DNA from: an uncultured Smithella sp.
Lineage (GTDB): Bacteria; Desulfobacterota; Syntrophia; Syntrophales; Smithellaceae
Direction of reading: 5' to 3'
DNA: 64,000 bases
Assembly (NCBI GenBank): GCA_964608995.1
Contig: CAZSQS010000009.1
Span: 2,039-66,038 of the forward strand
Part shown: positions 1-64,000 of the stretch, piece by piece
How positions within the stretch are numbered: the stretch's first letter is position 1
Layout of the letters: every line of letters starts with the position of its first letter
The notes under the pieces: model-generated
What the model was told of the DNA's origin: nothing
What the model saw: the letters and a program-made list of their open reading frames with translations, nothing else
Database searches by the model: none
Program-made: the position numbers and the translations under genes

Positions 1-206
1 TGATCCAACTTGCTGAATTAAAATGGAAATAACCAACAATGCCGTGGTATGGCCAGGCCTTTCATTATTCAATAAAGGACACAACTGTCCTAAAGTGAGA
101 CAACATGGGACAAAAAAAGTAATGAGTGGCAAATGTGAGACACGTTAAATTTGTAGCAATGGCCGGACTTCTCTGTTGCCGAAGCTCCCGCGCACTTTAA
201 TCCTCA

Positions 207-299
207 TGGCGGAGAGTGGGGGATTCGTCCGGCATACGCCTTCGTGACGGTCTTTGCCCGTCAAACCCTTGGACCCGGCCAGTTGATCTTCGGTTTTAA
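207..299 (-). repeat. tRNA-Ser 3'-end-like trailer element, copy 1 (not a complete tRNA)
   Basis: Plus-strand 207-227 (tggcggagagtgggggattcg) is identical to the first 21 nt of the adjacent tRNA-Ser(CGA) gene at 300-320 (CCA end, acceptor 3' strand, half the T-arm). It then continues tccggcatacgcc...ccgtcaaaccct. There is no complementary 5' acceptor strand or T-stem partner, so no cloverleaf forms. About 62 nt are shared with copy 2. Confidence 0.6.
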
Positions 300-393
300 T
301 GGCGGAGAGTGGGGGATTCGAACCCCCGTAGGAGCTTGTGGCCCCTAAATCGATTTCGAGTCGATCCCGTTACGACCACTTCGGTAACTCTCC
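300..393 (-). tRNA. tRNA-Ser (anticodon CGA), 94 nt with encoded CCA
   Basis: The reverse complement reads GGAGAGT...ACTCTCC-G-CCA, a 7-bp acceptor stem. It has a T-arm GGGGGTTCGAATCCCCC, an anticodon loop CTCGAAA in stem CGA/TCG, and the long variable arm typical of class II Ser tRNA. Confidence 0.9.
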
Positions 394-407
394 GCATGAT
401 GATAAAC

Positions 408-499
408 TGGCGGAGAGCGGGGGATTCGTCCGGCATACGCCGGATGATGGTCTTCGACCGTCAAACCCTGCAACTCAGCCATATAAAGAACGGTTATAA
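408..499 (-). repeat. tRNA-Ser 3'-end-like trailer element, copy 2
   Basis: Plus-strand 408-428 (tggcggagagcgggggattcg) matches the 3' end of tRNA-Ser(GGA) at 500-520 in 20 of 21 nt. It then carries the same tccggcatacgcc and ccgtcaaaccct core as copy 1. No cloverleaf is possible. Confidence 0.6.
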
Positions 500-593
<94 letters not shown>

Positions 594-596
594 GCG

Positions 597-1070
597 TCAT
601 GATGATGACGAATCGGCTCTTACCCTCTTTTCCCTAAAAAATCTACTCAAAATTTCGCTGCATTGTGGCTGTAAGACGCCTTCCGTGATTTCCACCCGGT
701 GGTTGAGCCGGTCATCGCTTAGCAATTGATAAAGAGATGTCACCGCGCCGCTTTTCGGGTCGCGCGCGCCGAAAACCACACGCGACAGGCGCGACAGGAC
801 AATGACGCCGGCGCACATGGCGCAGGGTTCCAGTGTGACAAAAAGCTCCGCCCCGTTCAGGCGGTAATTGCCGGTTTTTTGCGCTGCGAGGCGAATGGCC
901 AGCATCTCGGCATGCGCGGATGGATCGTCCGATGCAATGGGTGCGTTATGCGCCCGCGCTAGGATCATCCCGTTTTGCGCGACGACGGCGCCCACGGGAA
1001 CTTCGTCGAGCTGATAAGCTTTCCGGGCTTCTTCCAGGGCAATTTCCATCAGACAGGTATCTGTGAGCAT
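597..1070 (-). CDS. tadA: tRNA-specific adenosine deaminase
   Basis: Carries the CDA-fold zinc motifs HAEMLAI and PCAMCAG. I moved the start from the ORF-track start (1220) to the ATG at 1068-1070 (MLTDTCLMEIALEEA...), which gives a typical length of about 157 aa. The stop lies 3 nt from the 5' end of tRNA-Ser(GGA). Confidence 0.85.
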   Translation of the reverse strand: MLTDTCLMEIALEEARKAYQLDEVPVGAVVAQNGMILARAHNAPIASDDPSAHAEMLAIRLAAQKTGNYRLNGAELFVTLEPCAMCAGVIVLSRLSRVVFGARDPKSGAVTSLYQLLSDDRLNHRVEITEGVLQPQCSEILSRFFREKRVRADSSSS

Positions 1071-1134
1071 GCGTGTGCCTCTTGTGGCGTCGTTTGAGAT
1101 TTTTTGAGTTATCATATTGTTGATTTTGAGGCAA

Positions 1135-1722
1135 ATGCCGTATATGATCTTGGCCATGTACTCAAAGAAATTATTTTTGTGGCCTGTTTTAATCTCCATT
1201 ATCGGGCATATTGCGCTCATTGCGATCAGCAGTATGGTTGATCTGCGTGAAAATTTGAGGGCGGAAGAAATTTTTACGGTGGGGCTTGCCCAGTATGATC
1301 CCCTGTTTGATATGCCAGCCGAAGAGGAAAATGGCGTAGAAAAAGAAGACCCAAAACCCCCGGAAGATGAACAGGAAAGCCCGGCTGAGGCTCAACGCGA
1401 GGATACGGTCAATATCGGCTCCATGGATATCAAATATGCGTCGTATCTGGCCTCGGTGAAAAAAAAGATTACCCGTGTGTGGCGGTATCCGGCTGCGGCT
1501 TATACAAAAAGTGAAGAAGGGGTGGTTCTGATCAAATTTACAATAGAAGCCGACGGCTCGCTATCCAAAACACTGCTGAGTTCTTCTTCCGGTTTTAACA
1601 GTCTGGATCTTGCAACGCTCGATGTCGTCCGTTATGCCGCGCCTTTCCGGCCACTGCCGTCAGAGTACCACCTGACCCGGCTGCACATCGTGGCCTCCTT
1701 CAACTACCGGATGAAACCCTAG
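1135..1722 (+). CDS. TonB-family protein (C-terminal TonB domain)
   Basis: Has an N-terminal TM helix (LFLWPVLISIIGHIALIAI), an acidic Pro/Glu linker (EDPKPPEDEQESPAE), and a C-terminal TonB-like fold (YPAAAYTKSEEGVVLIKFTIEADGS...). The start is uncertain: TTG 1117, ATG 1135 or ATG 1156. Confidence 0.7.
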   Translation: MPYMILAMYSKKLFLWPVLISIIGHIALIAISSMVDLRENLRAEEIFTVGLAQYDPLFDMPAEEENGVEKEDPKPPEDEQESPAEAQREDTVNIGSMDIKYASYLASVKKKITRVWRYPAAAYTKSEEGVVLIKFTIEADGSLSKTLLSSSSGFNSLDLATLDVVRYAAPFRPLPSEYHLTRLHIVASFNYRMKP

Positions 1723-1723
1723 C

Positions 1724-1762
1724 GCGCCGACCCGGTAAGCGCGCGAATCCGGCGCTTTGTTT
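1724..1762 (+). terminator. possible intrinsic terminator after the TonB-like gene
   Basis: Stem gcgccg (1724-1729) pairs with cggcgc (1750-1755) and is followed by tttgttt. The loop is long, so this is a weak call. Confidence 0.35.
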
Positions 1763-1778
1763 GGGTGCGAGCGTCCAC

Positions 1779-3380
1779 TTATTTTTTTTGCAGCTGATCC
1801 ATCGCGGCAACAAGCCGGCTTAGCCTGTCCACCAGGTCCTCCTGTTCGGCAGTGGGCAGAGTTTGAAACGTCGCCATGTCGAAGGCTTCAAATTTTTCTC
1901 TCAATCTGGCCACAATCGGCGCCGGATTGATCCGTTCGGTTGTTTGTCCGGCAGGCCGCACGACTTCGGTCTTTTCGCCCGGCGTCAGAAGGATTTCTTC
2001 TAAATACTCAGGGATTTCCACGGCTAACCCGAATTTTTCCCGAATCAATGATGCCAGCGTCTCCTGCGCGGAATTTTCACCGTGCACGAGATAAACGCCC
2101 ATTTTCGGATTTTGAAAAGAGGCCAGCCAGTCGAGAAGCTGTGTCTGCCCGGCATGGGCGGAAAATCCATTGATGGTGAAAATTTTCGCCGCAATGGCAA
2201 TGTCTTCGTTAAAAATGCGGATTCTGTTTGCGCCATCCACAATCTTCCGGCCGTTGGTTCCCTGCGCCTGGAATCCGACAAACACCACGCTTGCGCCCGC
2301 TCGCCACAAATTATGCCGCAGATGGTGCAGGATGCGTCCCGCGTTGGCCATGCCGCTTGCGGAAATGACAATGGCCGGCTCGGCGGTTTCGTTGATACGA
2401 ACTGATTCTGCCGTAGAAGAGGTGAAGCGCAATTGCGGCAATTTCAGGGGATTTTCACCTTTTTCCAGGAGCGCCTGCATGTCGGCGTCCATATGGGCGC
2501 TGTGGCGGCGGAAAATTTCCGTGGCCTTGATCGCCAGAGGGCTGTCCAGATAGATCGGCATATCTTTGGGCAGACGGCCGTCTTTGGATAAAAGATGCAG
2601 GGAATAGAGAATTTCCTGCGTCCGTTCAACAGCAAAGGCGGGAATGATGACCTTTTCGCGATTTTTGTAACTGTAGGCGATGGCCTGGGCCAATTCATCG
2701 ATGCTTTCGGATTCGCCCTTGTGATTGCGGTTGCCGTAAGTCGATTCCATAAAAAGGTAATCCGCGTCGGCAAGCTCTGTCGGATCTTTCATCAATAATT
2801 GGTTTGGCCGTCCGATATCGCCGGAAAAAACCAGTTTCAGTCTCTTTCCCTTTTCCTCGATAAAAAGCTCCACGATCGCTGAGCCCAGAATATGTCCCGC
2901 ATCCTGAAACTGGATTTGAATGCCTTCTGCGGGAGAGAAAAATTTTCCATACGGCTTGGCCGAAATTTTCGGCAGCACGGCCTGGGCGTCCTCAAGCGTA
3001 TAAAGCGCAACGGCGTCGGCCTTTGCCCCGGCGCGCAGCATCCGCTTGTTTTTACCCGAGGCGTCTGTTTCCTGAATATGCGCGCTGTCCAGAAGCAGGA
3101 TGCCCAGTAAATCCTTAGTCGGCTCCGTGGTATAAATTGGCCCGGAAAAACCATAATGGCCCATGCGGGGCAAAAGGCCGGTGTGATCAATGTGCGCGTG
3201 CGTAATAACGATAAAATCCAGATGCTTCGGATCATAAGGCTCAATGGCCCAGTTGCGCTTTTCAATCTGCGATGATCCCTGATGCATGCCGCAGTCGATG
3301 GCAAAACGGACTTTATCTGTCTCAATGACGAAACAGGAACCCGTCACCGTTTGGGCGGCCCCGAGAAATTTAATTTTCAT
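1779..3380 (-). CDS. MBL-fold / beta-CASP family hydrolase (RNA-processing nuclease-like)
   Basis: 533 aa. Carries the metallo-beta-lactamase motif ITHAHIDHTG, a beta-CASP-like middle region (ESTYG..., GFSAHAGQTQLLDWL) and a C-terminal extension. Confidence 0.75.
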   Translation of the reverse strand: MKIKFLGAAQTVTGSCFVIETDKVRFAIDCGMHQGSSQIEKRNWAIEPYDPKHLDFIVITHAHIDHTGLLPRMGHYGFSGPIYTTEPTKDLLGILLLDSAHIQETDASGKNKRMLRAGAKADAVALYTLEDAQAVLPKISAKPYGKFFSPAEGIQIQFQDAGHILGSAIVELFIEEKGKRLKLVFSGDIGRPNQLLMKDPTELADADYLFMESTYGNRNHKGESESIDELAQAIAYSYKNREKVIIPAFAVERTQEILYSLHLLSKDGRLPKDMPIYLDSPLAIKATEIFRRHSAHMDADMQALLEKGENPLKLPQLRFTSSTAESVRINETAEPAIVISASGMANAGRILHHLRHNLWRAGASVVFVGFQAQGTNGRKIVDGANRIRIFNEDIAIAAKIFTINGFSAHAGQTQLLDWLASFQNPKMGVYLVHGENSAQETLASLIREKFGLAVEIPEYLEEILLTPGEKTEVVRPAGQTTERINPAPIVARLREKFEAFDMATFQTLPTAEQEDLVDRLSRLVAAMDQLQKK

Positions 3381-3485
3381 GTAAAATCCTTAAATAATAG
3401 TTAGGATGTTGGCTATGGGCTGGAAACTTTACTAAGCATCTCCTATTGCCCCTTGCCTATCGCCCATAGCCTATTGACTGATCTT

Positions 3486-3590
3486 TTATTCTTTCCCTGA
3501 TTTTTTTAATTTTTTAGCTTCTTTTTTTTCTTTGGCGGTCTTGGCTGGTTTCTTTTTGTCATCTTTTTTAACATCTTTTGATTTCGACAT
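3486..3590 (-). CDS. 34-aa lysine-rich small protein (too short for the ORF track)
   Basis: The minus strand reads ATG TCG AAA ... TAA and translates to MSKSKDVKKDDKKKPAKTAKEKKEAKKLKKSGKE. A strong Shine-Dalgarno (AAGGAGGAAAGCC) sits directly upstream of the ATG (plus strand 3591-3606 ggctttcctcctta). Confidence 0.45.
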   Translation of the reverse strand: MSKSKDVKKDDKKKPAKTAKEKKEAKKLKKSGKE

Positions 3591-3655
3591 GGCTTTCCTC
3601 CTTATTGTCCTTACAGTGTGTTTTTAATTCGCCACAGGGGGCCCATTCATTTGCG

Positions 3656-4336
3656 TTACATCTTTCCTTCGCTAAGCAGGCTTCTTTCGATATCCAAAAC
3701 AGCCCTGCCCAGCGATGCTTCGATGGTTTTGTCGTCGAGGCGGAACTCAACGCTGACGTATTGCATATTCCGGTTGATCGCGGACATTTCCGGTTCACGA
3801 ACATTGCGAACAACTGCATCTATATTAAATGAGGCATTGCCGATAATCAATTTAAAATTGACCCGGTCACCCGTTTGAAAGAAATTGCGCCTGGGAAACG
3901 AAAATTTTGCCCCGCCGAGAGAAATATCGATCAGTGTGACTTTTTGTTCTTGCAGAAAGAGGGAAAGATCTGCGCTGGAAGGCGGCTTGACCCGGAAATA
4001 CATGCGAAAATCCGTCGGTTCGAGCTCGCCGGTTTTCTTGATTAAAAGCGCCGTAACCGGATTTCCCGCCGACATTTCATAATGATCATTGATTTCGAGA
4101 ATTTTGGCTGGAAAACCGAAACGCAAGATTCGCTGGTCGGATTTAACCAGAAAAGTGACCACGACCTGTCGATTGAGAAATTGATCGGTAAGCGCCGGCG
4201 ATGTTTGTGATATCGTGATGATATTTTTATCGCGCTCATAGACGACCGCTTTCATATAATGGGCATTGGGCTGATTGCGTTCGTTGGCAAAAACTATATC
4301 GAGCGGCATGCCGGCTTTAATCTCAGGTTTTTGCAT
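3656..4336 (-). CDS. PilZ-domain c-di-GMP binding protein (YcgR-like two-domain layout)
   Basis: 226 aa. The C-terminal half carries the PilZ signatures RMYFR (RxxxR) and DISLGG (DxSxxG). Confidence 0.75.
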   Translation of the reverse strand: MQKPEIKAGMPLDIVFANERNQPNAHYMKAVVYERDKNIITISQTSPALTDQFLNRQVVVTFLVKSDQRILRFGFPAKILEINDHYEMSAGNPVTALLIKKTGELEPTDFRMYFRVKPPSSADLSLFLQEQKVTLIDISLGGAKFSFPRRNFFQTGDRVNFKLIIGNASFNIDAVVRNVREPEMSAINRNMQYVSVEFRLDDKTIEASLGRAVLDIERSLLSEGKM

Positions 4337-4501
4337 GAAATAAAGTCCGTTTCCTCAGTGACCTTAATGTTTATTGATGTCATAGCAAAATAGATTGAAA
4401 AAAAAAAGGCAAATGATAGCGGGAAAATTGGACAGCATCATTTCTTTTAGTGTGTCAAATACAACACGCCCGTGGTGATTTTTAGAAATCATAAGCCATT
4501 T

Positions 4502-4517
4502 TGTGATTTATATCACA
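4502..4517. promoter_or_regulatory. perfect TGTGA-N6-TCACA palindrome (CRP/FNR-type or enhancer-binding-protein site)
   Basis: tgtgatttatatcaca lies about 200 bp upstream of the sigma54 promoter at 4706, within a 590-bp AT-rich intergenic region. Confidence 0.4.
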
Positions 4518-4705
4518 TTTGATGAGGTAAAAAATAAGACAGGGTGTGTGTTGAATATACCACGTGCGTTAAGCGGGTTGGAAGTGATAATTCTTAATAA
4601 ATTCAAAGTTTAAAAGTGTATCTTGGCAAAATTTGTCAACTCGCGGAGAAATTTATACACGGTTGTATCGAATCAATTTATACAAATTTAAATAATCTTA
4701 CAAAA

Positions 4706-4721
4706 TGGCACTTGTATTGCT
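4706..4721 (+). promoter_or_regulatory. sigma54 (-24/-12) promoter upstream of the porin gene
   Basis: TGGCAC-ttgta-TTGCT matches the consensus TGGCAC-N5-TTGCW exactly. It lies about 205 nt upstream of the ATG at 4928. Confidence 0.65.
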
Positions 4722-4767
4722 AGTCATGAGGCAAGCGAAACGCACGGAACCGTCCGGGAAAAAAATC

Positions 4768-4797
4768 TTGACAAGCCCGGTGGCACGATGCTAGTTT
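4768..4797 (+). promoter_or_regulatory. candidate sigma70 promoter upstream of the porin gene
   Basis: TTGACA (4768-4773), a 17-18 nt spacer, then ctagtt/tagttt. The -10 element is weak. Confidence 0.3.
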
Positions 4798-4927
4798 TCG
4801 CGCCGTGTATTGAGCCTTGCAAGGCAAAAATACACAAAGCTTTTGGAAGCGCCTTGAATTTGAGATGCCCGTTTCGAAAACAAGGCGGAAACCGTCCAAC
4901 CCTATAGAAACTTTTTAGGAGGAGAAA

Positions 4928-6295
4928 ATGAAGAGATTTTGGTTAGTTTTGCTGGCACTGGGGTTAATCGCAGCCTTCAGTACGCAAGCGATGGCCGTTG
5001 ACCTGAAATGGTCCGGCGAGTATTATGCGGCAGGAATGTACATGGACAGAACCAACTTGATTAAAGATGGTTCACCCAGCACCGCTTTTTATTTTCAGAG
5101 ACTGCGCCTGAACACGACCTTCATCGTGCATCCGGGCCTGTTTTTGATTGCCCGCGCCGACGTGATGGAAAGAGCCTGGGGCGCCAACAGAAGTGTTCCC
5201 AATGCGGCTCTTGACTCGTTGTCTGCTGGCACCAGAGCTGAAAACGAAAATATCGCTTTTGATTTGCTCTATGCCGTTTACATTTCCCCGATCGGCATCA
5301 TCCAGGCTGGTTACCAGATCGATGGCGCTTGGGGTACCGTGTTTGGTGACAACAGCACTCCCACGGGTAAAGTTGGCTACACCTTCCGTGGCGGTCCTGT
5401 TACATTGGGCGTTCAGACCGGCAAGAGCAATGGTGGCGAAAATAGCCGCACCGCTATTAACGCAACGAATGCATCTGACAGAGACAACAGCTTTTACACT
5501 GCTTTTGGCGTTTTCGCTTGGAAAACGGGTCAGGCTGGTTTTCTGGTAAAGCACTTCATCAATAAAGGTGCCAGAGGCGCCGTCGACCCGGTTTTCGGTG
5601 CGCTGCCTTGGGATAACAGCACGAAAGTTACGGCATTTTTGCCCTATGTGAAAGCACAGTTGGGTCCCGTTGCAGTTCAGGCAGAATTGAACTACCTCTA
5701 TGGTGCAGTGAAGTGGGAAACCCCCGGTGATGCCACTGCTCGCGCTTTCATCCAGACGGATGAAGTAAAAGTTGGGCAGCTGTCGGCATGGATTGATGCA
5801 CTGGCCGATTTCGGTATGTTCTATGCTGGCGGTTCGCTGGCTTATGTATCCGGCGATGACTTCAGCACAAGAGATAAGGCTGAAGGTGGAAGCCTCAACG
5901 GTGGTTTGGACTGGAATCCCTGCTTGATCATGTTCAACGCTGATCGTAATTACTGGGCAGGTGGTTTGGCTGGCGCCAATGGCGCAAACATCAATGCCCC
6001 GATGAACAACGCTTACTTCGTGCAGGTGCGCGGTGGTGTTCGTCCGATTGAAAAACTCGACATCGGCATGTCCGTTTCTTATGCTCACGCCGACAAGACC
6101 CTTTCCGCTCAGTGGGAAGGCAGAGACTATGGTTACGAAGTTGACCTGACCGGTACCTACAAGATCACCAACAACCTGTCCTATATGCTGGGCGGCGGTT
6201 ATCTGTTCACCGGCAAGTTCCTCAAAGGCATCTCCGGAACGCCTGAACTCGAGAACAACTTCCTGATCATCAACAAACTGACGGTGACCTTCTAG
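4928..6295 (+). CDS. outer-membrane beta-barrel porin-like protein
   Basis: Has a signal peptide MKRFWLVLLALGLIAAFSTQAMA, a Gly/aromatic-rich alternating pattern, and the C-terminal sequence ...NKLTVTF with terminal Phe. A strong RBS (aggagg) sits before the ATG. Confidence 0.75.
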   Translation: MKRFWLVLLALGLIAAFSTQAMAVDLKWSGEYYAAGMYMDRTNLIKDGSPSTAFYFQRLRLNTTFIVHPGLFLIARADVMERAWGANRSVPNAALDSLSAGTRAENENIAFDLLYAVYISPIGIIQAGYQIDGAWGTVFGDNSTPTGKVGYTFRGGPVTLGVQTGKSNGGENSRTAINATNASDRDNSFYTAFGVFAWKTGQAGFLVKHFINKGARGAVDPVFGALPWDNSTKVTAFLPYVKAQLGPVAVQAELNYLYGAVKWETPGDATARAFIQTDEVKVGQLSAWIDALADFGMFYAGGSLAYVSGDDFSTRDKAEGGSLNGGLDWNPCLIMFNADRNYWAGGLAGANGANINAPMNNAYFVQVRGGVRPIEKLDIGMSVSYAHADKTLSAQWEGRDYGYEVDLTGTYKITNNLSYMLGGGYLFTGKFLKGISGTPELENNFLIINKLTVTF

Positions 6296-6332
6296 TTTGT
6301 AATTCCTAGACGGTTCGTCTGTTAGAAAAATT

Positions 6333-6363
6333 AAGCCCGGCGTTAAAACGCCGGGCTTTTTTT
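6333..6363 (+). terminator. rho-independent terminator after the porin gene
   Basis: aagcccggcg-ttaaaa-cgccgggctt forms a perfect 10-bp stem followed by a T7 run. Confidence 0.85.
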
Positions 6364-6445
6364 AGCCAAATTTCCGATCCGTCATTTTGGTTGATTTATT
6401 AGAGCAAATGCGATTTAAGTCCCATAAAAAATAAGGACTCGTTCC

Positions 6446-7831
6446 ATGCCGATTGGTTACTACAGCACGAATCGATATTTGAAGGCCGGCTCAGGCATTG
6501 AGCCCTTTACCGGGAAGGTTTCTTTTAAAGAAGCACTCCTGGCCGGTCAGGCGCCCGATGAAGGGCTGTTCATGCCGGAGAGCCTTCCGAAACTTTCCAT
6601 GACGGACATTATCGCACTTCGCGACAAGCCCTACTGGCAGGCGGCGCTTCTGGTTGCGCGGGCATTTCTTCGGGACGAATTTTCAGACGAGGTCCTGCAA
6701 TCCGTTGTCCGCGACGCCTACACCTACCCCGTGCCGCTGGAGGCGGTGTATCCGCGCGCGTTTATCCTGCGGCTTGATCAGGGGCCGACGGCCTCCTTTA
6801 AGGATTTCGCTGCGCGCATGATGGCCAGACTCATGAGCCACTGCCGTCCCGAAGGAGAGAGGCTCAATATTCTCGTGGCGACCTCCGGCGATACGGGAAG
6901 CGCTGTGGGCGAAGCGTATAAAGGTGTTCAGGGAATTGACGTGACCATTTTATATCCAGCCCTTGAAGTGAGTCTGATGCAGAAAAAACAACTGGACACC
7001 ATCGGCGGCAACGTTCAGGCGCTCTGCGTGAACGGGAAATTCGACGATTGCCAGAATCTGGTTAAAGAAGCGTTTGCCGATAAGGCCCTGAACGGGTTTA
7101 ATCTGTCTTCAGCCAATTCGATTAATTTCGGCCGTATCCTGCCTCAGATGGTCTATTACATTTATGCCTACGCGCAGCTGGCAGGCGCGGATGAAGAAAT
7201 TCTTATTTCGGTTCCTTCCGGAAATTTTGGCAACGCCCTGGGCTGCGAATACGCCAGACGCATGGGCTTGCCCGTCGGGAAGCTCATCATGCCTACCAAT
7301 GAAAACGATGAATTCCCTATTTTTCTGGAAACCGGCCACTATGCCAAGGTGTCGCCGTCGCGCGCTTGTATTTCCAACGCCATGAATGTGGGCCACCCCA
7401 GCAATCTGGCGCGCTTTTTTGATCTTTACGGCGGAACGGTTGACCGCACGGGTCAAGTTCACCGCGCGCCGGATTTAAGCGAGATGAAGAAACACATTTT
7501 TTCGGTGAGCGTAAGCGACGATCTGACCCGCCGGACGATTAAGAAGGTTTATGACAACTACCGTGTTGTGCTGGAGCCGCACGGTGCGGTCGGCTGGGCC
7601 GGACTTGAGGCTTACCTGGCCCAAAGCGGCGACACGCGGCTGGCCGTGTGTCTGGAAACCGCACATCCCGCGAAGTTTCCCGAAGAAATCAATCATCTGC
7701 TGGGAATCCATCCCGAACCGCCGGAGAGCATGAAAGATCTTGCCTCGCGAAAAGGGGACGCCATCAGCCTTCCGGGGAATTATGCCGCTTTTAAAAAGTA
7801 TCTGCTGGCGCATTTGAAGATCCGCGAATAA
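6446..7831 (+). CDS. thrC: threonine synthase
   Basis: 461 aa with the PLP-lysine motif GPTASFKDFA and the glycine-rich SGDTGSA / SGNFGNA segments typical of ThrC. Confidence 0.85.
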   Translation: MPIGYYSTNRYLKAGSGIEPFTGKVSFKEALLAGQAPDEGLFMPESLPKLSMTDIIALRDKPYWQAALLVARAFLRDEFSDEVLQSVVRDAYTYPVPLEAVYPRAFILRLDQGPTASFKDFAARMMARLMSHCRPEGERLNILVATSGDTGSAVGEAYKGVQGIDVTILYPALEVSLMQKKQLDTIGGNVQALCVNGKFDDCQNLVKEAFADKALNGFNLSSANSINFGRILPQMVYYIYAYAQLAGADEEILISVPSGNFGNALGCEYARRMGLPVGKLIMPTNENDEFPIFLETGHYAKVSPSRACISNAMNVGHPSNLARFFDLYGGTVDRTGQVHRAPDLSEMKKHIFSVSVSDDLTRRTIKKVYDNYRVVLEPHGAVGWAGLEAYLAQSGDTRLAVCLETAHPAKFPEEINHLLGIHPEPPESMKDLASRKGDAISLPGNYAAFKKYLLAHLKIRE

Positions 7832-7945
7832 CCCCAGGATTTTTCGCGCCCACCTAAGGCTTTCGCACCCTTTTTCCCGACAATGCCGCTTGACTTACCG
7901 GCTAAAAAAATATAGTCAATTGGACTTTTAAAACGCGGAGAAATT

Positions 7946-9427
7946 ATGGAAGACAATGATCTTTTGAAGGTTCGCCTGGAAAAAATCGCAGCCTTGAGGG
8001 CAGCCGGGATTGATCTGTATCCCAATGACATAAAACCCAGCTCCACCACAGCGGACATCCTTGCCCGTTTCGAAGAGGCCGATGCCGATAAGCTGGCGGC
8101 GCTTACGGAAAAGTTTTCGATTGCGGGCCGCCTGATGGCGGTTCGAAACTTCGGCAAGGCGGCCTTTGTTCAAGTTCAGGACCGCAAAGGCCGCCTGCAG
8201 GGTTATATTGCCAAGAACATTCTCAGCGAAGGGGACTTTGCCCTGTTTAAAAAACTCGATGTCGGAGATATGGTTTGGGTTTCGGGCAAACTCTTTCGGA
8301 CGAAAACACAGGAACTCACGCTTGAAGTCGAATCGATCCGGCTGGCGGCCAAAGCGCTCCACCCGCTGCCGGAAAAGTGGCATGGGCTCACTGACGTGGA
8401 GACGCGCTACCGGCAGCGCCATCTGGATTTAATCGCCAACCCGGCCGTTAAAGAAATTTTTCAGCGCCGCAGTATGATTATCCGGTTAATCCGGCAGTTC
8501 ATGGACGGTCACGATTTTCTGGAAGTGGAAACGCCGATGATGCAGCCGCGCGCGGGAGGCGCCGCCGCCCGTCCGTTCAAAACGCATCACAACGCGCTCG
8601 ACTCGGATTTCTTTTTAAGGATTGCGCCCGAGCTTTACCTCAAGCGCCTGGTCACAGGCGGTCTCGAGCGTGTCTATGAGATCAACCGCAACTTCCGCAA
8701 TGAGGGCATTTCCACCTTTCACAATCCCGAATTCACGATGATGGAATTCTATCAAAGCTATGCCACCTATGAGGATTTGATGTCCTTGACGGAAGAGCTC
8801 TTTGGCTTTATTGCCCAGCGGATTTTTAACGGACTTAAGTTTCGCTATCAGGGCGTGGAGATTGACCTTGCGCCGCGGTGGCGAAGGCTGGCGGTTAAAG
8901 ACGCCCTGCTGGAAATCGCCGGCATGGCGCCTGAGGATTTGACAGATGTCGGGCGCGCGATTGACTTTGCCCGCAAATCCGGTTGCGACGTTAAGGAAAC
9001 AGACCCGCTGGGGAAAATCCTCATGGCGATCTTTGATGAGCGGGTGGAGAAAACACTGATTCAACCGACCTTCGTCACGCACTATCCGGTGGCCGTCTCG
9101 CCGCTTTCGCGCCGTTCCAACACAGATCCGGAAGTGGTGGATCGTTTCGAGCTCTACATCGCCGGGCGTGAAATTGCCAACGCCTTTTCCGAACTCAATG
9201 ACCCGGCCGACCAGCGTGGGCGGTTTATGGATCAGATCCGCCAGCGTGAAGCCGGCGATGACGAAGCGCATGAAATGGATGAGGATTACGTCCGCGCGCT
9301 GGAATATGCCATGCCGCCCACCGCTGGAGAAGGCATCGGCATTGACCGTCTGGTCATGCTTTTGACCGACTCGGCGTCTATCCGCGACGTGATTTTATTT
9401 CCTCTGCTTCGGACCAAACCCGAATAG
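7946..9427 (+). CDS. lysS: lysine--tRNA ligase (class II)
   Basis: 493 aa with an N-terminal OB-fold region and class II motifs (ELYLKRLVTGGLERVYEINRNFRNEG, ...GIGIDRLVMLL). Confidence 0.95.
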   Translation: MEDNDLLKVRLEKIAALRAAGIDLYPNDIKPSSTTADILARFEEADADKLAALTEKFSIAGRLMAVRNFGKAAFVQVQDRKGRLQGYIAKNILSEGDFALFKKLDVGDMVWVSGKLFRTKTQELTLEVESIRLAAKALHPLPEKWHGLTDVETRYRQRHLDLIANPAVKEIFQRRSMIIRLIRQFMDGHDFLEVETPMMQPRAGGAAARPFKTHHNALDSDFFLRIAPELYLKRLVTGGLERVYEINRNFRNEGISTFHNPEFTMMEFYQSYATYEDLMSLTEELFGFIAQRIFNGLKFRYQGVEIDLAPRWRRLAVKDALLEIAGMAPEDLTDVGRAIDFARKSGCDVKETDPLGKILMAIFDERVEKTLIQPTFVTHYPVAVSPLSRRSNTDPEVVDRFELYIAGREIANAFSELNDPADQRGRFMDQIRQREAGDDEAHEMDEDYVRALEYAMPPTAGEGIGIDRLVMLLTDSASIRDVILFPLLRTKPE

Positions 9428-9488
9428 GCCCTCCGCGGCGCACTGGGCGCGATGCGCGACGCCGCTTTCAAACAGGATTACCAAAACG

Positions 9489-10775
9489 ATGTCATACGAA
9501 TTTTTTATCAGCAGACGATACATGAGGGCGAAGCGCAAACAGGTTTTCGTTTCGATTATTACCTTCATTTCCATTCTGGGCATTTTCCTGGGCGTCGCCG
9601 CGCTGATCATTGTCCTCGCGGTTATGAACGGGTTTGAGGAAGACCTGCGTCAGAAGATTCTGGGCATCCGTTCTCATATTGAAGTGACGTCCGCCATGTC
9701 GGGCCCCATGACGAATTATGCCACGATCCGCAAGGAAATTGACGACGTGCCGGGCGTGGTCGCCTCCACACCGTTTATTTACACGCAGGCGATGATGCGC
9801 TCTGCGGCCAGCGTCACGGGGGTTGTCCTTCGTGGCCTCGAGGTGGAAAGCGCGCCCAGGGTGATCAATCTCGGTAAAATTCGCGAGGGGCGTCTCGAAG
9901 ACCTCGACGCGATTCCGTCAAGCGTTTTACAAAAACTGCCCGTCGAAGACCGGGAGCTCTCCGGCATTCTCATCGGCAAGGAAATGGCCCGCAACATGCG
10001 TCTGTCCCTGTATGATGCGTTGACCATCATTTCGCCGATCGGCGGCATCTCCACGCCGATGGGCATGGTGCCCCGGATGAAAAAATTTCTGGTCGTGGGG
10101 ATTTACGAATCGGGATTTTACGAATACGATTCCTCGCTGGCGTTTTTATCACTCAAAAGCAGTCAGGAATTTCTCGACATGGGCGAGGCTGTCTCCGGCA
10201 TTGACCTGGTCGTCTCCGACATCTACAAGGCCGATGCCATTTCGCGCCATATCCAGAGCAAGCTGGGGTTTCCCTACTTTGCGCAAAACTGGATGGAGAT
10301 GAACCGCAACCTTTTTTCGGCGCTGAAGCTCGAAAAGCTCGTCATGTTCATCATCCTGAGTCTGATCGTTTTAGTGGCGGCCTTCAACATCATCAGCGCG
10401 CTCATCATGATCGTGATGGAAAAGAACAAGGACATCGCCATTTTGAAGTCCATGGGCGCCACTTCCAGCATGATCATGAAGATCTTCATTTATCAGGGGC
10501 TCATCGTCGGCGTCGTGGGAACGTTTTTCGGATGCATCGCCGGGGTCACCATCGCGCTGAATCTTCAGAGAATCACGCGGTTTGTGGAAAAGGTTTTAAA
10601 TGTGCAGATTCTGCCGGGCGATGTGTATTATCTGAGCGAGCTTCCCTCGAAGGTGAATTTCGGCGATGTGGGGATTATTGTCGCCGGCACACTGATCGTT
10701 TGTTTTTTATCCACCATTTATCCATCGCTTCGCGCCTCGCGGCTTGACCCGGCGGAAGCCCTGCGATACGAATAA
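9489..10775 (+). CDS. lipoprotein-releasing ABC transporter permease, LolC/LolE family
   Basis: 428 aa. The N-terminus MSYEFFISRRYMRAKRKQ plus TM is typical of the family. It has a large periplasmic loop and a C-terminal FtsX-like 3-TM bundle, and it sits directly upstream of lolD. Confidence 0.85.
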   Translation: MSYEFFISRRYMRAKRKQVFVSIITFISILGIFLGVAALIIVLAVMNGFEEDLRQKILGIRSHIEVTSAMSGPMTNYATIRKEIDDVPGVVASTPFIYTQAMMRSAASVTGVVLRGLEVESAPRVINLGKIREGRLEDLDAIPSSVLQKLPVEDRELSGILIGKEMARNMRLSLYDALTIISPIGGISTPMGMVPRMKKFLVVGIYESGFYEYDSSLAFLSLKSSQEFLDMGEAVSGIDLVVSDIYKADAISRHIQSKLGFPYFAQNWMEMNRNLFSALKLEKLVMFIILSLIVLVAAFNIISALIMIVMEKNKDIAILKSMGATSSMIMKIFIYQGLIVGVVGTFFGCIAGVTIALNLQRITRFVEKVLNVQILPGDVYYLSELPSKVNFGDVGIIVAGTLIVCFLSTIYPSLRASRLDPAEALRYE

Positions 10776-10799
10776 CCGGCCGGACGTGAAAAAATTACG

Positions 10800-11468
10800 A
10801 TGATTCAACTCAATAATTTATCAAAAACCTTTTTCAAAGACGGCAACCGTATTGACGTTTTGCGGGATCTTCATCTGAAAATCGATCGCGGTTCTTCATT
10901 GGCGATTGTGGGCGTCTCCGGCGCGGGGAAGAGCACATTGATTCACATTCTGGGAACGCTGGATTCTCCAACCTCCGGGTCGCTATCGATTGCGGGGCAG
11001 GACGTTTTTTCATTAAACAAGAAAAAACTGGCCGCCTTCCGCAATTCAACCATCGGGTTTGTGTTTCAGTTGAACAACCTGTTGCCGGAATTTACCGCGC
11101 TGGAAAATGCGATGATGCCGGCTTTGATTGCCGGCCTTCCGAAAAAACAGGCCTGGGACATGGCCTCCGGGCTGCTTGCGGATGTCGGATTGGGGCATCG
11201 CCTCAAACACAAACCCGGCGAACTCTCCGGCGGCGAACAGCAGCGAGTCGCCATTGCCCGCGCGCTGGTGATGACGCCTGAAATCCTGCTGGCTGATGAA
11301 CCGACGGGAAACCTTGACACCGAAACGGGAAAAAAGATAGAAGACATTCTCGTTAATTTAAATGTAACGAAAAAGATCACGCTGATCGTGGTGACACACA
11401 ACAAGATGCTGGCGGATCGACTCTCGGCCAGAATCGGACTGCGTGACGGGAAAATTTATGACCTTTAA
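10800..11468 (+). CDS. lolD: lipoprotein-releasing system ATP-binding protein
   Basis: Walker [10 protein letters not shown], signature LSGGEQQR, Walker [12 protein letters not shown]. It is paired with the LolC/E permease. Confidence 0.8.
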
Positions 11469-14109
11469 GCAAAAAGTATATTCGGTTCTGGCGGCGGTGT
11501 TGCTGGTCATCGGCAGCTTGACGGCCGTCGCGGCGGCCGGGGAGACGAAGGCCGTCGTTCTGCTGCCCTTTGAGGCGCACGCCAGCGATGACGGCAATGT
11601 CCTTCGGGCGTCTCTGTACAACCATCTGGCGGCCGAACTGCGTAAGGAAAAGAACATAATGCTCCAGGAGCCCGGAGAATTTTCCCGAACGGATACCGTT
11701 GCCGGCGTGGATCTGGCGATGGATGCAGGCCGGGCGCTGGGCGCGGACTACGTCATCACAGGCAGCGTCACCCGGCTGGGAAACGCTGTGAGCATTGATG
11801 CGAAAATAATGGATGTCGGCCGCGGTGAATTTCTGTCTCCCGTATCCGTGCAGGGCAGCCAGACGCAAGGCGTTGAAGCGCTTGCGCGACATCTCAAAAC
11901 GGCGCTTCTGTCCCGCGCGGATCTGCTCGATGTCATCGCCCGGATCGACATTGCCGGTAACCGCAAGATCAGCCCCAGCGCCATCACAGAGCGCATCCGG
12001 AGCAAACCGGGCCTGCCGCTTTCCGATTCCGACATCGCCGACGATATTAAAACCATCTACAAGATGGGCTTTTTTCTGGATGTCAGCGCTTCCGTGACCT
12101 CCGAGCCCGCGGGCAAGGTCATTACCTTTTCGGTGTCGGAAAAGGGCCTGATCTCTGACATCCGCCTGGTGGGCAACAAAAAGCTCGATCGCGACGATAT
12201 TGTGGAGGTCATGTCCGTCAAAACGCGCCAGAGCCTCAACCGGGAAAAGATCAAGGAAGATATTCAGAAAATCAAGGCGCTCTACGATACCAAGGGCTAT
12301 TATAACGCCCAAATCACGGATCGTATCGAGCGCGACGGGGAGAAAGACTTTGTTCTCATTCTGGATATTCAGGAAAACGACCGGATCTATATCCGGCGCA
12401 TTGCGTTTGAGGGCAACGAGGTTTATACGACCAAAGAGCTGGTCAACATGATGAGCACGACGGAGCGGACGCTTCTGGGGTTCATCACGGATACCGGCAT
12501 TCTCAAGCGCGAAGAACTCCGTCAGGATGTTCAAAAAATCAGCGCTTTTTACTTCAATAACGGATTTATCAATTCACAAATCGGGGAGCCTGTCATCACG
12601 CATGACGCTAAGGGCATCTATATCCACATCACCGTCAGAGAAGGCAAGCGTTTCAAAGTCGGCAATGTCGTCATTTCCGGCGATCAGCTTGAAAAGCCGC
12701 GGGCGGACCTGCTTCGCGCCTTAAAGACGAAGGCGGGCAGTCACTATGACCGTGAAGCCGTCATCAAGGATATCGAGATGATCACGCTGGCCGCCAATGA
12801 CGAAGGCTACGCGCATGCCGACGTGAATCCCAGGGTGACCACGCATGAAAAAGAACAGCTCGTCGATCTGGATCTTCAACTGACCAAAGGCGCGCTGGTC
12901 TATATTGCGCGTGTCGGTATTTCCGGAAACACCGTGACGCGCGACAAGGTCATACGACGTCAGATCTCCGTGGTTGAAGGGGAGCTGTATTCCGCAACAA
13001 AGCTCAAAAACAGTTATATGAGCCTCAACGCACTGCGCTATTTCGAGGAGGTGGATTTTCAAACCGAAAAGGCGGAGGAAGGCCGCATGAACGTCAACAT
13101 CCGGGTCAAGGAGAAAAACACCGGCATGTTCATGATCGGCGCGGGCTACAGCGCGGTGGATCAGGCGGTCATCATGGCGCAGATCGTTCAGCAGAATTTT
13201 CTGGGCTATGGCCAGACGGTCAGCCTCAAAGCGTCACTGGGGTCCAAAACCAATCAATATGAGCTCTCCTTTACCGAGCCCTGGTTGTTTGATCTGCCCT
13301 TGTGGTGCAAGGCGGATATCTGGAAATATAAAAAAGAGTATGACTCCTATACCATCGATACGCGCGGCGCGGGGGTGACGCTGGGCTATCCCGTCTGGAA
13401 GAAAATTGTGGGCTATGTCGGCTACAAACTCAGCATGGACGATATCCAGGATGTCAATTATGATACAGCGTCCCAATACATCATAAATCAGGCCGGAGAG
13501 CGGGTGACCAGCGCGCTGAGCTTCACGCTGGCCTATGATTCAACCGACGACAACATCTTTCCCAGCCGGGGCATCAAAACGTCTGCCACTGTCCAGCACG
13601 CAGGTGACCCCCTGGGCGGCAACGCAAAATTTACAAAATATGGGGCAGTGCTGACCGGTTATTATCCGGTGTTTCGGGATATTGTGATTGGCGCGAAGGG
13701 CCGCATCGGCTATCTGCAAAATAATGACGACAGCGACGAGAGGCTCCCGATTTACGAACGCTATGTGCTGGGCGGCATTAATTCGCTGCGCGGTCTGCGT
13801 TACGTGGGGCCCACCAATCCCGCGACGGGCGACGTCATCGGCGGCACGACGATGCTGACGCTGACGGCGGAAATTGTTTTTCCGCTGATCAAGGACGCAG
13901 GGATGAAAGGCGTGCTGTTTTACGATGCGGGCAACGCCTGGAACGGCGCCTACTACCTGGGTGATTTACGCCAGACCTGCGGCGCCGGTATTCGCTGGTA
14001 CTCGCCCATCGGGCCGCTTCGGCTCGAATACGGCTATGTGCTCGATCGCAGGGGCTTAAACGATGATTCTATGGGCCGCTGGGAATTCACCATCGGCATG
14101 TTTATGTAA
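11458..14109 (+). CDS. bamA: outer membrane protein assembly factor BamA with an extra N-terminal domain
   Basis: Has a signal peptide, POTRA repeats (IARIDIAGNRKIS..., IRLVGNKKL..., IAFEGNEVYT..., VVISGDQL..., VGISGNTVT...) and an Omp85 barrel. The start is ATG 11458 (MTFKQK...), or possibly 11443. It overlaps the lolD stop. Confidence 0.9.
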   Translation: MTFKQKVYSVLAAVLLVIGSLTAVAAAGETKAVVLLPFEAHASDDGNVLRASLYNHLAAELRKEKNIMLQEPGEFSRTDTVAGVDLAMDAGRALGADYVITGSVTRLGNAVSIDAKIMDVGRGEFLSPVSVQGSQTQGVEALARHLKTALLSRADLLDVIARIDIAGNRKISPSAITERIRSKPGLPLSDSDIADDIKTIYKMGFFLDVSASVTSEPAGKVITFSVSEKGLISDIRLVGNKKLDRDDIVEVMSVKTRQSLNREKIKEDIQKIKALYDTKGYYNAQITDRIERDGEKDFVLILDIQENDRIYIRRIAFEGNEVYTTKELVNMMSTTERTLLGFITDTGILKREELRQDVQKISAFYFNNGFINSQIGEPVITHDAKGIYIHITVREGKRFKVGNVVISGDQLEKPRADLLRALKTKAGSHYDREAVIKDIEMITLAANDEGYAHADVNPRVTTHEKEQLVDLDLQLTKGALVYIARVGISGNTVTRDKVIRRQISVVEGELYSATKLKNSYMSLNALRYFEEVDFQTEKAEEGRMNVNIRVKEKNTGMFMIGAGYSAVDQAVIMAQIVQQNFLGYGQTVSLKASLGSKTNQYELSFTEPWLFDLPLWCKADIWKYKKEYDSYTIDTRGAGVTLGYPVWKKIVGYVGYKLSMDDIQDVNYDTASQYIINQAGERVTSALSFTLAYDSTDDNIFPSRGIKTSATVQHAGDPLGGNAKFTKYGAVLTGYYPVFRDIVIGAKGRIGYLQNNDDSDERLPIYERYVLGGINSLRGLRYVGPTNPATGDVIGGTTMLTLTAEIVFPLIKDAGMKGVLFYDAGNAWNGAYYLGDLRQTCGAGIRWYSPIGPLRLEYGYVLDRRGLNDDSMGRWEFTIGMFM

Positions 14110-14170
14110 CAGACAAAGCTTTTGAAGTTCACCAATAAAAATGTAAAACGCAAGAGAGGAGAATAAAAAA

Positions 14171-14701
14171 ATGAAAAAAAGTATTTATCTGGTTATGGGA
14201 TTGATGGTGTTGTTTCTTTTCGTCGGGACGACCCCGTCTCTGGCCGCCGAAAAAATCGGGTTTATCAATTTGCAGGAAATCATTCAGACCTCCAATGCCG
14301 GCAAGCAGGCCGCGGAAGAATTTAAAAAAATATATCAGAAAAAACAGGAAAGCGTTCGGAGCCTGGAGGCCGAAATTAAAAAAATGAAAGACGAACTTGA
14401 AAAACAAGGCGCCATGATGACGCCCAGCGTCCGCTCCGATAAGGAAACCGCTTATCAGAGAAGGCTGCGCGACTATCAGCTGATGGTGGAAGACACGAAT
14501 AAAGAGCTCCAGAAGCGCGATCAGGAATACTCCCAGAAGATGATTCCTGAAATCCTTAAAGCCGTTCGCGCCATCGGCGAGCGGGAAAAATACACGATGA
14601 TCCTGGATTACGGCACGATGCCTCTGCCTTATCACGACAAGGCCGCCGACATCACCAAGACAGTGATTGAAGAATACAACAAACAGAAGGCGGGGAAATA
14701 G
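14171..14701 (+). CDS. skp: periplasmic chaperone Skp/OmpH
   Basis: 176 aa with a signal peptide and Lys/Glu-rich coiled-coil segments. It occupies the canonical position between bamA and lpxD. Confidence 0.8.
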   Translation: MKKSIYLVMGLMVLFLFVGTTPSLAAEKIGFINLQEIIQTSNAGKQAAEEFKKIYQKKQESVRSLEAEIKKMKDELEKQGAMMTPSVRSDKETAYQRRLRDYQLMVEDTNKELQKRDQEYSQKMIPEILKAVRAIGEREKYTMILDYGTMPLPYHDKAADITKTVIEEYNKQKAGK

Positions 14702-14717
14702 CGGCGGTTTGAGGGCT

Positions 14718-15761
14718 ATGGAAAAAACGATTCGGGACATTGCCGCCTTAGTTGGCGGCACAGTGACAGGAGACGAAACTGCCGTGATTTGCGGCATCCG
14801 GCCCATTGAAGAGGCGGGTCCGGGGGAGCTCTCCTTTGTCGCCCAGGCCAAGTATTTAAAAACGCTTGCGACGACGGGGGCGTCCGCCATTTTGGTTCCC
14901 CCCGGAACCGTTGCCGAAGAGAAAAACCTCATTGCCGTAGCCGACCCTTACGCGGCCTTTGCTAAATTGATGCAGGTGTTTTATCCGATGGATCATGGGC
15001 GAACCGGCATCTCCGCTGACGCGTATATTGAAGACGGTGCGGATGTTTCTCCGGAGGCGACGCTCTTTCCGCGCGCGTATGTCAGCGCGGGTGCAACGAT
15101 TGCCCGTGGCGCGGTGATTTATCCCGGCGTGTTTATCGGGCGCAATGTCACCGTTGGCGAGGACGCTATTCTTTATGCCAATGTCAGCGTTTATGCCGGA
15201 TGCGTGATCGGCAGGCGCGTGATTCTGCACTCGGGCGTTGTGATTGGCGCCGACGGGTTCGGCTTTGCCACACCCGGCGCGGATAACGCCAAAATCCCGC
15301 AAATCGGCATCGTCCAGATTGATGACGATGTTGAACTGGGGGCCAACACGACCGTGGATCGCGCAACGATGGGAAAAACCTGGATCCAGCGCAATGTGAA
15401 AATCGATAACCTCGTTCAGGTGGCCCACAATGTGGTGATTGGCGAAAATTCGGCCATTGCCGCTCAAACCGGCATTTCCGGCTCCACAAAAATCGGGAAA
15501 AGCGTTATGATCGGCGGCCAGGTGGGCATCGTCGGCCACATCACCATCGGCGATGGCGTCATGATCGGCGCGTCTTCCGGGATCCATAAAAATATTGCCC
15601 CGGGGCAGCTCGTCGCTGGCGCGCCGTTTCTTCCCTATAAAGAAGCGTTAAAAGTCGAATCCTGCAAGGTCAAGCTGCCCGAGATGCGGGTCAAGCTTCA
15701 GCAACTGATCAAGCAGGTTCGTGAACTGGAAGCAAAAATAAATAAGACAGGTGAAAGCTGA
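14718..15761 (+). CDS. lpxD: UDP-3-O-acylglucosamine N-acyltransferase
   Basis: Has the LpxD-type N-terminus MEKTIRDIAALVGG, a long left-handed beta-helix of hexapeptide repeats, and a C-terminal coiled coil. I moved the start from 14667 to ATG 14718. Confidence 0.9.
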   Translation: MEKTIRDIAALVGGTVTGDETAVICGIRPIEEAGPGELSFVAQAKYLKTLATTGASAILVPPGTVAEEKNLIAVADPYAAFAKLMQVFYPMDHGRTGISADAYIEDGADVSPEATLFPRAYVSAGATIARGAVIYPGVFIGRNVTVGEDAILYANVSVYAGCVIGRRVILHSGVVIGADGFGFATPGADNAKIPQIGIVQIDDDVELGANTTVDRATMGKTWIQRNVKIDNLVQVAHNVVIGENSAIAAQTGISGSTKIGKSVMIGGQVGIVGHITIGDGVMIGASSGIHKNIAPGQLVAGAPFLPYKEALKVESCKVKLPEMRVKLQQLIKQVRELEAKINKTGES

Positions 15762-15762
15762 T

Positions 15763-16536
15763 ATGAAAATTCATCCGACCGCAATTATATCGCCTGAGGC
15801 GAATCTGGCCGAAGGCGTCGAAGTTGGCCCTTACACCACGATTGGCCGAGATGTGACCATCGGGAAAAACACCGTGATCGGTCCGCATACCGTCATTGAC
15901 GATCACACCGATATCGGGGAGAACTGCAAAATCTTCCAGTTCTGCTCCATCGGCGCGCCGCCGCAGGATATGAAATACAACGGCGAACCCACGCGCGTGA
16001 TCATCGGCAGCCACAACGTCATCCGGGAATTTGTCACTATTCACCGGGCGACGACCGCGGGCATCGGCAAAACCATTGTGGGCGATTACAATCTGGTCAT
16101 GGCCTATTCCCATATCGCGCACGACTGCATCCTGGGCAATTTCATCGTGATGGCCAACAGCGCAATGCTTGCCGGCCACATCGTGGTGGAAGATTTTGCG
16201 ATTCTGGGCGGCATGGCGGGCATGCATCAATTCACGCGTATCGGCACGCACGCCATGATGGGCGGCATGTCCGGGAGCCCCAAGGACATCCCTCCCTACA
16301 CGATGGCTTCGGGAAACCGCGCTAAATTGTACGGCCTGAACCTGGTGGGACTTCGACGCCGGAAATTTCCGGAAGAGACGATTCGAAGCCTCAAGGGCGC
16401 CTATCGCATTGTTTTTCGCTCAAATAGGCCGCTCAAGGACGCGCTGAGCATGGCAGAGGATCAATTCGGCGCCTGCGCGGAAGTGCGCCGATTTATCGAT
16501 TTTATCCGGGCCTCCAAACGAGGCGTCTGCCGTTAA
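15763..16536 (+). CDS. lpxA: acyl-ACP--UDP-N-acetylglucosamine O-acyltransferase
   Basis: About 257 aa of hexapeptide repeats starting MKIHPTAIISPEANLAEGVEVGPYTTIG. The ATG at 15763 is preceded by aggtgaaag. No fabZ lies between lpxD and lpxA. Confidence 0.9.
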   Translation: MKIHPTAIISPEANLAEGVEVGPYTTIGRDVTIGKNTVIGPHTVIDDHTDIGENCKIFQFCSIGAPPQDMKYNGEPTRVIIGSHNVIREFVTIHRATTAGIGKTIVGDYNLVMAYSHIAHDCILGNFIVMANSAMLAGHIVVEDFAILGGMAGMHQFTRIGTHAMMGGMSGSPKDIPPYTMASGNRAKLYGLNLVGLRRRKFPEETIRSLKGAYRIVFRSNRPLKDALSMAEDQFGACAEVRRFIDFIRASKRGVCR

Positions 16537-16537
16537 T

Positions 16538-17506
16538 ATGGAGAATGAGATGAACCCAGCAAAAAAAATTAAAGTCGGCGTTGTCGGCATCGGGCATCTG
16601 GGCAACTATCACCTGCAAAAGTATTCCCAGATGGCCTCGTGCGACATTGTCGCCGCCTCCGATACCGACATGGAAAGGGCCAAAAAAGCGGCCGGTCTTT
16701 TTGGATGCCAGGCGTTTGACGACCACCGGCAGATGATCGGCCAGGTCGATGCTGTGAGCATCGCCGTGCCGACGGGATTTCATCACACGGTGGCGCGCGA
16801 TTTTCTGGCGGCGGGCGTGGATGTCCTCATTGAAAAGCCGCTTTGTGCGACGGTGGCCGAAGCCGATGAGTTGCTGGAACTGGCCGCCCGGAACAACTGC
16901 GTTTTTCAGGTGGGTTTTGTAGAGCGCTTTAATCCGGCCGTGATGGCGCTTGAAAAAGTCATCACCCGGCCGGTGTTCATCGAAGTGCACCGTCTCCATC
17001 CTTTCTTTGAGCGCGGTACGGATGTGGACGTCATTCTGGATTTGATGATCCACGATCTGGACATCATCCTGAAATTTGTTTCCTCGCCTTTGACGAATGT
17101 CGAAGCGGTGGGAGTGCCCGTGCTGTCGGATAAAATCGACATTTCCAACGTTCGCCTGACGTTTGCCTGCGGCTGCATCGCCAACGTCACCGCCAGCCGC
17201 ATCAGCGCCAAGACGATGCAGAAGCTGCGGTTTTTCGGCCCGGAGGGCTACCATGCCGTTGATACCCGCAAGCGGGAAATTTTGTCGCTCTCAAGGGTGA
17301 CAGGCGCTGACGGCAAACAGCAGATCATCCAAAATAATATTGAGGTGGCCAGTCACGATCCGCTGGAAGAAGAAGTCCGTTCCTTTGTTCAGTGCGTTTT
17401 GACGCGCGCCGTCCCTGTCGTCTCCGGCGTTGAAGGACGCAAGTCGCTGGCGCTGGCAACTGAAATTCTGCAAAAAATGAAAACACACGAGGATATCCCT
17501 TTATGA
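16538..17506 (+). CDS. Gfo/Idh/MocA-family NAD-dependent oxidoreductase, GnnA-like (UDP-GlcNAc 3-dehydrogenase candidate)
   Basis: Has the Rossmann N-terminus KVGVVGIGHLGNYH. The placement between lpxA and lpxB, next to a DegT-type aminotransferase, supports the GnnA-like call. Confidence 0.6.
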   Translation: MENEMNPAKKIKVGVVGIGHLGNYHLQKYSQMASCDIVAASDTDMERAKKAAGLFGCQAFDDHRQMIGQVDAVSIAVPTGFHHTVARDFLAAGVDVLIEKPLCATVAEADELLELAARNNCVFQVGFVERFNPAVMALEKVITRPVFIEVHRLHPFFERGTDVDVILDLMIHDLDIILKFVSSPLTNVEAVGVPVLSDKIDISNVRLTFACGCIANVTASRISAKTMQKLRFFGPEGYHAVDTRKREILSLSRVTGADGKQQIIQNNIEVASHDPLEEEVRSFVQCVLTRAVPVVSGVEGRKSLALATEILQKMKTHEDIPL

Positions 17507-18597
17507 TTCCGATGGTCGATTTGAAAAGACAATACGCAAGGTATAAGACCGCAATTGACGAGGCGGTTGCCCGTGTCTTGTCCGAAACCCAGTTTATTCT
17601 GGGGCCGAATGTCGTAAAGCTTGAAGAAGAAGTTTCGGCCTATTGCGGCGTGGAGTTTGCCGTGGGGTGCGCCAACGGCACGGACGCGCTTCTCTTGGCG
17701 CTTCGCGCCTGCGGGATCGGGGCGGGCGACGAAATCATTACCACGCCGTTTACGTTTATCGCCACGGCGGAAGTCGCGGCCCAGATTGGCGCCAAGCCCG
17801 TGTTTGTCGATATTTGCCCCGATACGCTCAATATTGATCCGGAAAAGATCGAGGAAAAAATTACGCCGAAAACGCGGGCGATTGTTCCTGTGCATCTGTT
17901 TGGCCACCCGGCCGATATGACGCCGATTCTGGACATTGCCCGAAGGCACAAGCTCAAAGTGATTGAAGACGGCGCTCAGGCTTTCGGCGCGCGCTATCTG
18001 GATCAGGCGGTCGGATCGATGGGCGATATCGGCTGCTTCAGCTTTTTCCCGAGCAAGAATCTCGGCTGCTACGGCGACGGCGGCATGGTCGTCACGCGCG
18101 ACGGAGACATTGCGGCGAAAGTGAAAATGCTGCGCAATCATGGCAGCGCGGTCCGTTACTACCACTCAGAGGTGGGCTACAACAGCCGTCTTGACGAAAT
18201 GCAGGCCGCCATTTTGCGCATCAAGCTCGCTTCGATTGATTCCGACAACGATGCACGCCGCAAAAACGCGGATGCCTACCGTGCGGCCATCCGGTGCGAG
18301 GAGATTGTTCTACCCTCCGAGCGGCCAGGCTCCCGGCATGTCTATCATCAGTTTACGCTGCGCACGCCCGGGCGGGATAAAATCGCCCAGGCGCTGTCTT
18401 CAGCCGGCATCGCGTCTGCCATCTACTACCCGGTGGCGCTGCATCAGCAGGAGGTCTTTTTGAAAATGTATGGCGCTCAGGAGCGTCTGCCCGTTTCGGA
18501 AGCCTGCGCGGCCGATGTTTTATCCCTGCCGATGTTCCCCGAACTGACAAGGGACGAGATTGGCCGGATTGCCGATGTGATCCATCATGCGATGTGA
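17503..18597 (+). CDS. DegT/DnrJ/EryC1/StrS-family PLP aminotransferase, GnnB-like
   Basis: 364 aa with a sugar-aminotransferase layout and a PLP-lysine region FSFFPSKNLG. Its start codon overlaps the stop of the upstream oxidoreductase (ATGA). Confidence 0.6.
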   Translation: MIPMVDLKRQYARYKTAIDEAVARVLSETQFILGPNVVKLEEEVSAYCGVEFAVGCANGTDALLLALRACGIGAGDEIITTPFTFIATAEVAAQIGAKPVFVDICPDTLNIDPEKIEEKITPKTRAIVPVHLFGHPADMTPILDIARRHKLKVIEDGAQAFGARYLDQAVGSMGDIGCFSFFPSKNLGCYGDGGMVVTRDGDIAAKVKMLRNHGSAVRYYHSEVGYNSRLDEMQAAILRIKLASIDSDNDARRKNADAYRAAIRCEEIVLPSERPGSRHVYHQFTLRTPGRDKIAQALSSAGIASAIYYPVALHQQEVFLKMYGAQERLPVSEACAADVLSLPMFPELTRDEIGRIADVIHHAM

Positions 18598-18637
18598 AGA
18601 AAACCCTGTGTGTCAGGAAAGAGGGGCACCAGGCGTG

Positions 18638-19756
18638 ATGATCATTGCCGGCGAAGCCTCCGGTGACCTGCATGGCGCTTATCTGGTGCGTGAAATGCTG
18701 GCGCTTCATCCAGGCCTGCGGTTTTGCGGGATTGGCGGAAATCGGATGAAGGAGGCGGGGGTGGAGCTTCTGGCGCATGCTGCGGATATCGCTGTGGTCG
18801 GTGTCAGCGAGGTTTTTTCGAAAATCACCACGTTTGTTTCCATCATTTCCCGTATAAAAAAAACTCTAGATACGTTTAAGCCCCAGCTCGTCATTTTGAT
18901 CGATTTTCCGGATTTCAACCTCCACATCGTTGCGCCCGCTGCAAAGAAAAGAAACATCCCGATTTTTTACTACATCAGTCCGCAGGTCTGGGCCTGGCGA
19001 AGCTCTCGGGTTGAAAAAATTAAAAGGCTGGTGAAACGGATGGCTGTGATCCTGCCCTTTGAAGTCGATTTTTACGCGGCGCGTGGCTATTGTGTCGATT
19101 ATGTGGGTCATCCGCTTCTGGAAACCGTTCGGTCCGAGCTATCCAAATCCGAGGCGCAAGACGCCCTGGGACTTCAGCTGGGCCATACGACCATCGGCCT
19201 TTTGCCGGGTAGCCGCACGGCGGAGATCGAAAGACTGCTGCCCGAAATGATGGGCGCGGCAAAAATCATTTTACAGCAGATGCCTGAGGCGCAATTTATT
19301 CTGCCGTTGGCCGACACGCTCAAGGAAGACCGGGTTCGCGCAATCATTTCCGCCTCGGGCGTTTCCGTCCGGATCGTGCCGGGGCGCATGTATGATGTTC
19401 TGGCGTCCTGCGATCTGGCGATCGTGACGTCCGGCACCGCAACACTGGAAACGGGGCTGATGGGCGTGCCCATGATTATCATCTACCGGCTCTCGGTTTT
19501 CTCGGCGATCATTGGCAAGCTGATCCTGCGGCCGCAGCTCATCGGGCTGGTCAATATCATCGCGGGGAAAATGGTTGCGCCGGAGCTCATCCAGCTTGAC
19601 GCCAACGCCAAACGCATCGCTTCGGAGGCGCTCGCGATTCTCCGAAACGAAGAAAAAAAGCAGGTCATGATTGCGGAGCTTTCCCGGATCCGCGCCAAAA
19701 TGGGATCCCCCGGCGCCGCGAGAAGAGCTGCGCAAATTGCCTGTGATATGCTATAG
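18638..19756 (+). CDS. lpxB: lipid-A-disaccharide synthase
   Basis: Has the LpxB N-terminus MIIAGEASGDLHGA and the GT19 layout. I moved the start from 18587 to ATG 18638. Confidence 0.9.
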   Translation: MIIAGEASGDLHGAYLVREMLALHPGLRFCGIGGNRMKEAGVELLAHAADIAVVGVSEVFSKITTFVSIISRIKKTLDTFKPQLVILIDFPDFNLHIVAPAAKKRNIPIFYYISPQVWAWRSSRVEKIKRLVKRMAVILPFEVDFYAARGYCVDYVGHPLLETVRSELSKSEAQDALGLQLGHTTIGLLPGSRTAEIERLLPEMMGAAKIILQQMPEAQFILPLADTLKEDRVRAIISASGVSVRIVPGRMYDVLASCDLAIVTSGTATLETGLMGVPMIIIYRLSVFSAIIGKLILRPQLIGLVNIIAGKMVAPELIQLDANAKRIASEALAILRNEEKKQVMIAELSRIRAKMGSPGAARRAAQIACDML

Positions 19757-19765
19757 AGGATTACC

Positions 19766-21523
19766 ATGATACTGTTTAAACGATTGTTACATTTATCCAA
19801 GCCCTACCTCCCCCGTTTTATTGTGGCGGCGATTTGCATGATCGTCGTCGGCGCCATGACTTCTGCGCAGGCGCTTCTGATCAAGCCCATCACCGACGGT
19901 ATTTTTGTTAATAAAAATTACGACATGCTGCGCTGGATCCCATTTGCCGTCATCGGCGTCTTCCTTTTCAAAGGGGCGGCGACCTACGCCCAGACGCTGA
20001 TTATGAGCTACATCGGATTGCGCATCGTCGCCGATATGCGAAACCAGCTCTATGATCACATCCAGCGGCAGTCGCTGGCGTTTTTTACACAATACCCCAC
20101 CGGCATCCTGATGTCGCGCATCACCAATGATGTCAACGCCATTGAAAACGCCACTTCTGAGGCGGTGACCAGCCTGATCCGGGACACCTTCACCATCATT
20201 GCGCTGGTGGGCGTCATCTTATATATGGACTGGAAGCTCGCGCTCATTGCTCTGGTTGTCTTCCCCGTCACCGCCTATCCCATCTCGATTTTTGGCAGGA
20301 AGATGCGCAAATATACCACGTCGCAGCAGGTCACCATGGGTGATCTCACGTCGCTTCTGCAGGAAACCATTTCCGGCACGCGCATTGTGAAAGCGTTCAG
20401 CATGGAAAAATATGAGAGCAAACGATTTGCCAAAGAAAACGAACGGCTGTTCAGGCTGCACATGAAGGTGGTGTCCATCCAGGCGCTTTCTCACCCCGTG
20501 ATGGAATTTCTGGCATCGCTGGGCCTGGCCGCCGTCATTTTTTACGGCGGCTACAATGTATTGCACGGCCACACGACCCTGGGAACCCTGGGCACATTTC
20601 TGGCCGCCGCCATGATGCTCTATGAGCCGGTCAAGCGCCTGACCAACGTGAATAATTCGATCAACCGCGGCATTGCCGGCGCGGAGCGGGTTTTCAGTAT
20701 TATCGACCGTGTGCCGGACATTAAAGATGAACCCGGTGCGGTGATGCTGCCGCCCGTATCGAAGGGCATCGACATTCAACAGGTGGATTTCCGCTATGAG
20801 GCAACGCCGGTGCTCAAAAACATCCATCTGACCATCAAGGCAGGTGAGGTAGTGGCTTTTGTCGGCATGAGCGGTGGTGGAAAAACGTCGCTGGTCAATC
20901 TCATCCCCCGGTTTTACGATGTAACGGCGGGTCGGATTTTGATTGACGGCCATGACATCCGCAATGTCACGCTGGGGTCGCTTCGCGGCCAGATCGGCAT
21001 TGTCACGCAGCAGACGATTTTATTTAACGACACGGTGCGAAACAACATTGCCTACGGCGACATTGAACGCACGGAAGAAGATATTCAAAACGCCGCGAAG
21101 GCGGCCAACGCGCATGATTTTATTCTGAAGCTCCCGCAGGGTTACGACAGCAATATCGGCGAACTGGGAACCAAGCTCTCCGGCGGGGAAAAGCAGCGCA
21201 TCTCGATTGCCCGCGCGATTTTGAAAAACGCGCCAATCCTCATTCTGGATGAAGCCACCTCATCTCTGGACACAGAGGCGGAAATTGAGGTGCAGGACGC
21301 CCTGGATAATCTGATGAAGGGCCGCACGACGCTGGTGATTGCGCATCGGCTTTCGACCATCCGCAACGCAGACCGCATCGTGGCTTTAGTCAACGGCGAA
21401 ATCGTTGAGGAAGGCAATCACGAAGAGCTGATGGCCAAAAAGGGCGAATACTACCGGCTGCACCAGTTGCAGTTTAAAGAAGAGGGCAACGGCCATGATC
21501 GACTGGCAAAGGATCTGGAATGA
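19766..21523 (+). CDS. msbA: lipid A export ABC transporter (ATP-binding/permease)
   Basis: 585 aa with a six-TM domain followed by an NBD: Walker A GMSGGGKTS, LSGGEKQR, ILILDEATS. It lies in an lpx context. Confidence 0.85.
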   Translation: MILFKRLLHLSKPYLPRFIVAAICMIVVGAMTSAQALLIKPITDGIFVNKNYDMLRWIPFAVIGVFLFKGAATYAQTLIMSYIGLRIVADMRNQLYDHIQRQSLAFFTQYPTGILMSRITNDVNAIENATSEAVTSLIRDTFTIIALVGVILYMDWKLALIALVVFPVTAYPISIFGRKMRKYTTSQQVTMGDLTSLLQETISGTRIVKAFSMEKYESKRFAKENERLFRLHMKVVSIQALSHPVMEFLASLGLAAVIFYGGYNVLHGHTTLGTLGTFLAAAMMLYEPVKRLTNVNNSINRGIAGAERVFSIIDRVPDIKDEPGAVMLPPVSKGIDIQQVDFRYEATPVLKNIHLTIKAGEVVAFVGMSGGGKTSLVNLIPRFYDVTAGRILIDGHDIRNVTLGSLRGQIGIVTQQTILFNDTVRNNIAYGDIERTEEDIQNAAKAANAHDFILKLPQGYDSNIGELGTKLSGGEKQRISIARAILKNAPILILDEATSSLDTEAEIEVQDALDNLMKGRTTLVIAHRLSTIRNADRIVALVNGEIVEEGNHEELMAKKGEYYRLHQLQFKEEGNGHDRLAKDLE

Positions 21524-22595
21524 CGACGCGTATCGCGGGATCAGTCCGGTCCGGGGCATTCTTTATAGCTTGTCCTTGCCTTACCGGCTGATTATCTGTG
21601 CGCGAAATGGCCTCTATGACCGGCGGATGCTTTCAATCGCTCACCTGACCCGGCCAGTCATCAGCGTGGGCAACCTCACGGTGGGCGGCACGGGGAAAAC
21701 CCCCTGTGTGATCCGCCTGGCCCAAATCCTCCACAATCGCGGGTATCGTCCCGCCATCATCAGCCGCGGTTACGGCGGCAAAAGCAAAGCCCCGGTCAAC
21801 GTGGTTTCCGACGGTCAGTCTGTTTTGCTCGATGCCGACGCCGCGGGAGACGAGCCGGTTTTGATTGCCCGGTCACTTCCGGGGATCCCGGTTTTGACCG
21901 GGCGAAAGCGGCATCTGGCAGGTCAGGCGGCCATCGAACGCTTCGGTGTAAATGTCCTGATTGGCGATGACGCCTTTCAGCACCGGCAGCTTCACCGGGA
22001 CATCGACGTTGTTTTACTTGACGCTTCAAAGCCACTGGGAAACGGCTGGCTCCTCCCCGCCGGGGAGCTGCGCGAGCCGCCCCAAAGCCTTCGGCGCGCA
22101 AGCTGCCTCATATTGACAAGACACAACGCCACCTGTCCGGACGATCCGCGCGTGGCGCAAATGGCCCGCGAGGAGCGCCTGCCCGTCTATCATGCGGTTC
22201 ACCGGTTTTCAGGACTTCTCGGGCCGGATGGATCGCTCCAGCCTCCCCAAAGCCTTCAGGGCAAAAAAGTCTGCGCGTTTTGCGGCATCGCCAAACCCGA
22301 GTCTTTCAAGGTGCTGCTTGTTGAAGCGGGGGCCGAAGTTGTCGCCTTCAACCCGTATCCGGATCATTATGTTTTTCGCCGCCTTGATATTGATGACCTG
22401 GAGGATCAGTGCCGACGCCTGCAAGCGGATATGCTCATCACCACCGAAAAAGACGCGATGCGACTGGCTGGCTTTCCGGAGTTTTTCAAATCGTTGTATG
22501 TGGTCCGCCTCGAAATGGATATTGAACCCGCACAAGCTTTGGAAGAAACCCTTCTGGCGCGGCTTGCCGCATTTTCGCCGAAAGAGACGCCATGA
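21495..22595 (+). CDS. lpxK: tetraacyldisaccharide 4'-kinase
   Basis: Has the P-loop GNLTVGGTGKTP characteristic of LpxK, at 366 aa. It overlaps the msbA 3' end by 29 nt. Confidence 0.9.
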   Translation: MIDWQRIWNDDAYRGISPVRGILYSLSLPYRLIICARNGLYDRRMLSIAHLTRPVISVGNLTVGGTGKTPCVIRLAQILHNRGYRPAIISRGYGGKSKAPVNVVSDGQSVLLDADAAGDEPVLIARSLPGIPVLTGRKRHLAGQAAIERFGVNVLIGDDAFQHRQLHRDIDVVLLDASKPLGNGWLLPAGELREPPQSLRRASCLILTRHNATCPDDPRVAQMAREERLPVYHAVHRFSGLLGPDGSLQPPQSLQGKKVCAFCGIAKPESFKVLLVEAGAEVVAFNPYPDHYVFRRLDIDDLEDQCRRLQADMLITTEKDAMRLAGFPEFFKSLYVVRLEMDIEPAQALEETLLARLAAFSPKETP

Positions 22596-23494
22596 AATCC
22601 GACTGGCCGCTGAAGATGAAACTCGCCGCGCTTTGCCTTCGCGTTTTGCCGCTTGGCCTTCGGCGCGCATTGGTGTCCGCTCTGGCTGCGGCCGGTTATT
22701 CTCTGTTATTTAAGCACCGGATGATTGCCCTGCACAATCTGGCCCGCGCGTTTCCGGAAAAATCCATAGACGAGTTGAAGGCCATCGCGAAAGCCTCGTA
22801 TAAAAGCTTTGCACTGATCACGGCCGAGTTCTCCGACATCGTCCGGCTTTCCCGCGAAACCTTAAGCCAGTGGGGAGAGCTTTGCGGCCTGAATAATTAT
22901 GAAAAGGCCTTAAGTGAAGGGAAGGGCGTGCTGCTCATCGGCGGCCATTTCGGCAACTGGGAATACGGCCAGGCCGCGCTTGCGCTTTTGTCGCAACCGC
23001 CCGTGTTTATGGGACGCAAGATGGACAGCGCGTTTATCGAAGAGGGGATTAGACGGGGGCGAGCGCTTCTGGGCATCCGCACGCTCAACAAGGAAGGCGC
23101 GCTTCGGCCGACGCTTCGCCTGCTCAAGGACGGCCATGCGGTGGTGGTGCTGATTGATCAAAACGTGGCCGCCACAGAAGGGCTGTTTGTGGATTTCTTC
23201 GGCCGGCCGGCCTGCACGACGGCGGGCGTGGCGTTGATGGCGCTTCGAACCGGTGCAGCCGTTTTGCCTTTTTTTACGACCCGTATGCCGGATGGGCGCT
23301 ATTTTGCTCAAATCGGTGAGCCGATTTCTCTGGTGAAAACCGGCGATCGCGACGCGGATGTCCGCATCAATACGCAACGCTACACGGCTGCCATTGAAGC
23401 GCAGGTTCGCCAATACCCGGCGCAGTGGTTCTGGATTCATCAGCGCTGGAAAACTAAACGCTGTCAGCTGCCAAAAACGGGGACGCTCTCATGA
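22592..23494 (+). CDS. lipid A late acyltransferase (LpxL/HtrB-like lysophospholipid acyltransferase family)
   Basis: 300 aa with an N-terminal TM and the acyltransferase motif GGHFGNWE. There is an ATGA overlap with lpxK. Confidence 0.65.
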   Translation: MKSDWPLKMKLAALCLRVLPLGLRRALVSALAAAGYSLLFKHRMIALHNLARAFPEKSIDELKAIAKASYKSFALITAEFSDIVRLSRETLSQWGELCGLNNYEKALSEGKGVLLIGGHFGNWEYGQAALALLSQPPVFMGRKMDSAFIEEGIRRGRALLGIRTLNKEGALRPTLRLLKDGHAVVVLIDQNVAATEGLFVDFFGRPACTTAGVALMALRTGAAVLPFFTTRMPDGRYFAQIGEPISLVKTGDRDADVRINTQRYTAAIEAQVRQYPAQWFWIHQRWKTKRCQLPKTGTLS

Positions 23495-24540
23495 TGCTGG
23501 AGGCGCAAAATAAACTGCCGCAAAACGGTTTGGACCGGATTTTGATCCGCGGCACGAATTGGATTGGCGACGCCATCATGACGCTGCCGGCGGTGGCCTC
23601 CGTGCGCGAGGCCTACCCCGAGGCGCATCTGGCGATTCTGGCCAAGCCGCCGGTTTCTGAAATTTACAGACTGTTTTCCGGCGCCAATGAAATTGTGCCG
23701 TATGAAAGCCGCTTCGACACGCCGCTGGGCGTTTTTGCGCTGGCGCGAAAGCTTCGCGCTTTAAAGTTTGACGCAGCGATTCTCCTGCAAAATGCGATCG
23801 AAGCCGCCATCATCGCGCGGGTGGCGGGCATTCCTGTCCGCGCCGGTTTCAATACGGATGGGCGTGGTCTGCTTTTGACGCATCCGGTTGGGCGCACAGA
23901 GGCCATTCTGAAGGTCCATCAAATCGATTATTATCTTGAAATGGTCAAGGCGCTGGGATGCGCAGATGTCAGCCGGGTGTTGCATCTGGATACCTTTCTT
24001 TCCCGGAGCGCCGCCCAGGACGCCCGGGTCCGCTATGTGCCAGAGGATCTCACCGCTCTCATTGGCCTTGCGCCCGGCGCGACTTACGGCCCGGCCAAGC
24101 GCTGGTTTCCCGAACGCTTTGCCGAAGTGGGCGACAGGCTTTGCCGGAGCCTCTCGGCGCGGGCGTTGCTCTTCGGCAGCGCGGCCGACCGGGAGGTCAC
24201 TGATCGTGTCGCAGCTCGGGCGAAGATGCCCATGATCAACCTTGCGGGCCAAACCGGCATTGAGGAAACGGTCTATCTCTTGTCGCAGTGCCGGGTGGTG
24301 ATCAGCAACGATTCGGGTCTCATGCATGTGGCGGCCGGCCTGAATGTGCCGACCGTGGCGATTTTCGGTTCGACCAATCCGCAGACGACCTCACCTTCCG
24401 GAGAAAAGACTGTCATGGTCCGCAAACCGGTTTCGTGCAGTCCCTGTCTGAAAAAAGTCTGTCCGACGGATTTTCGCTGCATGGATGCCATTTCGGTTGA
24501 CGATGTCGTTGGGGCGGCCAATATTTTGTTGAAGGGCTGA
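23491..24540 (+). CDS. waaF: ADP-heptose:LPS heptosyltransferase II (GT9)
   Basis: The N-terminus RILIRGTNWIGDAIMTLPA resembles the WaaF pattern (GPSWVGD). It is a 349-aa GT9 protein and is overlap-coupled to the upstream gene. Confidence 0.65.
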   Translation: MMLEAQNKLPQNGLDRILIRGTNWIGDAIMTLPAVASVREAYPEAHLAILAKPPVSEIYRLFSGANEIVPYESRFDTPLGVFALARKLRALKFDAAILLQNAIEAAIIARVAGIPVRAGFNTDGRGLLLTHPVGRTEAILKVHQIDYYLEMVKALGCADVSRVLHLDTFLSRSAAQDARVRYVPEDLTALIGLAPGATYGPAKRWFPERFAEVGDRLCRSLSARALLFGSAADREVTDRVAARAKMPMINLAGQTGIEETVYLLSQCRVVISNDSGLMHVAAGLNVPTVAIFGSTNPQTTSPSGEKTVMVRKPVSCSPCLKKVCPTDFRCMDAISVDDVVGAANILLKG

Positions 24541-24547
24541 AATCATC

Positions 24548-25135
24548 ATGAAGAAAGACACAGCCATTTTTCTGGATCGCGACGGCACGCTCAACGTCGA
24601 AGTGGGCTATCTCGATTCCGAAGATAAGCTTTCGATTCTTCCCGAAGCGTATGAGGCCGTCCGGCGCATCAATGAAAGCGGCCCAAAAGCTATTGTGGTC
24701 ACCAATCAGGCCGGTGTGGCCAAGGGATTATTTTCAGAAGATTTCGTCCGCCGCATTCACGAAGAGATTTCAACCCGGTTCTCCCACCGGGGGGCGCGCA
24801 TCGACGGCTTTTATTACTGTCCGCATCACCCCACCGAGGGGCGCGAACCTTACCGTCAGGTCTGCACCTGCCGCAAACCCGAACCGGGCCTGCTTTTACA
24901 GGCGGCCCGCGATTTCGACATCGATCTGGCCCGATCCTATATGATCGGGGACCGGTACCGCGATATCGAAACGGCGCATCGCGTTGGCGCCAAAGGCGTT
25001 CTGGTTTTGACCGGCTATGGGCAGGATCTGTTGCAGGAGGCGGGCCCGGATGCGGCCAATGCGCACAATGCGCCGGATTACATCGCGGCCGATATTCTTG
25101 CGGCCGTCAACTGGATATTGAAGGATCGTTCGTGA
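24548..25135 (+). CDS. gmhB: D-glycero-D-manno-heptose 1,7-bisphosphate phosphatase
   Basis: Has the HAD motif FLDRDGT and the zinc-binding pattern YYCPHHP...CTCRKPEPG typical of GmhB. Confidence 0.8.
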   Translation: MKKDTAIFLDRDGTLNVEVGYLDSEDKLSILPEAYEAVRRINESGPKAIVVTNQAGVAKGLFSEDFVRRIHEEISTRFSHRGARIDGFYYCPHHPTEGREPYRQVCTCRKPEPGLLLQAARDFDIDLARSYMIGDRYRDIETAHRVGAKGVLVLTGYGQDLLQEAGPDAANAHNAPDYIAADILAAVNWILKDRS

Positions 25136-26187
25136 ACATACTGATCGTGAAACTGAGCGCCATCGGCGACGTCATCCATACACTGCCTTCGCTTGCGGCG
25201 ATTCGCAGGCGCTACCCTCAGGCGCACATCACCTGGGTGGTGGAACAGGCGGCCTCCGATCTGGTGATGAATCATCCCCTCCTGGACCGCACACTTGTCC
25301 TTTCCCGCAAAAGCTGGATGGCGGATGTGAAAAATGGCAGGATCCATTCGGCGTGGCGGGGCTTTTCGTCGTTTCTTGCCGAGCTTCAGGTGCGCCCCTA
25401 TGATCTGGTCATTGATTTCCATGGCCTTCTCAAAAGCGCGCTCGTGGTATTATTGAGTTCCGGCAAAAGAAAGCTGGGCTATGATTCCTGGCAGGAATTA
25501 AGCGGCTTGTTTTACAATGAAAAAATTCCGGAAGACATGAACAAGCATGCCGTGGAGCGCTATCTGGATTTCGCGCGTTACCTGGGCGCGGCGGACGCTG
25601 CGCCTGAGTTTGTCCTGCCGCCTCTGTCGGATGAGCGCGAAAAACAGTTATCGGCGCTCTTGGCGCGACATCAGTTGGAAGATAAAAAATTTATAGCCGT
25701 AAGCCCCGTCGCCCTTTGGGACACCAAATTATGGGATGACGGGAAATTCGCGGCGCTGGCCGATACCATGGCCCAAAAATGGGGCCTGCCCATCGTCTTT
25801 ACCGGACGGGACCGAAGCGAGCTGGAGAGGATCACGGCCTCCATGACGATGTCCGCTGTAAACTTAGGCGGCCAAACGTCCTTGACTCAGGCAGCCCGGT
25901 TATATAAGAAAGCCCTGACGGTCGTGACAACGGATTCCGGCCCCATGCATCTGGCGGCTGCTGTCGGGACGCCGGTCGTCGCGCTTTTCGGTCCGACGGA
26001 TCCTGCGCGCACCGGGCCTTATGGAACCGGTCATGAGATTGTCCGGGCGGGAATTGATTGCAGCCCTTGTTTCTCAAAAAAATGTCAGACCCGGAAGTGT
26101 ATGGAAGACATTCCGCCTCAGCAAGTCCTCAATGCCGTAGAAATAATTATTCAAAGGGAGCTTAAGAGCCCATTAATTGATGAATAA
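25132..26187 (+). CDS. waaC: ADP-heptose:LPS heptosyltransferase I (GT9)
   Basis: The N-terminus MNILIVKLSAIGDVIHTLPSLAAIRRRYP closely follows the WaaC pattern (IVKTSSMGDVLHTLPA). 351 aa. Confidence 0.7.
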   Translation: MNILIVKLSAIGDVIHTLPSLAAIRRRYPQAHITWVVEQAASDLVMNHPLLDRTLVLSRKSWMADVKNGRIHSAWRGFSSFLAELQVRPYDLVIDFHGLLKSALVVLLSSGKRKLGYDSWQELSGLFYNEKIPEDMNKHAVERYLDFARYLGAADAAPEFVLPPLSDEREKQLSALLARHQLEDKKFIAVSPVALWDTKLWDDGKFAALADTMAQKWGLPIVFTGRDRSELERITASMTMSAVNLGGQTSLTQAARLYKKALTVVTTDSGPMHLAAAVGTPVVALFGPTDPARTGPYGTGHEIVRAGIDCSPCFSKKCQTRKCMEDIPPQQVLNAVEIIIQRELKSPLIDE

Positions 26188-27781
26188 ATCCATTTTACGC
26201 TTTATCCTGATTTTATCGATGCTGATGACGTCCGCGCTGGCGGGCGCGCCTGTCTGGGCCGCGTCATCCGTCAATGTGACGCTCGGGCGTGACGTGTATG
26301 ACGCCATGGATTTCTGGGCGGCCGAGGGGCTGATCGGAAGCACGATTTCTTCCATCCGGCCTTATGAGGCAGGCGAGGTCGGACGGCAGTTCATTGCCGC
26401 GATGGATGCCTGTACCCGGACAAAAACACACGCCGCCTCGTGCCGCCAAATTAAAAATCATTATGCGCCCCTGTTCAGCGCAGAAATAGCTGAGGCGCAA
26501 TCGCCTCAGCAGACGAGTCACACGTACTTCAAACCGCTGGGGGTTTTTTCCGCCGGCTATTCCTATTTCCGCGGACCTGCCTCGATTTTCAACAACGAAG
26601 GCATCGACTACGGAACCGGACACAATGCGCTTGTGTCCCTGCAATCCTCCGCTCGGCTCTTCCAGGTCTTTTCGTTTTTTACCGAGCCGGTTTTTATATT
26701 CAATTCGCATTTCGGACAGACGGGTGCGCAAACCGGCGCAGCCGCGAACCGGCCTTTTACGGAGGATCGTGGTGACACGCGCGCGGACATCCGTCTGCTC
26801 AAGGGCTATGCCAAGCTCAACCTGTTCAATGTGGAATTGCTCGTGGGGCGAGACTCCCTGTGGTGGGGTCCCGGCTATCATGGAGCGCTTCTGATGTCGA
26901 ATAACGCCCACCCGTTTGATATGATCAAGCTGTCCAATCCCAAACCGGTGTTGCTGCCTTGGGTTTTTTCTTTGCTGGGACCGGTTCAGTTCAATCTGAT
27001 TTTTTCCCAGCTCAACGATGAACGGTATGGCGCGGCAAAGGCCAACCCCTTCCTCTACGGCTTGCGGCTGGCCATCAAACCCCATCCGTATCTCGAGCTT
27101 GGCGCATCGCATCTGGTGCAGTTCGGCGGTCCCGGAAGGCGTGATCTGACCGTCAAACAAGTGTTTGAAACCCTCTATGGCAACTCCAACCGCGACGGCG
27201 AAAAGACCGACAGCAATCAGCAATTCAGCGCGGATATCGCGCTTACGGTGCCGAATTTAAGGCCCTATCTCTTTGTCTTCGACGGGCTACGGATTTATTA
27301 TGAAATCGGCGGCGAAGACGCGGGCTATCCGCCTGACCGCCGGGCGCATCTGGCCGGAGTGGCCCTGTTCAAGCCGTTTGGCCTCGAAGGCGCCGTCCTT
27401 CGCGGCGAGTACGCGATTCTCTCCCCCTACAGCGTGCCGGAGGCGTGGTATAATCATGGTGATTACCCCATGCGTTACGAGGGCCGGGTGTTCGGGCATC
27501 ACGCCGGTTCCGACGCGGAAGATATTTTTCTCGAATGGTCTCACCGCTTCGATTCGGCCTTTTATAAACTGGGGTTTGATCACGAACGCAGCGGTGTTCA
27601 GCGCCAGGGACGGCCGGAGGTCCGGAAAAACCAGTATTTCGCGGAGGCCGGCTGGCAATTTCAAACGCATTACCGACTGTCGCTTCGCTATCTTTATGAA
27701 GATATTACCAACGCCAATTCGGTGAGCGGCGAACGGCAAAACAATTCCTATCTGGGCGTGGAAGCCGCTTTGTTTTTCTGA
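26180..27781 (+). CDS. outer-membrane capsule-assembly Wzi-like protein
   Basis: Has a signal peptide (...ALAGAPVWA). The segment LLVGRDSLWWGPGYHGALLMSNNAHPFDMIKLS recalls the Wzi family, and the C-terminus ends in ...EAALFF. The family assignment is from memory. Confidence 0.5.
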   Translation: MNKSILRFILILSMLMTSALAGAPVWAASSVNVTLGRDVYDAMDFWAAEGLIGSTISSIRPYEAGEVGRQFIAAMDACTRTKTHAASCRQIKNHYAPLFSAEIAEAQSPQQTSHTYFKPLGVFSAGYSYFRGPASIFNNEGIDYGTGHNALVSLQSSARLFQVFSFFTEPVFIFNSHFGQTGAQTGAAANRPFTEDRGDTRADIRLLKGYAKLNLFNVELLVGRDSLWWGPGYHGALLMSNNAHPFDMIKLSNPKPVLLPWVFSLLGPVQFNLIFSQLNDERYGAAKANPFLYGLRLAIKPHPYLELGASHLVQFGGPGRRDLTVKQVFETLYGNSNRDGEKTDSNQQFSADIALTVPNLRPYLFVFDGLRIYYEIGGEDAGYPPDRRAHLAGVALFKPFGLEGAVLRGEYAILSPYSVPEAWYNHGDYPMRYEGRVFGHHAGSDAEDIFLEWSHRFDSAFYKLGFDHERSGVQRQGRPEVRKNQYFAEAGWQFQTHYRLSLRYLYEDITNANSVSGERQNNSYLGVEAALFF

Positions 27782-27989
27782 GTGTCTGCGCCGGGCGAAA
27801 GCCTGATGCTTATGCACCGGAAGCCTTTGTGTACCCGGTGTACGAGCCGTTTTTGAGTTGATTCCTTCGGGGCAACATGTTATGCAAATCCGCAAAATCA
27901 AAAAAAGTGTATCGTCTGCCCGTATCCTGATATCTTGAATAAAGACGCATGAATTGAGCATAAAACGCACGAATACCGGAAAGGAAAGC

Positions 27990-28991
27990 ATGAGCGATCA
28001 TATCGAAAATAATGAATCCCTGAAAACTCCGGCGCCCGAAGAGGACGAAATCGATCTTCTGGAACTGGCGCGCGTCATCTGGGGCGGCAGAAAACTGATT
28101 ATGGCTATTGTCATTGGCTTTACCCTGTTAACCGCCATAGCCTCCCTTTTCATGACCAATATTTATACAGCGCAGGCGATGATCAAGCCCGTGACATCTG
28201 ATCGCGGCGCATCCAGGGTCTCAGCGCTGGCAGCGCAGTTTGGCGGATTGGCCAGCCTGGCGGGCATTGCCATGCCGGGTGCCGCGTCATCCACTGAACT
28301 GGTCAATCTTTTAAAATCCAATGTGCTTAAAAAGCGGGTGATTGAACGGTATGACCTCCTGCCTGTTTTGTTTGATAAAAAATGGGACAGTGAAAAAAAG
28401 ACATGGAAGGGGGGTAAGAAGGGTGGCTTTACGCTGAACCCTCTGGCGCTTCTGACTAAGATTCGTCCGGCCGACCCCAATGCTGCAAAAAAGACACCGG
28501 GTGTCCCCGAAATCTGGGATGGCATTCGCGCATTAACCAAGATTACAAAAATCAATTACAATCTGAAAGAGGATGTCATTACCATCACCGTCAACTTCCG
28601 GGATCCGGACGTCGCCGCGTCTATCGCCGGCTATGTTATAGAGGAGCTCAACGAATACCTCAGCACGGAGGCCAAGCGGATCGCACTCATCAATAAGACC
28701 TATCTGGAGAATCAGCTTTCGGAAACAACCGATCCGCTGGTCCAGCAAAAAATTTACGGGCTCATCGCGGAAAAAATTGAGATGATGATGATGTCGGAGG
28801 TCAAGGAAGGCTTCGCTTTTAAAGTGCTGGACCCGCCGATGTCTCCGGATCGTAAAAGCAAACCCAAGCGAGCGCAAATGGTGGTTGTTGCTTTTATGGT
28901 TTCTCTGTTTCTCGGTGTTATGATTGTTTTTGCCAGAGCGTATGTGAAAAAAATTAAAGCCAAATCCGCCGGAGGGTCCAATGAAGCATAA
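27990..28991 (+). CDS. Wzz-like polysaccharide chain-length determinant (PCP, no kinase domain)
   Basis: The N-terminus EIDLLELARVIWGGRKLIMAIVIGFTLL plus TM is the typical Wzz signature. It has a periplasmic coiled region and a second TM near the C-terminus (VVVAFMVSLFLGVMIVF). The ATG at 27990 has an RBS (ggaaaggaaag). Confidence 0.65.
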   Translation: MSDHIENNESLKTPAPEEDEIDLLELARVIWGGRKLIMAIVIGFTLLTAIASLFMTNIYTAQAMIKPVTSDRGASRVSALAAQFGGLASLAGIAMPGAASSTELVNLLKSNVLKKRVIERYDLLPVLFDKKWDSEKKTWKGGKKGGFTLNPLALLTKIRPADPNAAKKTPGVPEIWDGIRALTKITKINYNLKEDVITITVNFRDPDVAASIAGYVIEELNEYLSTEAKRIALINKTYLENQLSETTDPLVQQKIYGLIAEKIEMMMMSEVKEGFAFKVLDPPMSPDRKSKPKRAQMVVVAFMVSLFLGVMIVFARAYVKKIKAKSAGGSNEA

Positions 28992-31900
28992 GCGTTTATT
29001 TCTATTTCTTTTCCTGCTGGTCTTTGGAATGGCCAGCTTTTCATATCCGTTTGTCGCCCATAGCCAGGAAGCAACGCCTTCTTCCGCCACCGTTCAGCAA
29101 GGTATCTCTGAGCTTCAAAAAGCGGGAATCACCCTGACGCCCGCCGAAATTCAAAAAGGCAAAGAGCTGCTGGAGAAGCGGGGGGATCAGCCCCTGACGC
29201 CCGATGAAATTCAAAAAGGCAAAGAGCTGCTGGAGAAACGAAAAAGCCTCCAGACCGATCAGGAAAGCCGCGAGGGTGAGACAGCGCCGGAGGTGATGTC
29301 AGAAACGGAGAAAGCCGATGAGCAGTCCCTTTTTGACCGCACGCGCCAAGTCGGCAAATATCAGGATATTTCACTTCGACTGACGCGCTTCGGCCAGCAT
29401 TTTTTTTCAAATGCCTCTGCCGGGATCAACGCTCGCAAAGACATGCCGGTGCCCCTGACATATGTGGTTGGCGCCGGCGACCAGATCAATATTCTGTTGT
29501 GGGGGCGTCTCAACGCCCAGCATTCGCTGACGGTGGACCGGGACGGGAAAATCAATATCCCGCAAATCGGCCCTGTGTATGTCTCGGGGATGACCTATGA
29601 GCAGATGTCGAAACATGTCATCTCCAAGGCTGAGCAGATTGTGGGCACGAATGTTGATATTACGATTGGCGCGACGCGCTCCATTCCCATTTTTGTCCTG
29701 GGCGATGTCCGAAGGCCGGGGGCCTATACGATCGGCGCGATGGCGACCATTACGGATGCCCTGATCCTCGCACGCGGTCCGTCAGCCATTGGTTCCATGC
29801 GGCGCGTGGAGCTTCGGCGCAAGGATAAGGTCATCGCGCACTTCGACCTGTATGACCTTTTTCTCAAGGGCGACAAGTCACAGGATGTCACGCTGCAGGC
29901 AGGGGATGTGGTCTTTGTGCCGGTGACGGGTCCGCAGGCGGGCATTGCCGGAAATGTGAAACGCCCCGCTATCTACGAACTAAAAGACAAATTTGATTTG
30001 CAGCACCTGCTTGAGCTTGCTGGCGGCATCATTCCCAGCGCCTACACCCAGCAGATGCAGGTGGAGCGAATTATCAAAAACGAAAAACAAATTGTCATGG
30101 ACATCAATGACAAGAATCTCAGCATGGTGAAAGATTTCGTCGTGCAGGACGCGGATTTGGTCAAATTCTTTTCCATCGTTGATTATGACGAAAACGCCGT
30201 TTATTTAGACGGTAATGTCAAGCGTCCGGGTAAATACGCCTTTAAGCCAGGCATGCGCATCCGGGATTTGATCTCGCATCCCGACGATCTGCTTGACGCC
30301 ACCTATTTTGAATATGCGCTCATCAAGCGCCAGACGCCGCCCGGCCGATTCATTGTCCTTCTGCCGTTTAACCTGGGAAAGCTCATTTTACAAAATGACG
30401 AGGCGTACAATTATGAGCTGACGCCGAAGGATCAGGTTTTTATCTTCAACCTCAATCTCTTTATCGATCCGCCCTTTGTCACGGTGGAGGGCGAAATCCG
30501 CGGCTCTTCCACCGAGATCAGCCAGGACGCGACCCTCCTGGACCGGGAGGATGCGGCCCGCGACCGGCGCATTCTTGCGGAGCTTGACGCCATCAAGGCC
30601 ATTCTCAGCAAGGACGATCGTCAGTATATGCTGGCCATGAAAATTGAGGAGATCGAAGACGAAATTAAAGCGGAAAAGCGCCCGACACCCGGCGTGCTGC
30701 GCTATTTGCAGGCCGAACTCGAAACGGCGGGCCAGTCGGACCTGGCCGCCAGAGTGAAACGTATTGAAAAACAGATGCAGGTTGTGAGGCGCATTGATCT
30801 GGCCGGTAACATGAAGGTGAAAGACGCCCTGTTGAAGGCCGGGGGGCTCACCGGCAACGCCTCTCTGGAAAAGGGCCAGATTATCCGGCAGATGGACAAA
30901 AATGAATACACAACCCTTTATTTCCATGTTGCCCAGGCGATGGCGGGTGATCCCCGAGACAATCTGGCGCTTGAGGACCGCGACCGGATCATCATTCACT
31001 CGATCTGGGAGCAAAACCCCAAAACCAGTGTTTACATTACAGGGGAAGTGACGAATCCCGGCGTTTATCAATATACGGAAAATCTGACCGTTCGCGAACT
31101 GATTTTCAAGGCAGGAAATGTCCTGCAGTCCGCCTATCTCGAAGACGCCGAAATTACGTCCTCGCAAATTATGGAAGGCAAAGCCGGCACGCTGGCCCAT
31201 AAAAATATCAATTTGCGAAAGGCGCTCGAAGACGATGCTGCCCACAACCTCAAGCTCTCCCCCAACGACCGCGTCCTGGTCAAGCAAATCGCGGATTATC
31301 AGACGGTGCGGTTTATCAATCTGACCGGCCAGGTTGCATTTCCCGGCCGCTATCCTTTCCAAAAAGGCGAAAAACTCTCCGATGTGATTGAACGCGCGGG
31401 CGGGTTCACGCCGTATGCCTATCTGCGCGGCGCCGTCTTTACACGCTTAAGCGTTCGGGTGCTTCAGCAAAAAGGCCTCGATGAAATGGTGGAGCGAATG
31501 GAAAAAGAATTGATGGCCGCAGGCGCCCAGGAACTGGCCACCGCCATCTCATCGGCGGATATGGCCGCCCAGAAGGCGGAGATTGAACAGAAGCGGCGCT
31601 TTATGGAGTCTTTAAGAAAAGTGCGCGCCTCGGGACGCATGACGATATCGCTTGCGGATGCCAAAACGCTTAAGGGTACGGAATATGATTTTGAACTCGA
31701 AGACGCGGATACCCTTTATGTGCCCGAAAAAAGCAGCGTCGTCAATGTCATCGGTTCGGTCATGGCACAGGGCAGCCATCTGTATGCCGACCGGCTCAAC
31801 TATCAGGACTACATCGATCAGACCGGTGGCTATTCCTACTATGCCGATAAGGGCAATGTCTATATCCTGAAGGTGGACGGCTCCGCGCGCCGCATTTCCC

Positions 31901-32103
31901 GAAACTTCATCGGCTGGAGTTCGTCTCGCGCGCGATGGGAGACCACCGCTTACGGCGGCGCGATCCGCCAGATCGAACCGGGCGATACGATCATTGTGCC
32001 GGAAAAAATGGAGCGCATCGCCTGGCTGCGCGAGATCAAGGACATCACGCAGATTCTCATGAACATTGCCGTTGTGGCCGGTGTCACGATTGCGTTGTTT
32101 TAG
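28981..32103 (+). CDS. giant Wza/OPX-family polysaccharide export protein (1040 aa)
   Basis: Has a signal peptide, a Poly_export-like segment (YVVGAGDQINILLWG...DRDGKINIPQIGPVYVSG) and at least five SLBB-like repeats (GDVRRPGAY, GNVKRPAIY, GNVKRPGKY, GEVTNPGVY, GQVAFPGRY). Charged coiled-coil inserts are present, and it ends in a hydrophobic helix (IAVVAGVTIALF). Confidence 0.7.
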   Translation: MKHKRLFLFLFLLVFGMASFSYPFVAHSQEATPSSATVQQGISELQKAGITLTPAEIQKGKELLEKRGDQPLTPDEIQKGKELLEKRKSLQTDQESREGETAPEVMSETEKADEQSLFDRTRQVGKYQDISLRLTRFGQHFFSNASAGINARKDMPVPLTYVVGAGDQINILLWGRLNAQHSLTVDRDGKINIPQIGPVYVSGMTYEQMSKHVISKAEQIVGTNVDITIGATRSIPIFVLGDVRRPGAYTIGAMATITDALILARGPSAIGSMRRVELRRKDKVIAHFDLYDLFLKGDKSQDVTLQAGDVVFVPVTGPQAGIAGNVKRPAIYELKDKFDLQHLLELAGGIIPSAYTQQMQVERIIKNEKQIVMDINDKNLSMVKDFVVQDADLVKFFSIVDYDENAVYLDGNVKRPGKYAFKPGMRIRDLISHPDDLLDATYFEYALIKRQTPPGRFIVLLPFNLGKLILQNDEAYNYELTPKDQVFIFNLNLFIDPPFVTVEGEIRGSSTEISQDATLLDREDAARDRRILAELDAIKAILSKDDRQYMLAMKIEEIEDEIKAEKRPTPGVLRYLQAELETAGQSDLAARVKRIEKQMQVVRRIDLAGNMKVKDALLKAGGLTGNASLEKGQIIRQMDKNEYTTLYFHVAQAMAGDPRDNLALEDRDRIIIHSIWEQNPKTSVYITGEVTNPGVYQYTENLTVRELIFKAGNVLQSAYLEDAEITSSQIMEGKAGTLAHKNINLRKALEDDAAHNLKLSPNDRVLVKQIADYQTVRFINLTGQVAFPGRYPFQKGEKLSDVIERAGGFTPYAYLRGAVFTRLSVRVLQQKGLDEMVERMEKELMAAGAQELATAISSADMAAQKAEIEQKRRFMESLRKVRASGRMTISLADAKTLKGTEYDFELEDADTLYVPEKSSVVNVIGSVMAQGSHLYADRLNYQDYIDQTGGYSYYADKGNVYILKVDGSARRISRNFIGWSSSRARWETTAYGGAIRQIEPGDTIIVPEKMERIAWLREIKDITQILMNIAVVAGVTIALF
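29134..29245 (+). repeat. tandem 60-bp direct repeat inside the wza-like gene
   Basis: ctgacgcccgccgaaattcaaaaaggcaaagagctgctggagaagcg (from 29134) repeats as ctgacgcccgatgaaattcaaaaaggcaaagagctgctggagaaacg (from 29194). It encodes two copies of LTP(A/D)EIQKGKELLEKR. Confidence 0.9.
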
Positions 32104-32170
32104 CTGAAAGCACAATGCTGACGATGCAGATCGCTGCTCATCAACCGCTTGTTAAACCGAAACGGATGGC

Positions 32171-33166
32171 ATGGAAAAAACCATTACAGCGCGCGATCTC
32201 AACGAACCGGTGGTCCGCTACGCCTCGGATGACTTTGTCGCCCTGAGGACGCAAAGCTCCGTTTCCGAAGGGCTTGCGTGTATCCGTGCCTCCCAGACGC
32301 AAAATACCATACTCTATTTTTATGTCGTGGATGATGCGAACCGTCTGGCGGGTGTCGTGCAGACGCGCAGGCTTTTGACCTCGCCCCTGGAGGTCACCAT
32401 TGAATCCATTATGACGCCCCGGGTCATTACGATCCCTGATAGCGCCAATTTGATGGAGGCGCTGGAGTTCTTTATCCTCTATAAATTTTTGGCTTTTCCC
32501 GTGGTGGATGAAAACGGCCGGATGCTCGGCGTGATTGATGTCAACCTCTTTACGCAGGAAATGATTGATATGGAGGAGCGCGAGCAGGTTCACAGCATTT
32601 TTGACACGCTCGGCGTCAGTGTGTCCGAGCTTCGGGAGCGCTCGCCCTTGAGTGTTTTTCGGAGCCGGTTTCCCTGGCTTCTGGCCACGATTGCCAGCGG
32701 CACGGTTTGCGCGCTGCTGGTCGGTCTTTTCGAAGCGACGCTTTCCCAGAGTCTGGTTTTGGCCTTTTTTCTGACGCTGGTTTTGGGGCTGGGCGAAAGC
32801 GTGTCCATGCAGACGATGGCCATCACCGTCCATTTCATGCACCACCGGACATCGCGTTCCGGTTGGTATCTGGAGGTTTTGCGCCGGGAACTGGTGCGAA
32901 CGGTTTTACTGGCGCTGGCCTGTGGACTGATCGTGGGGGCTATCGCCTTTGTCTGGAAAGGGCAGGCGCTAACCGGAGCGGTGATCGCCTCCGGCATCAT
33001 CACGTCGCTGATCCTGGCCGGCTTCATTGGCGTCAGCGTTCCTTCGCTTTTGCACAAAATGCGGCTGGATTTGCGCGTGGCCTCCGGTCCGCTGACACTG
33101 GCCATTGCCGATATCTGCACCATCGTTGCCTATTTTTCCCTGGCGGCGCTCATCCTCAATCGCTGA
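32171..33166 (+). CDS. MgtE-like divalent cation transporter with a CBS pair (lacks the MgtE N-domain)
   Basis: 331 aa with N-terminal tandem CBS-like segments followed by a 5-TM domain resembling the MgtE membrane domain. Confidence 0.55.
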   Translation: MEKTITARDLNEPVVRYASDDFVALRTQSSVSEGLACIRASQTQNTILYFYVVDDANRLAGVVQTRRLLTSPLEVTIESIMTPRVITIPDSANLMEALEFFILYKFLAFPVVDENGRMLGVIDVNLFTQEMIDMEEREQVHSIFDTLGVSVSELRERSPLSVFRSRFPWLLATIASGTVCALLVGLFEATLSQSLVLAFFLTLVLGLGESVSMQTMAITVHFMHHRTSRSGWYLEVLRRELVRTVLLALACGLIVGAIAFVWKGQALTGAVIASGIITSLILAGFIGVSVPSLLHKMRLDLRVASGPLTLAIADICTIVAYFSLAALILNR

Positions 33167-33174
33167 AGCTTGTT

Positions 33175-33939
33175 TTAGACCAGTTTTGAAAAATCCGGAG
33201 CTCGACGCTCAAAGAAGGCGGCAAACGCCTCTTTGGCGGCCGGCTCCTGGAGCATGGCGCCGAAAAATTTGTTTTCTTCGTTCATCTGGGCGATCAGCGC
33301 GTCATGACCGTGTCTTTTCATCAGGCGTTTGGTGGTGCGAAGCGATGACGGGGGAAGCGAAACGAGCTTTGCCGCCTGCGAAAGCGCAAACGGCATCAAT
33401 TCTTCATCCGGCACCACCCGGTTGACCAATCCCAGTTCTCTGGCCTCGATGGCGGGGAGGCTCTCTCCCAGAAAAAGCAGCTCGGCGGCGCGCTGATAAC
33501 CGATAATTCTCGGAAGTATCAGGCTTGAGGCAAATTCCGGACAAAGCCCCAGCTTGGCAAACGGCATGGAAAACTTCGCGCTTTGAGCCGCGAAGATCAT
33601 GTCGCAATGTAAAAGCAGTGTAGTGCCAATGCCGATGGCGGCGCCCGCCACGGCGGCGAGAACGGGTTTGCTCGCGCCGCTTAAATTCCGCATGAATTGC
33701 GCCACCGGACGATCTTCGAGATGCTCTTTCACGTTGAGAAAATCTTCCAGGTCGTTTCCGGCGGTAAATATTTCCGGTTTTCCGCAAATCAGGAGCACAC
33801 GGATGTTTGCATCCGACTCGCCATCGGCGATGGCATCCGCCAGTGCCTGATACATCGCAGAGGTGATGGAATTTTTCTTTTCCGGTCGATTAAACTCAAT
33901 CCGCAATATCCCCTTGTCCTTGTTCGTCAATATATCCAT
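33175..33939 (-). CDS. enoyl-CoA hydratase/isomerase (crotonase) family protein
   Basis: 254 aa with a crotonase fold pattern (RPEKKNSIT, ICGKPEIFTAGNDL, VAGAAIGIGTTLLLHCD). Confidence 0.8.
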   Translation of the reverse strand: MDILTNKDKGILRIEFNRPEKKNSITSAMYQALADAIADGESDANIRVLLICGKPEIFTAGNDLEDFLNVKEHLEDRPVAQFMRNLSGASKPVLAAVAGAAIGIGTTLLLHCDMIFAAQSAKFSMPFAKLGLCPEFASSLILPRIIGYQRAAELLFLGESLPAIEARELGLVNRVVPDEELMPFALSQAAKLVSLPPSSLRTTKRLMKRHGHDALIAQMNEENKFFGAMLQEPAAKEAFAAFFERRAPDFSKLV

Positions 33940-34089
33940 TCTTATCTCCTTTGGCCGGTCGATTGGCCGGCAGTGTAATCACCATGAAGAAGGTCCCCGG
34001 AAGGCGGGGAGAGCGTTTTTACAATGATCGGCGTGAAACTGCAAGAACGGATCGGGTTTTCTCGCGGCCAATAACCGGGAAAAGATGCA

Positions 34090-36076
34090 TCAGCAGGCCA
34101 GATCCTGCGCATGACTGTCCAGAAGCGTCAGCGCCGCGTCAATGGCGGCATGGCTTCCGAAGAGAATCAACTGATCAGACGCCTGGAAAACAAAGTCGCT
34201 GGGCGGATTGGTGAGCGTCTTGTTTCCCCGGATGATATTGATGATCATCGCACCGGTGCGGGCTTTGAGGTTCACCTCCTTGATGCTTTTTCCGGCTATC
34301 GGATGATCGACGCCGACAAAATAGGTTTCAATGGTTCCCTGTGCCAGGATTTGACTGATTTGGTCAAACGCCTCCTGCGTGTAGCGGACCTCTCGGAACA
34401 CGCCGTAGGACTTGTTCCGGAGGATATTGCCCTGGGCTAAAATGATGCTGTTGGGAATATGAAACATTTTTAAAACCCGGCTGAAAATTTGAATGGAGGT
34501 TTCAAATTCCTCGGGAATCACGTCATCTGCGCCCATCGCGAGCAGGTCTTCAATGTCGGCGACATATTTCGTCCGTACAATGACGTGCAGGCGGGGGTTC
34601 AGCGCCCGGGCGTTGGACAGACAGGTCTTGGTCAGCAGCCGATCGGATATGGCGATGACTAAAACGCGCGCGGATTCAATGCTTACGCGCCGCAGGATTT
34701 CGACGCTTGCGGCGTCGCCCCAAAAAATGTGGGGATCTCCCTTTGATTTCGATTTTTTTGTTTTTTGAAAATTCAGGTCGATGATCGCATAGGCAATGGC
34801 CGTATCTTTAAGCACGCGGGCGAGGTTTCTCCCGTTTAGGCCCATGCCGCAGATGATGACGTGATTGGTCAGCGGCGCCTTTTCAGCGGGGGGGGGCAGG
34901 CTTTGTGACATCCGCGCGATTGGCGCGCGCGAGAAGATAATACACCAGTGACACCAGAAGCGGCGTGACGATAAAGGTCAAAACCGACGCGCCGATGAAC
35001 GTCTGGTAAATATAATCCGAGATGATCGCGTTTTTAAAGCCCTGGGACGCCAGGACAAACGAAAATTCACCGATCTGCGAAAGCATCACCCCCGAAATAA
35101 GCGCCACGCGAAACTGGAATTTTAAGAGAAACACCAGTGAAAAAACCACCGTCGCCTTGATTACGATGATGAGTGCGGAGGTGAGTACAATATGGCCGGT
35201 GTTTTCCCGTAGAAAATCGAGATTCAGAATCATGCCGAACGAGACAAAAAACACGGACAGAAAGACATCCCGAAACGGTGTGATGTCGCTGATGATCTGA
35301 TGCGTGAAATCCGTGTCCGAAAGCGCAAGCCCGGCCAGAAACGCGCCAATGGCCAGAGACAGTCCCAGCGATTCTGTAATCCAGGCAATTCCCATCGTAA
35401 TGACGACCGAGGAGACGACCAGCACGTCGCGCATGTTCATGTTGACGAGTTTCTCCAGCACATGCGGAATAATATAGCGCGCGGCAATCAGGATGCAGAT
35501 GATGATGATCACCGATTTGGCAAGCTTCCAGGCAATGGTCAGCGCGTCCGGTCCGGTTTCGCCCCCCAGAAACGGGACGAGGAGCATCATGGGCACGACC
35601 ATGATGTCTTGAAACAAAATGACGCCGATGGAGATGCGTCCCTGGGGAGACGATTCTTCCTAGCGGTCTTTGAGCAATTTTAAAATCAGCGCCGAGGAAC
35701 TGTGCGCCAAAATAAAACCGATGAAGACGGACGAATAAATGTTGAGCTGCATGGCCAGACCGATCAGGAACCCCACAAGAAATGTGCAAAGCACCTGCAA
35801 ACCGCCGGTTAAAAGAATTTCGGTCAGATGTTTTAAAAAGCGGGAAAACTGGATTTCAATCCCGATGGTAAAAAGCAGAAACGCCACACCGATTTCCGCC
35901 ATCAGTTGAATGCCGCCCGTGTCGGTAATCAGCCGAAGCCCATAGGGACCGATAATCACGCCCGTGATGAGAAAGCCAATGATTGACGGCAGCTTGATTT
36001 TATTGAAAACATAGATAACGGGAATCGAGCAGGCCAGAATAATGATTAACTGGTGGAAAAATTTCAAACCGTCCAC
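34090..36076 (-). pseudogene. CPA2 (KefB/KefC-type) cation:proton antiporter with TrkA-N/TrkA-C RCK domains, disrupted twice
   Basis: Three consecutive ORFs make up the gene. The N-terminal membrane part (36076-35660) and the rest of the membrane domain (35617-34883) are in the same frame, separated only by a TAG at 35660-35662. The RCK part (34911-34090, NHVIICGMGLNGRN) is in another frame, and the shift occurs at a C9 run (plus-strand G9, 34888-34896). Confidence 0.7.
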
Positions 36077-36217
36077 GGGTCATCCTGTTTTATTGTGAAA
36101 AGATTTGCTGACACCCTTCAGCAAAGGTTATGGGCTTATCCTGCCAATGGCACGATTCTATTTATCATTGATGTACAAATTTTTCCAAGAATACATCCGC
36201 CCTTTTCAATAAAAGGC

Positions 36218-36246
36218 TTGACGCTAGAACGAATGTTCTATATAGT
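36218..36246 (+). promoter_or_regulatory. lexA promoter with embedded GAAC-N4-GTTC operator
   Basis: -35 TTGACG (36218-23), a 17-nt spacer containing the palindrome TAGAAC-gaat-GTTCTA (36225-40), and -10 TATAGT (36241-46). The ATG lies 6 nt after the -10 with no Shine-Dalgarno. Confidence 0.6.
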
Positions 36247-36252
36247 GCAGCC

Positions 36253-36840
36253 ATGAAGAAAACACGAGACATTAAATCTATTGAAAGAAGTCTGGTTGAT
36301 TTTTATCGTAAAACAAAGCGCATGCCCTCCTATACCGAGATGATGGAGCTCTTTGAAGTCCGGTCGAAAAGCGTTGTGTCCTACTGGATCGAAAAGCTCA
36401 TCGACGAAGGTATTCTGGAAAAAGACCCGCAGGGACATCTTAAACTCTCGGGCGTTTTTTTCGGCATTCCGCTGGTTGGAAATGTGGCGGCGGGCCTGCC
36501 TGCCTCCGCCGAAGAGGCGGTTCGTGAGGTCGTCTCCATGGATGACTATCTTGTGGCCAGACCGGATTCATCTTTTTTGCTTCGCGTCACGGGAGATTCA
36601 ATGACCGGCGCGGGCATTATGGACGGAGACCTGGTGATTGTCGAACGCGGGCGCTTGCCCAAAAACGGTGATATCGTGCTTGCGGAAGTGGATGGTGAAT
36701 GGACGATGAAATATTTGCGCCGCAAAGGATCGGACGTCCTTTTAGAAGCGGCTAATCCGGCGTATTTGCCCATTCGTCCCAAGGGCGAACTTAAAATCGG
36801 CGGTGTCGTGACCGCTTCCGTGCGAAAATATCTGAATTAA
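36253..36840 (+). CDS. lexA: LexA repressor (S24 peptidase)
   Basis: 195 aa with an N-terminal winged HTH, the catalytic motif VTGDSMTGAGIMDGD and a downstream Lys region (WTMKYLRRKG). Confidence 0.9.
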   Translation: MKKTRDIKSIERSLVDFYRKTKRMPSYTEMMELFEVRSKSVVSYWIEKLIDEGILEKDPQGHLKLSGVFFGIPLVGNVAAGLPASAEEAVREVVSMDDYLVARPDSSFLLRVTGDSMTGAGIMDGDLVIVERGRLPKNGDIVLAEVDGEWTMKYLRRKGSDVLLEAANPAYLPIRPKGELKIGGVVTASVRKYLN

Positions 36841-36867
36841 CGATTCAACCCCAATGGATTGGACTTT

Positions 36868-37119
36868 ATGCAAACATCAATGACAACATCAATGACAGCG
36901 GGTATTTCTTCCCTGAATGCTTCTCCGGGGGAAGCTGCCTTTGCCCGTTCTCGCGCGCGTCTGGCCGGATATCCGGCTCGGAGAAACCGGGCGAATCAGG
37001 GAAAGAATCTGATGGATAGGGCAGACCGGGTTATTTCTGTCGTGGGGGGTGCGGCGCTGATTGCCGCTGTGCTTTATTTTTCGCCCATCATGATTGCGTT
37101 ACTTGAGCGATTGTCCTGA
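36868..37119 (+). CDS. small hypothetical tail-anchored membrane protein
   Basis: About 83 aa with a polar Ser/Thr/Arg-rich N-terminus and a single C-terminal TM (VISVVGGAALIAAVLYFSPIMIALL). It lies 28 nt downstream of lexA. The RBS is weak and the start is uncertain (TTG 36859 or ATG 36868). Confidence 0.3.
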   Translation: MQTSMTTSMTAGISSLNASPGEAAFARSRARLAGYPARRNRANQGKNLMDRADRVISVVGGAALIAAVLYFSPIMIALLERLS

Positions 37120-37677
37120 AGTCTTTTATCCTGTGGGATGAAGGTGAGGCATCAGGCGGGTCAATTGAGGCAGCCCCTGTCGAAAGCGCGTGAAGTCGGG
37201 ATCAATTTTCGGATGAAGATGAGAAGGAGTATGCGCGTGAGTTGGAGTAAGGTGAATTTGAGTGGCTGTTACCGCGGTCGCATGAGAATCAGTTTTCCGT
37301 AATCGTTGTTGAAGAGTAATCGGGGCTGCCTTTATTGCCTCGGACCGTGTTCTCTGCACGATCATGACTTTTATTTTGTATTTAGTTCATTTATTTCCTC
37401 TTTTTTAATCTATGCACTTGTGCATGTTGGTCTTCACTATTTGCAATGGGCATGCCATTGTTATACATTCAGAGATGCCGTAAAGGTGATACCATAATAT
37501 AACTAATTATGTTGTATGTTTATGAGAACTTTTTTGATTCAGGAGGCGGCGCGTTTTACCGAAGGAATATTGTGGCTTGGGACGAAATGCAACATCTTGC
37601 GTAGCTTGCGCTTTGATGTTTGTTGATGATTAACAAAATTTGTAGGTTTCTGGGCGGTTAAACGTTCGGATGGAATT

Positions 37678-39249
37678 TTATTCTGACTCACTAATGTCCA
37701 GAATTCTGTCAATATTAAAAGTGCGTTTCTCACCCCGGGTCAGACAATAAGCTTCCATGCCCATATAAGGATGGCCTTTAAATTCCATTTCGCCCATTGT
37801 CAGGGGGCGAACCAGTCTGCGGGATTTTTCATCCTGGCCTTTAAGGTATAAGATTTCCACATTCTTCTTTTGACCGATCGCAGAGAGGATCATCTCCATC
37901 TTGTCTTTCCGGCTGATCTTTTTGGCCGATTGCCGATACTGGATGGAGGTTAGAAATTTCACCACCTGCCAGTCCATCAGGATGGCGGTTTTCCGGAGGG
38001 GCTGCTTCAGAACGATCCCTTGCAATGTGGTGCAGCGCGACAGCGCCACATACATCTGACCGTGGGCAAATGTGCCGCGTCCGATGTCGATAATCACGTT
38101 TTCAAACGTTTTTCCCTGGCTTTTGTGAATTGTGACCGCAAAAGCCAGCCGCACCGGATACTGGGTGAAAGCGCCGACTTCCTCCGATTGCAACTCATTG
38201 TCTTTTATGAAGAAACGATAGATTTTCCATGTATGGGGTGTAATGCGGGCCGTGTCGCCATTGTCCAGATCCGCCACGATGACCTCGTCGCCCTCGTCAT
38301 CTTTTTCAAATCGGCGAATCTTTCCAATGGTGCCGTTGATCCACTGACCGGCGGAATCATTGTTGAGCAGCATGATCTGAGCGCCTTTTTTCAACTTGAT
38401 CTCGACGGCTGTCGGCAGATATTCCTTGCCAAAGTCCCCCTCGATGACGCCCTGGGCCCGCCAGGTTTTGCCGGGCAATTCCAGCAGGCGCTTATCGTTG
38501 ATTTCATCGGCCAGCGCATTGGTGCTGGTCAGATAAAGATAAAAGGAATCGCGTGGCGGCTCAAACTCAGGATCAAAACGGCGGTTGAATCCGGCCAGAT
38601 CGTCGTCTGTAACCGAGCGATTGCGTATGGCATTGAGCAGGCGGACAAATTCATCGTCCTTTTGGCGATAGACTTTTTCGAGTTCAATAAACGTCACGTC
38701 CAGCGATTCGAAGACTTTTGCGCTGAAAAAATAGGGTGAAGCGTAATGGCTTTTAAAAATATCGCGCTCGCCGCTCGTGACCACAGGCGGCAGCTGGTAC
38801 AAATCTCCGATAAAAATCATTTGGATACCACCGAAGGGCAGATGTTCATCCGGGCCGTTGTAACGCAGGAATTTATCGATGCAATCCAGAAGATCGGCGC
38901 GCACCATCGACACTTCGTCGATAATGATCGTTGAGAGTTTTTTGTAAAGTCCCGATTTACCCGTTTCGGATTTCTTTTTTCGCTTAATTGATGCCGGGGT
39001 TACACTCGGCTTAAACCGGAAGAAGGAATGAATCGTTTGTCCGCCGACGTTGACCGCCGCCACACCCGTCGGCGCCAGAACCACGGCTTTTTTGCGGGTA
39101 TTTTCCCGGAAATATTCAAGCAGTGTTGATTTTCCCGTGCCCGCCCTTCCCGTGATCAGCAGATGGCTCGCGCTGTCTTCCATAAGTTGAAGGGCCTGCC
39201 GGAATTCGGGATTCAATTCGATGTTTGAATTTTGATGATGCACAGGCAT
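37678..39249 (-). CDS. Pif1/RecD-like SF1B helicase with a C-terminal WYL-like domain
   Basis: Walker A GRAGTGKST, Walker B IIIDEVSMV, and the Pif1-type QLPPV segment. The last ~70 aa (VEILYLKG...RRLVRP...GMEAYCLTRGEKRTFNIDRILDI) follow the WYL-domain pattern. Confidence 0.75.
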   Translation of the reverse strand: MPVHHQNSNIELNPEFRQALQLMEDSASHLLITGRAGTGKSTLLEYFRENTRKKAVVLAPTGVAAVNVGGQTIHSFFRFKPSVTPASIKRKKKSETGKSGLYKKLSTIIIDEVSMVRADLLDCIDKFLRYNGPDEHLPFGGIQMIFIGDLYQLPPVVTSGERDIFKSHYASPYFFSAKVFESLDVTFIELEKVYRQKDDEFVRLLNAIRNRSVTDDDLAGFNRRFDPEFEPPRDSFYLYLTSTNALADEINDKRLLELPGKTWRAQGVIEGDFGKEYLPTAVEIKLKKGAQIMLLNNDSAGQWINGTIGKIRRFEKDDEGDEVIVADLDNGDTARITPHTWKIYRFFIKDNELQSEEVGAFTQYPVRLAFAVTIHKSQGKTFENVIIDIGRGTFAHGQMYVALSRCTTLQGIVLKQPLRKTAILMDWQVVKFLTSIQYRQSAKKISRKDKMEMILSAIGQKKNVEILYLKGQDEKSRRLVRPLTMGEMEFKGHPYMGMEAYCLTRGEKRTFNIDRILDISESE

Positions 39250-39318
39250 GGTTTTTCCGGATTTTTGAGTAAGCTAAACACTTTTTATCAATTCGTTCAA
39301 CCGGCAAAACGGAATTTA

Positions 39319-42192
39319 TTAACGCCCGGACAAGGTGGCTTTATAGGCAGCTTTATTGAGATACATGTTTTTGTCCGCTTCCCGAATGCGTTCAACAAGA
39401 TTGTCGCCGACGCGAGTGGTGGCGAATCCCGCTGACAGACTCAGCGGGAAATCGTTTGCCCGGTTAAACGACCGGATGTTTTCTTGTAAGCGATCAATCG
39501 CCAGCGCGCAGATATGCTCTTCCACCAGCGGCAGCAATACCAGAAATTCGTCTCCGCCGATGCGCGCAATCATATCCTCGGGACGGAAGGTCTGTTTGAG
39601 CAGGGCGGCCGCATTTTTGATATACAGGTCGCCTGTTGCGTGGCCGAAATCATCATTCATTTTCTTGAGATTGTTGAGATCCAAAACGATGATACTGACG
39701 GGCCGCAGGCGGCTCGACGCCAGGCGATTGATTTCCGCATCGGCGTAAAAGCGGTTGAACAAACCGGTGAGCGAATCATGGAGGCTGATGTATTGCAGAT
39801 TCTCTTCCGCCTGTTTCTGGCCGGTGATGTCGTTGACATGCATCAGCACGCTGTCCGGCGGGGCATAGGCATATTTCACGATGACGTAACGCTTTTCGGG
39901 CCGGTCATCAAATGAGTACCAGAACTGATTTTCAACCGGTTGTCCCGAGTCCATGCATTTGTGAATATCTGCGGCGATCTGCGGCATGCCCATAAAAAAA
40001 TAGTCCGCCTGTTTACCCAGCGCGTCAATAATCTTGTCTCCGATAAACTGGAAGGCCGCGCTGTTGAATTCCGATAGCACATATTCACCGAATTGTTCCT
40101 TCCAGACCAGGGTCGGCACGGGGATGTTGCGGAATAAAAGCCGGATGCGTTCCTCGCTTCGGCGAAGCGCCTCTTCCGCCCATTTGAGCTCCGTCACATC
40201 GCGGCCCATCACGCGGATTCCCATTGGCTCTCCTTGTGCATTGCGGATCAGCGAGAGGTTGTGCTGATGGATGCGCGCCGTGCCGTCCTTGCGGATGACC
40301 TCATAATCCACAAGCCTTCTGGGGTTTCCCGTCGCGATGATCTCCGCCGCGATGTGTTCAACTACGCGGGCGGTCCGGGGCGAGACGATCCGGCGGACGT
40401 TCATGGTTAAAAGCTCCTCGCGTGGATAGCCCATCATCGTGCAGGCCGCGTCATTAACAAAAATGAAATTGCCGTTGAGATCGTGTTCAATATAGCCCTC
40501 TGAAATACTCTCCAGAATTGAACGGTATTTTTCCTCGCTTTGCCGAAGCGCCTGCTGTGCTTCCAGGCGTTCCGTCACGTCCCGCGTTGTCCCCCGGAAA
40601 CCCGCAGGCTCACCCTCCGCATCGCGCATCAGCGACACTGACAATGAGATAAACCGTGTGTTTCCGTCTTTATCGCGGATGGCATGATTGTCGATCGTGG
40701 CCGAATGGCCGGTTTCGTAAATGGATTTAAAAACCTGCGCGATTTGCTGATAAGCGGCCTCGCCCGTATAAAACTGCGGAAGGGCATGGATCAGATCCTT
40801 GCGGTCATAGCCCAGCCGCCTGGAAATGATTTCATTGACAAAGGTAATATTGCCTTTGAGATCCAATTCAAAGCATCCGTCGGAGATGTTTTCAATAAAA
40901 TTTCGGTAGCGCTGGAGATCTGCCGATATTTTCCGCTGCGCCGTAACATCGCGTCCGATGATGGAAAAGCCTGTGATGCGCTCCGTATCGTCCCGGATGG
41001 CCGAAACGCTCAGCCAAATATAGAATTCTTCCCCGCTTTTGCGAACACGGCGCGTTTCATAGTGCTCGATGGGGCGGCCCTTGCGAATCTCATTGAGCAG
41101 GCGCGAGACCTCTTCAATTTTATCGGATGGCGCAAGGACAGTCAGGGGTTGGCCGATAATTTCACCGGCTGTGTATCCATACATATGCACCGCGCCGGAA
41201 TTCCAATCCGTAATGATGCCGCGCCAGTCGGCGCCGATGATAGCATCGTCCGAGGCTTCAACGATAGAGGCAAGCCTCAGCAGATGACGCTGGTCATTTT
41301 TAAGATCGGTGATGTCTTCATAGATCCCCAAAATACCCGACGTGAGGCCTTTTTCGTTTCGCAGCGGCACTTTGTGTTTGCGAAACCAGCGCGTTTGGGC
41401 GCCGTCCGGCATTACCACTTCTTCTTCATAGCCGATGACGGCCGTGCCGGAATCCAGCACCTCTCGATCGCGGCGCCGGAATTTTTCGGCGTCTTTTTTC
41501 CAGGCCAGCTCGTCATCGGTCTTTCCAACAATGTCTCGTGGCCTGGCCAGACCCGCGTCCCGGGCGAACACGTCGTTGCAGCCAAGATATTTCAGATGCG
41601 CATCCTTCCAGAAAATCCTCAATTGGAGCGAATTGATCACCTGATCGAACATCTTTGGAAAGTCTGCCGTGTCGCGGTTTGATATTAGTCGCTTTCGCGC
41701 CAGCCAGGCGCCTTGCATCAGCAGGTTCACCCCGCGGACCTGCGCTGGCGAGTATTTGCCCCGCGTATTGGCGAGCCCCCAGATAAGGACGATGCGATCT
41801 GAATCAAAAACAGGTGCAGAGGCCAGAGTGGTCACCGATCCGGATTGAGGCGATAAAGAGTGGCCTGATAGAACGTCTGCGCCAGAAGAGTTGAGAATCA
41901 TGGGCTTGGCGGTTTTTATCGTTTCTCCCCAGATGCCGATCGCCTCCGGATCATATTGCGTATCTGGCTTCATGTCGGTGCAGATCTTTTCAAAGCCTTC
42001 CGACCAGGCACAAAGCGTTAATGTTTTAGATTTATCATTGTAGAGGAAGACATAACCGAATTCACTTGCGGTTTGGGTCATGGCTTCACGAAGCGCCTGA
42101 TCCAGCGGCTCCTGCGATGAGGTCGCTTCGGATTGGAAAATCTTCAAAAGACTTTCCGTCCATTTTGTGCCTTGAAAGCCCCGTGTCCGCAT
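39319..42192 (-). CDS. cytoplasmic GAF-multi-PAS-GGDEF diguanylate cyclase
   Basis: 957 aa with an N-terminal GAF-like domain, at least four PAS/PAC repeats, and a C-terminal GGDEF domain with an intact RIGGDEFLVLL active site. No TM segment and no EAL domain. Confidence 0.85.
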   Translation of the reverse strand: MRTRGFQGTKWTESLLKIFQSEATSSQEPLDQALREAMTQTASEFGYVFLYNDKSKTLTLCAWSEGFEKICTDMKPDTQYDPEAIGIWGETIKTAKPMILNSSGADVLSGHSLSPQSGSVTTLASAPVFDSDRIVLIWGLANTRGKYSPAQVRGVNLLMQGAWLARKRLISNRDTADFPKMFDQVINSLQLRIFWKDAHLKYLGCNDVFARDAGLARPRDIVGKTDDELAWKKDAEKFRRRDREVLDSGTAVIGYEEEVVMPDGAQTRWFRKHKVPLRNEKGLTSGILGIYEDITDLKNDQRHLLRLASIVEASDDAIIGADWRGIITDWNSGAVHMYGYTAGEIIGQPLTVLAPSDKIEEVSRLLNEIRKGRPIEHYETRRVRKSGEEFYIWLSVSAIRDDTERITGFSIIGRDVTAQRKISADLQRYRNFIENISDGCFELDLKGNITFVNEIISRRLGYDRKDLIHALPQFYTGEAAYQQIAQVFKSIYETGHSATIDNHAIRDKDGNTRFISLSVSLMRDAEGEPAGFRGTTRDVTERLEAQQALRQSEEKYRSILESISEGYIEHDLNGNFIFVNDAACTMMGYPREELLTMNVRRIVSPRTARVVEHIAAEIIATGNPRRLVDYEVIRKDGTARIHQHNLSLIRNAQGEPMGIRVMGRDVTELKWAEEALRRSEERIRLLFRNIPVPTLVWKEQFGEYVLSEFNSAAFQFIGDKIIDALGKQADYFFMGMPQIAADIHKCMDSGQPVENQFWYSFDDRPEKRYVIVKYAYAPPDSVLMHVNDITGQKQAEENLQYISLHDSLTGLFNRFYADAEINRLASSRLRPVSIIVLDLNNLKKMNDDFGHATGDLYIKNAAALLKQTFRPEDMIARIGGDEFLVLLPLVEEHICALAIDRLQENIRSFNRANDFPLSLSAGFATTRVGDNLVERIREADKNMYLNKAAYKATLSGR

Positions 42193-42388
42193 TAATCACC
42201 CAAATATTTAATTTAACTTATGGTTCTATTATAAACTGCCAATGGGTGTTATGCAACGGGAATTGCAGGAGCGTAGCGACAACAAATCATACCCTCATGA
42301 ACTTTTTCCACGAATCCATCGGGAAAGGCATTTTGAGGGGATGAGGTTAACGCCGCAGTGGAGTCATTTCTTCACGGCGGCGTTATCG

Positions 42389-42664
42389 TTAAGCCATATT
42401 GATGGTGTGAATCTTCAGCAGGAATTCTTTGAATTTATCTTTCGTTGTTTCCTTGATGGATTCGAGGCGCACGACCACGGCTTTGTTATAAAACATGAAT
42501 CCGTCGTCGATTTTTTCGGGATTTTCATCATCATCGATAAAATGTTCCATGAACATGATGGCGGACTGTTTGGCTTCGCTTTCACTGTTGGCGGTAATCA
42601 GATAGTGATGACGATTGATATTTTCGTCTTCCTTCTCGCTAATTTTAATCCAGTAATCGGGCAT
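42389..42664 (-). CDS. hypothetical acidic 91-aa protein
   Basis: An ORF in an AT-richer segment with an RBS-like aggagaaagg before the ATG. I recognise no motif. Confidence 0.4.
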   Translation of the reverse strand: MPDYWIKISEKEDENINRHHYLITANSESEAKQSAIMFMEHFIDDDENPEKIDDGFMFYNKAVVVRLESIKETTKDKFKEFLLKIHTINMA

Positions 42665-42843
42665 ACCTTTCTCCTGATCGAAATATAAATCTTTACTTGC
42701 TATTGTCTGTAAAAAACGGATACTTCCTTAACAATTCGGCTCGTTGATACAATAACATCTGAAATTAGTCAAACGATGAATTAAGACAAATTTAGCCATT
42801 GGGGTGCCGGGTGTTGATCCCATGCCTGTGTGTTCCCGAAGCT

Positions 42844-42872
42844 TTGACATCCCAAGCCATCTTGGTTATTCT
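42844..42872 (+). promoter_or_regulatory. candidate sigma70 promoter for the 42961 operon
   Basis: TTGACA (42844-49), a 17-nt spacer, then TATTCT (42867-72). Confidence 0.3.
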
Positions 42873-42960
42873 GATTAAAATTCAGTCTCAAGAAACATTA
42901 AAATATTAGCTTATTGAGCAGGCCCAACCGACAACATGTTTTTTCAAGGGAGGTTTTAAT

Positions 42961-43587
42961 ATGACCAGATCCATGATGACACTTGTTATGGGAATGATGC
43001 TTTTGCTGTCCTTTGCACAGGGCTCATGGGCCGACTGGCCGGTGACAAGCTATCCGGAATATCGCGGGAAGATTCTTGACGCCGAAACGAAAGAACCCAT
43101 CGAGGGCGCGGTGGCGGTGGTTTATTATGATCGCGACATGCTCATCGGCGGCCCAGGCGGCCCCGGGTCTTATATCTTCCATGCCAAAGAGCGACTGACG
43201 GATGAAAAAGGCGAATTTACCTTTCCGTCTTATACCTCATTGCATCTTATTTCCGAGGGGGGCTGCGCCTCGTTCATATTTTTTAAACCCGGCTACATGG
43301 CCAGTTACGGCCCGGAAGTCCTCGAGAATTGTTATATGACTCAAGACTACTTTACCACGGATGAAGCCGGTAAGATCGGTGAAGTTCGCGCCAAGGGGGG
43401 CAGGCCCGCCATCTACCAGGGTCCATTGGGCATTGTGGAACTGCGGAAGGCGAAGACAAGGGAGGAAATATTAATGGGAAGCCCTGGTGCGCCATCATCT
43501 GAATTTAGATCAAACAAATTACCTCTGCTGTTTAAAGCTATAAATGAAGATCGCAAAAGAAGGGGATTGGAAGGAGAGATAAAATGA
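42961..43587 (+). CDS. secreted hypothetical protein with a carboxypeptidase-regulatory-like beta-sandwich segment
   Basis: Has a signal peptide MTRSMMTLVMGMMLLLSFAQGSWA. The segment GKILDAETKEPIEGAVAVVYY resembles CarboxypepD_reg-like domains. RBS gggagg. Confidence 0.5.
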   Translation: MTRSMMTLVMGMMLLLSFAQGSWADWPVTSYPEYRGKILDAETKEPIEGAVAVVYYDRDMLIGGPGGPGSYIFHAKERLTDEKGEFTFPSYTSLHLISEGGCASFIFFKPGYMASYGPEVLENCYMTQDYFTTDEAGKIGEVRAKGGRPAIYQGPLGIVELRKAKTREEILMGSPGAPSSEFRSNKLPLLFKAINEDRKRRGLEGEIK

Positions 43588-44186
43588 TTATCGCGAAGAA
43601 TAGAATTTTCAAAATGACTTTAATGTTATTATTGTTTTGCTCTCTGCTGCTTGCAAGTACCCCTGAACAATGTTTCGCACTACATCCAAAAACACATAGA
43701 GCTATAAATGAGCGCGTATCCAAGACATCAATTCTCGATGATTACTTAAAAACACAATTAGGAATGCAAAGCGGTGTGGAGAGCAGTGTTAGCCAGCAAA
43801 AGATATGGGAATGGATCGCCGAAGGCGGTGAGAAGGAAGACCTCATGGGTGTGCGATCCATGTATCATTTTCACAATCCTCTTTCGAACAAAGGACTACT
43901 TGGAAAGGAATTTTCGGCCATCGTCTGGGCGACGCTGCCGGTAGGCGGGCAAAGCCTCGCCCCTCAGGCTTCCTGGGATGACGTCCGGTATTATTATCGC
44001 CGCGCCCTGACGGCGGCAGACAAAAACGAACGTGAAAACTGGTTTGCCTTGACCTTTCAGGGCTTGGGCCAGATGATGCATCTGGTCGAGGACATGTCCG
44101 TTCCCGCGCATACGCGGGATGACATGCATGTGTTTAAGGCGGACGGATATGAAAAATGGTTTCGCAAGAAGCCTGTTGCCAGATAA
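43584..44186 (+). CDS. secreted zinc-dependent phospholipase C / P1-nuclease-fold-like protein (short)
   Basis: Has a signal peptide, then ALHPKTHRAIN near the mature N-terminus and HLVEDMSVPAHTRDDMH, both typical metal-ligand motifs of that fold. There is an ATGA overlap with the upstream ORF. At 200 aa it is short for the family. Confidence 0.45.
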   Translation: MIIAKNRIFKMTLMLLLFCSLLLASTPEQCFALHPKTHRAINERVSKTSILDDYLKTQLGMQSGVESSVSQQKIWEWIAEGGEKEDLMGVRSMYHFHNPLSNKGLLGKEFSAIVWATLPVGGQSLAPQASWDDVRYYYRRALTAADKNERENWFALTFQGLGQMMHLVEDMSVPAHTRDDMHVFKADGYEKWFRKKPVAR

Positions 44187-44226
44187 AATCCTTTTCTGTA
44201 TAGTACAAAAAAACACCAGAGGGAAT

Positions 44227-44964
44227 ATGAAAAGGAAGATCATTTCGATCGATGAGGACAAGTGTAACGGTTGCGGCCTGTGCGTGACGGGCTGCGCCGA
44301 AGGCGCCATTCAAATTATTGACGGCAAGGCCCGGGTCGTAAACGACGCGTTTTGCGATGGTCTGGGGGCCTGCATTGGGGAATGTCCCGAAGGCGCCTTA
44401 TCCATTGTGGAGCGGGAAGCGGACCCGTTTGACGAAAAACAGGTGGCCCAGGCATTAGCCCGCGCGAAACACTCAGGCGCTCAGTCCGAAAAAACGCCTT
44501 TTAATATCCTGTCTCCGGCAGGGGGCTGCCCCGGGTCTCAGTCTGTGACCTTCGCGAAAGCGTCGTCACCGGTATCCGGCGCGCAGGTTTCCGAACTTTC
44601 GCACTGGCCGGTCCAATTGCACCTGGTCAATCCCGCCGCCGATTTTTTCCGAGGCCGCGATGTGGTGCTGGCCGCCGACTGCGCAGCGTTTGCCGCCGGA
44701 AATTTCCATGAAAAATTTTTAAAGGGGAAAAGCCTCGCCATTGCCTGTCCCAAACTGGACGACGGGCAGGAGGTCTATATCGATAAAATCCGCCGCATGG
44801 CGGACGAAGCGCAAATCCGCAGCCTGACGGTGGTGATGATGCAGGTGCCGTGCTGCCGCGGCTTACTTGAGCTGGCGCGCACGGGGCTCGGTCAGGCGGC
44901 GCGCAATGTTCCCCTGAAAACCGTCATTATCGGGATTTCGGGGAATATCCTTGCGGAGGAATGA
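44227..44964 (+). CDS. 2x[4Fe-4S] ferredoxin-domain protein with a Cys-containing C-terminal domain
   Basis: Has the cluster motifs CNGCGLCVTGC and CDGLGACIGEC, and later ...ACPKLDD...VPCCRGL. I moved the start to ATG 44227 (MKRKIISIDEDK). Its stop overlaps the kinase start (ATGA). Confidence 0.7.
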   Translation: MKRKIISIDEDKCNGCGLCVTGCAEGAIQIIDGKARVVNDAFCDGLGACIGECPEGALSIVEREADPFDEKQVAQALARAKHSGAQSEKTPFNILSPAGGCPGSQSVTFAKASSPVSGAQVSELSHWPVQLHLVNPAADFFRGRDVVLAADCAAFAAGNFHEKFLKGKSLAIACPKLDDGQEVYIDKIRRMADEAQIRSLTVVMMQVPCCRGLLELARTGLGQAARNVPLKTVIIGISGNILAEE

Positions 44965-47183
44965 TGGGGAAAATCCTTCCGAACAGCGAACTGATCCAGG
45001 AAATTGAAAGTCTTCACCTGCAGGTCAAAGCGCTCAAGCAATCGGAAGCCAAAAGAAAGCGCATCGAAGGCGCACTCAAGGAAAGCGAGCAGCGACTGCG
45101 CACCATCATCGACGGCTCGCCCATTCCCGCGTTTGTGCTTGGCCGGGATCGCCGCATAATTTACTGGAACCGCGCGCTCGAAGAGTTGAGCAAGATTGAG
45201 GCGAATGCAGTCATCGGCACGCGCCAGCAATGGCGGGCCTTTTACAGCCACAAACGGCCCTGCATGGCCGATCTGCTGATTGCAGGCGAGATTGAAAAAA
45301 TTCCGCACTGGTACACCGGCAAATATATTAAATCCAAACTGCTCGACGAGGCATATGAAGCCACCGATTTTTTTCCGGAACTGGGCGATCGGGGCAAATG
45401 GCTGCGCTTCACGGCAGCCATTATCCGCAATGCCGCAGGCGAGCTCGTCGGCGCCATCGAAACCCTCGAGGATATCACCAAGCGCAAGCGCGTGGAAGAG
45501 GCGCTGGTGGCCGCACGCGAAGAACTCGAGCGACGGGTTCAGAAGCGCACGGCGGAACTGGCCCGCGCAAATGAAGCGCTTCTGATGGAGCTGATGGAGC
45601 GCCAGGAAACGCAAAAAGCCCTCAAACAGACCACGGATCATCTCTCGCTCCTGCTGGAATCGCTGCCGATCATCTCCTACACGAGAAAGGCGGAGGATGA
45701 TTTTGGCGTTACCTTTGTCAGCAGCAGCATCGAAGACATTACCGGCTACCCCCCGCAATTATTTATCGAAGATGAACAGTTCTGGGCGGATCACATTCAT
45801 CCGGATGACCGGGGCCGGATCCTGGCCGAATTGAAAAATGTTGTGCCTGATGTGGCCTATCGCTGCAGCTACCGGTTTCGCATTTTAGATGATTCCTACC
45901 GGTGGTTCTCCGATTACTGGCGGGTGGTGCAGTGGCCGTCCGGCGCGTCGAGTTATATTGTCGGGGCCTGGCAGGATGTGACGGAAGATAAGAAAATCCG
46001 CCAGGAAGGGGAGCTGAGGCTCCAGCAAATGATCCAGACGCATAAGCTGACGGCGTTGGGCGAGGTGGTCGCGGGCGTCGCGCATGAAATCAACAATCCG
46101 GTGAGCTTCATCGCCTACAATGTTCCGGTGCTCGAAGAAATCTGGAATACGGTGGAAACCATCCTTTCGCGAAACAGCGCCCATCACCCCGACTGGGAAA
46201 AACGCGGGCTCACCTACGAGGAAGTCTGCGCCAATATGCGGGAAATTATTTCCGCCTTTAAAATCGGCGCCAATCGCATCAGCCGGGTCATTACGTCGCT
46301 GAAGGAATTTTCCCGCTCCGACGAAACCTCGCAGAAAAAACAGGTGTCCGTGTCGGAAATCATCAATGGCGCTTTGGTGATTGTGGGCGCGCAAATCCGG
46401 CGAACTGTTTCCCATATTGATCTGGAGATCGCCGAGGGCCTTCCGGCCGTCACCGGGCATTTTCAGAAAATCGAGCAGGTGATCGCCAATCTGCTCATCA
46501 ATGCGCATCAGGCCATTCCCGCAGGTGACAAGGGGGCGATTCGGATCCGCTGCCGCCACATCGAGCGGCTGGAGGCGGTGGTGGTGGACATTGAAGACAA
46601 CGGCAAAGGCATCGAACGCGACATTCTGAGTCATATCTTCGATCCGTTTTTTACGACGAGGCGAGACCGCGACGGCACGGGGCTGGGCCTCTCCATTTCT
46701 TACGGTCTGGTTCGGGAGCATCACGGGCTTATCAGCGTTTTATCGCGTCCCGGCCGGGGGAGTCGTTTTTGTGTGTATCTGCCTGTTGACGGTCAGACGG
46801 ATATCAAGCTCTCTCCAGCCATTTTATGCGTGGATTCCAACGTGAAATATCTCAAGGAACTCAAGGCCAATTTTGTCGATGCCGTGATCTGGCGCTCCGA
46901 AGCGCAGGACACCCCCGAAGATATTCTTGATTTTCTTATCGAAAACCCGCAAGTCGATCTGGTGATTTCCGAGGTTCGGCTCAAGGGATTTAACGGCTGG
47001 ACGCTTTTTGAAAAAATTCATTCCGTTTTTCCATTGCTGCCCGTCATTCTTTTTTCAGCGGACCGAAGAGGGCTCAAAGCCCCGGCCAACCTGAAATCGC
47101 TTCCGGACGGCATCCTGCACAAACCCTTCAGCATTGATACGCTTCAGAAGATGATTCATGACATCGGGAGGCAGCAGCTATGA
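44961..47183 (+). CDS. PAS-containing sensor histidine kinase with a C-terminal pseudo-receiver domain
   Basis: 740 aa and apparently cytoplasmic, with two PAS regions and coiled coils. H-box AGVAHEINNP, ATPase boxes DNGKGI and GTGLGLSISYG. The C-terminal REC-like fold reads DLVISE where the phospho-Asp is expected. Confidence 0.85.
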   Translation: MMGKILPNSELIQEIESLHLQVKALKQSEAKRKRIEGALKESEQRLRTIIDGSPIPAFVLGRDRRIIYWNRALEELSKIEANAVIGTRQQWRAFYSHKRPCMADLLIAGEIEKIPHWYTGKYIKSKLLDEAYEATDFFPELGDRGKWLRFTAAIIRNAAGELVGAIETLEDITKRKRVEEALVAAREELERRVQKRTAELARANEALLMELMERQETQKALKQTTDHLSLLLESLPIISYTRKAEDDFGVTFVSSSIEDITGYPPQLFIEDEQFWADHIHPDDRGRILAELKNVVPDVAYRCSYRFRILDDSYRWFSDYWRVVQWPSGASSYIVGAWQDVTEDKKIRQEGELRLQQMIQTHKLTALGEVVAGVAHEINNPVSFIAYNVPVLEEIWNTVETILSRNSAHHPDWEKRGLTYEEVCANMREIISAFKIGANRISRVITSLKEFSRSDETSQKKQVSVSEIINGALVIVGAQIRRTVSHIDLEIAEGLPAVTGHFQKIEQVIANLLINAHQAIPAGDKGAIRIRCRHIERLEAVVVDIEDNGKGIERDILSHIFDPFFTTRRDRDGTGLGLSISYGLVREHHGLISVLSRPGRGSRFCVYLPVDGQTDIKLSPAILCVDSNVKYLKELKANFVDAVIWRSEAQDTPEDILDFLIENPQVDLVISEVRLKGFNGWTLFEKIHSVFPLLPVILFSADRRGLKAPANLKSLPDGILHKPFSIDTLQKMIHDIGRQQL

Positions 47184-48550
47184 AACTATTGATTGTGGAT
47201 GATGAAGAGGTTTCTCTCACCTCGGTGAAACGCGTTCTCAAGTGGCGGGGCATCGCCAATACTGAGCTTTGCGACAATGGCCGCGAGGCGATTCAAAAAA
47301 TCCGCAACGGCAATTTTGACATCGTGCTTTTAGATTTGCTGATGCCCGAAGTGGACGGCCTGCAGGTGCTGGAAGCTACCAAACCCTATTGCCCGGCGAC
47401 AGAGTTTATCATTCTCACAGCGGTTGATGACATCCCCACCACTGTGCGCGCCATGCGGGGCGGCGCTTGCGATTATCTGGTCAAGCCGGTGGACAATGAC
47501 CTTCTGCTTTTGTCCATCGAAAGAGCCTATGAACGAAAAAGCCTGCTGGCCGGGCTGTCCATCAGCGCGGGATGCGGGCAAAGCGAGATGTCTGAAGCCT
47601 TTTCGGATACCCTGACGCAAAATCCGCGGATGAAAGCGCTTCTGTCTTACGCCGAGATCATGGCCAAAAGCGGTAATCCCGTTTTAATTACCGGGGAATC
47701 CGGGACGGGAAAAGAATTCATGGCGCGCGGCATCCATCGCGCGGGCCCGTCACCCGGGGGGCCGTTTGTGGCGGTCAACGTCTCTGCCATTCCCGCGACG
47801 ATGTTTGAAAGTCAGTTTTTCGGTCACGTTCGGGGCGCCTTTACCGGAGCGGAGGCGCATCACCGGGGATTTTTTGAACAGGCGGACGGTGGCACCCTTT
47901 TTCTGGATGAAATCGGCGAGTTGCCCATCGAGTTGCAATCAAAGCTTCTGCGCGTGCTGGAAGACAAAACGTTTACGCCTCTGGGATCGCAAACGCCTGT
48001 GCGGGTTGAGGTGCGTCTGGTTTCGGCCACCAACACCAATCTGGATGAGGCCTGCCGGGAGGGTAAATTTCGCCTCGACCTGCTGTATCGCCTGAAGTCC
48101 GCGTATATTGCCCTGCCGCCGCTTCGCGAGCGGTCGGGCGATGTTGCGCTTCTGGCCGAACATTTTCTGAAAATGGCCTCGGCCCGCCATGCAAAAAATA
48201 TTTCCGGCATCACACCTGAGGCCAGAGAGCAACTGATGCGGAAAGATTATCCCGGAAATATCCGAGAGCTTGCGCAAATTATTGAAAATGCTGTTTTATT
48301 GACAAGCAGCCCGATGATATCGCCTTGCGATCTGGGAGGGGCGTCCGCGTCGGATGCCCTCGTGTTCCCCGCCAGCCGACGCTTGTGTTCACTCAAGGAA
48401 AACGACATCGACCACGTCTTGTTTGTGCTAAACACCACTGGGGGCAACCGCCGGGAAACGGCCGGCATTTTGGGCATTACGCTTCGGCAGCTGCAACGCA
48501 AACTGGCCGATATCAGGCAGGCCCCGTCCGCAACCGAAACCGATGATTAA
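47180..48550 (+). CDS. sigma54-dependent response regulator (NtrC family)
   Basis: REC domain with VLLDLLMPEVDG, an AAA+ domain with GESGTGKE and the sigma54-contact motif GAFTGA, and a C-terminal Fis-type HTH (ETAGILGITLRQLQRKL). There is an ATGA overlap with the kinase. Confidence 0.9.
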   Translation: MKLLIVDDEEVSLTSVKRVLKWRGIANTELCDNGREAIQKIRNGNFDIVLLDLLMPEVDGLQVLEATKPYCPATEFIILTAVDDIPTTVRAMRGGACDYLVKPVDNDLLLLSIERAYERKSLLAGLSISAGCGQSEMSEAFSDTLTQNPRMKALLSYAEIMAKSGNPVLITGESGTGKEFMARGIHRAGPSPGGPFVAVNVSAIPATMFESQFFGHVRGAFTGAEAHHRGFFEQADGGTLFLDEIGELPIELQSKLLRVLEDKTFTPLGSQTPVRVEVRLVSATNTNLDEACREGKFRLDLLYRLKSAYIALPPLRERSGDVALLAEHFLKMASARHAKNISGITPEAREQLMRKDYPGNIRELAQIIENAVLLTSSPMISPCDLGGASASDALVFPASRRLCSLKENDIDHVLFVLNTTGGNRRETAGILGITLRQLQRKLADIRQAPSATETDD

Positions 48551-48728
48551 ATAAACGGGTTATCGCGCGTCATCGCCAGCGCCAAATTTCTCCAAATTTT
48601 GTAGATTGTATTACATTGTCTGGGAATAGCGGTTCGCCGTCGTCGATCCTGTCCCCGATCTATTGCAATATCATCCATTATTCCAGTAATTTATAATTTT
48701 ATTCCCAATTTATCATTTTCAAGAGCTG

Positions 48729-48744
48729 CGGCATAGCCATTGCT
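48729..48744 (+). promoter_or_regulatory. candidate sigma54 promoter upstream of the hemerythrin gene
   Basis: cGGCAT-agcca-TTGCTa has the correct GG-N10-GC spacing and a conserved TTGC -12 element. It lies 114 nt upstream of ATG 48858 and immediately downstream of the sigma54 activator gene. Confidence 0.45.
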
Positions 48745-48857
48745 AATAAATGTTTCGTTAACAGGCCGTGCTTGAAAGCGGATATTCATTTCTTGATAAC
48801 GCGCAAACGTCTGGATTCGGACTTATAACGGAACTTATTTATCAAAAGGACAATCTC

Positions 48858-49334
48858 ATGGAAAACAATTCCCGATTGATCTGGCAGCAGCGATACAGCG
48901 CGAATATTGAATTTCTCGATGCGCAACACAAAAAGCTTTTTAGCATTATCAATCAAAACATCAGCATCCTGGAAAACAAAACTGAGAAATATCTGCCTGT
49001 TTTTAAGGGGCTGATCGACTATCTGTCCGTCGATTTTCATGAAGAGCATTTGGTGATGCTGGAGACGCAATATCCTGATTTTCCAAATCATATTCGGGAG
49101 CACATGAGATTTACCGAGAAAATCAGCCAGTTTTTAAACGATTACGCGGACGGGGATGTCAATCTGGGCGCTCGCCTCAATAATGAACTCAAAAACTGGA
49201 TTCGCGAGCACGCGCTGGGAATGGATCTGAAACTGGGCGAGTTTCTGACTTCACATCCGGAAAAATTGAAGAAAGCGGAACAATACATCAAGAAATTTGA
49301 AAATACGCCTTATCTTTACGTGGTTAATGGATAG
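48858..49334 (+). CDS. hemerythrin-like metal-binding protein (bacteriohemerythrin)
   Basis: Has the characteristic His/Glu ligand pattern: IEFLDAQHKKLF, DFHEEHLVM, IREHMRF, WIREHALGMD. I moved the start from GTG 48768 to ATG 48858. Confidence 0.8.
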   Translation: MENNSRLIWQQRYSANIEFLDAQHKKLFSIINQNISILENKTEKYLPVFKGLIDYLSVDFHEEHLVMLETQYPDFPNHIREHMRFTEKISQFLNDYADGDVNLGARLNNELKNWIREHALGMDLKLGEFLTSHPEKLKKAEQYIKKFENTPYLYVVNG

Positions 49335-49414
49335 GGTTGACGTTTGCCAACGCCGCTTGAACCTGTCAAAAATACGCTTGATAAAAGCGTGCGGGTATTC
49401 TAGAGACACAAAAA

Positions 49415-49684
49415 ATGATTAAGGTTTGTGAAATGACAACGAAACTGCATCTGGAATATCCGTGCCTGTGGACGTATAAAATTATCGGTCCGGACAGTGC
49501 CGCCATGCAAAATGCCGTAGAAGGGATTATCAGGGACCGTCCCTGCAATATCTCTTTTTCCCGCCAAAGTGAAACCGCCAAATATTGCAGTTTGAATGTA
49601 GAGCTCTCTGTCGAGAGCGAATCCCATAGACTCTCCGTATATGAAGCGCTCCGATCCCATCCGTCCATCAAGCTGGTTTTGTAG
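49415..49684 (+). CDS. YbeD/DUF493-like small protein
   Basis: 89 aa. The segment LEYPCLWTYKIIG and the overall beta-alpha-beta length resemble the YbeD family. This assignment is from memory. Confidence 0.45.
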   Translation: MIKVCEMTTKLHLEYPCLWTYKIIGPDSAAMQNAVEGIIRDRPCNISFSRQSETAKYCSLNVELSVESESHRLSVYEALRSHPSIKLVL

Positions 49685-49798
49685 CCTGAAAAGGGAATCC
49701 GTCTTTTCGCGACGCGACCCTTTCGCTGATAATGATTTATTATTCTGATGCGCCGCTAAAGACAGGGTGCGATGATTTGACTTAAAGGGAGTTGACCG

Positions 49799-50131
49799 AT
49801 GCAGCTTCTCATCAAGATTGGGCTTAGTCTGATCATTATTGTTGCCGCAACGTCAGTAGGCAGAAAATGGCCTTCCGCCGCCGGTCTGATAGGCGTGATG
49901 CCGCTTACAGGCGCTTTGGTCATGGTCTGGATGTATCTGGAAAACAAAGGCGATGACCAAATCATGCAAGGGTTTGCCAAAGGGGCTCTCTGGGGAATTC
50001 TTCCCAGCCTTCTGTTCTTCCTTGTGGCCCTTTTTTGCTTTAAAAAACAGCTTCCGCTGCCGGTGGTTCTGATTTCAAGTTTTGGCATCTGGTTGTTGGC
50101 GGCAGCCGTTCATCAGTGGGCGCTGAAATAG
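49799..50131 (+). CDS. small integral membrane protein (about 4 TM)
   Basis: 110 aa, almost entirely hydrophobic helices. No motif recognised. Confidence 0.5.
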   Translation: MQLLIKIGLSLIIIVAATSVGRKWPSAAGLIGVMPLTGALVMVWMYLENKGDDQIMQGFAKGALWGILPSLLFFLVALFCFKKQLPLPVVLISSFGIWLLAAAVHQWALK

Positions 50132-50177
50132 ACGGTCATTGATTGAAGATCAGACCGGTGCCTTTTTGTTGATGCGT

Positions 50178-50807
50178 TCACTCTTTGTTTTGCATTGCTG
50201 CGGGTGGTCCCCAGCGCAATATTTTTGTTCGCCGGACGACTTCATTGTAGAGTATCAGCAAGGGGTGAGCTTTGTCTTCGCCTTCGAGAAGGGCGATGGC
50301 CGCTGCAATCGCCTCGATGGTGGACAGGCCGTCCTCCCGGCGCTGCTGGCGCAGCCGATCTCTTTGCGAAAGTGGCGCAGGTAACACAAGTTTGGGCAGG
50401 CTCTGGAGAAAAGCCATCCGGCGATACAAGCGTCTGGCCTGATGCCATGTGGCATCGAGGACAATAATCGAGCTCGGCGGCGTTGAATTGTAAAACGCCT
50501 GGGAGGTTTCTCCGTCCGGCCATAAAAGCCAGGTGCCCGGCCTGCCCAGGCGCGCCTCGTCGATGGCCGCCTCTCCAATGCGCACACCTCCCCCGCAGTC
50601 CACAAGCTCCGCGTTGGGCATGGCCAGCGCCGCCAGACGACCGGTGTTGCTGGGCCGGCCTGCCTCCCGAATGTGTCGCAGAATGTAAACTTGCGTGCGC
50701 GTCGGTACCGTGGGCAGAATTGGACAGACGCAGATCGTCCGTCGAAGCCCGCATATCCGGCAATCGTGCAGCGTCTGCTTTAGTCTATCGGCGCGCATTG
50801 CGAACAC
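50178..50807 (-). CDS. DTW-domain protein (tRNA acp3U aminocarboxypropyltransferase family)
   Basis: Has an N-terminal Cys cluster CRICGLRRTICVCP and the motif VLDATWHQARRL, a DTW variant. Confidence 0.7.
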   Translation of the reverse strand: MFAMRADRLKQTLHDCRICGLRRTICVCPILPTVPTRTQVYILRHIREAGRPSNTGRLAALAMPNAELVDCGGGVRIGEAAIDEARLGRPGTWLLWPDGETSQAFYNSTPPSSIIVLDATWHQARRLYRRMAFLQSLPKLVLPAPLSQRDRLRQQRREDGLSTIEAIAAAIALLEGEDKAHPLLILYNEVVRRTKILRWGPPAAMQNKE

Positions 50808-50902
50808 CTCTTTCTGTCATTTTGAATGATCCTGTTGACATTTATTCCCAATAGACTATCATCGCGATTATCAGCATATCAATTTTTTTTGGAGGTGTTG
50901 TC

Positions 50903-51142
50903 ATGGCGTTGAAAGAATGCGCAAGCTGTGGATACAAATCCGACGTTCCGTTTGAAAATGATGTCTGTCCTGCCTGCGGTTATACGTTCTGGCAATGCCG
51001 GGAATGCGGTTTCATTTTGAAAGCGCTCACGATTCCGGATCAATGCCCCTCCTGCTTTAAAAAATGCGAATTTAAAAATGTCACCTGTTACACGCCGGAG
51101 TGCGGCGGCCCGGCCGGGATTGATCCGAAGCTGACGAAATAA
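50903..51142 (+). CDS. small Cys-rich rubredoxin-like zinc-ribbon protein
   Basis: 79 aa with four CxxC pairs (CASCG, CPACG, CRECG, CPSC) plus CEFKNVTCYTPECGG. RBS ggaggtg. Confidence 0.6.
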   Translation: MALKECASCGYKSDVPFENDVCPACGYTFWQCRECGFILKALTIPDQCPSCFKKCEFKNVTCYTPECGGPAGIDPKLTK

Positions 51143-51211
51143 GACGTCGTGTTCGGGTGAGTATCTTCAAGACGGCTTCATGGGTGGCAGCGGTGAATGG
51201 CCGGTTCGGCC

Positions 51212-51805
51212 CTATTCCGGCTGAGTCGGCTTGTCCTCGCTTTTGCCGTATTGCCGGATATTGGCGCGGTGATTGAACACAATGAGCGCAAAAACCGCCA
51301 TTGCGCCGACGGAGGCCGGAAGCGCCCATTGCACGATTTGCGCCTGCCCCAGAGAAAGCGCGGCCACCATAAAAAAAGACGCGATAAACGGCGTGCGCTT
51401 CACGCCGTAAGCCAAAAGCCAGATAATGGCAGCAATCAGCGCCGCCCAGGGCGCAACCAGCAGGGTAAACCCCAGATAATTGGCCACGCCCTTGCCGCCT
51501 TTAAAACCATGAAAACAGGGGAAGGTGTTGCCCAGCACCAGAAAAAATGCGGCCCAGACCACCTGTGGGGCGTCCAGAAAATTTGCTCCAAGCGCCGCCA
51601 CCCCCACGGCACGCCCGATATCGAGCAGAAAAACGACCACCGCCCAGGGGAGGCCTGCCAGACGATATACATTTGTTGTTCCGGCGTTGCCGCTGAAACT
51701 CAGGCGCGGATCGGCCTTTCCGGCAATTTTAAAAAACACGATGGCAAAGTTGACCGAGCCGATCAGGTAGGCGCTGATGGCTATGATGATGACCGGAATG
51801 TCCAT
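51212..51805 (-). CDS. plsY: acyl-phosphate:glycerol-3-phosphate acyltransferase
   Basis: 197 aa with a multi-TM layout and PlsY motifs (YLIGSVNFAIV, SGNAGTTNVYR, FKGGKGVA). It is the last gene of the lipid cluster and its start overlaps the upstream ORF by 25 nt. Confidence 0.85.
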   Translation of the reverse strand: MDIPVIIIAISAYLIGSVNFAIVFFKIAGKADPRLSFSGNAGTTNVYRLAGLPWAVVVFLLDIGRAVGVAALGANFLDAPQVVWAAFFLVLGNTFPCFHGFKGGKGVANYLGFTLLVAPWAALIAAIIWLLAYGVKRTPFIASFFMVAALSLGQAQIVQWALPASVGAMAVFALIVFNHRANIRQYGKSEDKPTQPE

Positions 51806-52665
51806 GAGTGGTCCTTAATCCATTGGGGTGGCCGGATGCGTCCCTGCGTGACATCGCGCATTTGCAGGCCGTGAATCGTTTCGCATATTACACCCGATTG
51901 ATCATAAATCCACGCGTCAAAACGAAACGGTTCAAGGCTGACCCCCACCGGGACGACGCGCGCCAGATACGATTGACCCTTGCGCGTGGGCTTGTGAACC
52001 ATCCGTTTATCTACGCCGACAGGGAAGGGAACAATGCCTTTAAAGCGCTGAGACCATACGCAGGCCGCATGCATGGCCGCATCCAGCACAAAGGGCGATC
52101 CCAGCACCGTATCGTCGGCATCACCCGCGCCGCCGGAAATCTCTGCGATCGCGCCTGCTTCCGAGACGGCCAGATCGCCCAGAATGTTTCGGAACGCCGG
52201 GCCAAACGGAATCAGTTCACGGTAAATGGACTGCGCCGGCACGCCGATGCAGGGGCCATCCATTTTTTGCGCATCCCGAAAGGACGGGGAAGTCTCCGGA
52301 AGCGCCGAGGCCTTCCCGAAGGTGGCGCGCGCATGTTCGAGTTTTCGCGAGATACCTGCGGCTTGAAGGCGGACCGTGGTGGAAAGCGATGCGCGGATGC
52401 CCTGCTCGAGTCGCTCGATGTCGATCTGGACCTCAATGCGATTGGCCTCGGGCGAAAGAGCGAGCAGGCGGGAAAAGGAAGCGTCTGTCATGTGCGTGAC
52501 ATCGGTTTCACGCCAGGCGTCCCGAATGGCGCGTGCCAGCAAAATCATCGTTTCCACCGCGGGAAAGACCGCCCGGCCCTCGAAAAAATGATCGCGCAGA
52601 TAGGGCTGGATATCGAGAATGCGGCAAACGCGGCTTTTCACATTTTGTCCGGGAAGGTTCGCCAT
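51781..52665 (-). CDS. stand-alone PKS-type dehydratase (double hot-dog) protein
   Basis: 294 aa. The N-terminal motif LRDHFFEGRAVFP fits the polyketide-synthase DH signature HxxxGxxxxP. Confidence 0.6.
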   Translation of the reverse strand: MANLPGQNVKSRVCRILDIQPYLRDHFFEGRAVFPAVETMILLARAIRDAWRETDVTHMTDASFSRLLALSPEANRIEVQIDIERLEQGIRASLSTTVRLQAAGISRKLEHARATFGKASALPETSPSFRDAQKMDGPCIGVPAQSIYRELIPFGPAFRNILGDLAVSEAGAIAEISGGAGDADDTVLGSPFVLDAAMHAACVWSQRFKGIVPFPVGVDKRMVHKPTRKGQSYLARVVPVGVSLEPFRFDAWIYDQSGVICETIHGLQMRDVTQGRIRPPQWIKDHSWTFRSSS

Positions 52666-53123
52666 AGCTCAACCGTTTTGGGATCCACCGCCACCGGCTT
52701 TCCCGCCGCATTGGCTGCGCAGTGACGCGTGTAGCCGGTGCAGACGAGATAGCCTTGTTGCGCGTGGGTAATCACGTAATCAAATTGCAGACGCACGCGC
52801 TCGAGATTGACCGGCCGGGTGTGAATGGCCATGACATCATCATAAAACAATGACTGGTAGAACGTCATGCCCAGATCAATAATCGGATACACATAGCCGC
52901 TTTCTTCAATCTGCTTGTAGGAGTAGGCCACATCGCGCATCAGCGACGTGCGTCCGAATTCAAAGTAGCGCAGATAATTGGAATGATACACCACTTGCGA
53001 GCGGTCCGTGTCGGCATACAGCACGCGGTAATGGGCCCGGTGCCAGATCAGGCCGGTGGTCGCATCCCGGACATAGCGCTCGTCGGCCGAATAGATTTCA
53101 GGCAAAAAAGGTTTGGGCTTCAT
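52638..53123 (-). CDS. 4HBT/YbgC-type acyl-CoA (or acyl-ACP) thioesterase
   Basis: 161 aa hot-dog protein. The segment VLYADTDRSQVVYHSNYLRYFE is the typical catalytic Asp region of the family. Confidence 0.75.
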   Translation of the reverse strand: MKPKPFLPEIYSADERYVRDATTGLIWHRAHYRVLYADTDRSQVVYHSNYLRYFEFGRTSLMRDVAYSYKQIEESGYVYPIIDLGMTFYQSLFYDDVMAIHTRPVNLERVRLQFDYVITHAQQGYLVCTGYTRHCAANAAGKPVAVDPKTVELWRTFPDKM

Positions 53124-53124
53124 C

Positions 53125-54390
53125 CTAGACTCCTCGAAAGATCACACAGCAGTTTGTCCCGCCAAAGCCGAAGGCGTTGGATAAAACAAGTTCCACTTTC
53201 TGCTTGCGCGGCGTATTGGGCACGACATCAATATCGGAAAGCTCCGGATCGGGAAGATAATTAATGGTGGGCAGCACGATGCCCTGCCGCATGCCTTCGA
53301 TCGAGAGCGCCGCTTCGATGGCGGCCGTAGCGCCCAGCGTATGGCCGAGTTGTGATTTGTTGGACGATACGGGGATCTTTTCGAGCGACTTTCCGAAGAC
53401 CTCGCGCAGGCACTTGATTTCGGTGCGGTCCCCCTTGGGGGTGGAGGTGCCGTGCGCGTTGATATACGAAATGTCTGAGGGCTGCAATTCCGCGTCGGCC
53501 AGTGTTTCGCGGATTGCCCGGATGATCGTCGGGGGATTGGGGCTTGTGTAGTGGTGCGCATCGGACGTCCAGCCGATGCCCATCACTTCGGCGCGCGGCG
53601 TGAGCCCGTGCGCCGAAATCGCTTCCTCGGCGGCCAAAACGACCACGCCTGCGCCTTCGGAAAGCACAAACCCTTTGCGGTCTGAGCTGAACGGGCGCGA
53701 GGCCTGCCCCGGATCAGTGCAGGCACGGTCGCCGGGATGGACTTTAATCGTCGCGTTCATATTGGCAAAGCCGTGAATGAGCTCTGGCAGAATCGGCGCA
53801 TCCGCGCCGCCGGCCAAAACAAAATCGCAGTCTCCGTCGCGGATCATGCGCGCGCCGATGCCAATGGCGTAATTGCCGGAGGCACAGGCGCCCTGCGGCG
53901 AAAAGATAGGGCCGGTGAATTTCAGAAGCATGCCCGCCTTTCCCGCCGGAAGATTAGCGCACAGATTTGGCAGAAGATAGGGACTCACGCGCAGGGGTCC
54001 CCGGTGCTCCAGATCATGGACAGCGATGCGATAGGCATCCGACCCGTTGAGCGCCGACCCGATCAGGCAGGCGGTGCGCGGTGCGGTTTTGTCGTCCATC
54101 ACCATGCCGGCGTTGGTGAGCGCATCGCGGCAAACCGCCATGGTCAAAAGGACAAACGACGCATTCCAGTTATAGACTTCTTTGGCATCGGCAAAATCCA
54201 GTTCCATGGGAAACCAGTCGGGAATTTCGCCCACGATGTTGCAGGCGGATTCGACCTTGCAGCGCGTGACTTTGCGAAAACCCGCTTCGCCCTTAATGGC
54301 GCGCGCCCACGTTTTTTCAAACGTGGCGCCCAGCGGCGTGGCCGCTGCATAGCCGACCACAAAGACTCTGCGGTTTTGGGGTGCTTTCAT
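53125..54390 (-). CDS. beta-ketoacyl-ACP synthase (KAS I/II-like), copy 2
   Basis: Has an intact Cys-His-His triad: GACASGN, NAHGTSTPKGD, SNKSQLGHTLGA. I moved the start to ATG 54390 (MKAPQNRRVFVVGY). Confidence 0.85.
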   Translation of the reverse strand: MKAPQNRRVFVVGYAAATPLGATFEKTWARAIKGEAGFRKVTRCKVESACNIVGEIPDWFPMELDFADAKEVYNWNASFVLLTMAVCRDALTNAGMVMDDKTAPRTACLIGSALNGSDAYRIAVHDLEHRGPLRVSPYLLPNLCANLPAGKAGMLLKFTGPIFSPQGACASGNYAIGIGARMIRDGDCDFVLAGGADAPILPELIHGFANMNATIKVHPGDRACTDPGQASRPFSSDRKGFVLSEGAGVVVLAAEEAISAHGLTPRAEVMGIGWTSDAHHYTSPNPPTIIRAIRETLADAELQPSDISYINAHGTSTPKGDRTEIKCLREVFGKSLEKIPVSSNKSQLGHTLGATAAIEAALSIEGMRQGIVLPTINYLPDPELSDIDVVPNTPRKQKVELVLSNAFGFGGTNCCVIFRGV

Positions 54391-54407
54391 GAAAAAAACC
54401 TTTCTTG

Positions 54408-55655
54408 TTATGCGATGCGCCGCAAAAGGAGGCAGGCGTTGCATCCCCCGAATCCAAACGCGTTTTTAAGAACAAATTCTTGCTTGACCGCCCGGGCGGC
54501 ATTCGGGACGCAATCGAGTGTAATGGCCGGGTCCGGCTCGTAATTCATCGTCGGCAGAAGCGTATCGCGCAGCATGCCTTCCATGGCCAGAATGGTTTCA
54601 ATCGCGGAGGAAGCGCCCATGGCATGCCCGATTTGTGACTTGTTGGCACAGACGGGTGGAACGGCGCGGCCAAAAATATGGCTAAGCGCGTCCGCCTCCA
54701 CCTTGTCGCCGACTTTGGTGGAGGTGGCATGTGCGTTGACGGCTGAAATATCGCCAGGCTGTATGCCCGCCGAGCCAATGGCCAGTTCCATGCAGCGCGA
54801 GACGGTGGGCAGATTCGGCGCGACAAAATGGCTGGCGTCCGAGGTGCTGCTAGATCCGGCCAAAGCGATTTTAGCGAAAAGCCCATGCGCGCGGGCGAAA
54901 TCCGGCGAGGACAGGATCACCGCGCCTGCGCCTTCTGAAACAACAAAACCGCGCCGGGAGATTGAAAAAGGCCGGCTGGCTTTTGAAGGCGGCTCATGCG
55001 GTTGCCCTTCTTTGGGACGATACGCGCCGTTCATGGTGGCAAAACCCGCCACTATCGGTTCAACCAGCGGAAAATCCACCGCGCCGGCAATCACCACATC
55101 CGCAAGATGCTGCTTGATCAGCAGATCGCCAATCATCATCGACGTCGCGCCGGTGGCGCAGGCGGTAATGGTGGACACAATGGGGCCGGTGGCTTTCGTC
55201 AGAATCGAAACCTTGCCGCCGACCATATTGATGCAGGAGTTGGGATTGGCAAACGGATGCGGCAGTTTGTTTTCAACCATCAGCTGGCGGTCCGCTTTTA
55301 AAATGGCATCGAGCCCCCCCACGGCCGAGCTGAACGTGATGGCGACGCGCGGTGCAATCTCCGGTGTAATCTCCAGTCCGGCCTTTAAAAGCGCGCGATG
55401 CACCACTAAAAGGGCGTGCTTGAAAATGGGCGAACTCCAGTGCGCCATCTCTCTGGACTGTAAAAATGGATAGGGCTGAATATCAAAGTCATCCACCTGG
55501 CCTGCCTCGGAAACGGGAAAATCCGGCGGCAGCGAAAAGCGCGTAAGCCTGCCCAGGCCGCTTTCCCCGCGGACGGCCCGCTGCCACTGGGTTTCCAAGT
55601 CGGTCCCCAGACAGGAGACCATATCATAGCCTAAAATCAGTGTTGAACCGGACAC
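54408..55655 (-). CDS. beta-ketoacyl-ACP synthase (KAS I/II-like), copy 1
   Basis: 415 aa with an intact triad: TACATGA, NAHATSTKVGD, ANKSQIGHAMGA. Confidence 0.85.
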   Translation of the reverse strand: MSGSTLILGYDMVSCLGTDLETQWQRAVRGESGLGRLTRFSLPPDFPVSEAGQVDDFDIQPYPFLQSREMAHWSSPIFKHALLVVHRALLKAGLEITPEIAPRVAITFSSAVGGLDAILKADRQLMVENKLPHPFANPNSCINMVGGKVSILTKATGPIVSTITACATGATSMMIGDLLIKQHLADVVIAGAVDFPLVEPIVAGFATMNGAYRPKEGQPHEPPSKASRPFSISRRGFVVSEGAGAVILSSPDFARAHGLFAKIALAGSSSTSDASHFVAPNLPTVSRCMELAIGSAGIQPGDISAVNAHATSTKVGDKVEADALSHIFGRAVPPVCANKSQIGHAMGASSAIETILAMEGMLRDTLLPTMNYEPDPAITLDCVPNAARAVKQEFVLKNAFGFGGCNACLLLRRIA

Positions 55656-55662
55656 GACATAC

Positions 55663-56664
55663 CTACCAGGGGATTAAACGATAGAGTTTGGCGAACATTT
55701 CATAGACTTCAATCCAGTTTTGAAAATCCTCGGTGCTGTTCATATGCGCGCGTTTGTTGACCATAATCCAGCTCATGTGCGCCGCGCCGTCCTTGCAGGT
55801 GGCGCAGTCGCGCGTGGCGGACGTGCAACAGCGGTGAACGGTTTTCAAATCCGCCGCCCAGCGGTAAAAACGGATCAACCGTCGCACGGGCGGCTGGCGG
55901 TTGTCCAGAGACTCGGTGACGGAGGGGCATTCCTTCCAGCCGAATTGCCTGCCCAGCATGACGCCGCTGGTGATGACCTGATGGTAGTATTTGCTGGAGA
56001 TCACCGCCTGAGGATAGGCGTCGAGCACCTCGTCCATTTCATAGCGCAGGTCGCGCAGTTCTTCGGGCCGCCAGGAAAAGCCGTCCACGCTCTCGTCGTT
56101 GGATAAAAGCTGGAGGTGCACCTTGAGCCCGTTGTCGTTGATGCGCCGGATGACCGGTTCAATCTTGCCCACCTGCTTGGGCGTGACGGTGTAGAGATAA
56201 TACGTGTAGGGGTCGCCTTCGTAGTTTTTGCTGGAGATGGCAAACGCGTCTTTGCCGCGCAGAACTTTTTCGTCCTCGCTGTTACCCCACAGCGAGATGC
56301 CCACCATCATGTCCGGGAACTTGTCGCGCGGCACCTTGATGAGGCCGTTGGTGGCGCAATACGTGGGGACTCTCGAATAAAACGCTTCCAGACGGTCCAT
56401 GCACAGCGTCGGTTCGCCGCCGATGAGAATGGCCAGATTCACGCCGCGCGCTTTTTCTTTGTCAATAAAGGCTTCCCATTTGCGGATGTCCATTTCTTCC
56501 GTGACGTGATGCTCGCCGGAGGAGAAAAAGAAACAGCCCTTGCAGCGCAGGTTGCAGCGGTTGGTGACATCATAGATGGAGCTGCGGATGTTGAGATTGG
56601 CGATGCGCCGGTAGCGTATCTGCCAGGCATCATCCAGCAGGGCACTGATCGTTTTCATGTTCAC
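55663..56664 (-). CDS. radical SAM enzyme (paralog B)
   Basis: 333 aa with the motif YDVTNRCNLRCKGCFF (CX3CX2C) and a C-terminal Cys cluster HRCCTSATRDCATC. Confidence 0.8.
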   Translation of the reverse strand: MNMKTISALLDDAWQIRYRRIANLNIRSSIYDVTNRCNLRCKGCFFFSSGEHHVTEEMDIRKWEAFIDKEKARGVNLAILIGGEPTLCMDRLEAFYSRVPTYCATNGLIKVPRDKFPDMMVGISLWGNSEDEKVLRGKDAFAISSKNYEGDPYTYYLYTVTPKQVGKIEPVIRRINDNGLKVHLQLLSNDESVDGFSWRPEELRDLRYEMDEVLDAYPQAVISSKYYHQVITSGVMLGRQFGWKECPSVTESLDNRQPPVRRLIRFYRWAADLKTVHRCCTSATRDCATCKDGAAHMSWIMVNKRAHMNSTEDFQNWIEVYEMFAKLYRLIPW

Positions 56665-56670
56665 GTCCTT

Positions 56671-57774
56671 TTAAATCGCGTTAGATATTGCATTTGCGGG
56701 CGGCGGCGGCTCGACGACGTCGTCGCAAAGATTTTTTCCTTTTTCATACCCCATGACCCAGACGGCCAGGTACGTGTCCACATAATCCAGCCAGGACTTG
56801 AAGGTTTCAGGCGTGATTACGTGACGATAAAGCCTGGCTGTGACGACGGCGGAGCCGGCGGCGTAGTGGCGGCAATCCGGGCAGTCCGTGTCCGGCACGC
56901 AGCAGGCCACCGACCGGTCCCAGTTCAGATCCGTGCGGTACTGGCGAAACGACCGGCCCAGCCCGATATCCTGCGAGGGGTTACAGCGCGGATAGGAGCA
57001 GCTGTAGAGATCGTGAAGCCCCAGAAGCGAGGTGTGCGCCACGGCGTTATAGACCGAGAATAAAACGTTATCCGGGTATTGGCGCAAAAGCGTAATCATG
57101 GACTGGCGGGTTTGCGCCAGCGACGCGGGATGATGGCGAAGCGGGCCTTCATAGCCCACCGGTGACGAAAAAACATTGAACGTCAGCTTGCAGTCGTGAG
57201 CCGCCAGCTCGGCCGCGACTTCATGCGCTTCTTCGATATTTTCCCGTGTGTAGGTATAGACAAAGACCGCGCGGGGGTCGCCGGAATAGTTTTCGATCTG
57301 TGTTTTTAAAAGATGTTTTGCCCGGCGGACGCGCAGGCTGGATTCGTCATTGCCCCAGACGGAGATATGGATTTTATACCCGACGGCGTCGGGGATTTTC
57401 TTAAATCCGTTGGTGGCGATGCTGCCCAGCGGCATTTCGTCAAAGCAGACCTGTAAAAGCTCCGGCACCAGCGACGGCTCCGCACCGGCGAGCACCACAT
57501 ACGTGATGCCCCGCTCTTTTTCCTTGCGCATGAGCGCGCGCCAGTCTTCGGGATTGCCGTTTTCGACGGCGAACTGTTTGTCGCCTTCGTAGTAGTAGCA
57601 GCCGTCACAGCGGATATTGCAGCGGTTGGTCATATCATACGTGGATTCCCGAAGAAAAAAATACCGGCGCACCTTTTCCCAGCGGTCCCGGGTGGCCGGA
57701 TCGGCCAAAAGATCGGAAAACTTCAACCGGGCCGGTTCAGCTTTTATCTTCAGAGAGGTTCTCATAGCGGTCAA
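56671..57774 (-). CDS. radical SAM enzyme (paralog A)
   Basis: 367 aa with the motif YDMTNRCNIRCDGCYY (CX3CX2C) and a C-terminal Cys cluster ACCVPDTDCPDC. It is clearly paralogous to the downstream gene. Confidence 0.8.
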   Translation of the reverse strand: MTAMRTSLKIKAEPARLKFSDLLADPATRDRWEKVRRYFFLRESTYDMTNRCNIRCDGCYYYEGDKQFAVENGNPEDWRALMRKEKERGITYVVLAGAEPSLVPELLQVCFDEMPLGSIATNGFKKIPDAVGYKIHISVWGNDESSLRVRRAKHLLKTQIENYSGDPRAVFVYTYTRENIEEAHEVAAELAAHDCKLTFNVFSSPVGYEGPLRHHPASLAQTRQSMITLLRQYPDNVLFSVYNAVAHTSLLGLHDLYSCSYPRCNPSQDIGLGRSFRQYRTDLNWDRSVACCVPDTDCPDCRHYAAGSAVVTARLYRHVITPETFKSWLDYVDTYLAVWVMGYEKGKNLCDDVVEPPPPANAISNAI

Positions 57775-57782
57775 TGACGTCC

Positions 57783-58055
57783 TTAATTTTTTGAAGCGCG
57801 TTTTTCGGCGATGTAATCACAGATTAACCGGACGGTTTTAAGTTTCGGATAATCGTCCTCATCGATAACGATTTTGTATTCATCCTGTAAAACCAGCGCG
57901 ATGGTGGCCAGGTCCATGCTGTCGATGCCGAGTTCATCCACCAGATCCATATCCGGATTAAACGTCTGGGCGGTGACGTCTTCCAGCTTTAACTCTCCGA
58001 TGATAATTTCCGCCACATGTGCCATCATGCCCTGTGTGTCTTGAATTTCAGGCAT
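57783..58055 (-). CDS. acyl carrier protein (dedicated, copy 2)
   Basis: 90 aa and acidic, with the phosphopantetheine attachment motif LGIDSMDLA. Confidence 0.8.
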   Translation of the reverse strand: MPEIQDTQGMMAHVAEIIIGELKLEDVTAQTFNPDMDLVDELGIDSMDLATIALVLQDEYKIVIDEDDYPKLKTVRLICDYIAEKRASKN

Positions 58056-58077
58056 TCCCTTCCTCCTTATATTAAAA

Positions 58078-58458
58078 TCAATTCAATTTTTTTTCCGAAG
58101 GCGCCGCCGCGACGATACCGCTGCATACGATGTTGTCTTCGACAGACACCTTAAAGCCATAACGGATTTCTTTTTCTGCCGATTCCCGGTTTAAGACGAT
58201 TTCGAGGGCTTCACCCGGACGAACGGGGCGTGAAAAACGGATTCTTCTAAGCGATCTGAGCTCCAGGGCTTCATCGCGCGTACGGGCGTCTTGTAAAATG
58301 GCGTTATAGACCGCGGACACCAGTGCGATTCCCGGTAAGATCGGCTCGCCGGGAAAGTGCCCCTCAAACCAGACGGAGTTATCGGGAACCTTTGCAGCGG
58401 CGGTTATGGCGTCTGCGTGTGCGCTTTTAATTTCGCCGGGTAAAATCCATGGATTCAT
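58078..58458 (-). CDS. FabZ-like hot-dog beta-hydroxyacyl-ACP dehydratase
   Basis: 126 aa with the catalytic His motif FEGHFPGEPILPG. Confidence 0.75.
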   Translation of the reverse strand: MNPWILPGEIKSAHADAITAAAKVPDNSVWFEGHFPGEPILPGIALVSAVYNAILQDARTRDEALELRSLRRIRFSRPVRPGEALEIVLNRESAEKEIRYGFKVSVEDNIVCSGIVAAAPSEKKLN

Positions 58459-58592
58459 GTAATATCAGCATCTCTGCCCAAACAGGGCTCTTGCGGTGTC
58501 ATTTAAAGGGCAAATACATATCATTATTTGGGTTTTCAATCAAAAAAAATTACGCGGGTCAATCATTATTTTTTTAACGCCTCCGGGGGTCG

Positions 58593-59396
58593 TTAGTGCA
58601 TCGTTGACATGACCGGCTGGCCGATCAACTTATCCAGCGGTACAATGGTGAGTCCCCTGTCTCTGAGTCCCGACAGGATTTTATCCACCTCGGCCAGAAA
58701 CGCTTTCGGATGGCATGCGCTGGGCGGACAAACATCATGCAGTAAAATGATGTCGTCGGGCTTTACGTTTTTCAGAATTTTTTGGGAGAGGTTTTGCATG
58801 CGGCGGTTTCCCGCATCGCCTGCGCGACAGCTGAAGGTGACTAACGACAGATTCAACGCATCGAGCAGCGGGGGCAGTTTGGGGTTGATGATGCCGACCG
58901 GCGGTCGAAACACATGGGTTTTGATGCCCAGAGACTGAAGGGCCGCCTGCGCTTCGGTAATTTCGAAAAGCAGACGACGGCGGGTCTTGAGCATTAAAAA
59001 GGGAGAATGACTGTAGGAGTGGTTGCCCAGGAGGTGTCCGCGGGCGGCGATCCGGGCGATGACGTCCGGATGGCTGAGGGCGTTGACGCCGGAGACAAAG
59101 AAGGTGGCGGGCGCGCTGTAGCGCTCCAGCAGGTCAAGCACCTCTGCGGTGAGCGGCTCGGATGGGCCGTCGTCAAAGGTCAGGGCCACGCAGGGCTTCC
59201 CCGTATTTCCGCGAAAAATGACGGGGCCCAGAAGGTTCATCTGCGGAAAAAAGCAGGCGACAAGGCAGATGCCAATAAAAAGCGCCAGCACACCAATGGT
59301 CAAAAACAGAGAAACCGGGAAAACCGCAACTGCCGCCGCAAAGGCAAACACGCCAAGCATTTCGGCGGTGCGGCGTTTAGCGGGCCTGGCGGTCAT
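58593..59396 (-). CDS. membrane-anchored NodB-homology (polysaccharide deacetylase family) protein
   Basis: Has N-terminal TM helices followed by the NodB motifs LTFDDGPS and GNHSYSH. The ATG at 59396 overlaps the upstream stop (ATGA). An alternative start is at 59414. Confidence 0.75.
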   Translation of the reverse strand: MTARPAKRRTAEMLGVFAFAAAVAVFPVSLFLTIGVLALFIGICLVACFFPQMNLLGPVIFRGNTGKPCVALTFDDGPSEPLTAEVLDLLERYSAPATFFVSGVNALSHPDVIARIAARGHLLGNHSYSHSPFLMLKTRRRLLFEITEAQAALQSLGIKTHVFRPPVGIINPKLPPLLDALNLSLVTFSCRAGDAGNRRMQNLSQKILKNVKPDDIILLHDVCPPSACHPKAFLAEVDKILSGLRDRGLTIVPLDKLIGQPVMSTMH

Positions 59397-60745
59397 GGAA
59401 TCAGATGCTCCCACAGGGGGCCGGTATGGCCGCGTTCATAGAGCCTCGGCAGAATGCGCGTCGCTTTGCTTTCGCCTGCGCCGATGAGCCAGTTGAGGCG
59501 GCCCGCCGCGTGCGTTTCCACGCGCTCGACAATTTCAACATCGGAGATTTGCGGGGATCGGTAGAACACCGGTTCCAGAAGATTTTGCGACGGGTGGATC
59601 TGGCCTTCCTGAAGCGCCGTCTCATACAGCGCCGTGTGCGGATAGATGCGGATGCCGCAGAAAAAGAAAAATACGCCGCTGTCAAGCTGATCGATGCCGA
59701 GAAGGGTTTGCTGGATCGTCTGTTCGTTTTCACCGGGGCCGCCCAAAAGAAAGTAATGGGCGATGAACAGATTGGCGTCCATGGCCTTGGCGTGCGCTTT
59801 TAAAACATTGTCCTGGCGAAAAGGCTTTCGAAGCGTGGAGAGCATCGTGTCGCACAGAGATTCAGTGCCGAATTCCACGTGCGTCAGGCCCGCGTCTGCC
59901 AGCCGCTGATAATAATCTTCCGGGGGCGTTGTGGGTGCGAAAAATCCGCCCCAGGGAATTGACAGGCCCGCCCGGATGAGTGCATCGGCAACGAGCCGGC
60001 TGTGCTCGTAGCTTGCGTTAAAGGCCGAGTCGGTCATGAAAATATATTTGGCGCCCGCGTCCTGAAGCGCACGCGCCTGGCGCGCGATGTCGTCCGGATC
60101 GAAAAGACGCATTTTGGCGCCTTCGATATGCGGATAGGTGCAGTAGCTGCAGCGAAACGGGCAGCCCCGCTTGGTTTGCAGATTCAGCATACCGCCGTAG
60201 GATAAATAGTATCTGGTGTGCAGGGCGTCCGGATCAAAGGTCCGATGGATATCGCCTGCCCATGTCCGGTATTCGACTGCTTCTGTGTTTTTTGTGACCA
60301 GGCCGGGAATGCCTGATGTTGGGGATTGGCTTTCCAGCGCATTAAGCAGCAGAAGAAAACTTTCCCCTTCACCTGCAATGCCGTAATCGGCCTTTAGCGC
60401 CCGCAGAAATTCCAGCGGAAAGATGGTATAGCCGCTGCCGCCCAGAATCAGCGGGGCGCGGGAATTTTGCCGGATGCATTTCACCAGATCCTGGTAATCA
60501 CGGAGGAACCCGTAGCTGTTGAGCGTGTCGGTATTATCGATATTGCGGATGGACAGCCCGATGTAATCCGGCGCGAACGCCCGGATGGCATTCCCCAGAG
60601 CGTCCACGGGCATATCGACGTTCATGTCGATGATTTTTGTCTCATAAAAGGGGGAAAGGGCGCCCGCCACATAGTCCAGCCCCAGCGGATAAACCGGGTA
60701 GGGCTGTTTCATCCTGTTGGCGGAAATCAGCAATACTTTCTTCAT
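59393..60745 (-). CDS. B12-binding-domain radical SAM enzyme (class B)
   Basis: 450 aa with an N-terminal Rossmann-like cobalamin-binding-type domain (MKKVLLISANR...) followed by TKRGCPFRCSYCTYP (CX3CX2C). Confidence 0.75.
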   Translation of the reverse strand: MKKVLLISANRMKQPYPVYPLGLDYVAGALSPFYETKIIDMNVDMPVDALGNAIRAFAPDYIGLSIRNIDNTDTLNSYGFLRDYQDLVKCIRQNSRAPLILGGSGYTIFPLEFLRALKADYGIAGEGESFLLLLNALESQSPTSGIPGLVTKNTEAVEYRTWAGDIHRTFDPDALHTRYYLSYGGMLNLQTKRGCPFRCSYCTYPHIEGAKMRLFDPDDIARQARALQDAGAKYIFMTDSAFNASYEHSRLVADALIRAGLSIPWGGFFAPTTPPEDYYQRLADAGLTHVEFGTESLCDTMLSTLRKPFRQDNVLKAHAKAMDANLFIAHYFLLGGPGENEQTIQQTLLGIDQLDSGVFFFFCGIRIYPHTALYETALQEGQIHPSQNLLEPVFYRSPQISDVEIVERVETHAAGRLNWLIGAGESKATRILPRLYERGHTGPLWEHLIP

Positions 60746-60805
60746 GAATCCTGTTTGCTCAGCGTTGTGTTAAAGAGTCCGGCGGTTACGCGCCGCCAAC
60801 CGTGG

Positions 60806-61078
60806 TCAGCCTTTGGCTTTTCGCGCCTGATCGATAAAAGTCGCAAGCGCCCGGACGGACGCGAAGACCTTGGCGCCGAGTTCCTTGTTTTCAATTTTGA
60901 CGCCGTAGTCTTTTTCGATCATCATGACGAGTTCAAGAACATCAATCGAATCGATCCCCGTGTCGCCACCCACCAGCGGATCATCATCATGAATATCTTC
61001 GGGGGTCACGTCCATCAACCCCAGCGTTGCGATAATTTTGCCTTTCAGTTCAACCGTTAGTTCCTGCACTGTACTCAT
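60806..61078 (-). CDS. acyl carrier protein (dedicated, copy 1)
   Basis: 90 aa starting at MSTVQEL, with the attachment motif GIDSIDVLEL. I moved the start from 61159 to ATG 61078. Confidence 0.75.
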   Translation of the reverse strand: MSTVQELTVELKGKIIATLGLMDVTPEDIHDDDPLVGGDTGIDSIDVLELVMMIEKDYGVKIENKELGAKVFASVRALATFIDQARKAKG

Positions 61079-61101
61079 CTGCCACCTCGATATAATGTAT
61101 T

Positions 61102-61548
61102 CTAGAGTCTGTCTTCCTTCGCACCCGCAACGTCCAACCGCTCCCGGGTCACTTGACAAATATCTTTCCCCAAAATTTTTTCAAGCCCAATGCGCGTCAG
61201 CCATCGCATAAAAGACCGGAAATATTGTTTCCCCGCTATTTTAATTCCGATAATAAACATCAGGGTGGATATGCCATAAATCAAGGGCCCCCCGATGACC
61301 GCCAGCCGCGCATCTTTTGCCCAGACCGCAAGAATGCCCAGGACGATAACGGCGGGCAGGCCGATCACATAGCTGAAGGCGATCATCGCCAGGCCCGCAA
61401 TGGCCGTTTTAGACGGCCGGGCCCGGATAGCCGCCAGATTGGCTTGGTCGGCGATGGCCTGTTTACAAAAAGGTTTCTCGGCCAGACGAAGGGCCACTTT
61501 TTTTATAACGTTCAATACCGCATCCAACCCAGTGCAATAAAATTGCAT
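61102..61548 (-). CDS. hypothetical membrane protein (about 3 TM)
   Basis: 148 aa with hydrophobic helices (IAGLAMIAFSYVIGLPAVIVLGILAVW, GGPLIYGISTLMFIIGIKI). No motif recognised. Confidence 0.5.
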   Translation of the reverse strand: MQFYCTGLDAVLNVIKKVALRLAEKPFCKQAIADQANLAAIRARPSKTAIAGLAMIAFSYVIGLPAVIVLGILAVWAKDARLAVIGGPLIYGISTLMFIIGIKIAGKQYFRSFMRWLTRIGLEKILGKDICQVTRERLDVAGAKEDRL

Positions 61549-61580
61549 TGCTGAAAAAACATGCGATCATAGCTTTTTTT

Positions 61581-61595
61581 TTGAAATGATTTCAA
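61581..61595. promoter_or_regulatory. perfect 7-1-7 palindrome TTGAAAT-g-ATTTCAA inside the cluster
   Basis: Lies in the 72-nt gap between the FabA-like gene and the membrane-protein gene, next to a T9/A9 run. All pairs are A/T, so it is more likely a protein-binding operator than an RNA hairpin. Confidence 0.3.
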
Positions 61596-61620
61596 GATAA
61601 ATTTCGACGCCTGCCCGAAT

Positions 61621-62214
61621 TTACCGCTGCATGATTCCGCCGGTGGAATATTTCGAGCGGTTTGGATAATCGGGGTAGGCAATATCCTTGAAAATGCCGG
61701 TTCTGGCCTGTCCCACCGTGTAAATCAATTCGTCATCGACATAGACCCGGCCGTCTCCCACGACCAGGGAAGACCCGGAGTCTTTGAGTTGTGAATAGCG
61801 GCGGACATCGATCTCGAAGCGGACTACTTTGTTAAACGGCCGGATCTGACCATTGAAAACGACTTCCCCGCAGCCTAAGGCGCGTCCCGTTCCCAGGGCG
61901 CCGCGCCACACACAGAAAAACCCCAGAAGCTGCCAGATCGCATCCACGCCCAGACATCCGGGTTGCACCGGATCGCCCTTGAAATGACATTGAAAGTACC
62001 AGGCATCGAGCCGCACATCCTGTTCGGCGATCAATTTTCCGGTGTTGCCAGCGCTTTTGATGAGCGTAATGCGATCCATCATCAGAAAAGGCGGGGCCGG
62101 CAGGCGCGCCTGAAGCTCGGCCGGAGGATCGGCGATGAGCGTGCCATGGGAAAAGGCCAGTAATTCCTCAAAATTGAAGGCGCTTTTCTTCAGGAAGTCT
62201 TGATAAGTGATCAT
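61621..62214 (-). CDS. FabA-like beta-hydroxyacyl-ACP dehydratase/isomerase
   Basis: Aligns by eye with E. coli FabA from the start onward: LPAPPFLMMDRI, then WYFQCHFKGDPVQPGCLGVDAIWQLLGFF (FabA has [29 protein letters not shown]). I moved the start from 62361 to ATG 62214. Confidence 0.75.
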   Translation of the reverse strand: MITYQDFLKKSAFNFEELLAFSHGTLIADPPAELQARLPAPPFLMMDRITLIKSAGNTGKLIAEQDVRLDAWYFQCHFKGDPVQPGCLGVDAIWQLLGFFCVWRGALGTGRALGCGEVVFNGQIRPFNKVVRFEIDVRRYSQLKDSGSSLVVGDGRVYVDDELIYTVGQARTGIFKDIAYPDYPNRSKYSTGGIMQR

Positions 62215-62461
62215 GGATTTTCTCTTTTCTCCGGTCGTGTAAGGGAATCGGGCCGGGGGGGGATTGAATATGACGGCAGACAAGATGCCAGCCGGATGAA
62301 CATAAAATACCGAAATATCGATATATTCAGACTCCCTATCGGAGAATGTTCCATTTGTCAAAACAAAAATTCCGGAGAAAATTGATAGCGCAAAATATTA
62401 AATTCAGTTATAAACCGTCACGTCAGAACAAAAACAGAATTTCAGAAAAGAGGGACAGACC

Positions 62462-63157
62462 ATGAACCGAGCCGCACTTCACAAAATCAGTTATGGAGTC
62501 TATGTTGTCACCTCCGGTCAGGATGGAAAATTTAACGGCCAGATCGCCAACTCGATCATTCAGGCCACATCAAAGCCGGCAACCGTTGCTGTGTGCATCA
62601 ATAAGGAAAATTACACACATGCATTGATCACGGCGAGCCGCAAGCTCGCGATATCCATTGTTTCCCAAGACGCGCCGATGACCTTTATCGGGTTATATGG
62701 GTTTAAAAGCGGCCGGGAGGTGGACAAGCTCAAAGACGCCAAAACAAAAACCGGCGCGACGGGCGTGCCCATCGTTCTGGATTACTCACTGGGATACATC
62801 GAAGCGGAGGTGGAAGGCGAGCTCGATTGCGGCACGCATACGCTTTTTCTGGGGAAAATTGTCGATGCGGATGTCACAGGCGAGGGAGAACCGATGACCT
62901 ACGCCTATTATCAAAACGTCAAGGGTGGAAAATCTCCTAAAACAGCGCCCACTTACGATGCGGACGCCGCTGCGGCCAAACCCAAAACGCAAGCCGCCTC
63001 GCGCTATGTTTGCAGCGTGTGCGGCTATGTCTATGACCCGCAAGCGGGTGATCCGGATAACGGCGTTTCCCTCGGGACTCGCTTTGAAGACGTTCCGGAT
63101 TCCTGGACTTGCCCGATCTGCGGCGCAGATAAATCGAAGTTTGAGGCAGAGAAATAA
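62462..63157 (+). CDS. flavin reductase domain fused to rubredoxin (high-molecular-weight rubredoxin type)
   Basis: The N-terminal segment (YGVYVVTS...) is flavin-reductase-like. The C-terminal 50 aa form a canonical rubredoxin ([12 protein letters not shown]...[14 protein letters not shown]). Confidence 0.8.
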
Positions 63158-63180
63158 AGACGCGGAAAATGGCAATTTTT

Positions 63181-63231
63181 AAACCCCCGGTTAGCGGTCT
63201 GAGCGCCGCTAACCGGGGGTTTATTTTGTTT
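63181..63231 (+). terminator. strong rho-independent terminator
   Basis: A 17-bp perfect stem, aaacccccggttagcgg (63181-97) with ccgctaaccgggggttt (63206-22), an 8-nt loop, then tttattttgttt. It sits between convergent genes. Confidence 0.85.
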
Positions 63232-63239
63232 AAAATTGA

Positions 63240-63599
63240 CTATTTAAAGAAATTGACACAGGCTGGAGACAGCTGGGTTTCGTGGCGTTTCAGGCAGCGC
63301 AGCATCCGTCCGTCCCCGGGTTTGACGTCCATACAGAAACTTTGCATGTCCTGACCGCAGGCTTGCGAAAAAGATTCAATCTGCGTTTGAGCTTCCCGAA
63401 CCAGTTTTTTGCAAGCCGGGGCAAGCTGGGGTTCGTTTTGTGTGAGGCAGGCCATAATGCGCCCTTCGCCCCGTTTAACATTTTTGCAAAACTTTTCGGC
63501 ATCTTCCCGGCATATTTCGATTCCAGCCATTCCCAAAGACACAGCGGATGCGAGCCATCCCAGCGTTAAAACCAAAACCAGCAGCCATTTGAACTTCAT
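63240..63599 (-). CDS. secreted cysteine-rich repeat protein
   Basis: Has a signal peptide followed by two copies of the pattern C-x3-(A/M)-x2-FC-x2-VK-x-G-x-GR-x3-CL-x7-L-x-P-AC. Confidence 0.6.
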   Translation of the reverse strand: MKFKWLLVLVLTLGWLASAVSLGMAGIEICREDAEKFCKNVKRGEGRIMACLTQNEPQLAPACKKLVREAQTQIESFSQACGQDMQSFCMDVKPGDGRMLRCLKRHETQLSPACVNFFK

Positions 63600-63632
63600 A
63601 AAACCTCCCTGTGGTAAACGTGACGGATGGAT

Positions 63633-63887
63633 CTATTTGGACCCCTTCGGCGGTTCGTCAAAGCCGCTTCCGTCAGGAACGCCGTCGCCGGAATTGGGCG
63701 CTGGTCCCGGACCCAATCCAACCGCTGTCAGGTCTGAATCATCGTCAAAGCCGCTTCCATCGGGAATGCCATCGCCGGAATTGGGCGCCGGACCGGGGGA
63801 AGTCGAAGGCCCCGAACCGTTTGACGCATAAGTTAATGGTGCAAATAACAACATGACCGCTAACATCAACATCAAAAATTTTTTCAT
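63633..63887 (-). CDS. small secreted Gly/Asp/Pro-rich repeat protein
   Basis: Has a signal peptide MKKFLMLMLAVMLLFAPLTYA followed by two 29-aa repeats containing GPGPAPNSGDG(I/V)PDGSGFD. RBS aggaggaagg. Confidence 0.6.
   Translation of the reverse strand: MKKFLMLMLAVMLLFAPLTYASNGSGPSTSPGPAPNSGDGIPDGSGFDDDSDLTAVGLGPGPAPNSGDGVPDGSGFDEPPKGSK
63655..63797 (-). repeat. 87-bp-period direct repeat inside the 84-aa ORF
   Basis: tcgtcaaagccgcttccgtcaggaacgccgtcgccggaattgggcgc (from 63655) recurs with a few substitutions from 63742. Confidence 0.85.
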
Positions 63888-64000
63888 AACCTTCCTCCTT
63901 CATTGTTTCGTTGGTTAGAGGATTGACACTGTACATCACTTTTTTTACACATGACGCAAAGCCGATTCGTTGTCAAGCCCTTAAATGGCGCGTGTTGGCT

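Follow-up and report, generated by a model that had tools for sequence, protein, structure and literature searches.

Known fatty acid clusters with radical SAM enzymes

Fatty acid synthesis (FAS) clusters with radical SAM enzymes were reported from Deltaproteobacteria in 2009, and the DP1853 protein of Desulfotalea psychrophila was paired with kuste3342 of Kuenenia (PMC2649909). The Kuenenia 3335-3352 locus contains a CoA ligase, a glycosyltransferase and an unknown membrane protein (PMC4790861, Table 2 and S2 Table). antiSMASH handles such loci as biosynthetic gene clusters, and the 'ladderane' clusters that it calls in Desulfobacterota have been noted as unexplained (PMC9902471).

The locus described here belongs to these previously flagged "ladderane-type" lipid clusters. 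It occupies positions 51212-62214 of a 64,000-nucleotide stretch of DNA from an uncultured Smithella sp. (the window). A sequence-only reading of the window had presented the locus as an undescribed system and had placed it in the context of sulfate-reducing bacteria. Neither point is supported: the B12-dependent radical SAM enzyme falls in a curated family, TIGR04072, titled 'lipid biosynthesis B12-binding/radical SAM protein', clusters of this kind have been reported before (PMC2649909, PMC9902471), and the host, a relative of syntrophs in the Smithellaceae, is not known to be a sulfate reducer. Judged from its gene content, the cluster has about an even chance of encoding a two-module, carrier protein-dependent pathway that places a tail-modified fatty acyl chain on glycerol-3-phosphate to form a membrane phospholipid.

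Two-module architecture of the cluster

An open reading frame check of the window found all 14 minus-strand ORFs at the coordinates given in the earlier reading. The genes are tightly packed with intergenic distances of -37 to +72 nt, and the single exception is the 134-nt gap after the NodB gene that had also been pointed out. Domains were called with Pfam and NCBIfam profiles, with bit scores set against family cutoffs, and the calls match those made previously apart from two small corrections (one hot-dog protein and the KAS_B start). The cluster is made up of two modules. The five genes of Module I encode, in transcription order, FabA, a small membrane protein (Mem148), ACP1, the cobalamin radical SAM enzyme and a membrane-tethered NodB esterase. 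Beyond the spacer, the nine genes of Module II encode an ApeI-like hot dog, ACP2, the radical SAM enzymes rSAM_A and rSAM_B, the ketosynthases KAS_A and KAS_B, a YbgC/4HBT-type thioesterase, PS-DH and PlsY. Three of the encoded proteins are membrane-bound according to the hydrophobicity of their sequences. The spacer and a flanking gene are located as follows.

58459-58592, minus strand: AT-rich spacer between the modules, 134 nt (sequence read)
62462-63157, plus strand: flavin reductase-rubredoxin fusion, divergently transcribed (PF01613 and PF00301)

The spacer is probably an internal promoter and probably also an insertion hot spot, which an SDR gene or an AbiE/Abi island occupies in relatives. 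The flavin reductase-rubredoxin fusion is placed identically in 62 of the 67 Smithellaceae loci, is found in neither of the distant loci L084 and L087, and may be a redox partner and a cluster member.

A synteny search recovered the same gene order across ~40 Smithellaceae species and related versions in other phyla. Because the order is retained even where the Smithellaceae B12 enzymes share just 60-77% identity, the arrangement is, by sequence comparison, far outside chance. Constraint is strongest on the radical SAM pair, KAS_B and ACP2 (median identity of 78-83% in Smithellaceae), and catalytic motifs are intact in the window cluster and in 45-80 orthologs. The GC content of the cluster resembles that of the remainder of the window, which indicates that the cluster is no recent import here.

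Module I and the anammox comparison

The genes of Module I are as follows.

61621-62214, minus strand: FabA, 3-hydroxydecanoyl-ACP dehydratase/isomerase type (PF07977, 131.9 bits; NF003509, 204 bits, cutoff 124)
61102-61548, minus strand: Mem148, small membrane protein of 148 aa (residues 48-106 hydrophobic)
60806-61090, minus strand: ACP1, Module I carrier protein (PF00550; NF006617, 66.7 bits)
59393-60745, minus strand: cobalamin-dependent radical SAM enzyme, TIGR04072, kuste3342 type (PF02310 and PF04055; TIGR04072, 392.6 bits, cutoff 360)
58593-59414, minus strand: NodB-family (CE4) deacetylase/esterase with an N-terminal hydrophobic hairpin (PF01522, 103.9 bits; residues 16-67 hydrophobic)

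A GGAG ribosome-binding site precedes the FabA start codon (ATG at 62214), and the His and Asp residues of FabA are conserved in 53 orthologs. FabA is present in 50 of the 67 Smithellaceae loci with upstream coverage and missing from 17 otherwise intact ones; by this distribution, the front end of Module I is variable in its FabA gene. Mem148 matches no family in Pfam or NCBIfam and occurs in 66/67 Smithellaceae loci, and its L087 ortholog (40% identity) lies at the same position. ACP1, whose start was set at ATG 61090, contains an invariant Ser in the GIDSID motif (n=77 sequences) and scores 34.5 bits against acpP TIGR00517 (cutoff 70.45). The NodB protein conserves the TFDDG, HxxxH, RPPxG and LLHD motifs in 76 sequences; in L087, it forms a fusion with a SAM methyltransferase.

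The runner-up families of the B12 radical SAM enzyme are BzaD (168 bits) and TsrM (124 bits), and TsrM is also its closest solved structure (E 1e-27). The enzyme keeps the canonical CxxxCxxC motif and carries Ala at the position of TsrM Glu273, which was reportedly described by Knox et al. in 2021 as a cluster-blocking residue. With both features, the enzyme is probably radical-competent. Cobalamin-dependent radical SAM enzymes are for the most part linked to methylation (PMC13142503).

A likeness to anammox candidate clusters had been proposed, and it extends to the kuste3340/kuste3342 type only. The B12 enzyme shares 41% identity with an N-terminal fragment of kuste3342 (E 1e-28) and 28% with kuste3608, and ACP1 is 39% identical to kuste3340. 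In contrast to the kuste3608-type enzyme that is currently favoured for ladderane formation, the window enzyme is thus of the kuste3342 type. Ladderane (concatenated cyclobutane) lipids like those of anammox bacteria are almost certainly not the product of the cluster, even though two of its proteins are homologous to this Kuenenia candidate locus and its radical SAM pair and ketosynthases would suit stepwise ring-closure proposals (PMC10139942). The hallmarks of anammox Cluster I are absent, there is no specific match to amxFabZ or amxACP, Desulfotalea psychrophila has the same locus type but no ladderanes (PMC2649909), and reports of ladderanes are confined to anammox Planctomycetota (PMC9902471, PMC13459092). 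Orthology to Cluster I (kuste3603-3608) was rejected, as the window cluster has no PDH, no KS/CLF heterodimer and no kuste3608-type enzyme.

Module II

No description of Module II was found in the literature. Its genes are as follows.

58078-58458, minus strand: ApeI-like single hot-dog protein, 126 aa (PF07977, 37 bits; ApeI-like, 24.5 bits, under cutoff 28.5)
57783-58055, minus strand: ACP2, Module II carrier protein (PF00550)
56671-57774, minus strand: rSAM_A, radical SAM enzyme of an uncurated family, 367 aa (PF04055 to residues 48-113 only)
55663-56664, minus strand: rSAM_B, radical SAM enzyme, 333 aa, paralog of rSAM_A (28% identity, E 2e-39)
54408-55655, minus strand: KAS_A, active ketosynthase by motif (PF00109 and PF02801; fabF TIGR03150, 303.9 bits, cutoff 493.75)
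53125-54444, minus strand: KAS_B, second active ketosynthase by motif, FabF-like (TIGR03150, 375.8 bits, cutoff 493.75)
52638-53123, minus strand: YbgC/4HBT-type thioesterase (PF13279 and PF03061; TIGR00051, 84.8 bits, cutoff 68.7)
51781-52665, minus strand: PS-DH, stand-alone PKS-type double hot-dog dehydratase (PF14765, 38.7 bits; PF21089, 31.3 bits)
51212-51805, minus strand: divergent PlsY, acyl-phosphate:glycerol-3-phosphate acyltransferase (PF02660, 123 bits; TIGR00023, 109 bits, under cutoff 137.2)

The first hot-dog protein had been called a FabZ-like dehydratase. The PF07977 match stands, and all 68 orthologs keep the His of the GHFP motif. At the site of the FabZ catalytic Glu, however, the window protein has Ser and the orthologs vary, which makes dehydratase activity doubtful. 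The best PDB match of the protein is 3esi. The lack of a conserved catalytic acid in this ApeI-like protein counts against the pathway proposed below.

The Ser of the ACP2 GIDSMD motif is invariant (n=67 sequences). The ACP2 gene immediately precedes those of the radical SAM pair in the window, L083, L085, L086 and L087; in L084, its nearest relative adjoins NodB instead. rSAM_A and rSAM_B are paralogous, as had been recognised, and are neighbours in every locus that contains either. The CxxxCxxC motif and residues C291, C298 and C301 of rSAM_A are invariant throughout its family, and rSAM_B conserves the same Cys motifs. The pair belongs to no curated family and has no close structure: the AlphaFold2 model of rSAM_A (pLDDT 89) gives best Foldseek TM values of 0.45-0.49, to SuiB, SkfB, anSME and BlsE, and the pair scores 22-30 bits against the Tes model (cutoff 450). 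This want of an informative relative also counts against the proposed pathway.

KAS_A and KAS_B share 39% identity, and each has the complete Cys-His-His triad in all 54 orthologs, in line with the earlier statement that they do not form a KS/CLF pair. In L083 and L085, the minimal core has KAS_A as its only ketosynthase, and by gene neighbourhood KAS_A constantly accompanies the radical SAM pair. KAS_B, which best matches FabF proteins in the PDB (281 bits), probably starts at an internal Met ~18 codons in. The thioesterase DTD motif is invariant in 47 sequences. PS-DH conserves HxxxGxxxxP, as expected for a stand-alone PKS-type DH, together with DxxxH. PlsY has multiple transmembrane segments and is the terminal gene in 40 of 50 loci.

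As the sequence-only reading had it, ketoreductase (KR), enoyl reductase (ER) and malonyl transferase (MAT) are missing: KR, ER, MAT, FabH and PlsX were found neither in the cluster or window nor in the flanks of the related loci examined, and FabD had no match in the window or those loci. Neither module contains a FabG-like gene; the only candidate is the SDR that some relatives encode on the opposite strand between the modules. These absences bear on whether FabA, the FabF-like KAS, ACP and PlsY constitute housekeeping FAS or anaerobic unsaturated fatty acid synthesis, with unrelated radical SAM genes embedded. FabA does exceed the NF003509 equivalog cutoff, KAS_B resembles solved FabF proteins, and the lpx cluster of the window lacks a fabZ between lpxD and lpxA. 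The interpretation is nevertheless very improbable. FabD, FabH, FabG, FabI and PlsX are absent, both ACPs score ~35 bits against the acpP cutoff, and both KAS and PlsY also remain under their equivalog cutoffs, all of which supports the first claim that the cluster is not ordinary FAS. FabA is missing from the otherwise intact loci counted above, three Smithella genomes lack Module II, a loss that would be lethal if it were essential, and the same module is an add-on in unrelated phyla.

Distant versions and module mobility

The modules also occur separately, Module I without Module II in L054, L075 and L080 and the Module II core without Module I in L083 and L085, and the two may therefore make different products. 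In L054, which lacks the Module II core, PlsY still lies beside the hot-dog gene, with Module I. ACP2, rSAM_A, rSAM_B and KAS_A occur alone in Polyangia and Deltaproteobacteria MAGs and, from this distribution, constitute a mobile core. The radical SAM pair is also present in a GC-poor "Spirochaetes" MAG; its distant relatives sit in unrelated gene contexts, and the pair itself is consistently accompanied by ACP2 and KAS_A. A distant family member carries a TubC docking domain and a type I thioesterase as fused parts, and this fusion and the isolated core fit action on carrier-bound chains. In L084 and L087, PS-DH forms a fusion with an Sfp-type PPTase, which, with the L087 NodB-methyltransferase fusion, ties these proteins to ACP chemistry.

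In Polyangia MAGs, a MatE exporter adjoins the minimal core, a hint of a secreted molecule. The cluster could on this basis make a specialised ACP-built small metabolite, possibly exported, with the PlsY-like protein as a housekeeping neighbour or acting on another substrate. The assembly line-style TubC fusion and the antiSMASH treatment of such loci (PMC9902471) point the same way. We consider this rather improbable because Smithellaceae, L084 and L087, over a large GC and taxonomic distance, all keep PlsY, the thioesterase and PS-DH in colinear order with the core, distant versions recruit lipid genes (a FakA-FakB fatty acid kinase fusion in L084 and L087, plus a PlsC-family acyltransferase in L084 only), and the window cluster has no exporter.

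Module II of L084 adjoins ApeP-like and ApeI-like genes, an aromatic ammonia lyase, an AMP ligase and a type III PKS. This setting favours an aryl polyene-like or other polyene type II PKS, in which the KS pair and three hot-dog proteins build a conjugated polyene on ACP, with radical SAM tailoring and an envelope anchor via the glycerol-phosphate acyltransferase, to give a lipid that serves as a pigment or antioxidant and not as a bulk membrane component. The ApeI-like profile hit, the 3esi match, the 4HBT thioesterase and the two ACPs agree with it, and the absence of KR and ER makes a polyene rather than a saturated chain possible. The Kuenenia 3335-3352 gene content also resembles that of aryl polyene clusters. 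A polyene product is still unlikely, since the window lacks aryl-starter enzymes, ApeP, a KS/CLF pair, KR and LolA/MMPL export genes, the ApeI-like score is under its cutoff, and FabA indicates medium-chain fatty-acyl chemistry.

Proposed phospholipid pathway

The phospholipid pathway draws on two dedicated ACPs, two catalytically complete ketosynthases, three hot-dog proteins (FabA, ApeI-like and PS-DH), three radical SAM enzymes with intact clusters, a YbgC-type thioesterase and the divergent PlsY. The earlier logic of dedicated ACPs combined with radical SAM chemistry holds. We regard the overall scheme as moderately likely, and the particular radical chemistry as a guess.

Host FAS would provide malonyl-ACP and carry out the ketoreduction and enoyl reduction. 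Module I would supply a medium-chain enoyl- or acyl-ACP1, here through FabA; in a distant version, a fused KS-CLF and a phytoene desaturase-like flavoprotein may fill this role. The cobalamin radical SAM enzyme would alkylate the chain, most likely by C-methylation, and the NodB esterase would process an intermediate with an ester or amide bond on the cytoplasmic side of the membrane. In Module II, KAS_A and KAS_B would extend the ACP2-bound chain, and the hot-dog proteins of the cluster would dehydrate it. The twitch/SPASM-like rSAM_A/rSAM_B pair would abstract hydrogen from the ACP2-bound chain, with C-C bond closure (ring or cross-link) or oxygen-independent desaturation as the outcome. The thioesterase would release the acid, and a fatty acid kinase or PlsX would convert it to the acyl-phosphate. 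The glycerolipid product that PlsY had been taken to imply is plausible, given the terminal position of PlsY and the acquired kinase and acyltransferase genes; PlsY would load the acyl-phosphate chain onto sn-1 of glycerol-3-phosphate and thereby commit the tail-modified chain to a membrane phospholipid.

Gene content and comparison with canonical fatty acid synthesis

The cluster consists of fourteen minus-strand open reading frames at 51212–62214 of the window, exactly at the coordinates reported in the sequence-only reading. Genes were assigned using Pfam and NCBIfam profiles. The first five genes (FabA to NodB) form Module I, and the genes from the hot-dog protein through PlsY form Module II. 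Apart from a 134-nt spacer between the modules, the gaps in the cluster range from −37 to +72 nt. No convincing terminators were found in the cluster region, and an Rfam search over 49–64 kb of the window returned no riboswitch or other RNA.

Genes of the cluster in transcription order (window coordinates, strand, assignment)
61621–62214, minus: FabA (NF003509, 204 bits; cutoff 124)
61102–61548, minus: Mem148, no family; 148 residues, of which 48–106 are hydrophobic
60806–61090, minus: ACP1, PP-binding
59393–60745, minus: B12 radical SAM enzyme (TIGR04072, 392.6 bits; cutoff 360)
58593–59414, minus: NodB, CE4 esterase with a hydrophobic hairpin (residues 16–67)
58459–58592, minus: spacer, 134 nt, AT-rich
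58078–58458, minus: hot-dog protein, FabA/FabZ-like, 126 residues
57783–58055, minus: ACP2, PP-binding
56671–57774, minus: rSAM_A, radical SAM enzyme, 367 residues
55663–56664, minus: rSAM_B, radical SAM enzyme, 333 residues; 28% identity to rSAM_A (E 2e-39)
54408–55655, minus: KAS_A, ketosynthase
53125–54444, minus: KAS_B, ketosynthase; 39% identity to KAS_A
52638–53123, minus: TE, YbgC/4HBT thioesterase
51781–52665, minus: PS-DH, PKS-type dehydratase
51212–51805, minus: PlsY, acyltransferase

The catalytic motifs named in the sequence-only reading are all present, and each is kept in 45–80 orthologs. The Cys-His-His triad is intact in KAS_A and KAS_B and in 54 of 54 orthologs of each. The HxxxGxxxxP and DxxxH motifs of PS-DH are conserved across orthologs, as are the FabA His/Asp residues, the serine of both ACPs, the TE DTD motif, the four NodB motifs and the CxxxCxxC motif of all three radical SAM enzymes. 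rSAM_A and rSAM_B are both soluble. The hot-dog protein, previously described as a FabZ-like dehydratase, retains the FabA/FabZ-like fold but not the catalytic Glu of FabZ, which is replaced by Ser. Across 68 orthologs, this position is occupied by H, Y, S, D, N, Q, E or A, and the His residue of the GHFP motif is invariant. The best solved relative is an ApeI-like protein (PDB 3esi). To judge from these residues, the hot-dog protein is probably not a canonical His/Glu dehydratase.

The cluster shares with the canonical type II pathway of fatty acid synthesis (FAS) and PlsX/PlsY the folds and catalytic residues of FabA, FabF-like KAS, ACP and PlsY. In contrast to the canonical system, all counterparts except FabA score under their equivalog cutoffs (acpP, 34.5 and 35.8 bits vs 70.45; fabF, 303.9 and 375.8 vs 493.75; plsY, 109 vs 137.2). 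Moreover, the cluster has no enzymes for initiation, malonyl transfer or reduction, and three radical SAM enzymes, NodB and PS-DH are added. The earlier claim that ketoreductase, enoyl reductase and malonyl transferase are absent was borne out by Pfam for the cluster and the remaining window, in which FabD, FabH, FabG, FabI/K and PlsX were all undetected. A tblastn search for the same five activities in the window and related loci found none except an opposite-strand SDR in some relatives. A housekeeping or unsaturated-fatty-acid FAS is very unlikely, as the equivalog cutoffs are missed and some relatives have naturally lost FabA or Module II.

Conservation and surroundings of the cluster

The nearest relatives of the B12 enzyme are found in Smithella, Smithellaceae and Syntrophaceae MAGs (60–78% identity). 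In a scan with one genome per species, 429 genomes contain a relative of this enzyme, and the best 80 of the 429 all belong to the Smithella/Smithellaceae/Syntrophaceae group. Gene presence was counted by tblastn of all fourteen proteins against related loci. Mem148 and ACP1 are each observed in 66 of the 67 loci with upstream coverage and FabA in 50 of 67, and the 50 loci that extend 9.5 kb or more downstream contain the radical SAM pair in 47, the KAS pair in 45, TE in 43, PS-DH in 42 and PlsY in 40 cases, with some absences representing genes displaced past the locus end by an insertion. The most constrained proteins are rSAM_A, rSAM_B, KAS_B and ACP2 (median identity 78–83%), and the least constrained are Mem148, NodB, the hot-dog protein and PS-DH (47–53%). 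The GC content of the cluster is like that of its surroundings. The downstream DTW gene is not syntenic, which places the cluster boundary at PlsY. This conservation indicates that the cluster is functional and vertically maintained and is not a chance juxtaposition.

A flavin reductase–rubredoxin fusion gene (62462–63157, plus strand) diverges from FabA and occupies the same place in 62 of 67 Smithellaceae loci. It is absent from the two distant versions of the cluster, L084 and L087. The encoded protein might serve the radical SAM and cobalamin enzymes as an electron donor; alternatively, its position could reflect mere vertical synteny. On the other side of the cluster, a 79-residue double zinc-ribbon, rubredoxin-like ORF (50903–51142, plus strand) is convergent with PlsY.

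The remaining window holds the gene for BamA, a block of lpx and LPS-core genes, genes for capsule export and for regulators, and genes of similar function. The outer-membrane and lipid A block (11443–26187, plus strand) contains BamA, LpxD, LpxA, LpxB, an MsbA-like ABC transporter, LpxK, an LpxL-type acyltransferase, two heptosyltransferases and a HAD phosphatase. No fabZ is located between lpxD and lpxA in this block. A GFO/IDH/MocA oxidoreductase and a DegT aminotransferase lie between lpxA and lpxB (16538–18597), a pair that we take to resemble GnnA/GnnB and that would presumably point to a GlcN3N-type lipid A. At 36000–44000, a PIF1-like helicase carrying a WYL domain (37678–39249, minus strand) and a large PAS-GGDEF protein (39319–42192, minus strand) lie between two low-GC stretches (0.45–0.47), and this region may be a mobile or defence island.

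Modular variation and distant versions of the cluster

The spacer between NodB and the hot-dog gene is an insertion hot spot among relatives. Several Smithella genomes (L048, L055–L059 and L072) carry an SDR/KR gene on the opposite strand of this spacer (∼12.3–13.2 kb in these loci), possibly the missing ketoreductase. In another related locus (L050, 12655–15861), the spacer contains an AbiEi/AbiEii toxin–antitoxin pair and an Hsp70-like Abi gene. Two loci (L075 and L080) contain Module I without the rest of the cluster. L054 lacks everything from ACP2 through PS-DH, with PlsY directly after the hot-dog gene. Conversely, the Module II core is observed alone on GC-rich contigs (58–68%), with identities to the window proteins of 52–55% for ACP2, 57–60% for rSAM_A, 56–59% for rSAM_B and 50–51% for KAS_A. 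Cluster members of these lone-core proteins are labelled as Polyangia or Deltaproteobacteria MAGs.

L087, a locus from a ‘Spirochaetes bacterium’ MAG (GCA_016932015.1), is colinear with the window cluster in gene order, with a GC content of 38% compared to 55%. Its front end encodes Mem148 (40% identity) and ACP1 (62%), followed by two insertions, a fused KS-CLF protein (717 residues) and a PDH-like flavoprotein (488 residues), and then by the B12 radical SAM enzyme (53%; TIGR04072, 410 bits) and a NodB–methyltransferase fusion (41%). Next come an extra ACP and an ApeI-like hot-dog protein, followed by ACP2 (63%), rSAM_A (73%), rSAM_B (75%), KAS_A (67%), KAS_B (69%), TE (65%), a PS-DH–PPTase fusion (36%) and PlsY (53%). 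The locus is preceded by a 4HBT gene in divergent orientation and a FakA-FakB fusion and is followed by genes for an ankyrin-repeat protein and a lipase-like protein. The GC difference combined with the high Module II identity suggests inter-phylum horizontal transfer or a mis-binned contig. Together, the distant full versions and the lone cores point to a mobile cassette at the back end of the cluster and a variable front end.

A MatE exporter gene follows the Module II core in two loci (L085 and L086). An exported specialised metabolite is nevertheless a distinctly unlikely product of the window cluster, as PlsY, TE and PS-DH are colinear with the core across phyla.

In the second distant version, L084, a window-type back end is located beside aryl-polyene (APE)/flexirubin-like genes. 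The linked genes encode an aromatic ammonia lyase, ApeP-like and ApeI-like proteins, a type III PKS and an AMP ligase, and a FakA-FakB fusion and a PlsC-family acyltransferase are also encoded. In addition to this physical linkage, APE/flexirubin clusters and the window share two ACPs, an ApeI-like hot-dog protein, a 4HBT thioesterase and ketosynthases, as well as transfer to a glycerol-phosphate or lipid anchor. An aryl-polyene-like polyene lipid is unlikely, however, because the window contains no aryl-starter, KS/CLF, KR or export genes. Specifically, it differs from APE clusters in lacking KS/CLF, ApeP, KR, aryl-CoA ligase, methyltransferase and Lol/MMPL export genes. The ApeI-like model scores 24.5 bits on the window hot-dog protein, under its cutoff of 28.5, and ApeP is found in L084 but not in the window. 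To our knowledge, APE clusters lack radical SAM enzymes.

The paralogous radical SAM pair

rSAM_A matches only the generic PF04055 profile (residues 48–113), and no NCBIfam model exceeds ∼30 bits. The rSAM_A/B family is small: an exhaustive HMMER search of 1.84 billion representatives identified just 452 proteins with an E value of at most 1e-3, and at a limit of 1e-30 the number falls to 86. Many of these are fragments. C52, C56, C59, the GAEP SAM-binding motif, N122-G123, R150, C291, C298 and C301 are invariant throughout the family, and C259 is invariant among 62 rSAM_A sequences (the window protein and its Smithellaceae orthologs). This cysteine pattern is the predicted signature of a twitch/SPASM-type auxiliary Fe-S cluster. 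The AlphaFold model of rSAM_A (pLDDT 89, pTM 0.90) is best matched in Foldseek by SuiB, SkfB, anSME and BlsE, with TM values of just 0.45–0.49. A link to Tes was rejected, as the Tes model NF045702 scores 22–30 bits against a cutoff of 450 and matches the N-terminus only. The GDGT-MAS/Tes structure 7tol gives a weak N-terminal sequence match (E 0.0018) and is absent from the Foldseek top 50. Overall, sequence and structure searches with the pair returned generic SPASM/twitch neighbours only.

Five distant family members (∼30% identity) from Proteobacteria and metagenomes are accompanied by MBOAT, by a CMAS-like methyltransferase and a P450, or by small ORFs, and these heterogeneous contexts give no functional clue. 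Another distant member, a 724-residue metagenomic representative (P0279), has two fusion partners, a TubC N-terminal docking domain and a type I thioesterase domain, which suggests that some relatives of the pair work with NRPS/PKS assembly lines. In the rSAM_A/B subfamily, a ketosynthase is always adjacent, and an ACP2-type carrier is always present, directly upstream in all cases but L084. Genetic context is the only consistent functional signal for the pair.

The cobalamin-binding radical SAM enzyme

The closest characterised relatives of the B12 enzyme are BzaD (168 bits) and TsrM (124 bits; PDB 6wte, E 1e-27). The Arg residue of the invariant IRN(I/V)DNTD motif in the window family aligns with TsrM Arg69. 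TsrM E273 (TDSEFN) is replaced by an invariant Ala in the window enzyme (TDSAFN). In the TsrM structure, E273 reportedly blocks SAM binding to the cluster. If it does, radical chemistry should be open to the window enzyme. Owing to this Ala, a TsrM-like polar mechanism for methylating an sp2 carbon was considered and set aside. By default, the window enzyme would be expected to carry out C-methylation of the class B type, at an unactivated or an allylic carbon. Ring-forming or rearranging activities exist in the cobalamin radical SAM class (BchE and others), and ring formation or rearrangement by the window enzyme is conceivable as well.

Comparison with Kuenenia and anammox loci

Several candidate loci were described in Kuenenia stuttgartiensis by Rattray et al. 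(2009), with synteny in Desulfotalea psychrophila, which makes no ladderanes (PMC2649909). The locus currently favoured for ladderane synthesis is Cluster I (kuste3603–3608), comprising genes for amxACP, amxFabZ, the KS/CLF-like pair FabF2/FabFmut, PDH and a cobalamin radical SAM enzyme (PMC10139942; bioRxiv 10.64898/2026.05.19.726425). When 34 ladderane candidate genes were expressed heterologously, nothing was obtained (PMC4790861). Kuenenia proteins were compared with the window as translations of the first ∼128 codons of each gene (PMC4790861 S2 Table), and all identities given here refer to such fragments.

Over its 128-residue N-terminal fragment, kuste3342 shares 41% identity with the B12 enzyme of the window (E 1e-28), and the best model for this fragment is TIGR04072 (135 bits over 128 residues), the curated family of the window enzyme, named ‘lipid biosynthesis B12-binding/radical SAM protein’. 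The kuste3342 reverse primer encodes GPLWDMI*, which agrees with the invariant GPLWE.LI at the C-terminal end of the window family. A homology search with this fragment found seven relatives, all of them fragments. The ACP kuste3340 is 39% identical to ACP1 (E 6e-15). Two marks of a TIGR04072 cluster are found in the window, namely a B12 enzyme above the cutoff and a kuste3340-type ACP beside FabA, KAS and hot-dog genes. By contrast, the kuste3608 and kuste2803 fragments have no TIGR04072 match and are ∼28% identical or unmatched to the window B12 enzyme (kuste3608: 28%, E 2e-4), which belongs to a different family from kuste3608 of Cluster I.

Like the window, the kuste3335–3352 locus has a gene of the NodB family (kuste3351) and encodes a tiny membrane peptide (kuste3350). 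The latter, labelled ‘ACP’ in the S2 Table of PMC4790861, translates to a very hydrophobic 66-residue peptide with no ACP motif, and its position adjoining NodB-like kuste3351 recalls the pairing of a small membrane protein with NodB in the window. The locus differs from the window in its FabG, CoA ligase, glycosyltransferase, PDH, SAM methylases, non-canonical FabF and second radical SAM enzyme, the NirJ/SPASM-type kuste3343. The kuste3343 fragment scores 78 bits on NirJ2, compared to ∼22–30 bits for rSAM_A and rSAM_B on NirJ models. The Kuenenia companion genes are partly syntenic in D. psychrophila (PMC2649909); FabG, a kuste3343-like enzyme, CoA ligase, glycosyltransferase, PDH and the Kuenenia membrane protein were all absent from the window. 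Conversely, FabA and the module of rSAM_A/B, KAS_A/B, TE, PS-DH and PlsY distinguish the window from kuste3335–3352.

Cluster I and the window share a common logic of a dedicated ACP, a hot-dog protein, two ketosynthases and a cobalamin radical SAM enzyme. In the window, however, both ketosynthases are active and form no KS/CLF heterodimer, and the hot-dog protein is ApeI-like and lacks the catalytic Glu. The matches of amxACP and amxFabZ to the window proteins are marginal (amxACP against ACP1, E 0.003 over 29 residues), and the kuste3604 fragment is 34% identical to the window hot-dog protein over 68 residues. The window KAS proteins are closer to the canonical FabF kustd1386 than to any cluster-specific Kuenenia FabF. 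A phytoene-dehydrogenase-like flavoprotein has no ORF in the window cluster and is found only in the distant version L087, which encodes an ACP, a fused KS-CLF, a PDH-like flavoprotein and a B12 radical SAM enzyme in this order.

The fragment comparisons assign Module I to the kuste3340/3342 type, which is common to an organism without ladderanes, and Module II does not appear among the Kuenenia candidates. The resemblance to anammox candidate clusters proposed in the sequence-only reading therefore holds for the kuste3340/3342 type but not for Cluster I with its PDH, KS/CLF and kuste3608-type enzyme. Ladderane synthesis by the window cluster is extremely improbable, because the Cluster I hallmarks are absent and a host with a syntenic locus of the kuste3342 type makes no ladderanes. 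Housekeeping FAS, ladderane synthesis and the canonical APE pathway were each checked by their defining features and did not fit the cluster.

Proposed pathway and relation to known radical SAM lipid chemistry

By its sequence, the cluster has carriers of its own, two condensing enzymes that are competent, three hot-dog proteins and three radical SAM enzymes. It also encodes a hydrolytic enzyme for release and a glycerol-3-phosphate acyltransferase, and three of its proteins are membrane-associated. In the general scheme, a two-module, ACP-dependent pathway would convert a modified acyl chain into a glycerolipid, a reading that we consider evenly poised between right and wrong; any specific product has a much lower probability. 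Host FAS would supply malonyl-ACP, KR and ER. Module I would ready and alkylate an unsaturated medium-chain acyl-ACP1. A requirement of the B12 enzyme for an unsaturated substrate is suggested by L087, in which the KS-CLF and PDH-like pair precedes the B12 enzyme and FabA is not adjacent. Module II would then elongate the chain on ACP2, and the radical SAM pair would perform oxygen-independent C-H chemistry. TE would free the acid, Fak or PlsX would make the acyl-phosphate and PlsY would install the acyl group. The glycerolipid fate is best supported by FakA-FakB and PlsC in the distant versions and by the presence of PlsY with Module I in L054.

Radical SAM enzymes that act on lipid tails include Tes/GDGT-MAS, bacterial Mss, GrsA/GrsB and Jaw5 (PMC13459092; Mss, PMC13159169). 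In all of them, as here, inert lipid chains are activated at C-H bonds by radical chemistry that needs no oxygen. Tes and Mss modify membrane lipids that are already assembled, whereas the window genes are wired to ACP and KS. GrsA/GrsB are an earlier example of radical SAM paralogs that act at different positions along a chain. Jaw5 is one of radical SAM action during chain growth on an iterative PKS, but it is HemN-like, unlike rSAM_A/B. The ACP2/rSAM_A/rSAM_B/KAS_A core might represent a new carrier-protein-coupled, oxygen-free radical C-C bond formation in a growing acyl chain (ring closure, mid-chain cross-link or tail coupling), although we regard this as a long shot.

Novelty and implications

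The sequence-only reading presented the cluster as an undescribed system, but its kind is already on record. Deltaproteobacterial clusters of FAS-like and radical SAM genes, the curated family TIGR04072 and antiSMASH ‘ladderane’ calls are known and have been unsolved since 2009. A 2026 review names ladderanes and the Jaw5 product as the sole radical SAM-modified ketoacyl lipids (PMC13459092), and the products of the ladderane pathway and of the many ‘ladderane-type’ clusters outside anammox bacteria are not known (PMC9902471). No mention of TIGR04072 was found in the literature searched, and no lipid data for Smithellaceae were found in that on Smithella and Syntrophus lipids. Four points appear new from the comparisons made here. 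The deltaproteobacterial clusters can be assigned to the kuste3342 enzyme type and not to the Cluster I type. A second module, conserved and apparently mobile between phyla, is built around an uncurated radical SAM pair wired to an ACP and a ketosynthase, and its core comprises four genes. The front end varies in a modular way. Finally, presence/absence variants occur in nature.

The compact four-gene core is suited to reconstitution, and natural genomes with and without Module II allow comparative lipidomics. If the C-C bond-forming reading of the core is correct, the core would also serve as a tractable system for the proposal that ladderanes arise by stepwise ring closure plus elongation. 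In combination with the TIGR04072 methylase, it would yield ring-bearing or multiply branched membrane lipids in anaerobes such as Smithellaceae. The names of MAG records suggest that digesters, peat and lake sediments commonly harbour Smithellaceae, and an unusual lipid from this family could therefore matter for biomarker interpretation. Under the same condition, the cluster would be a possible genetic source of orphan sedimentary biomarkers with branched or cyclised alkyl chains in anoxic peat, lakes and digesters.
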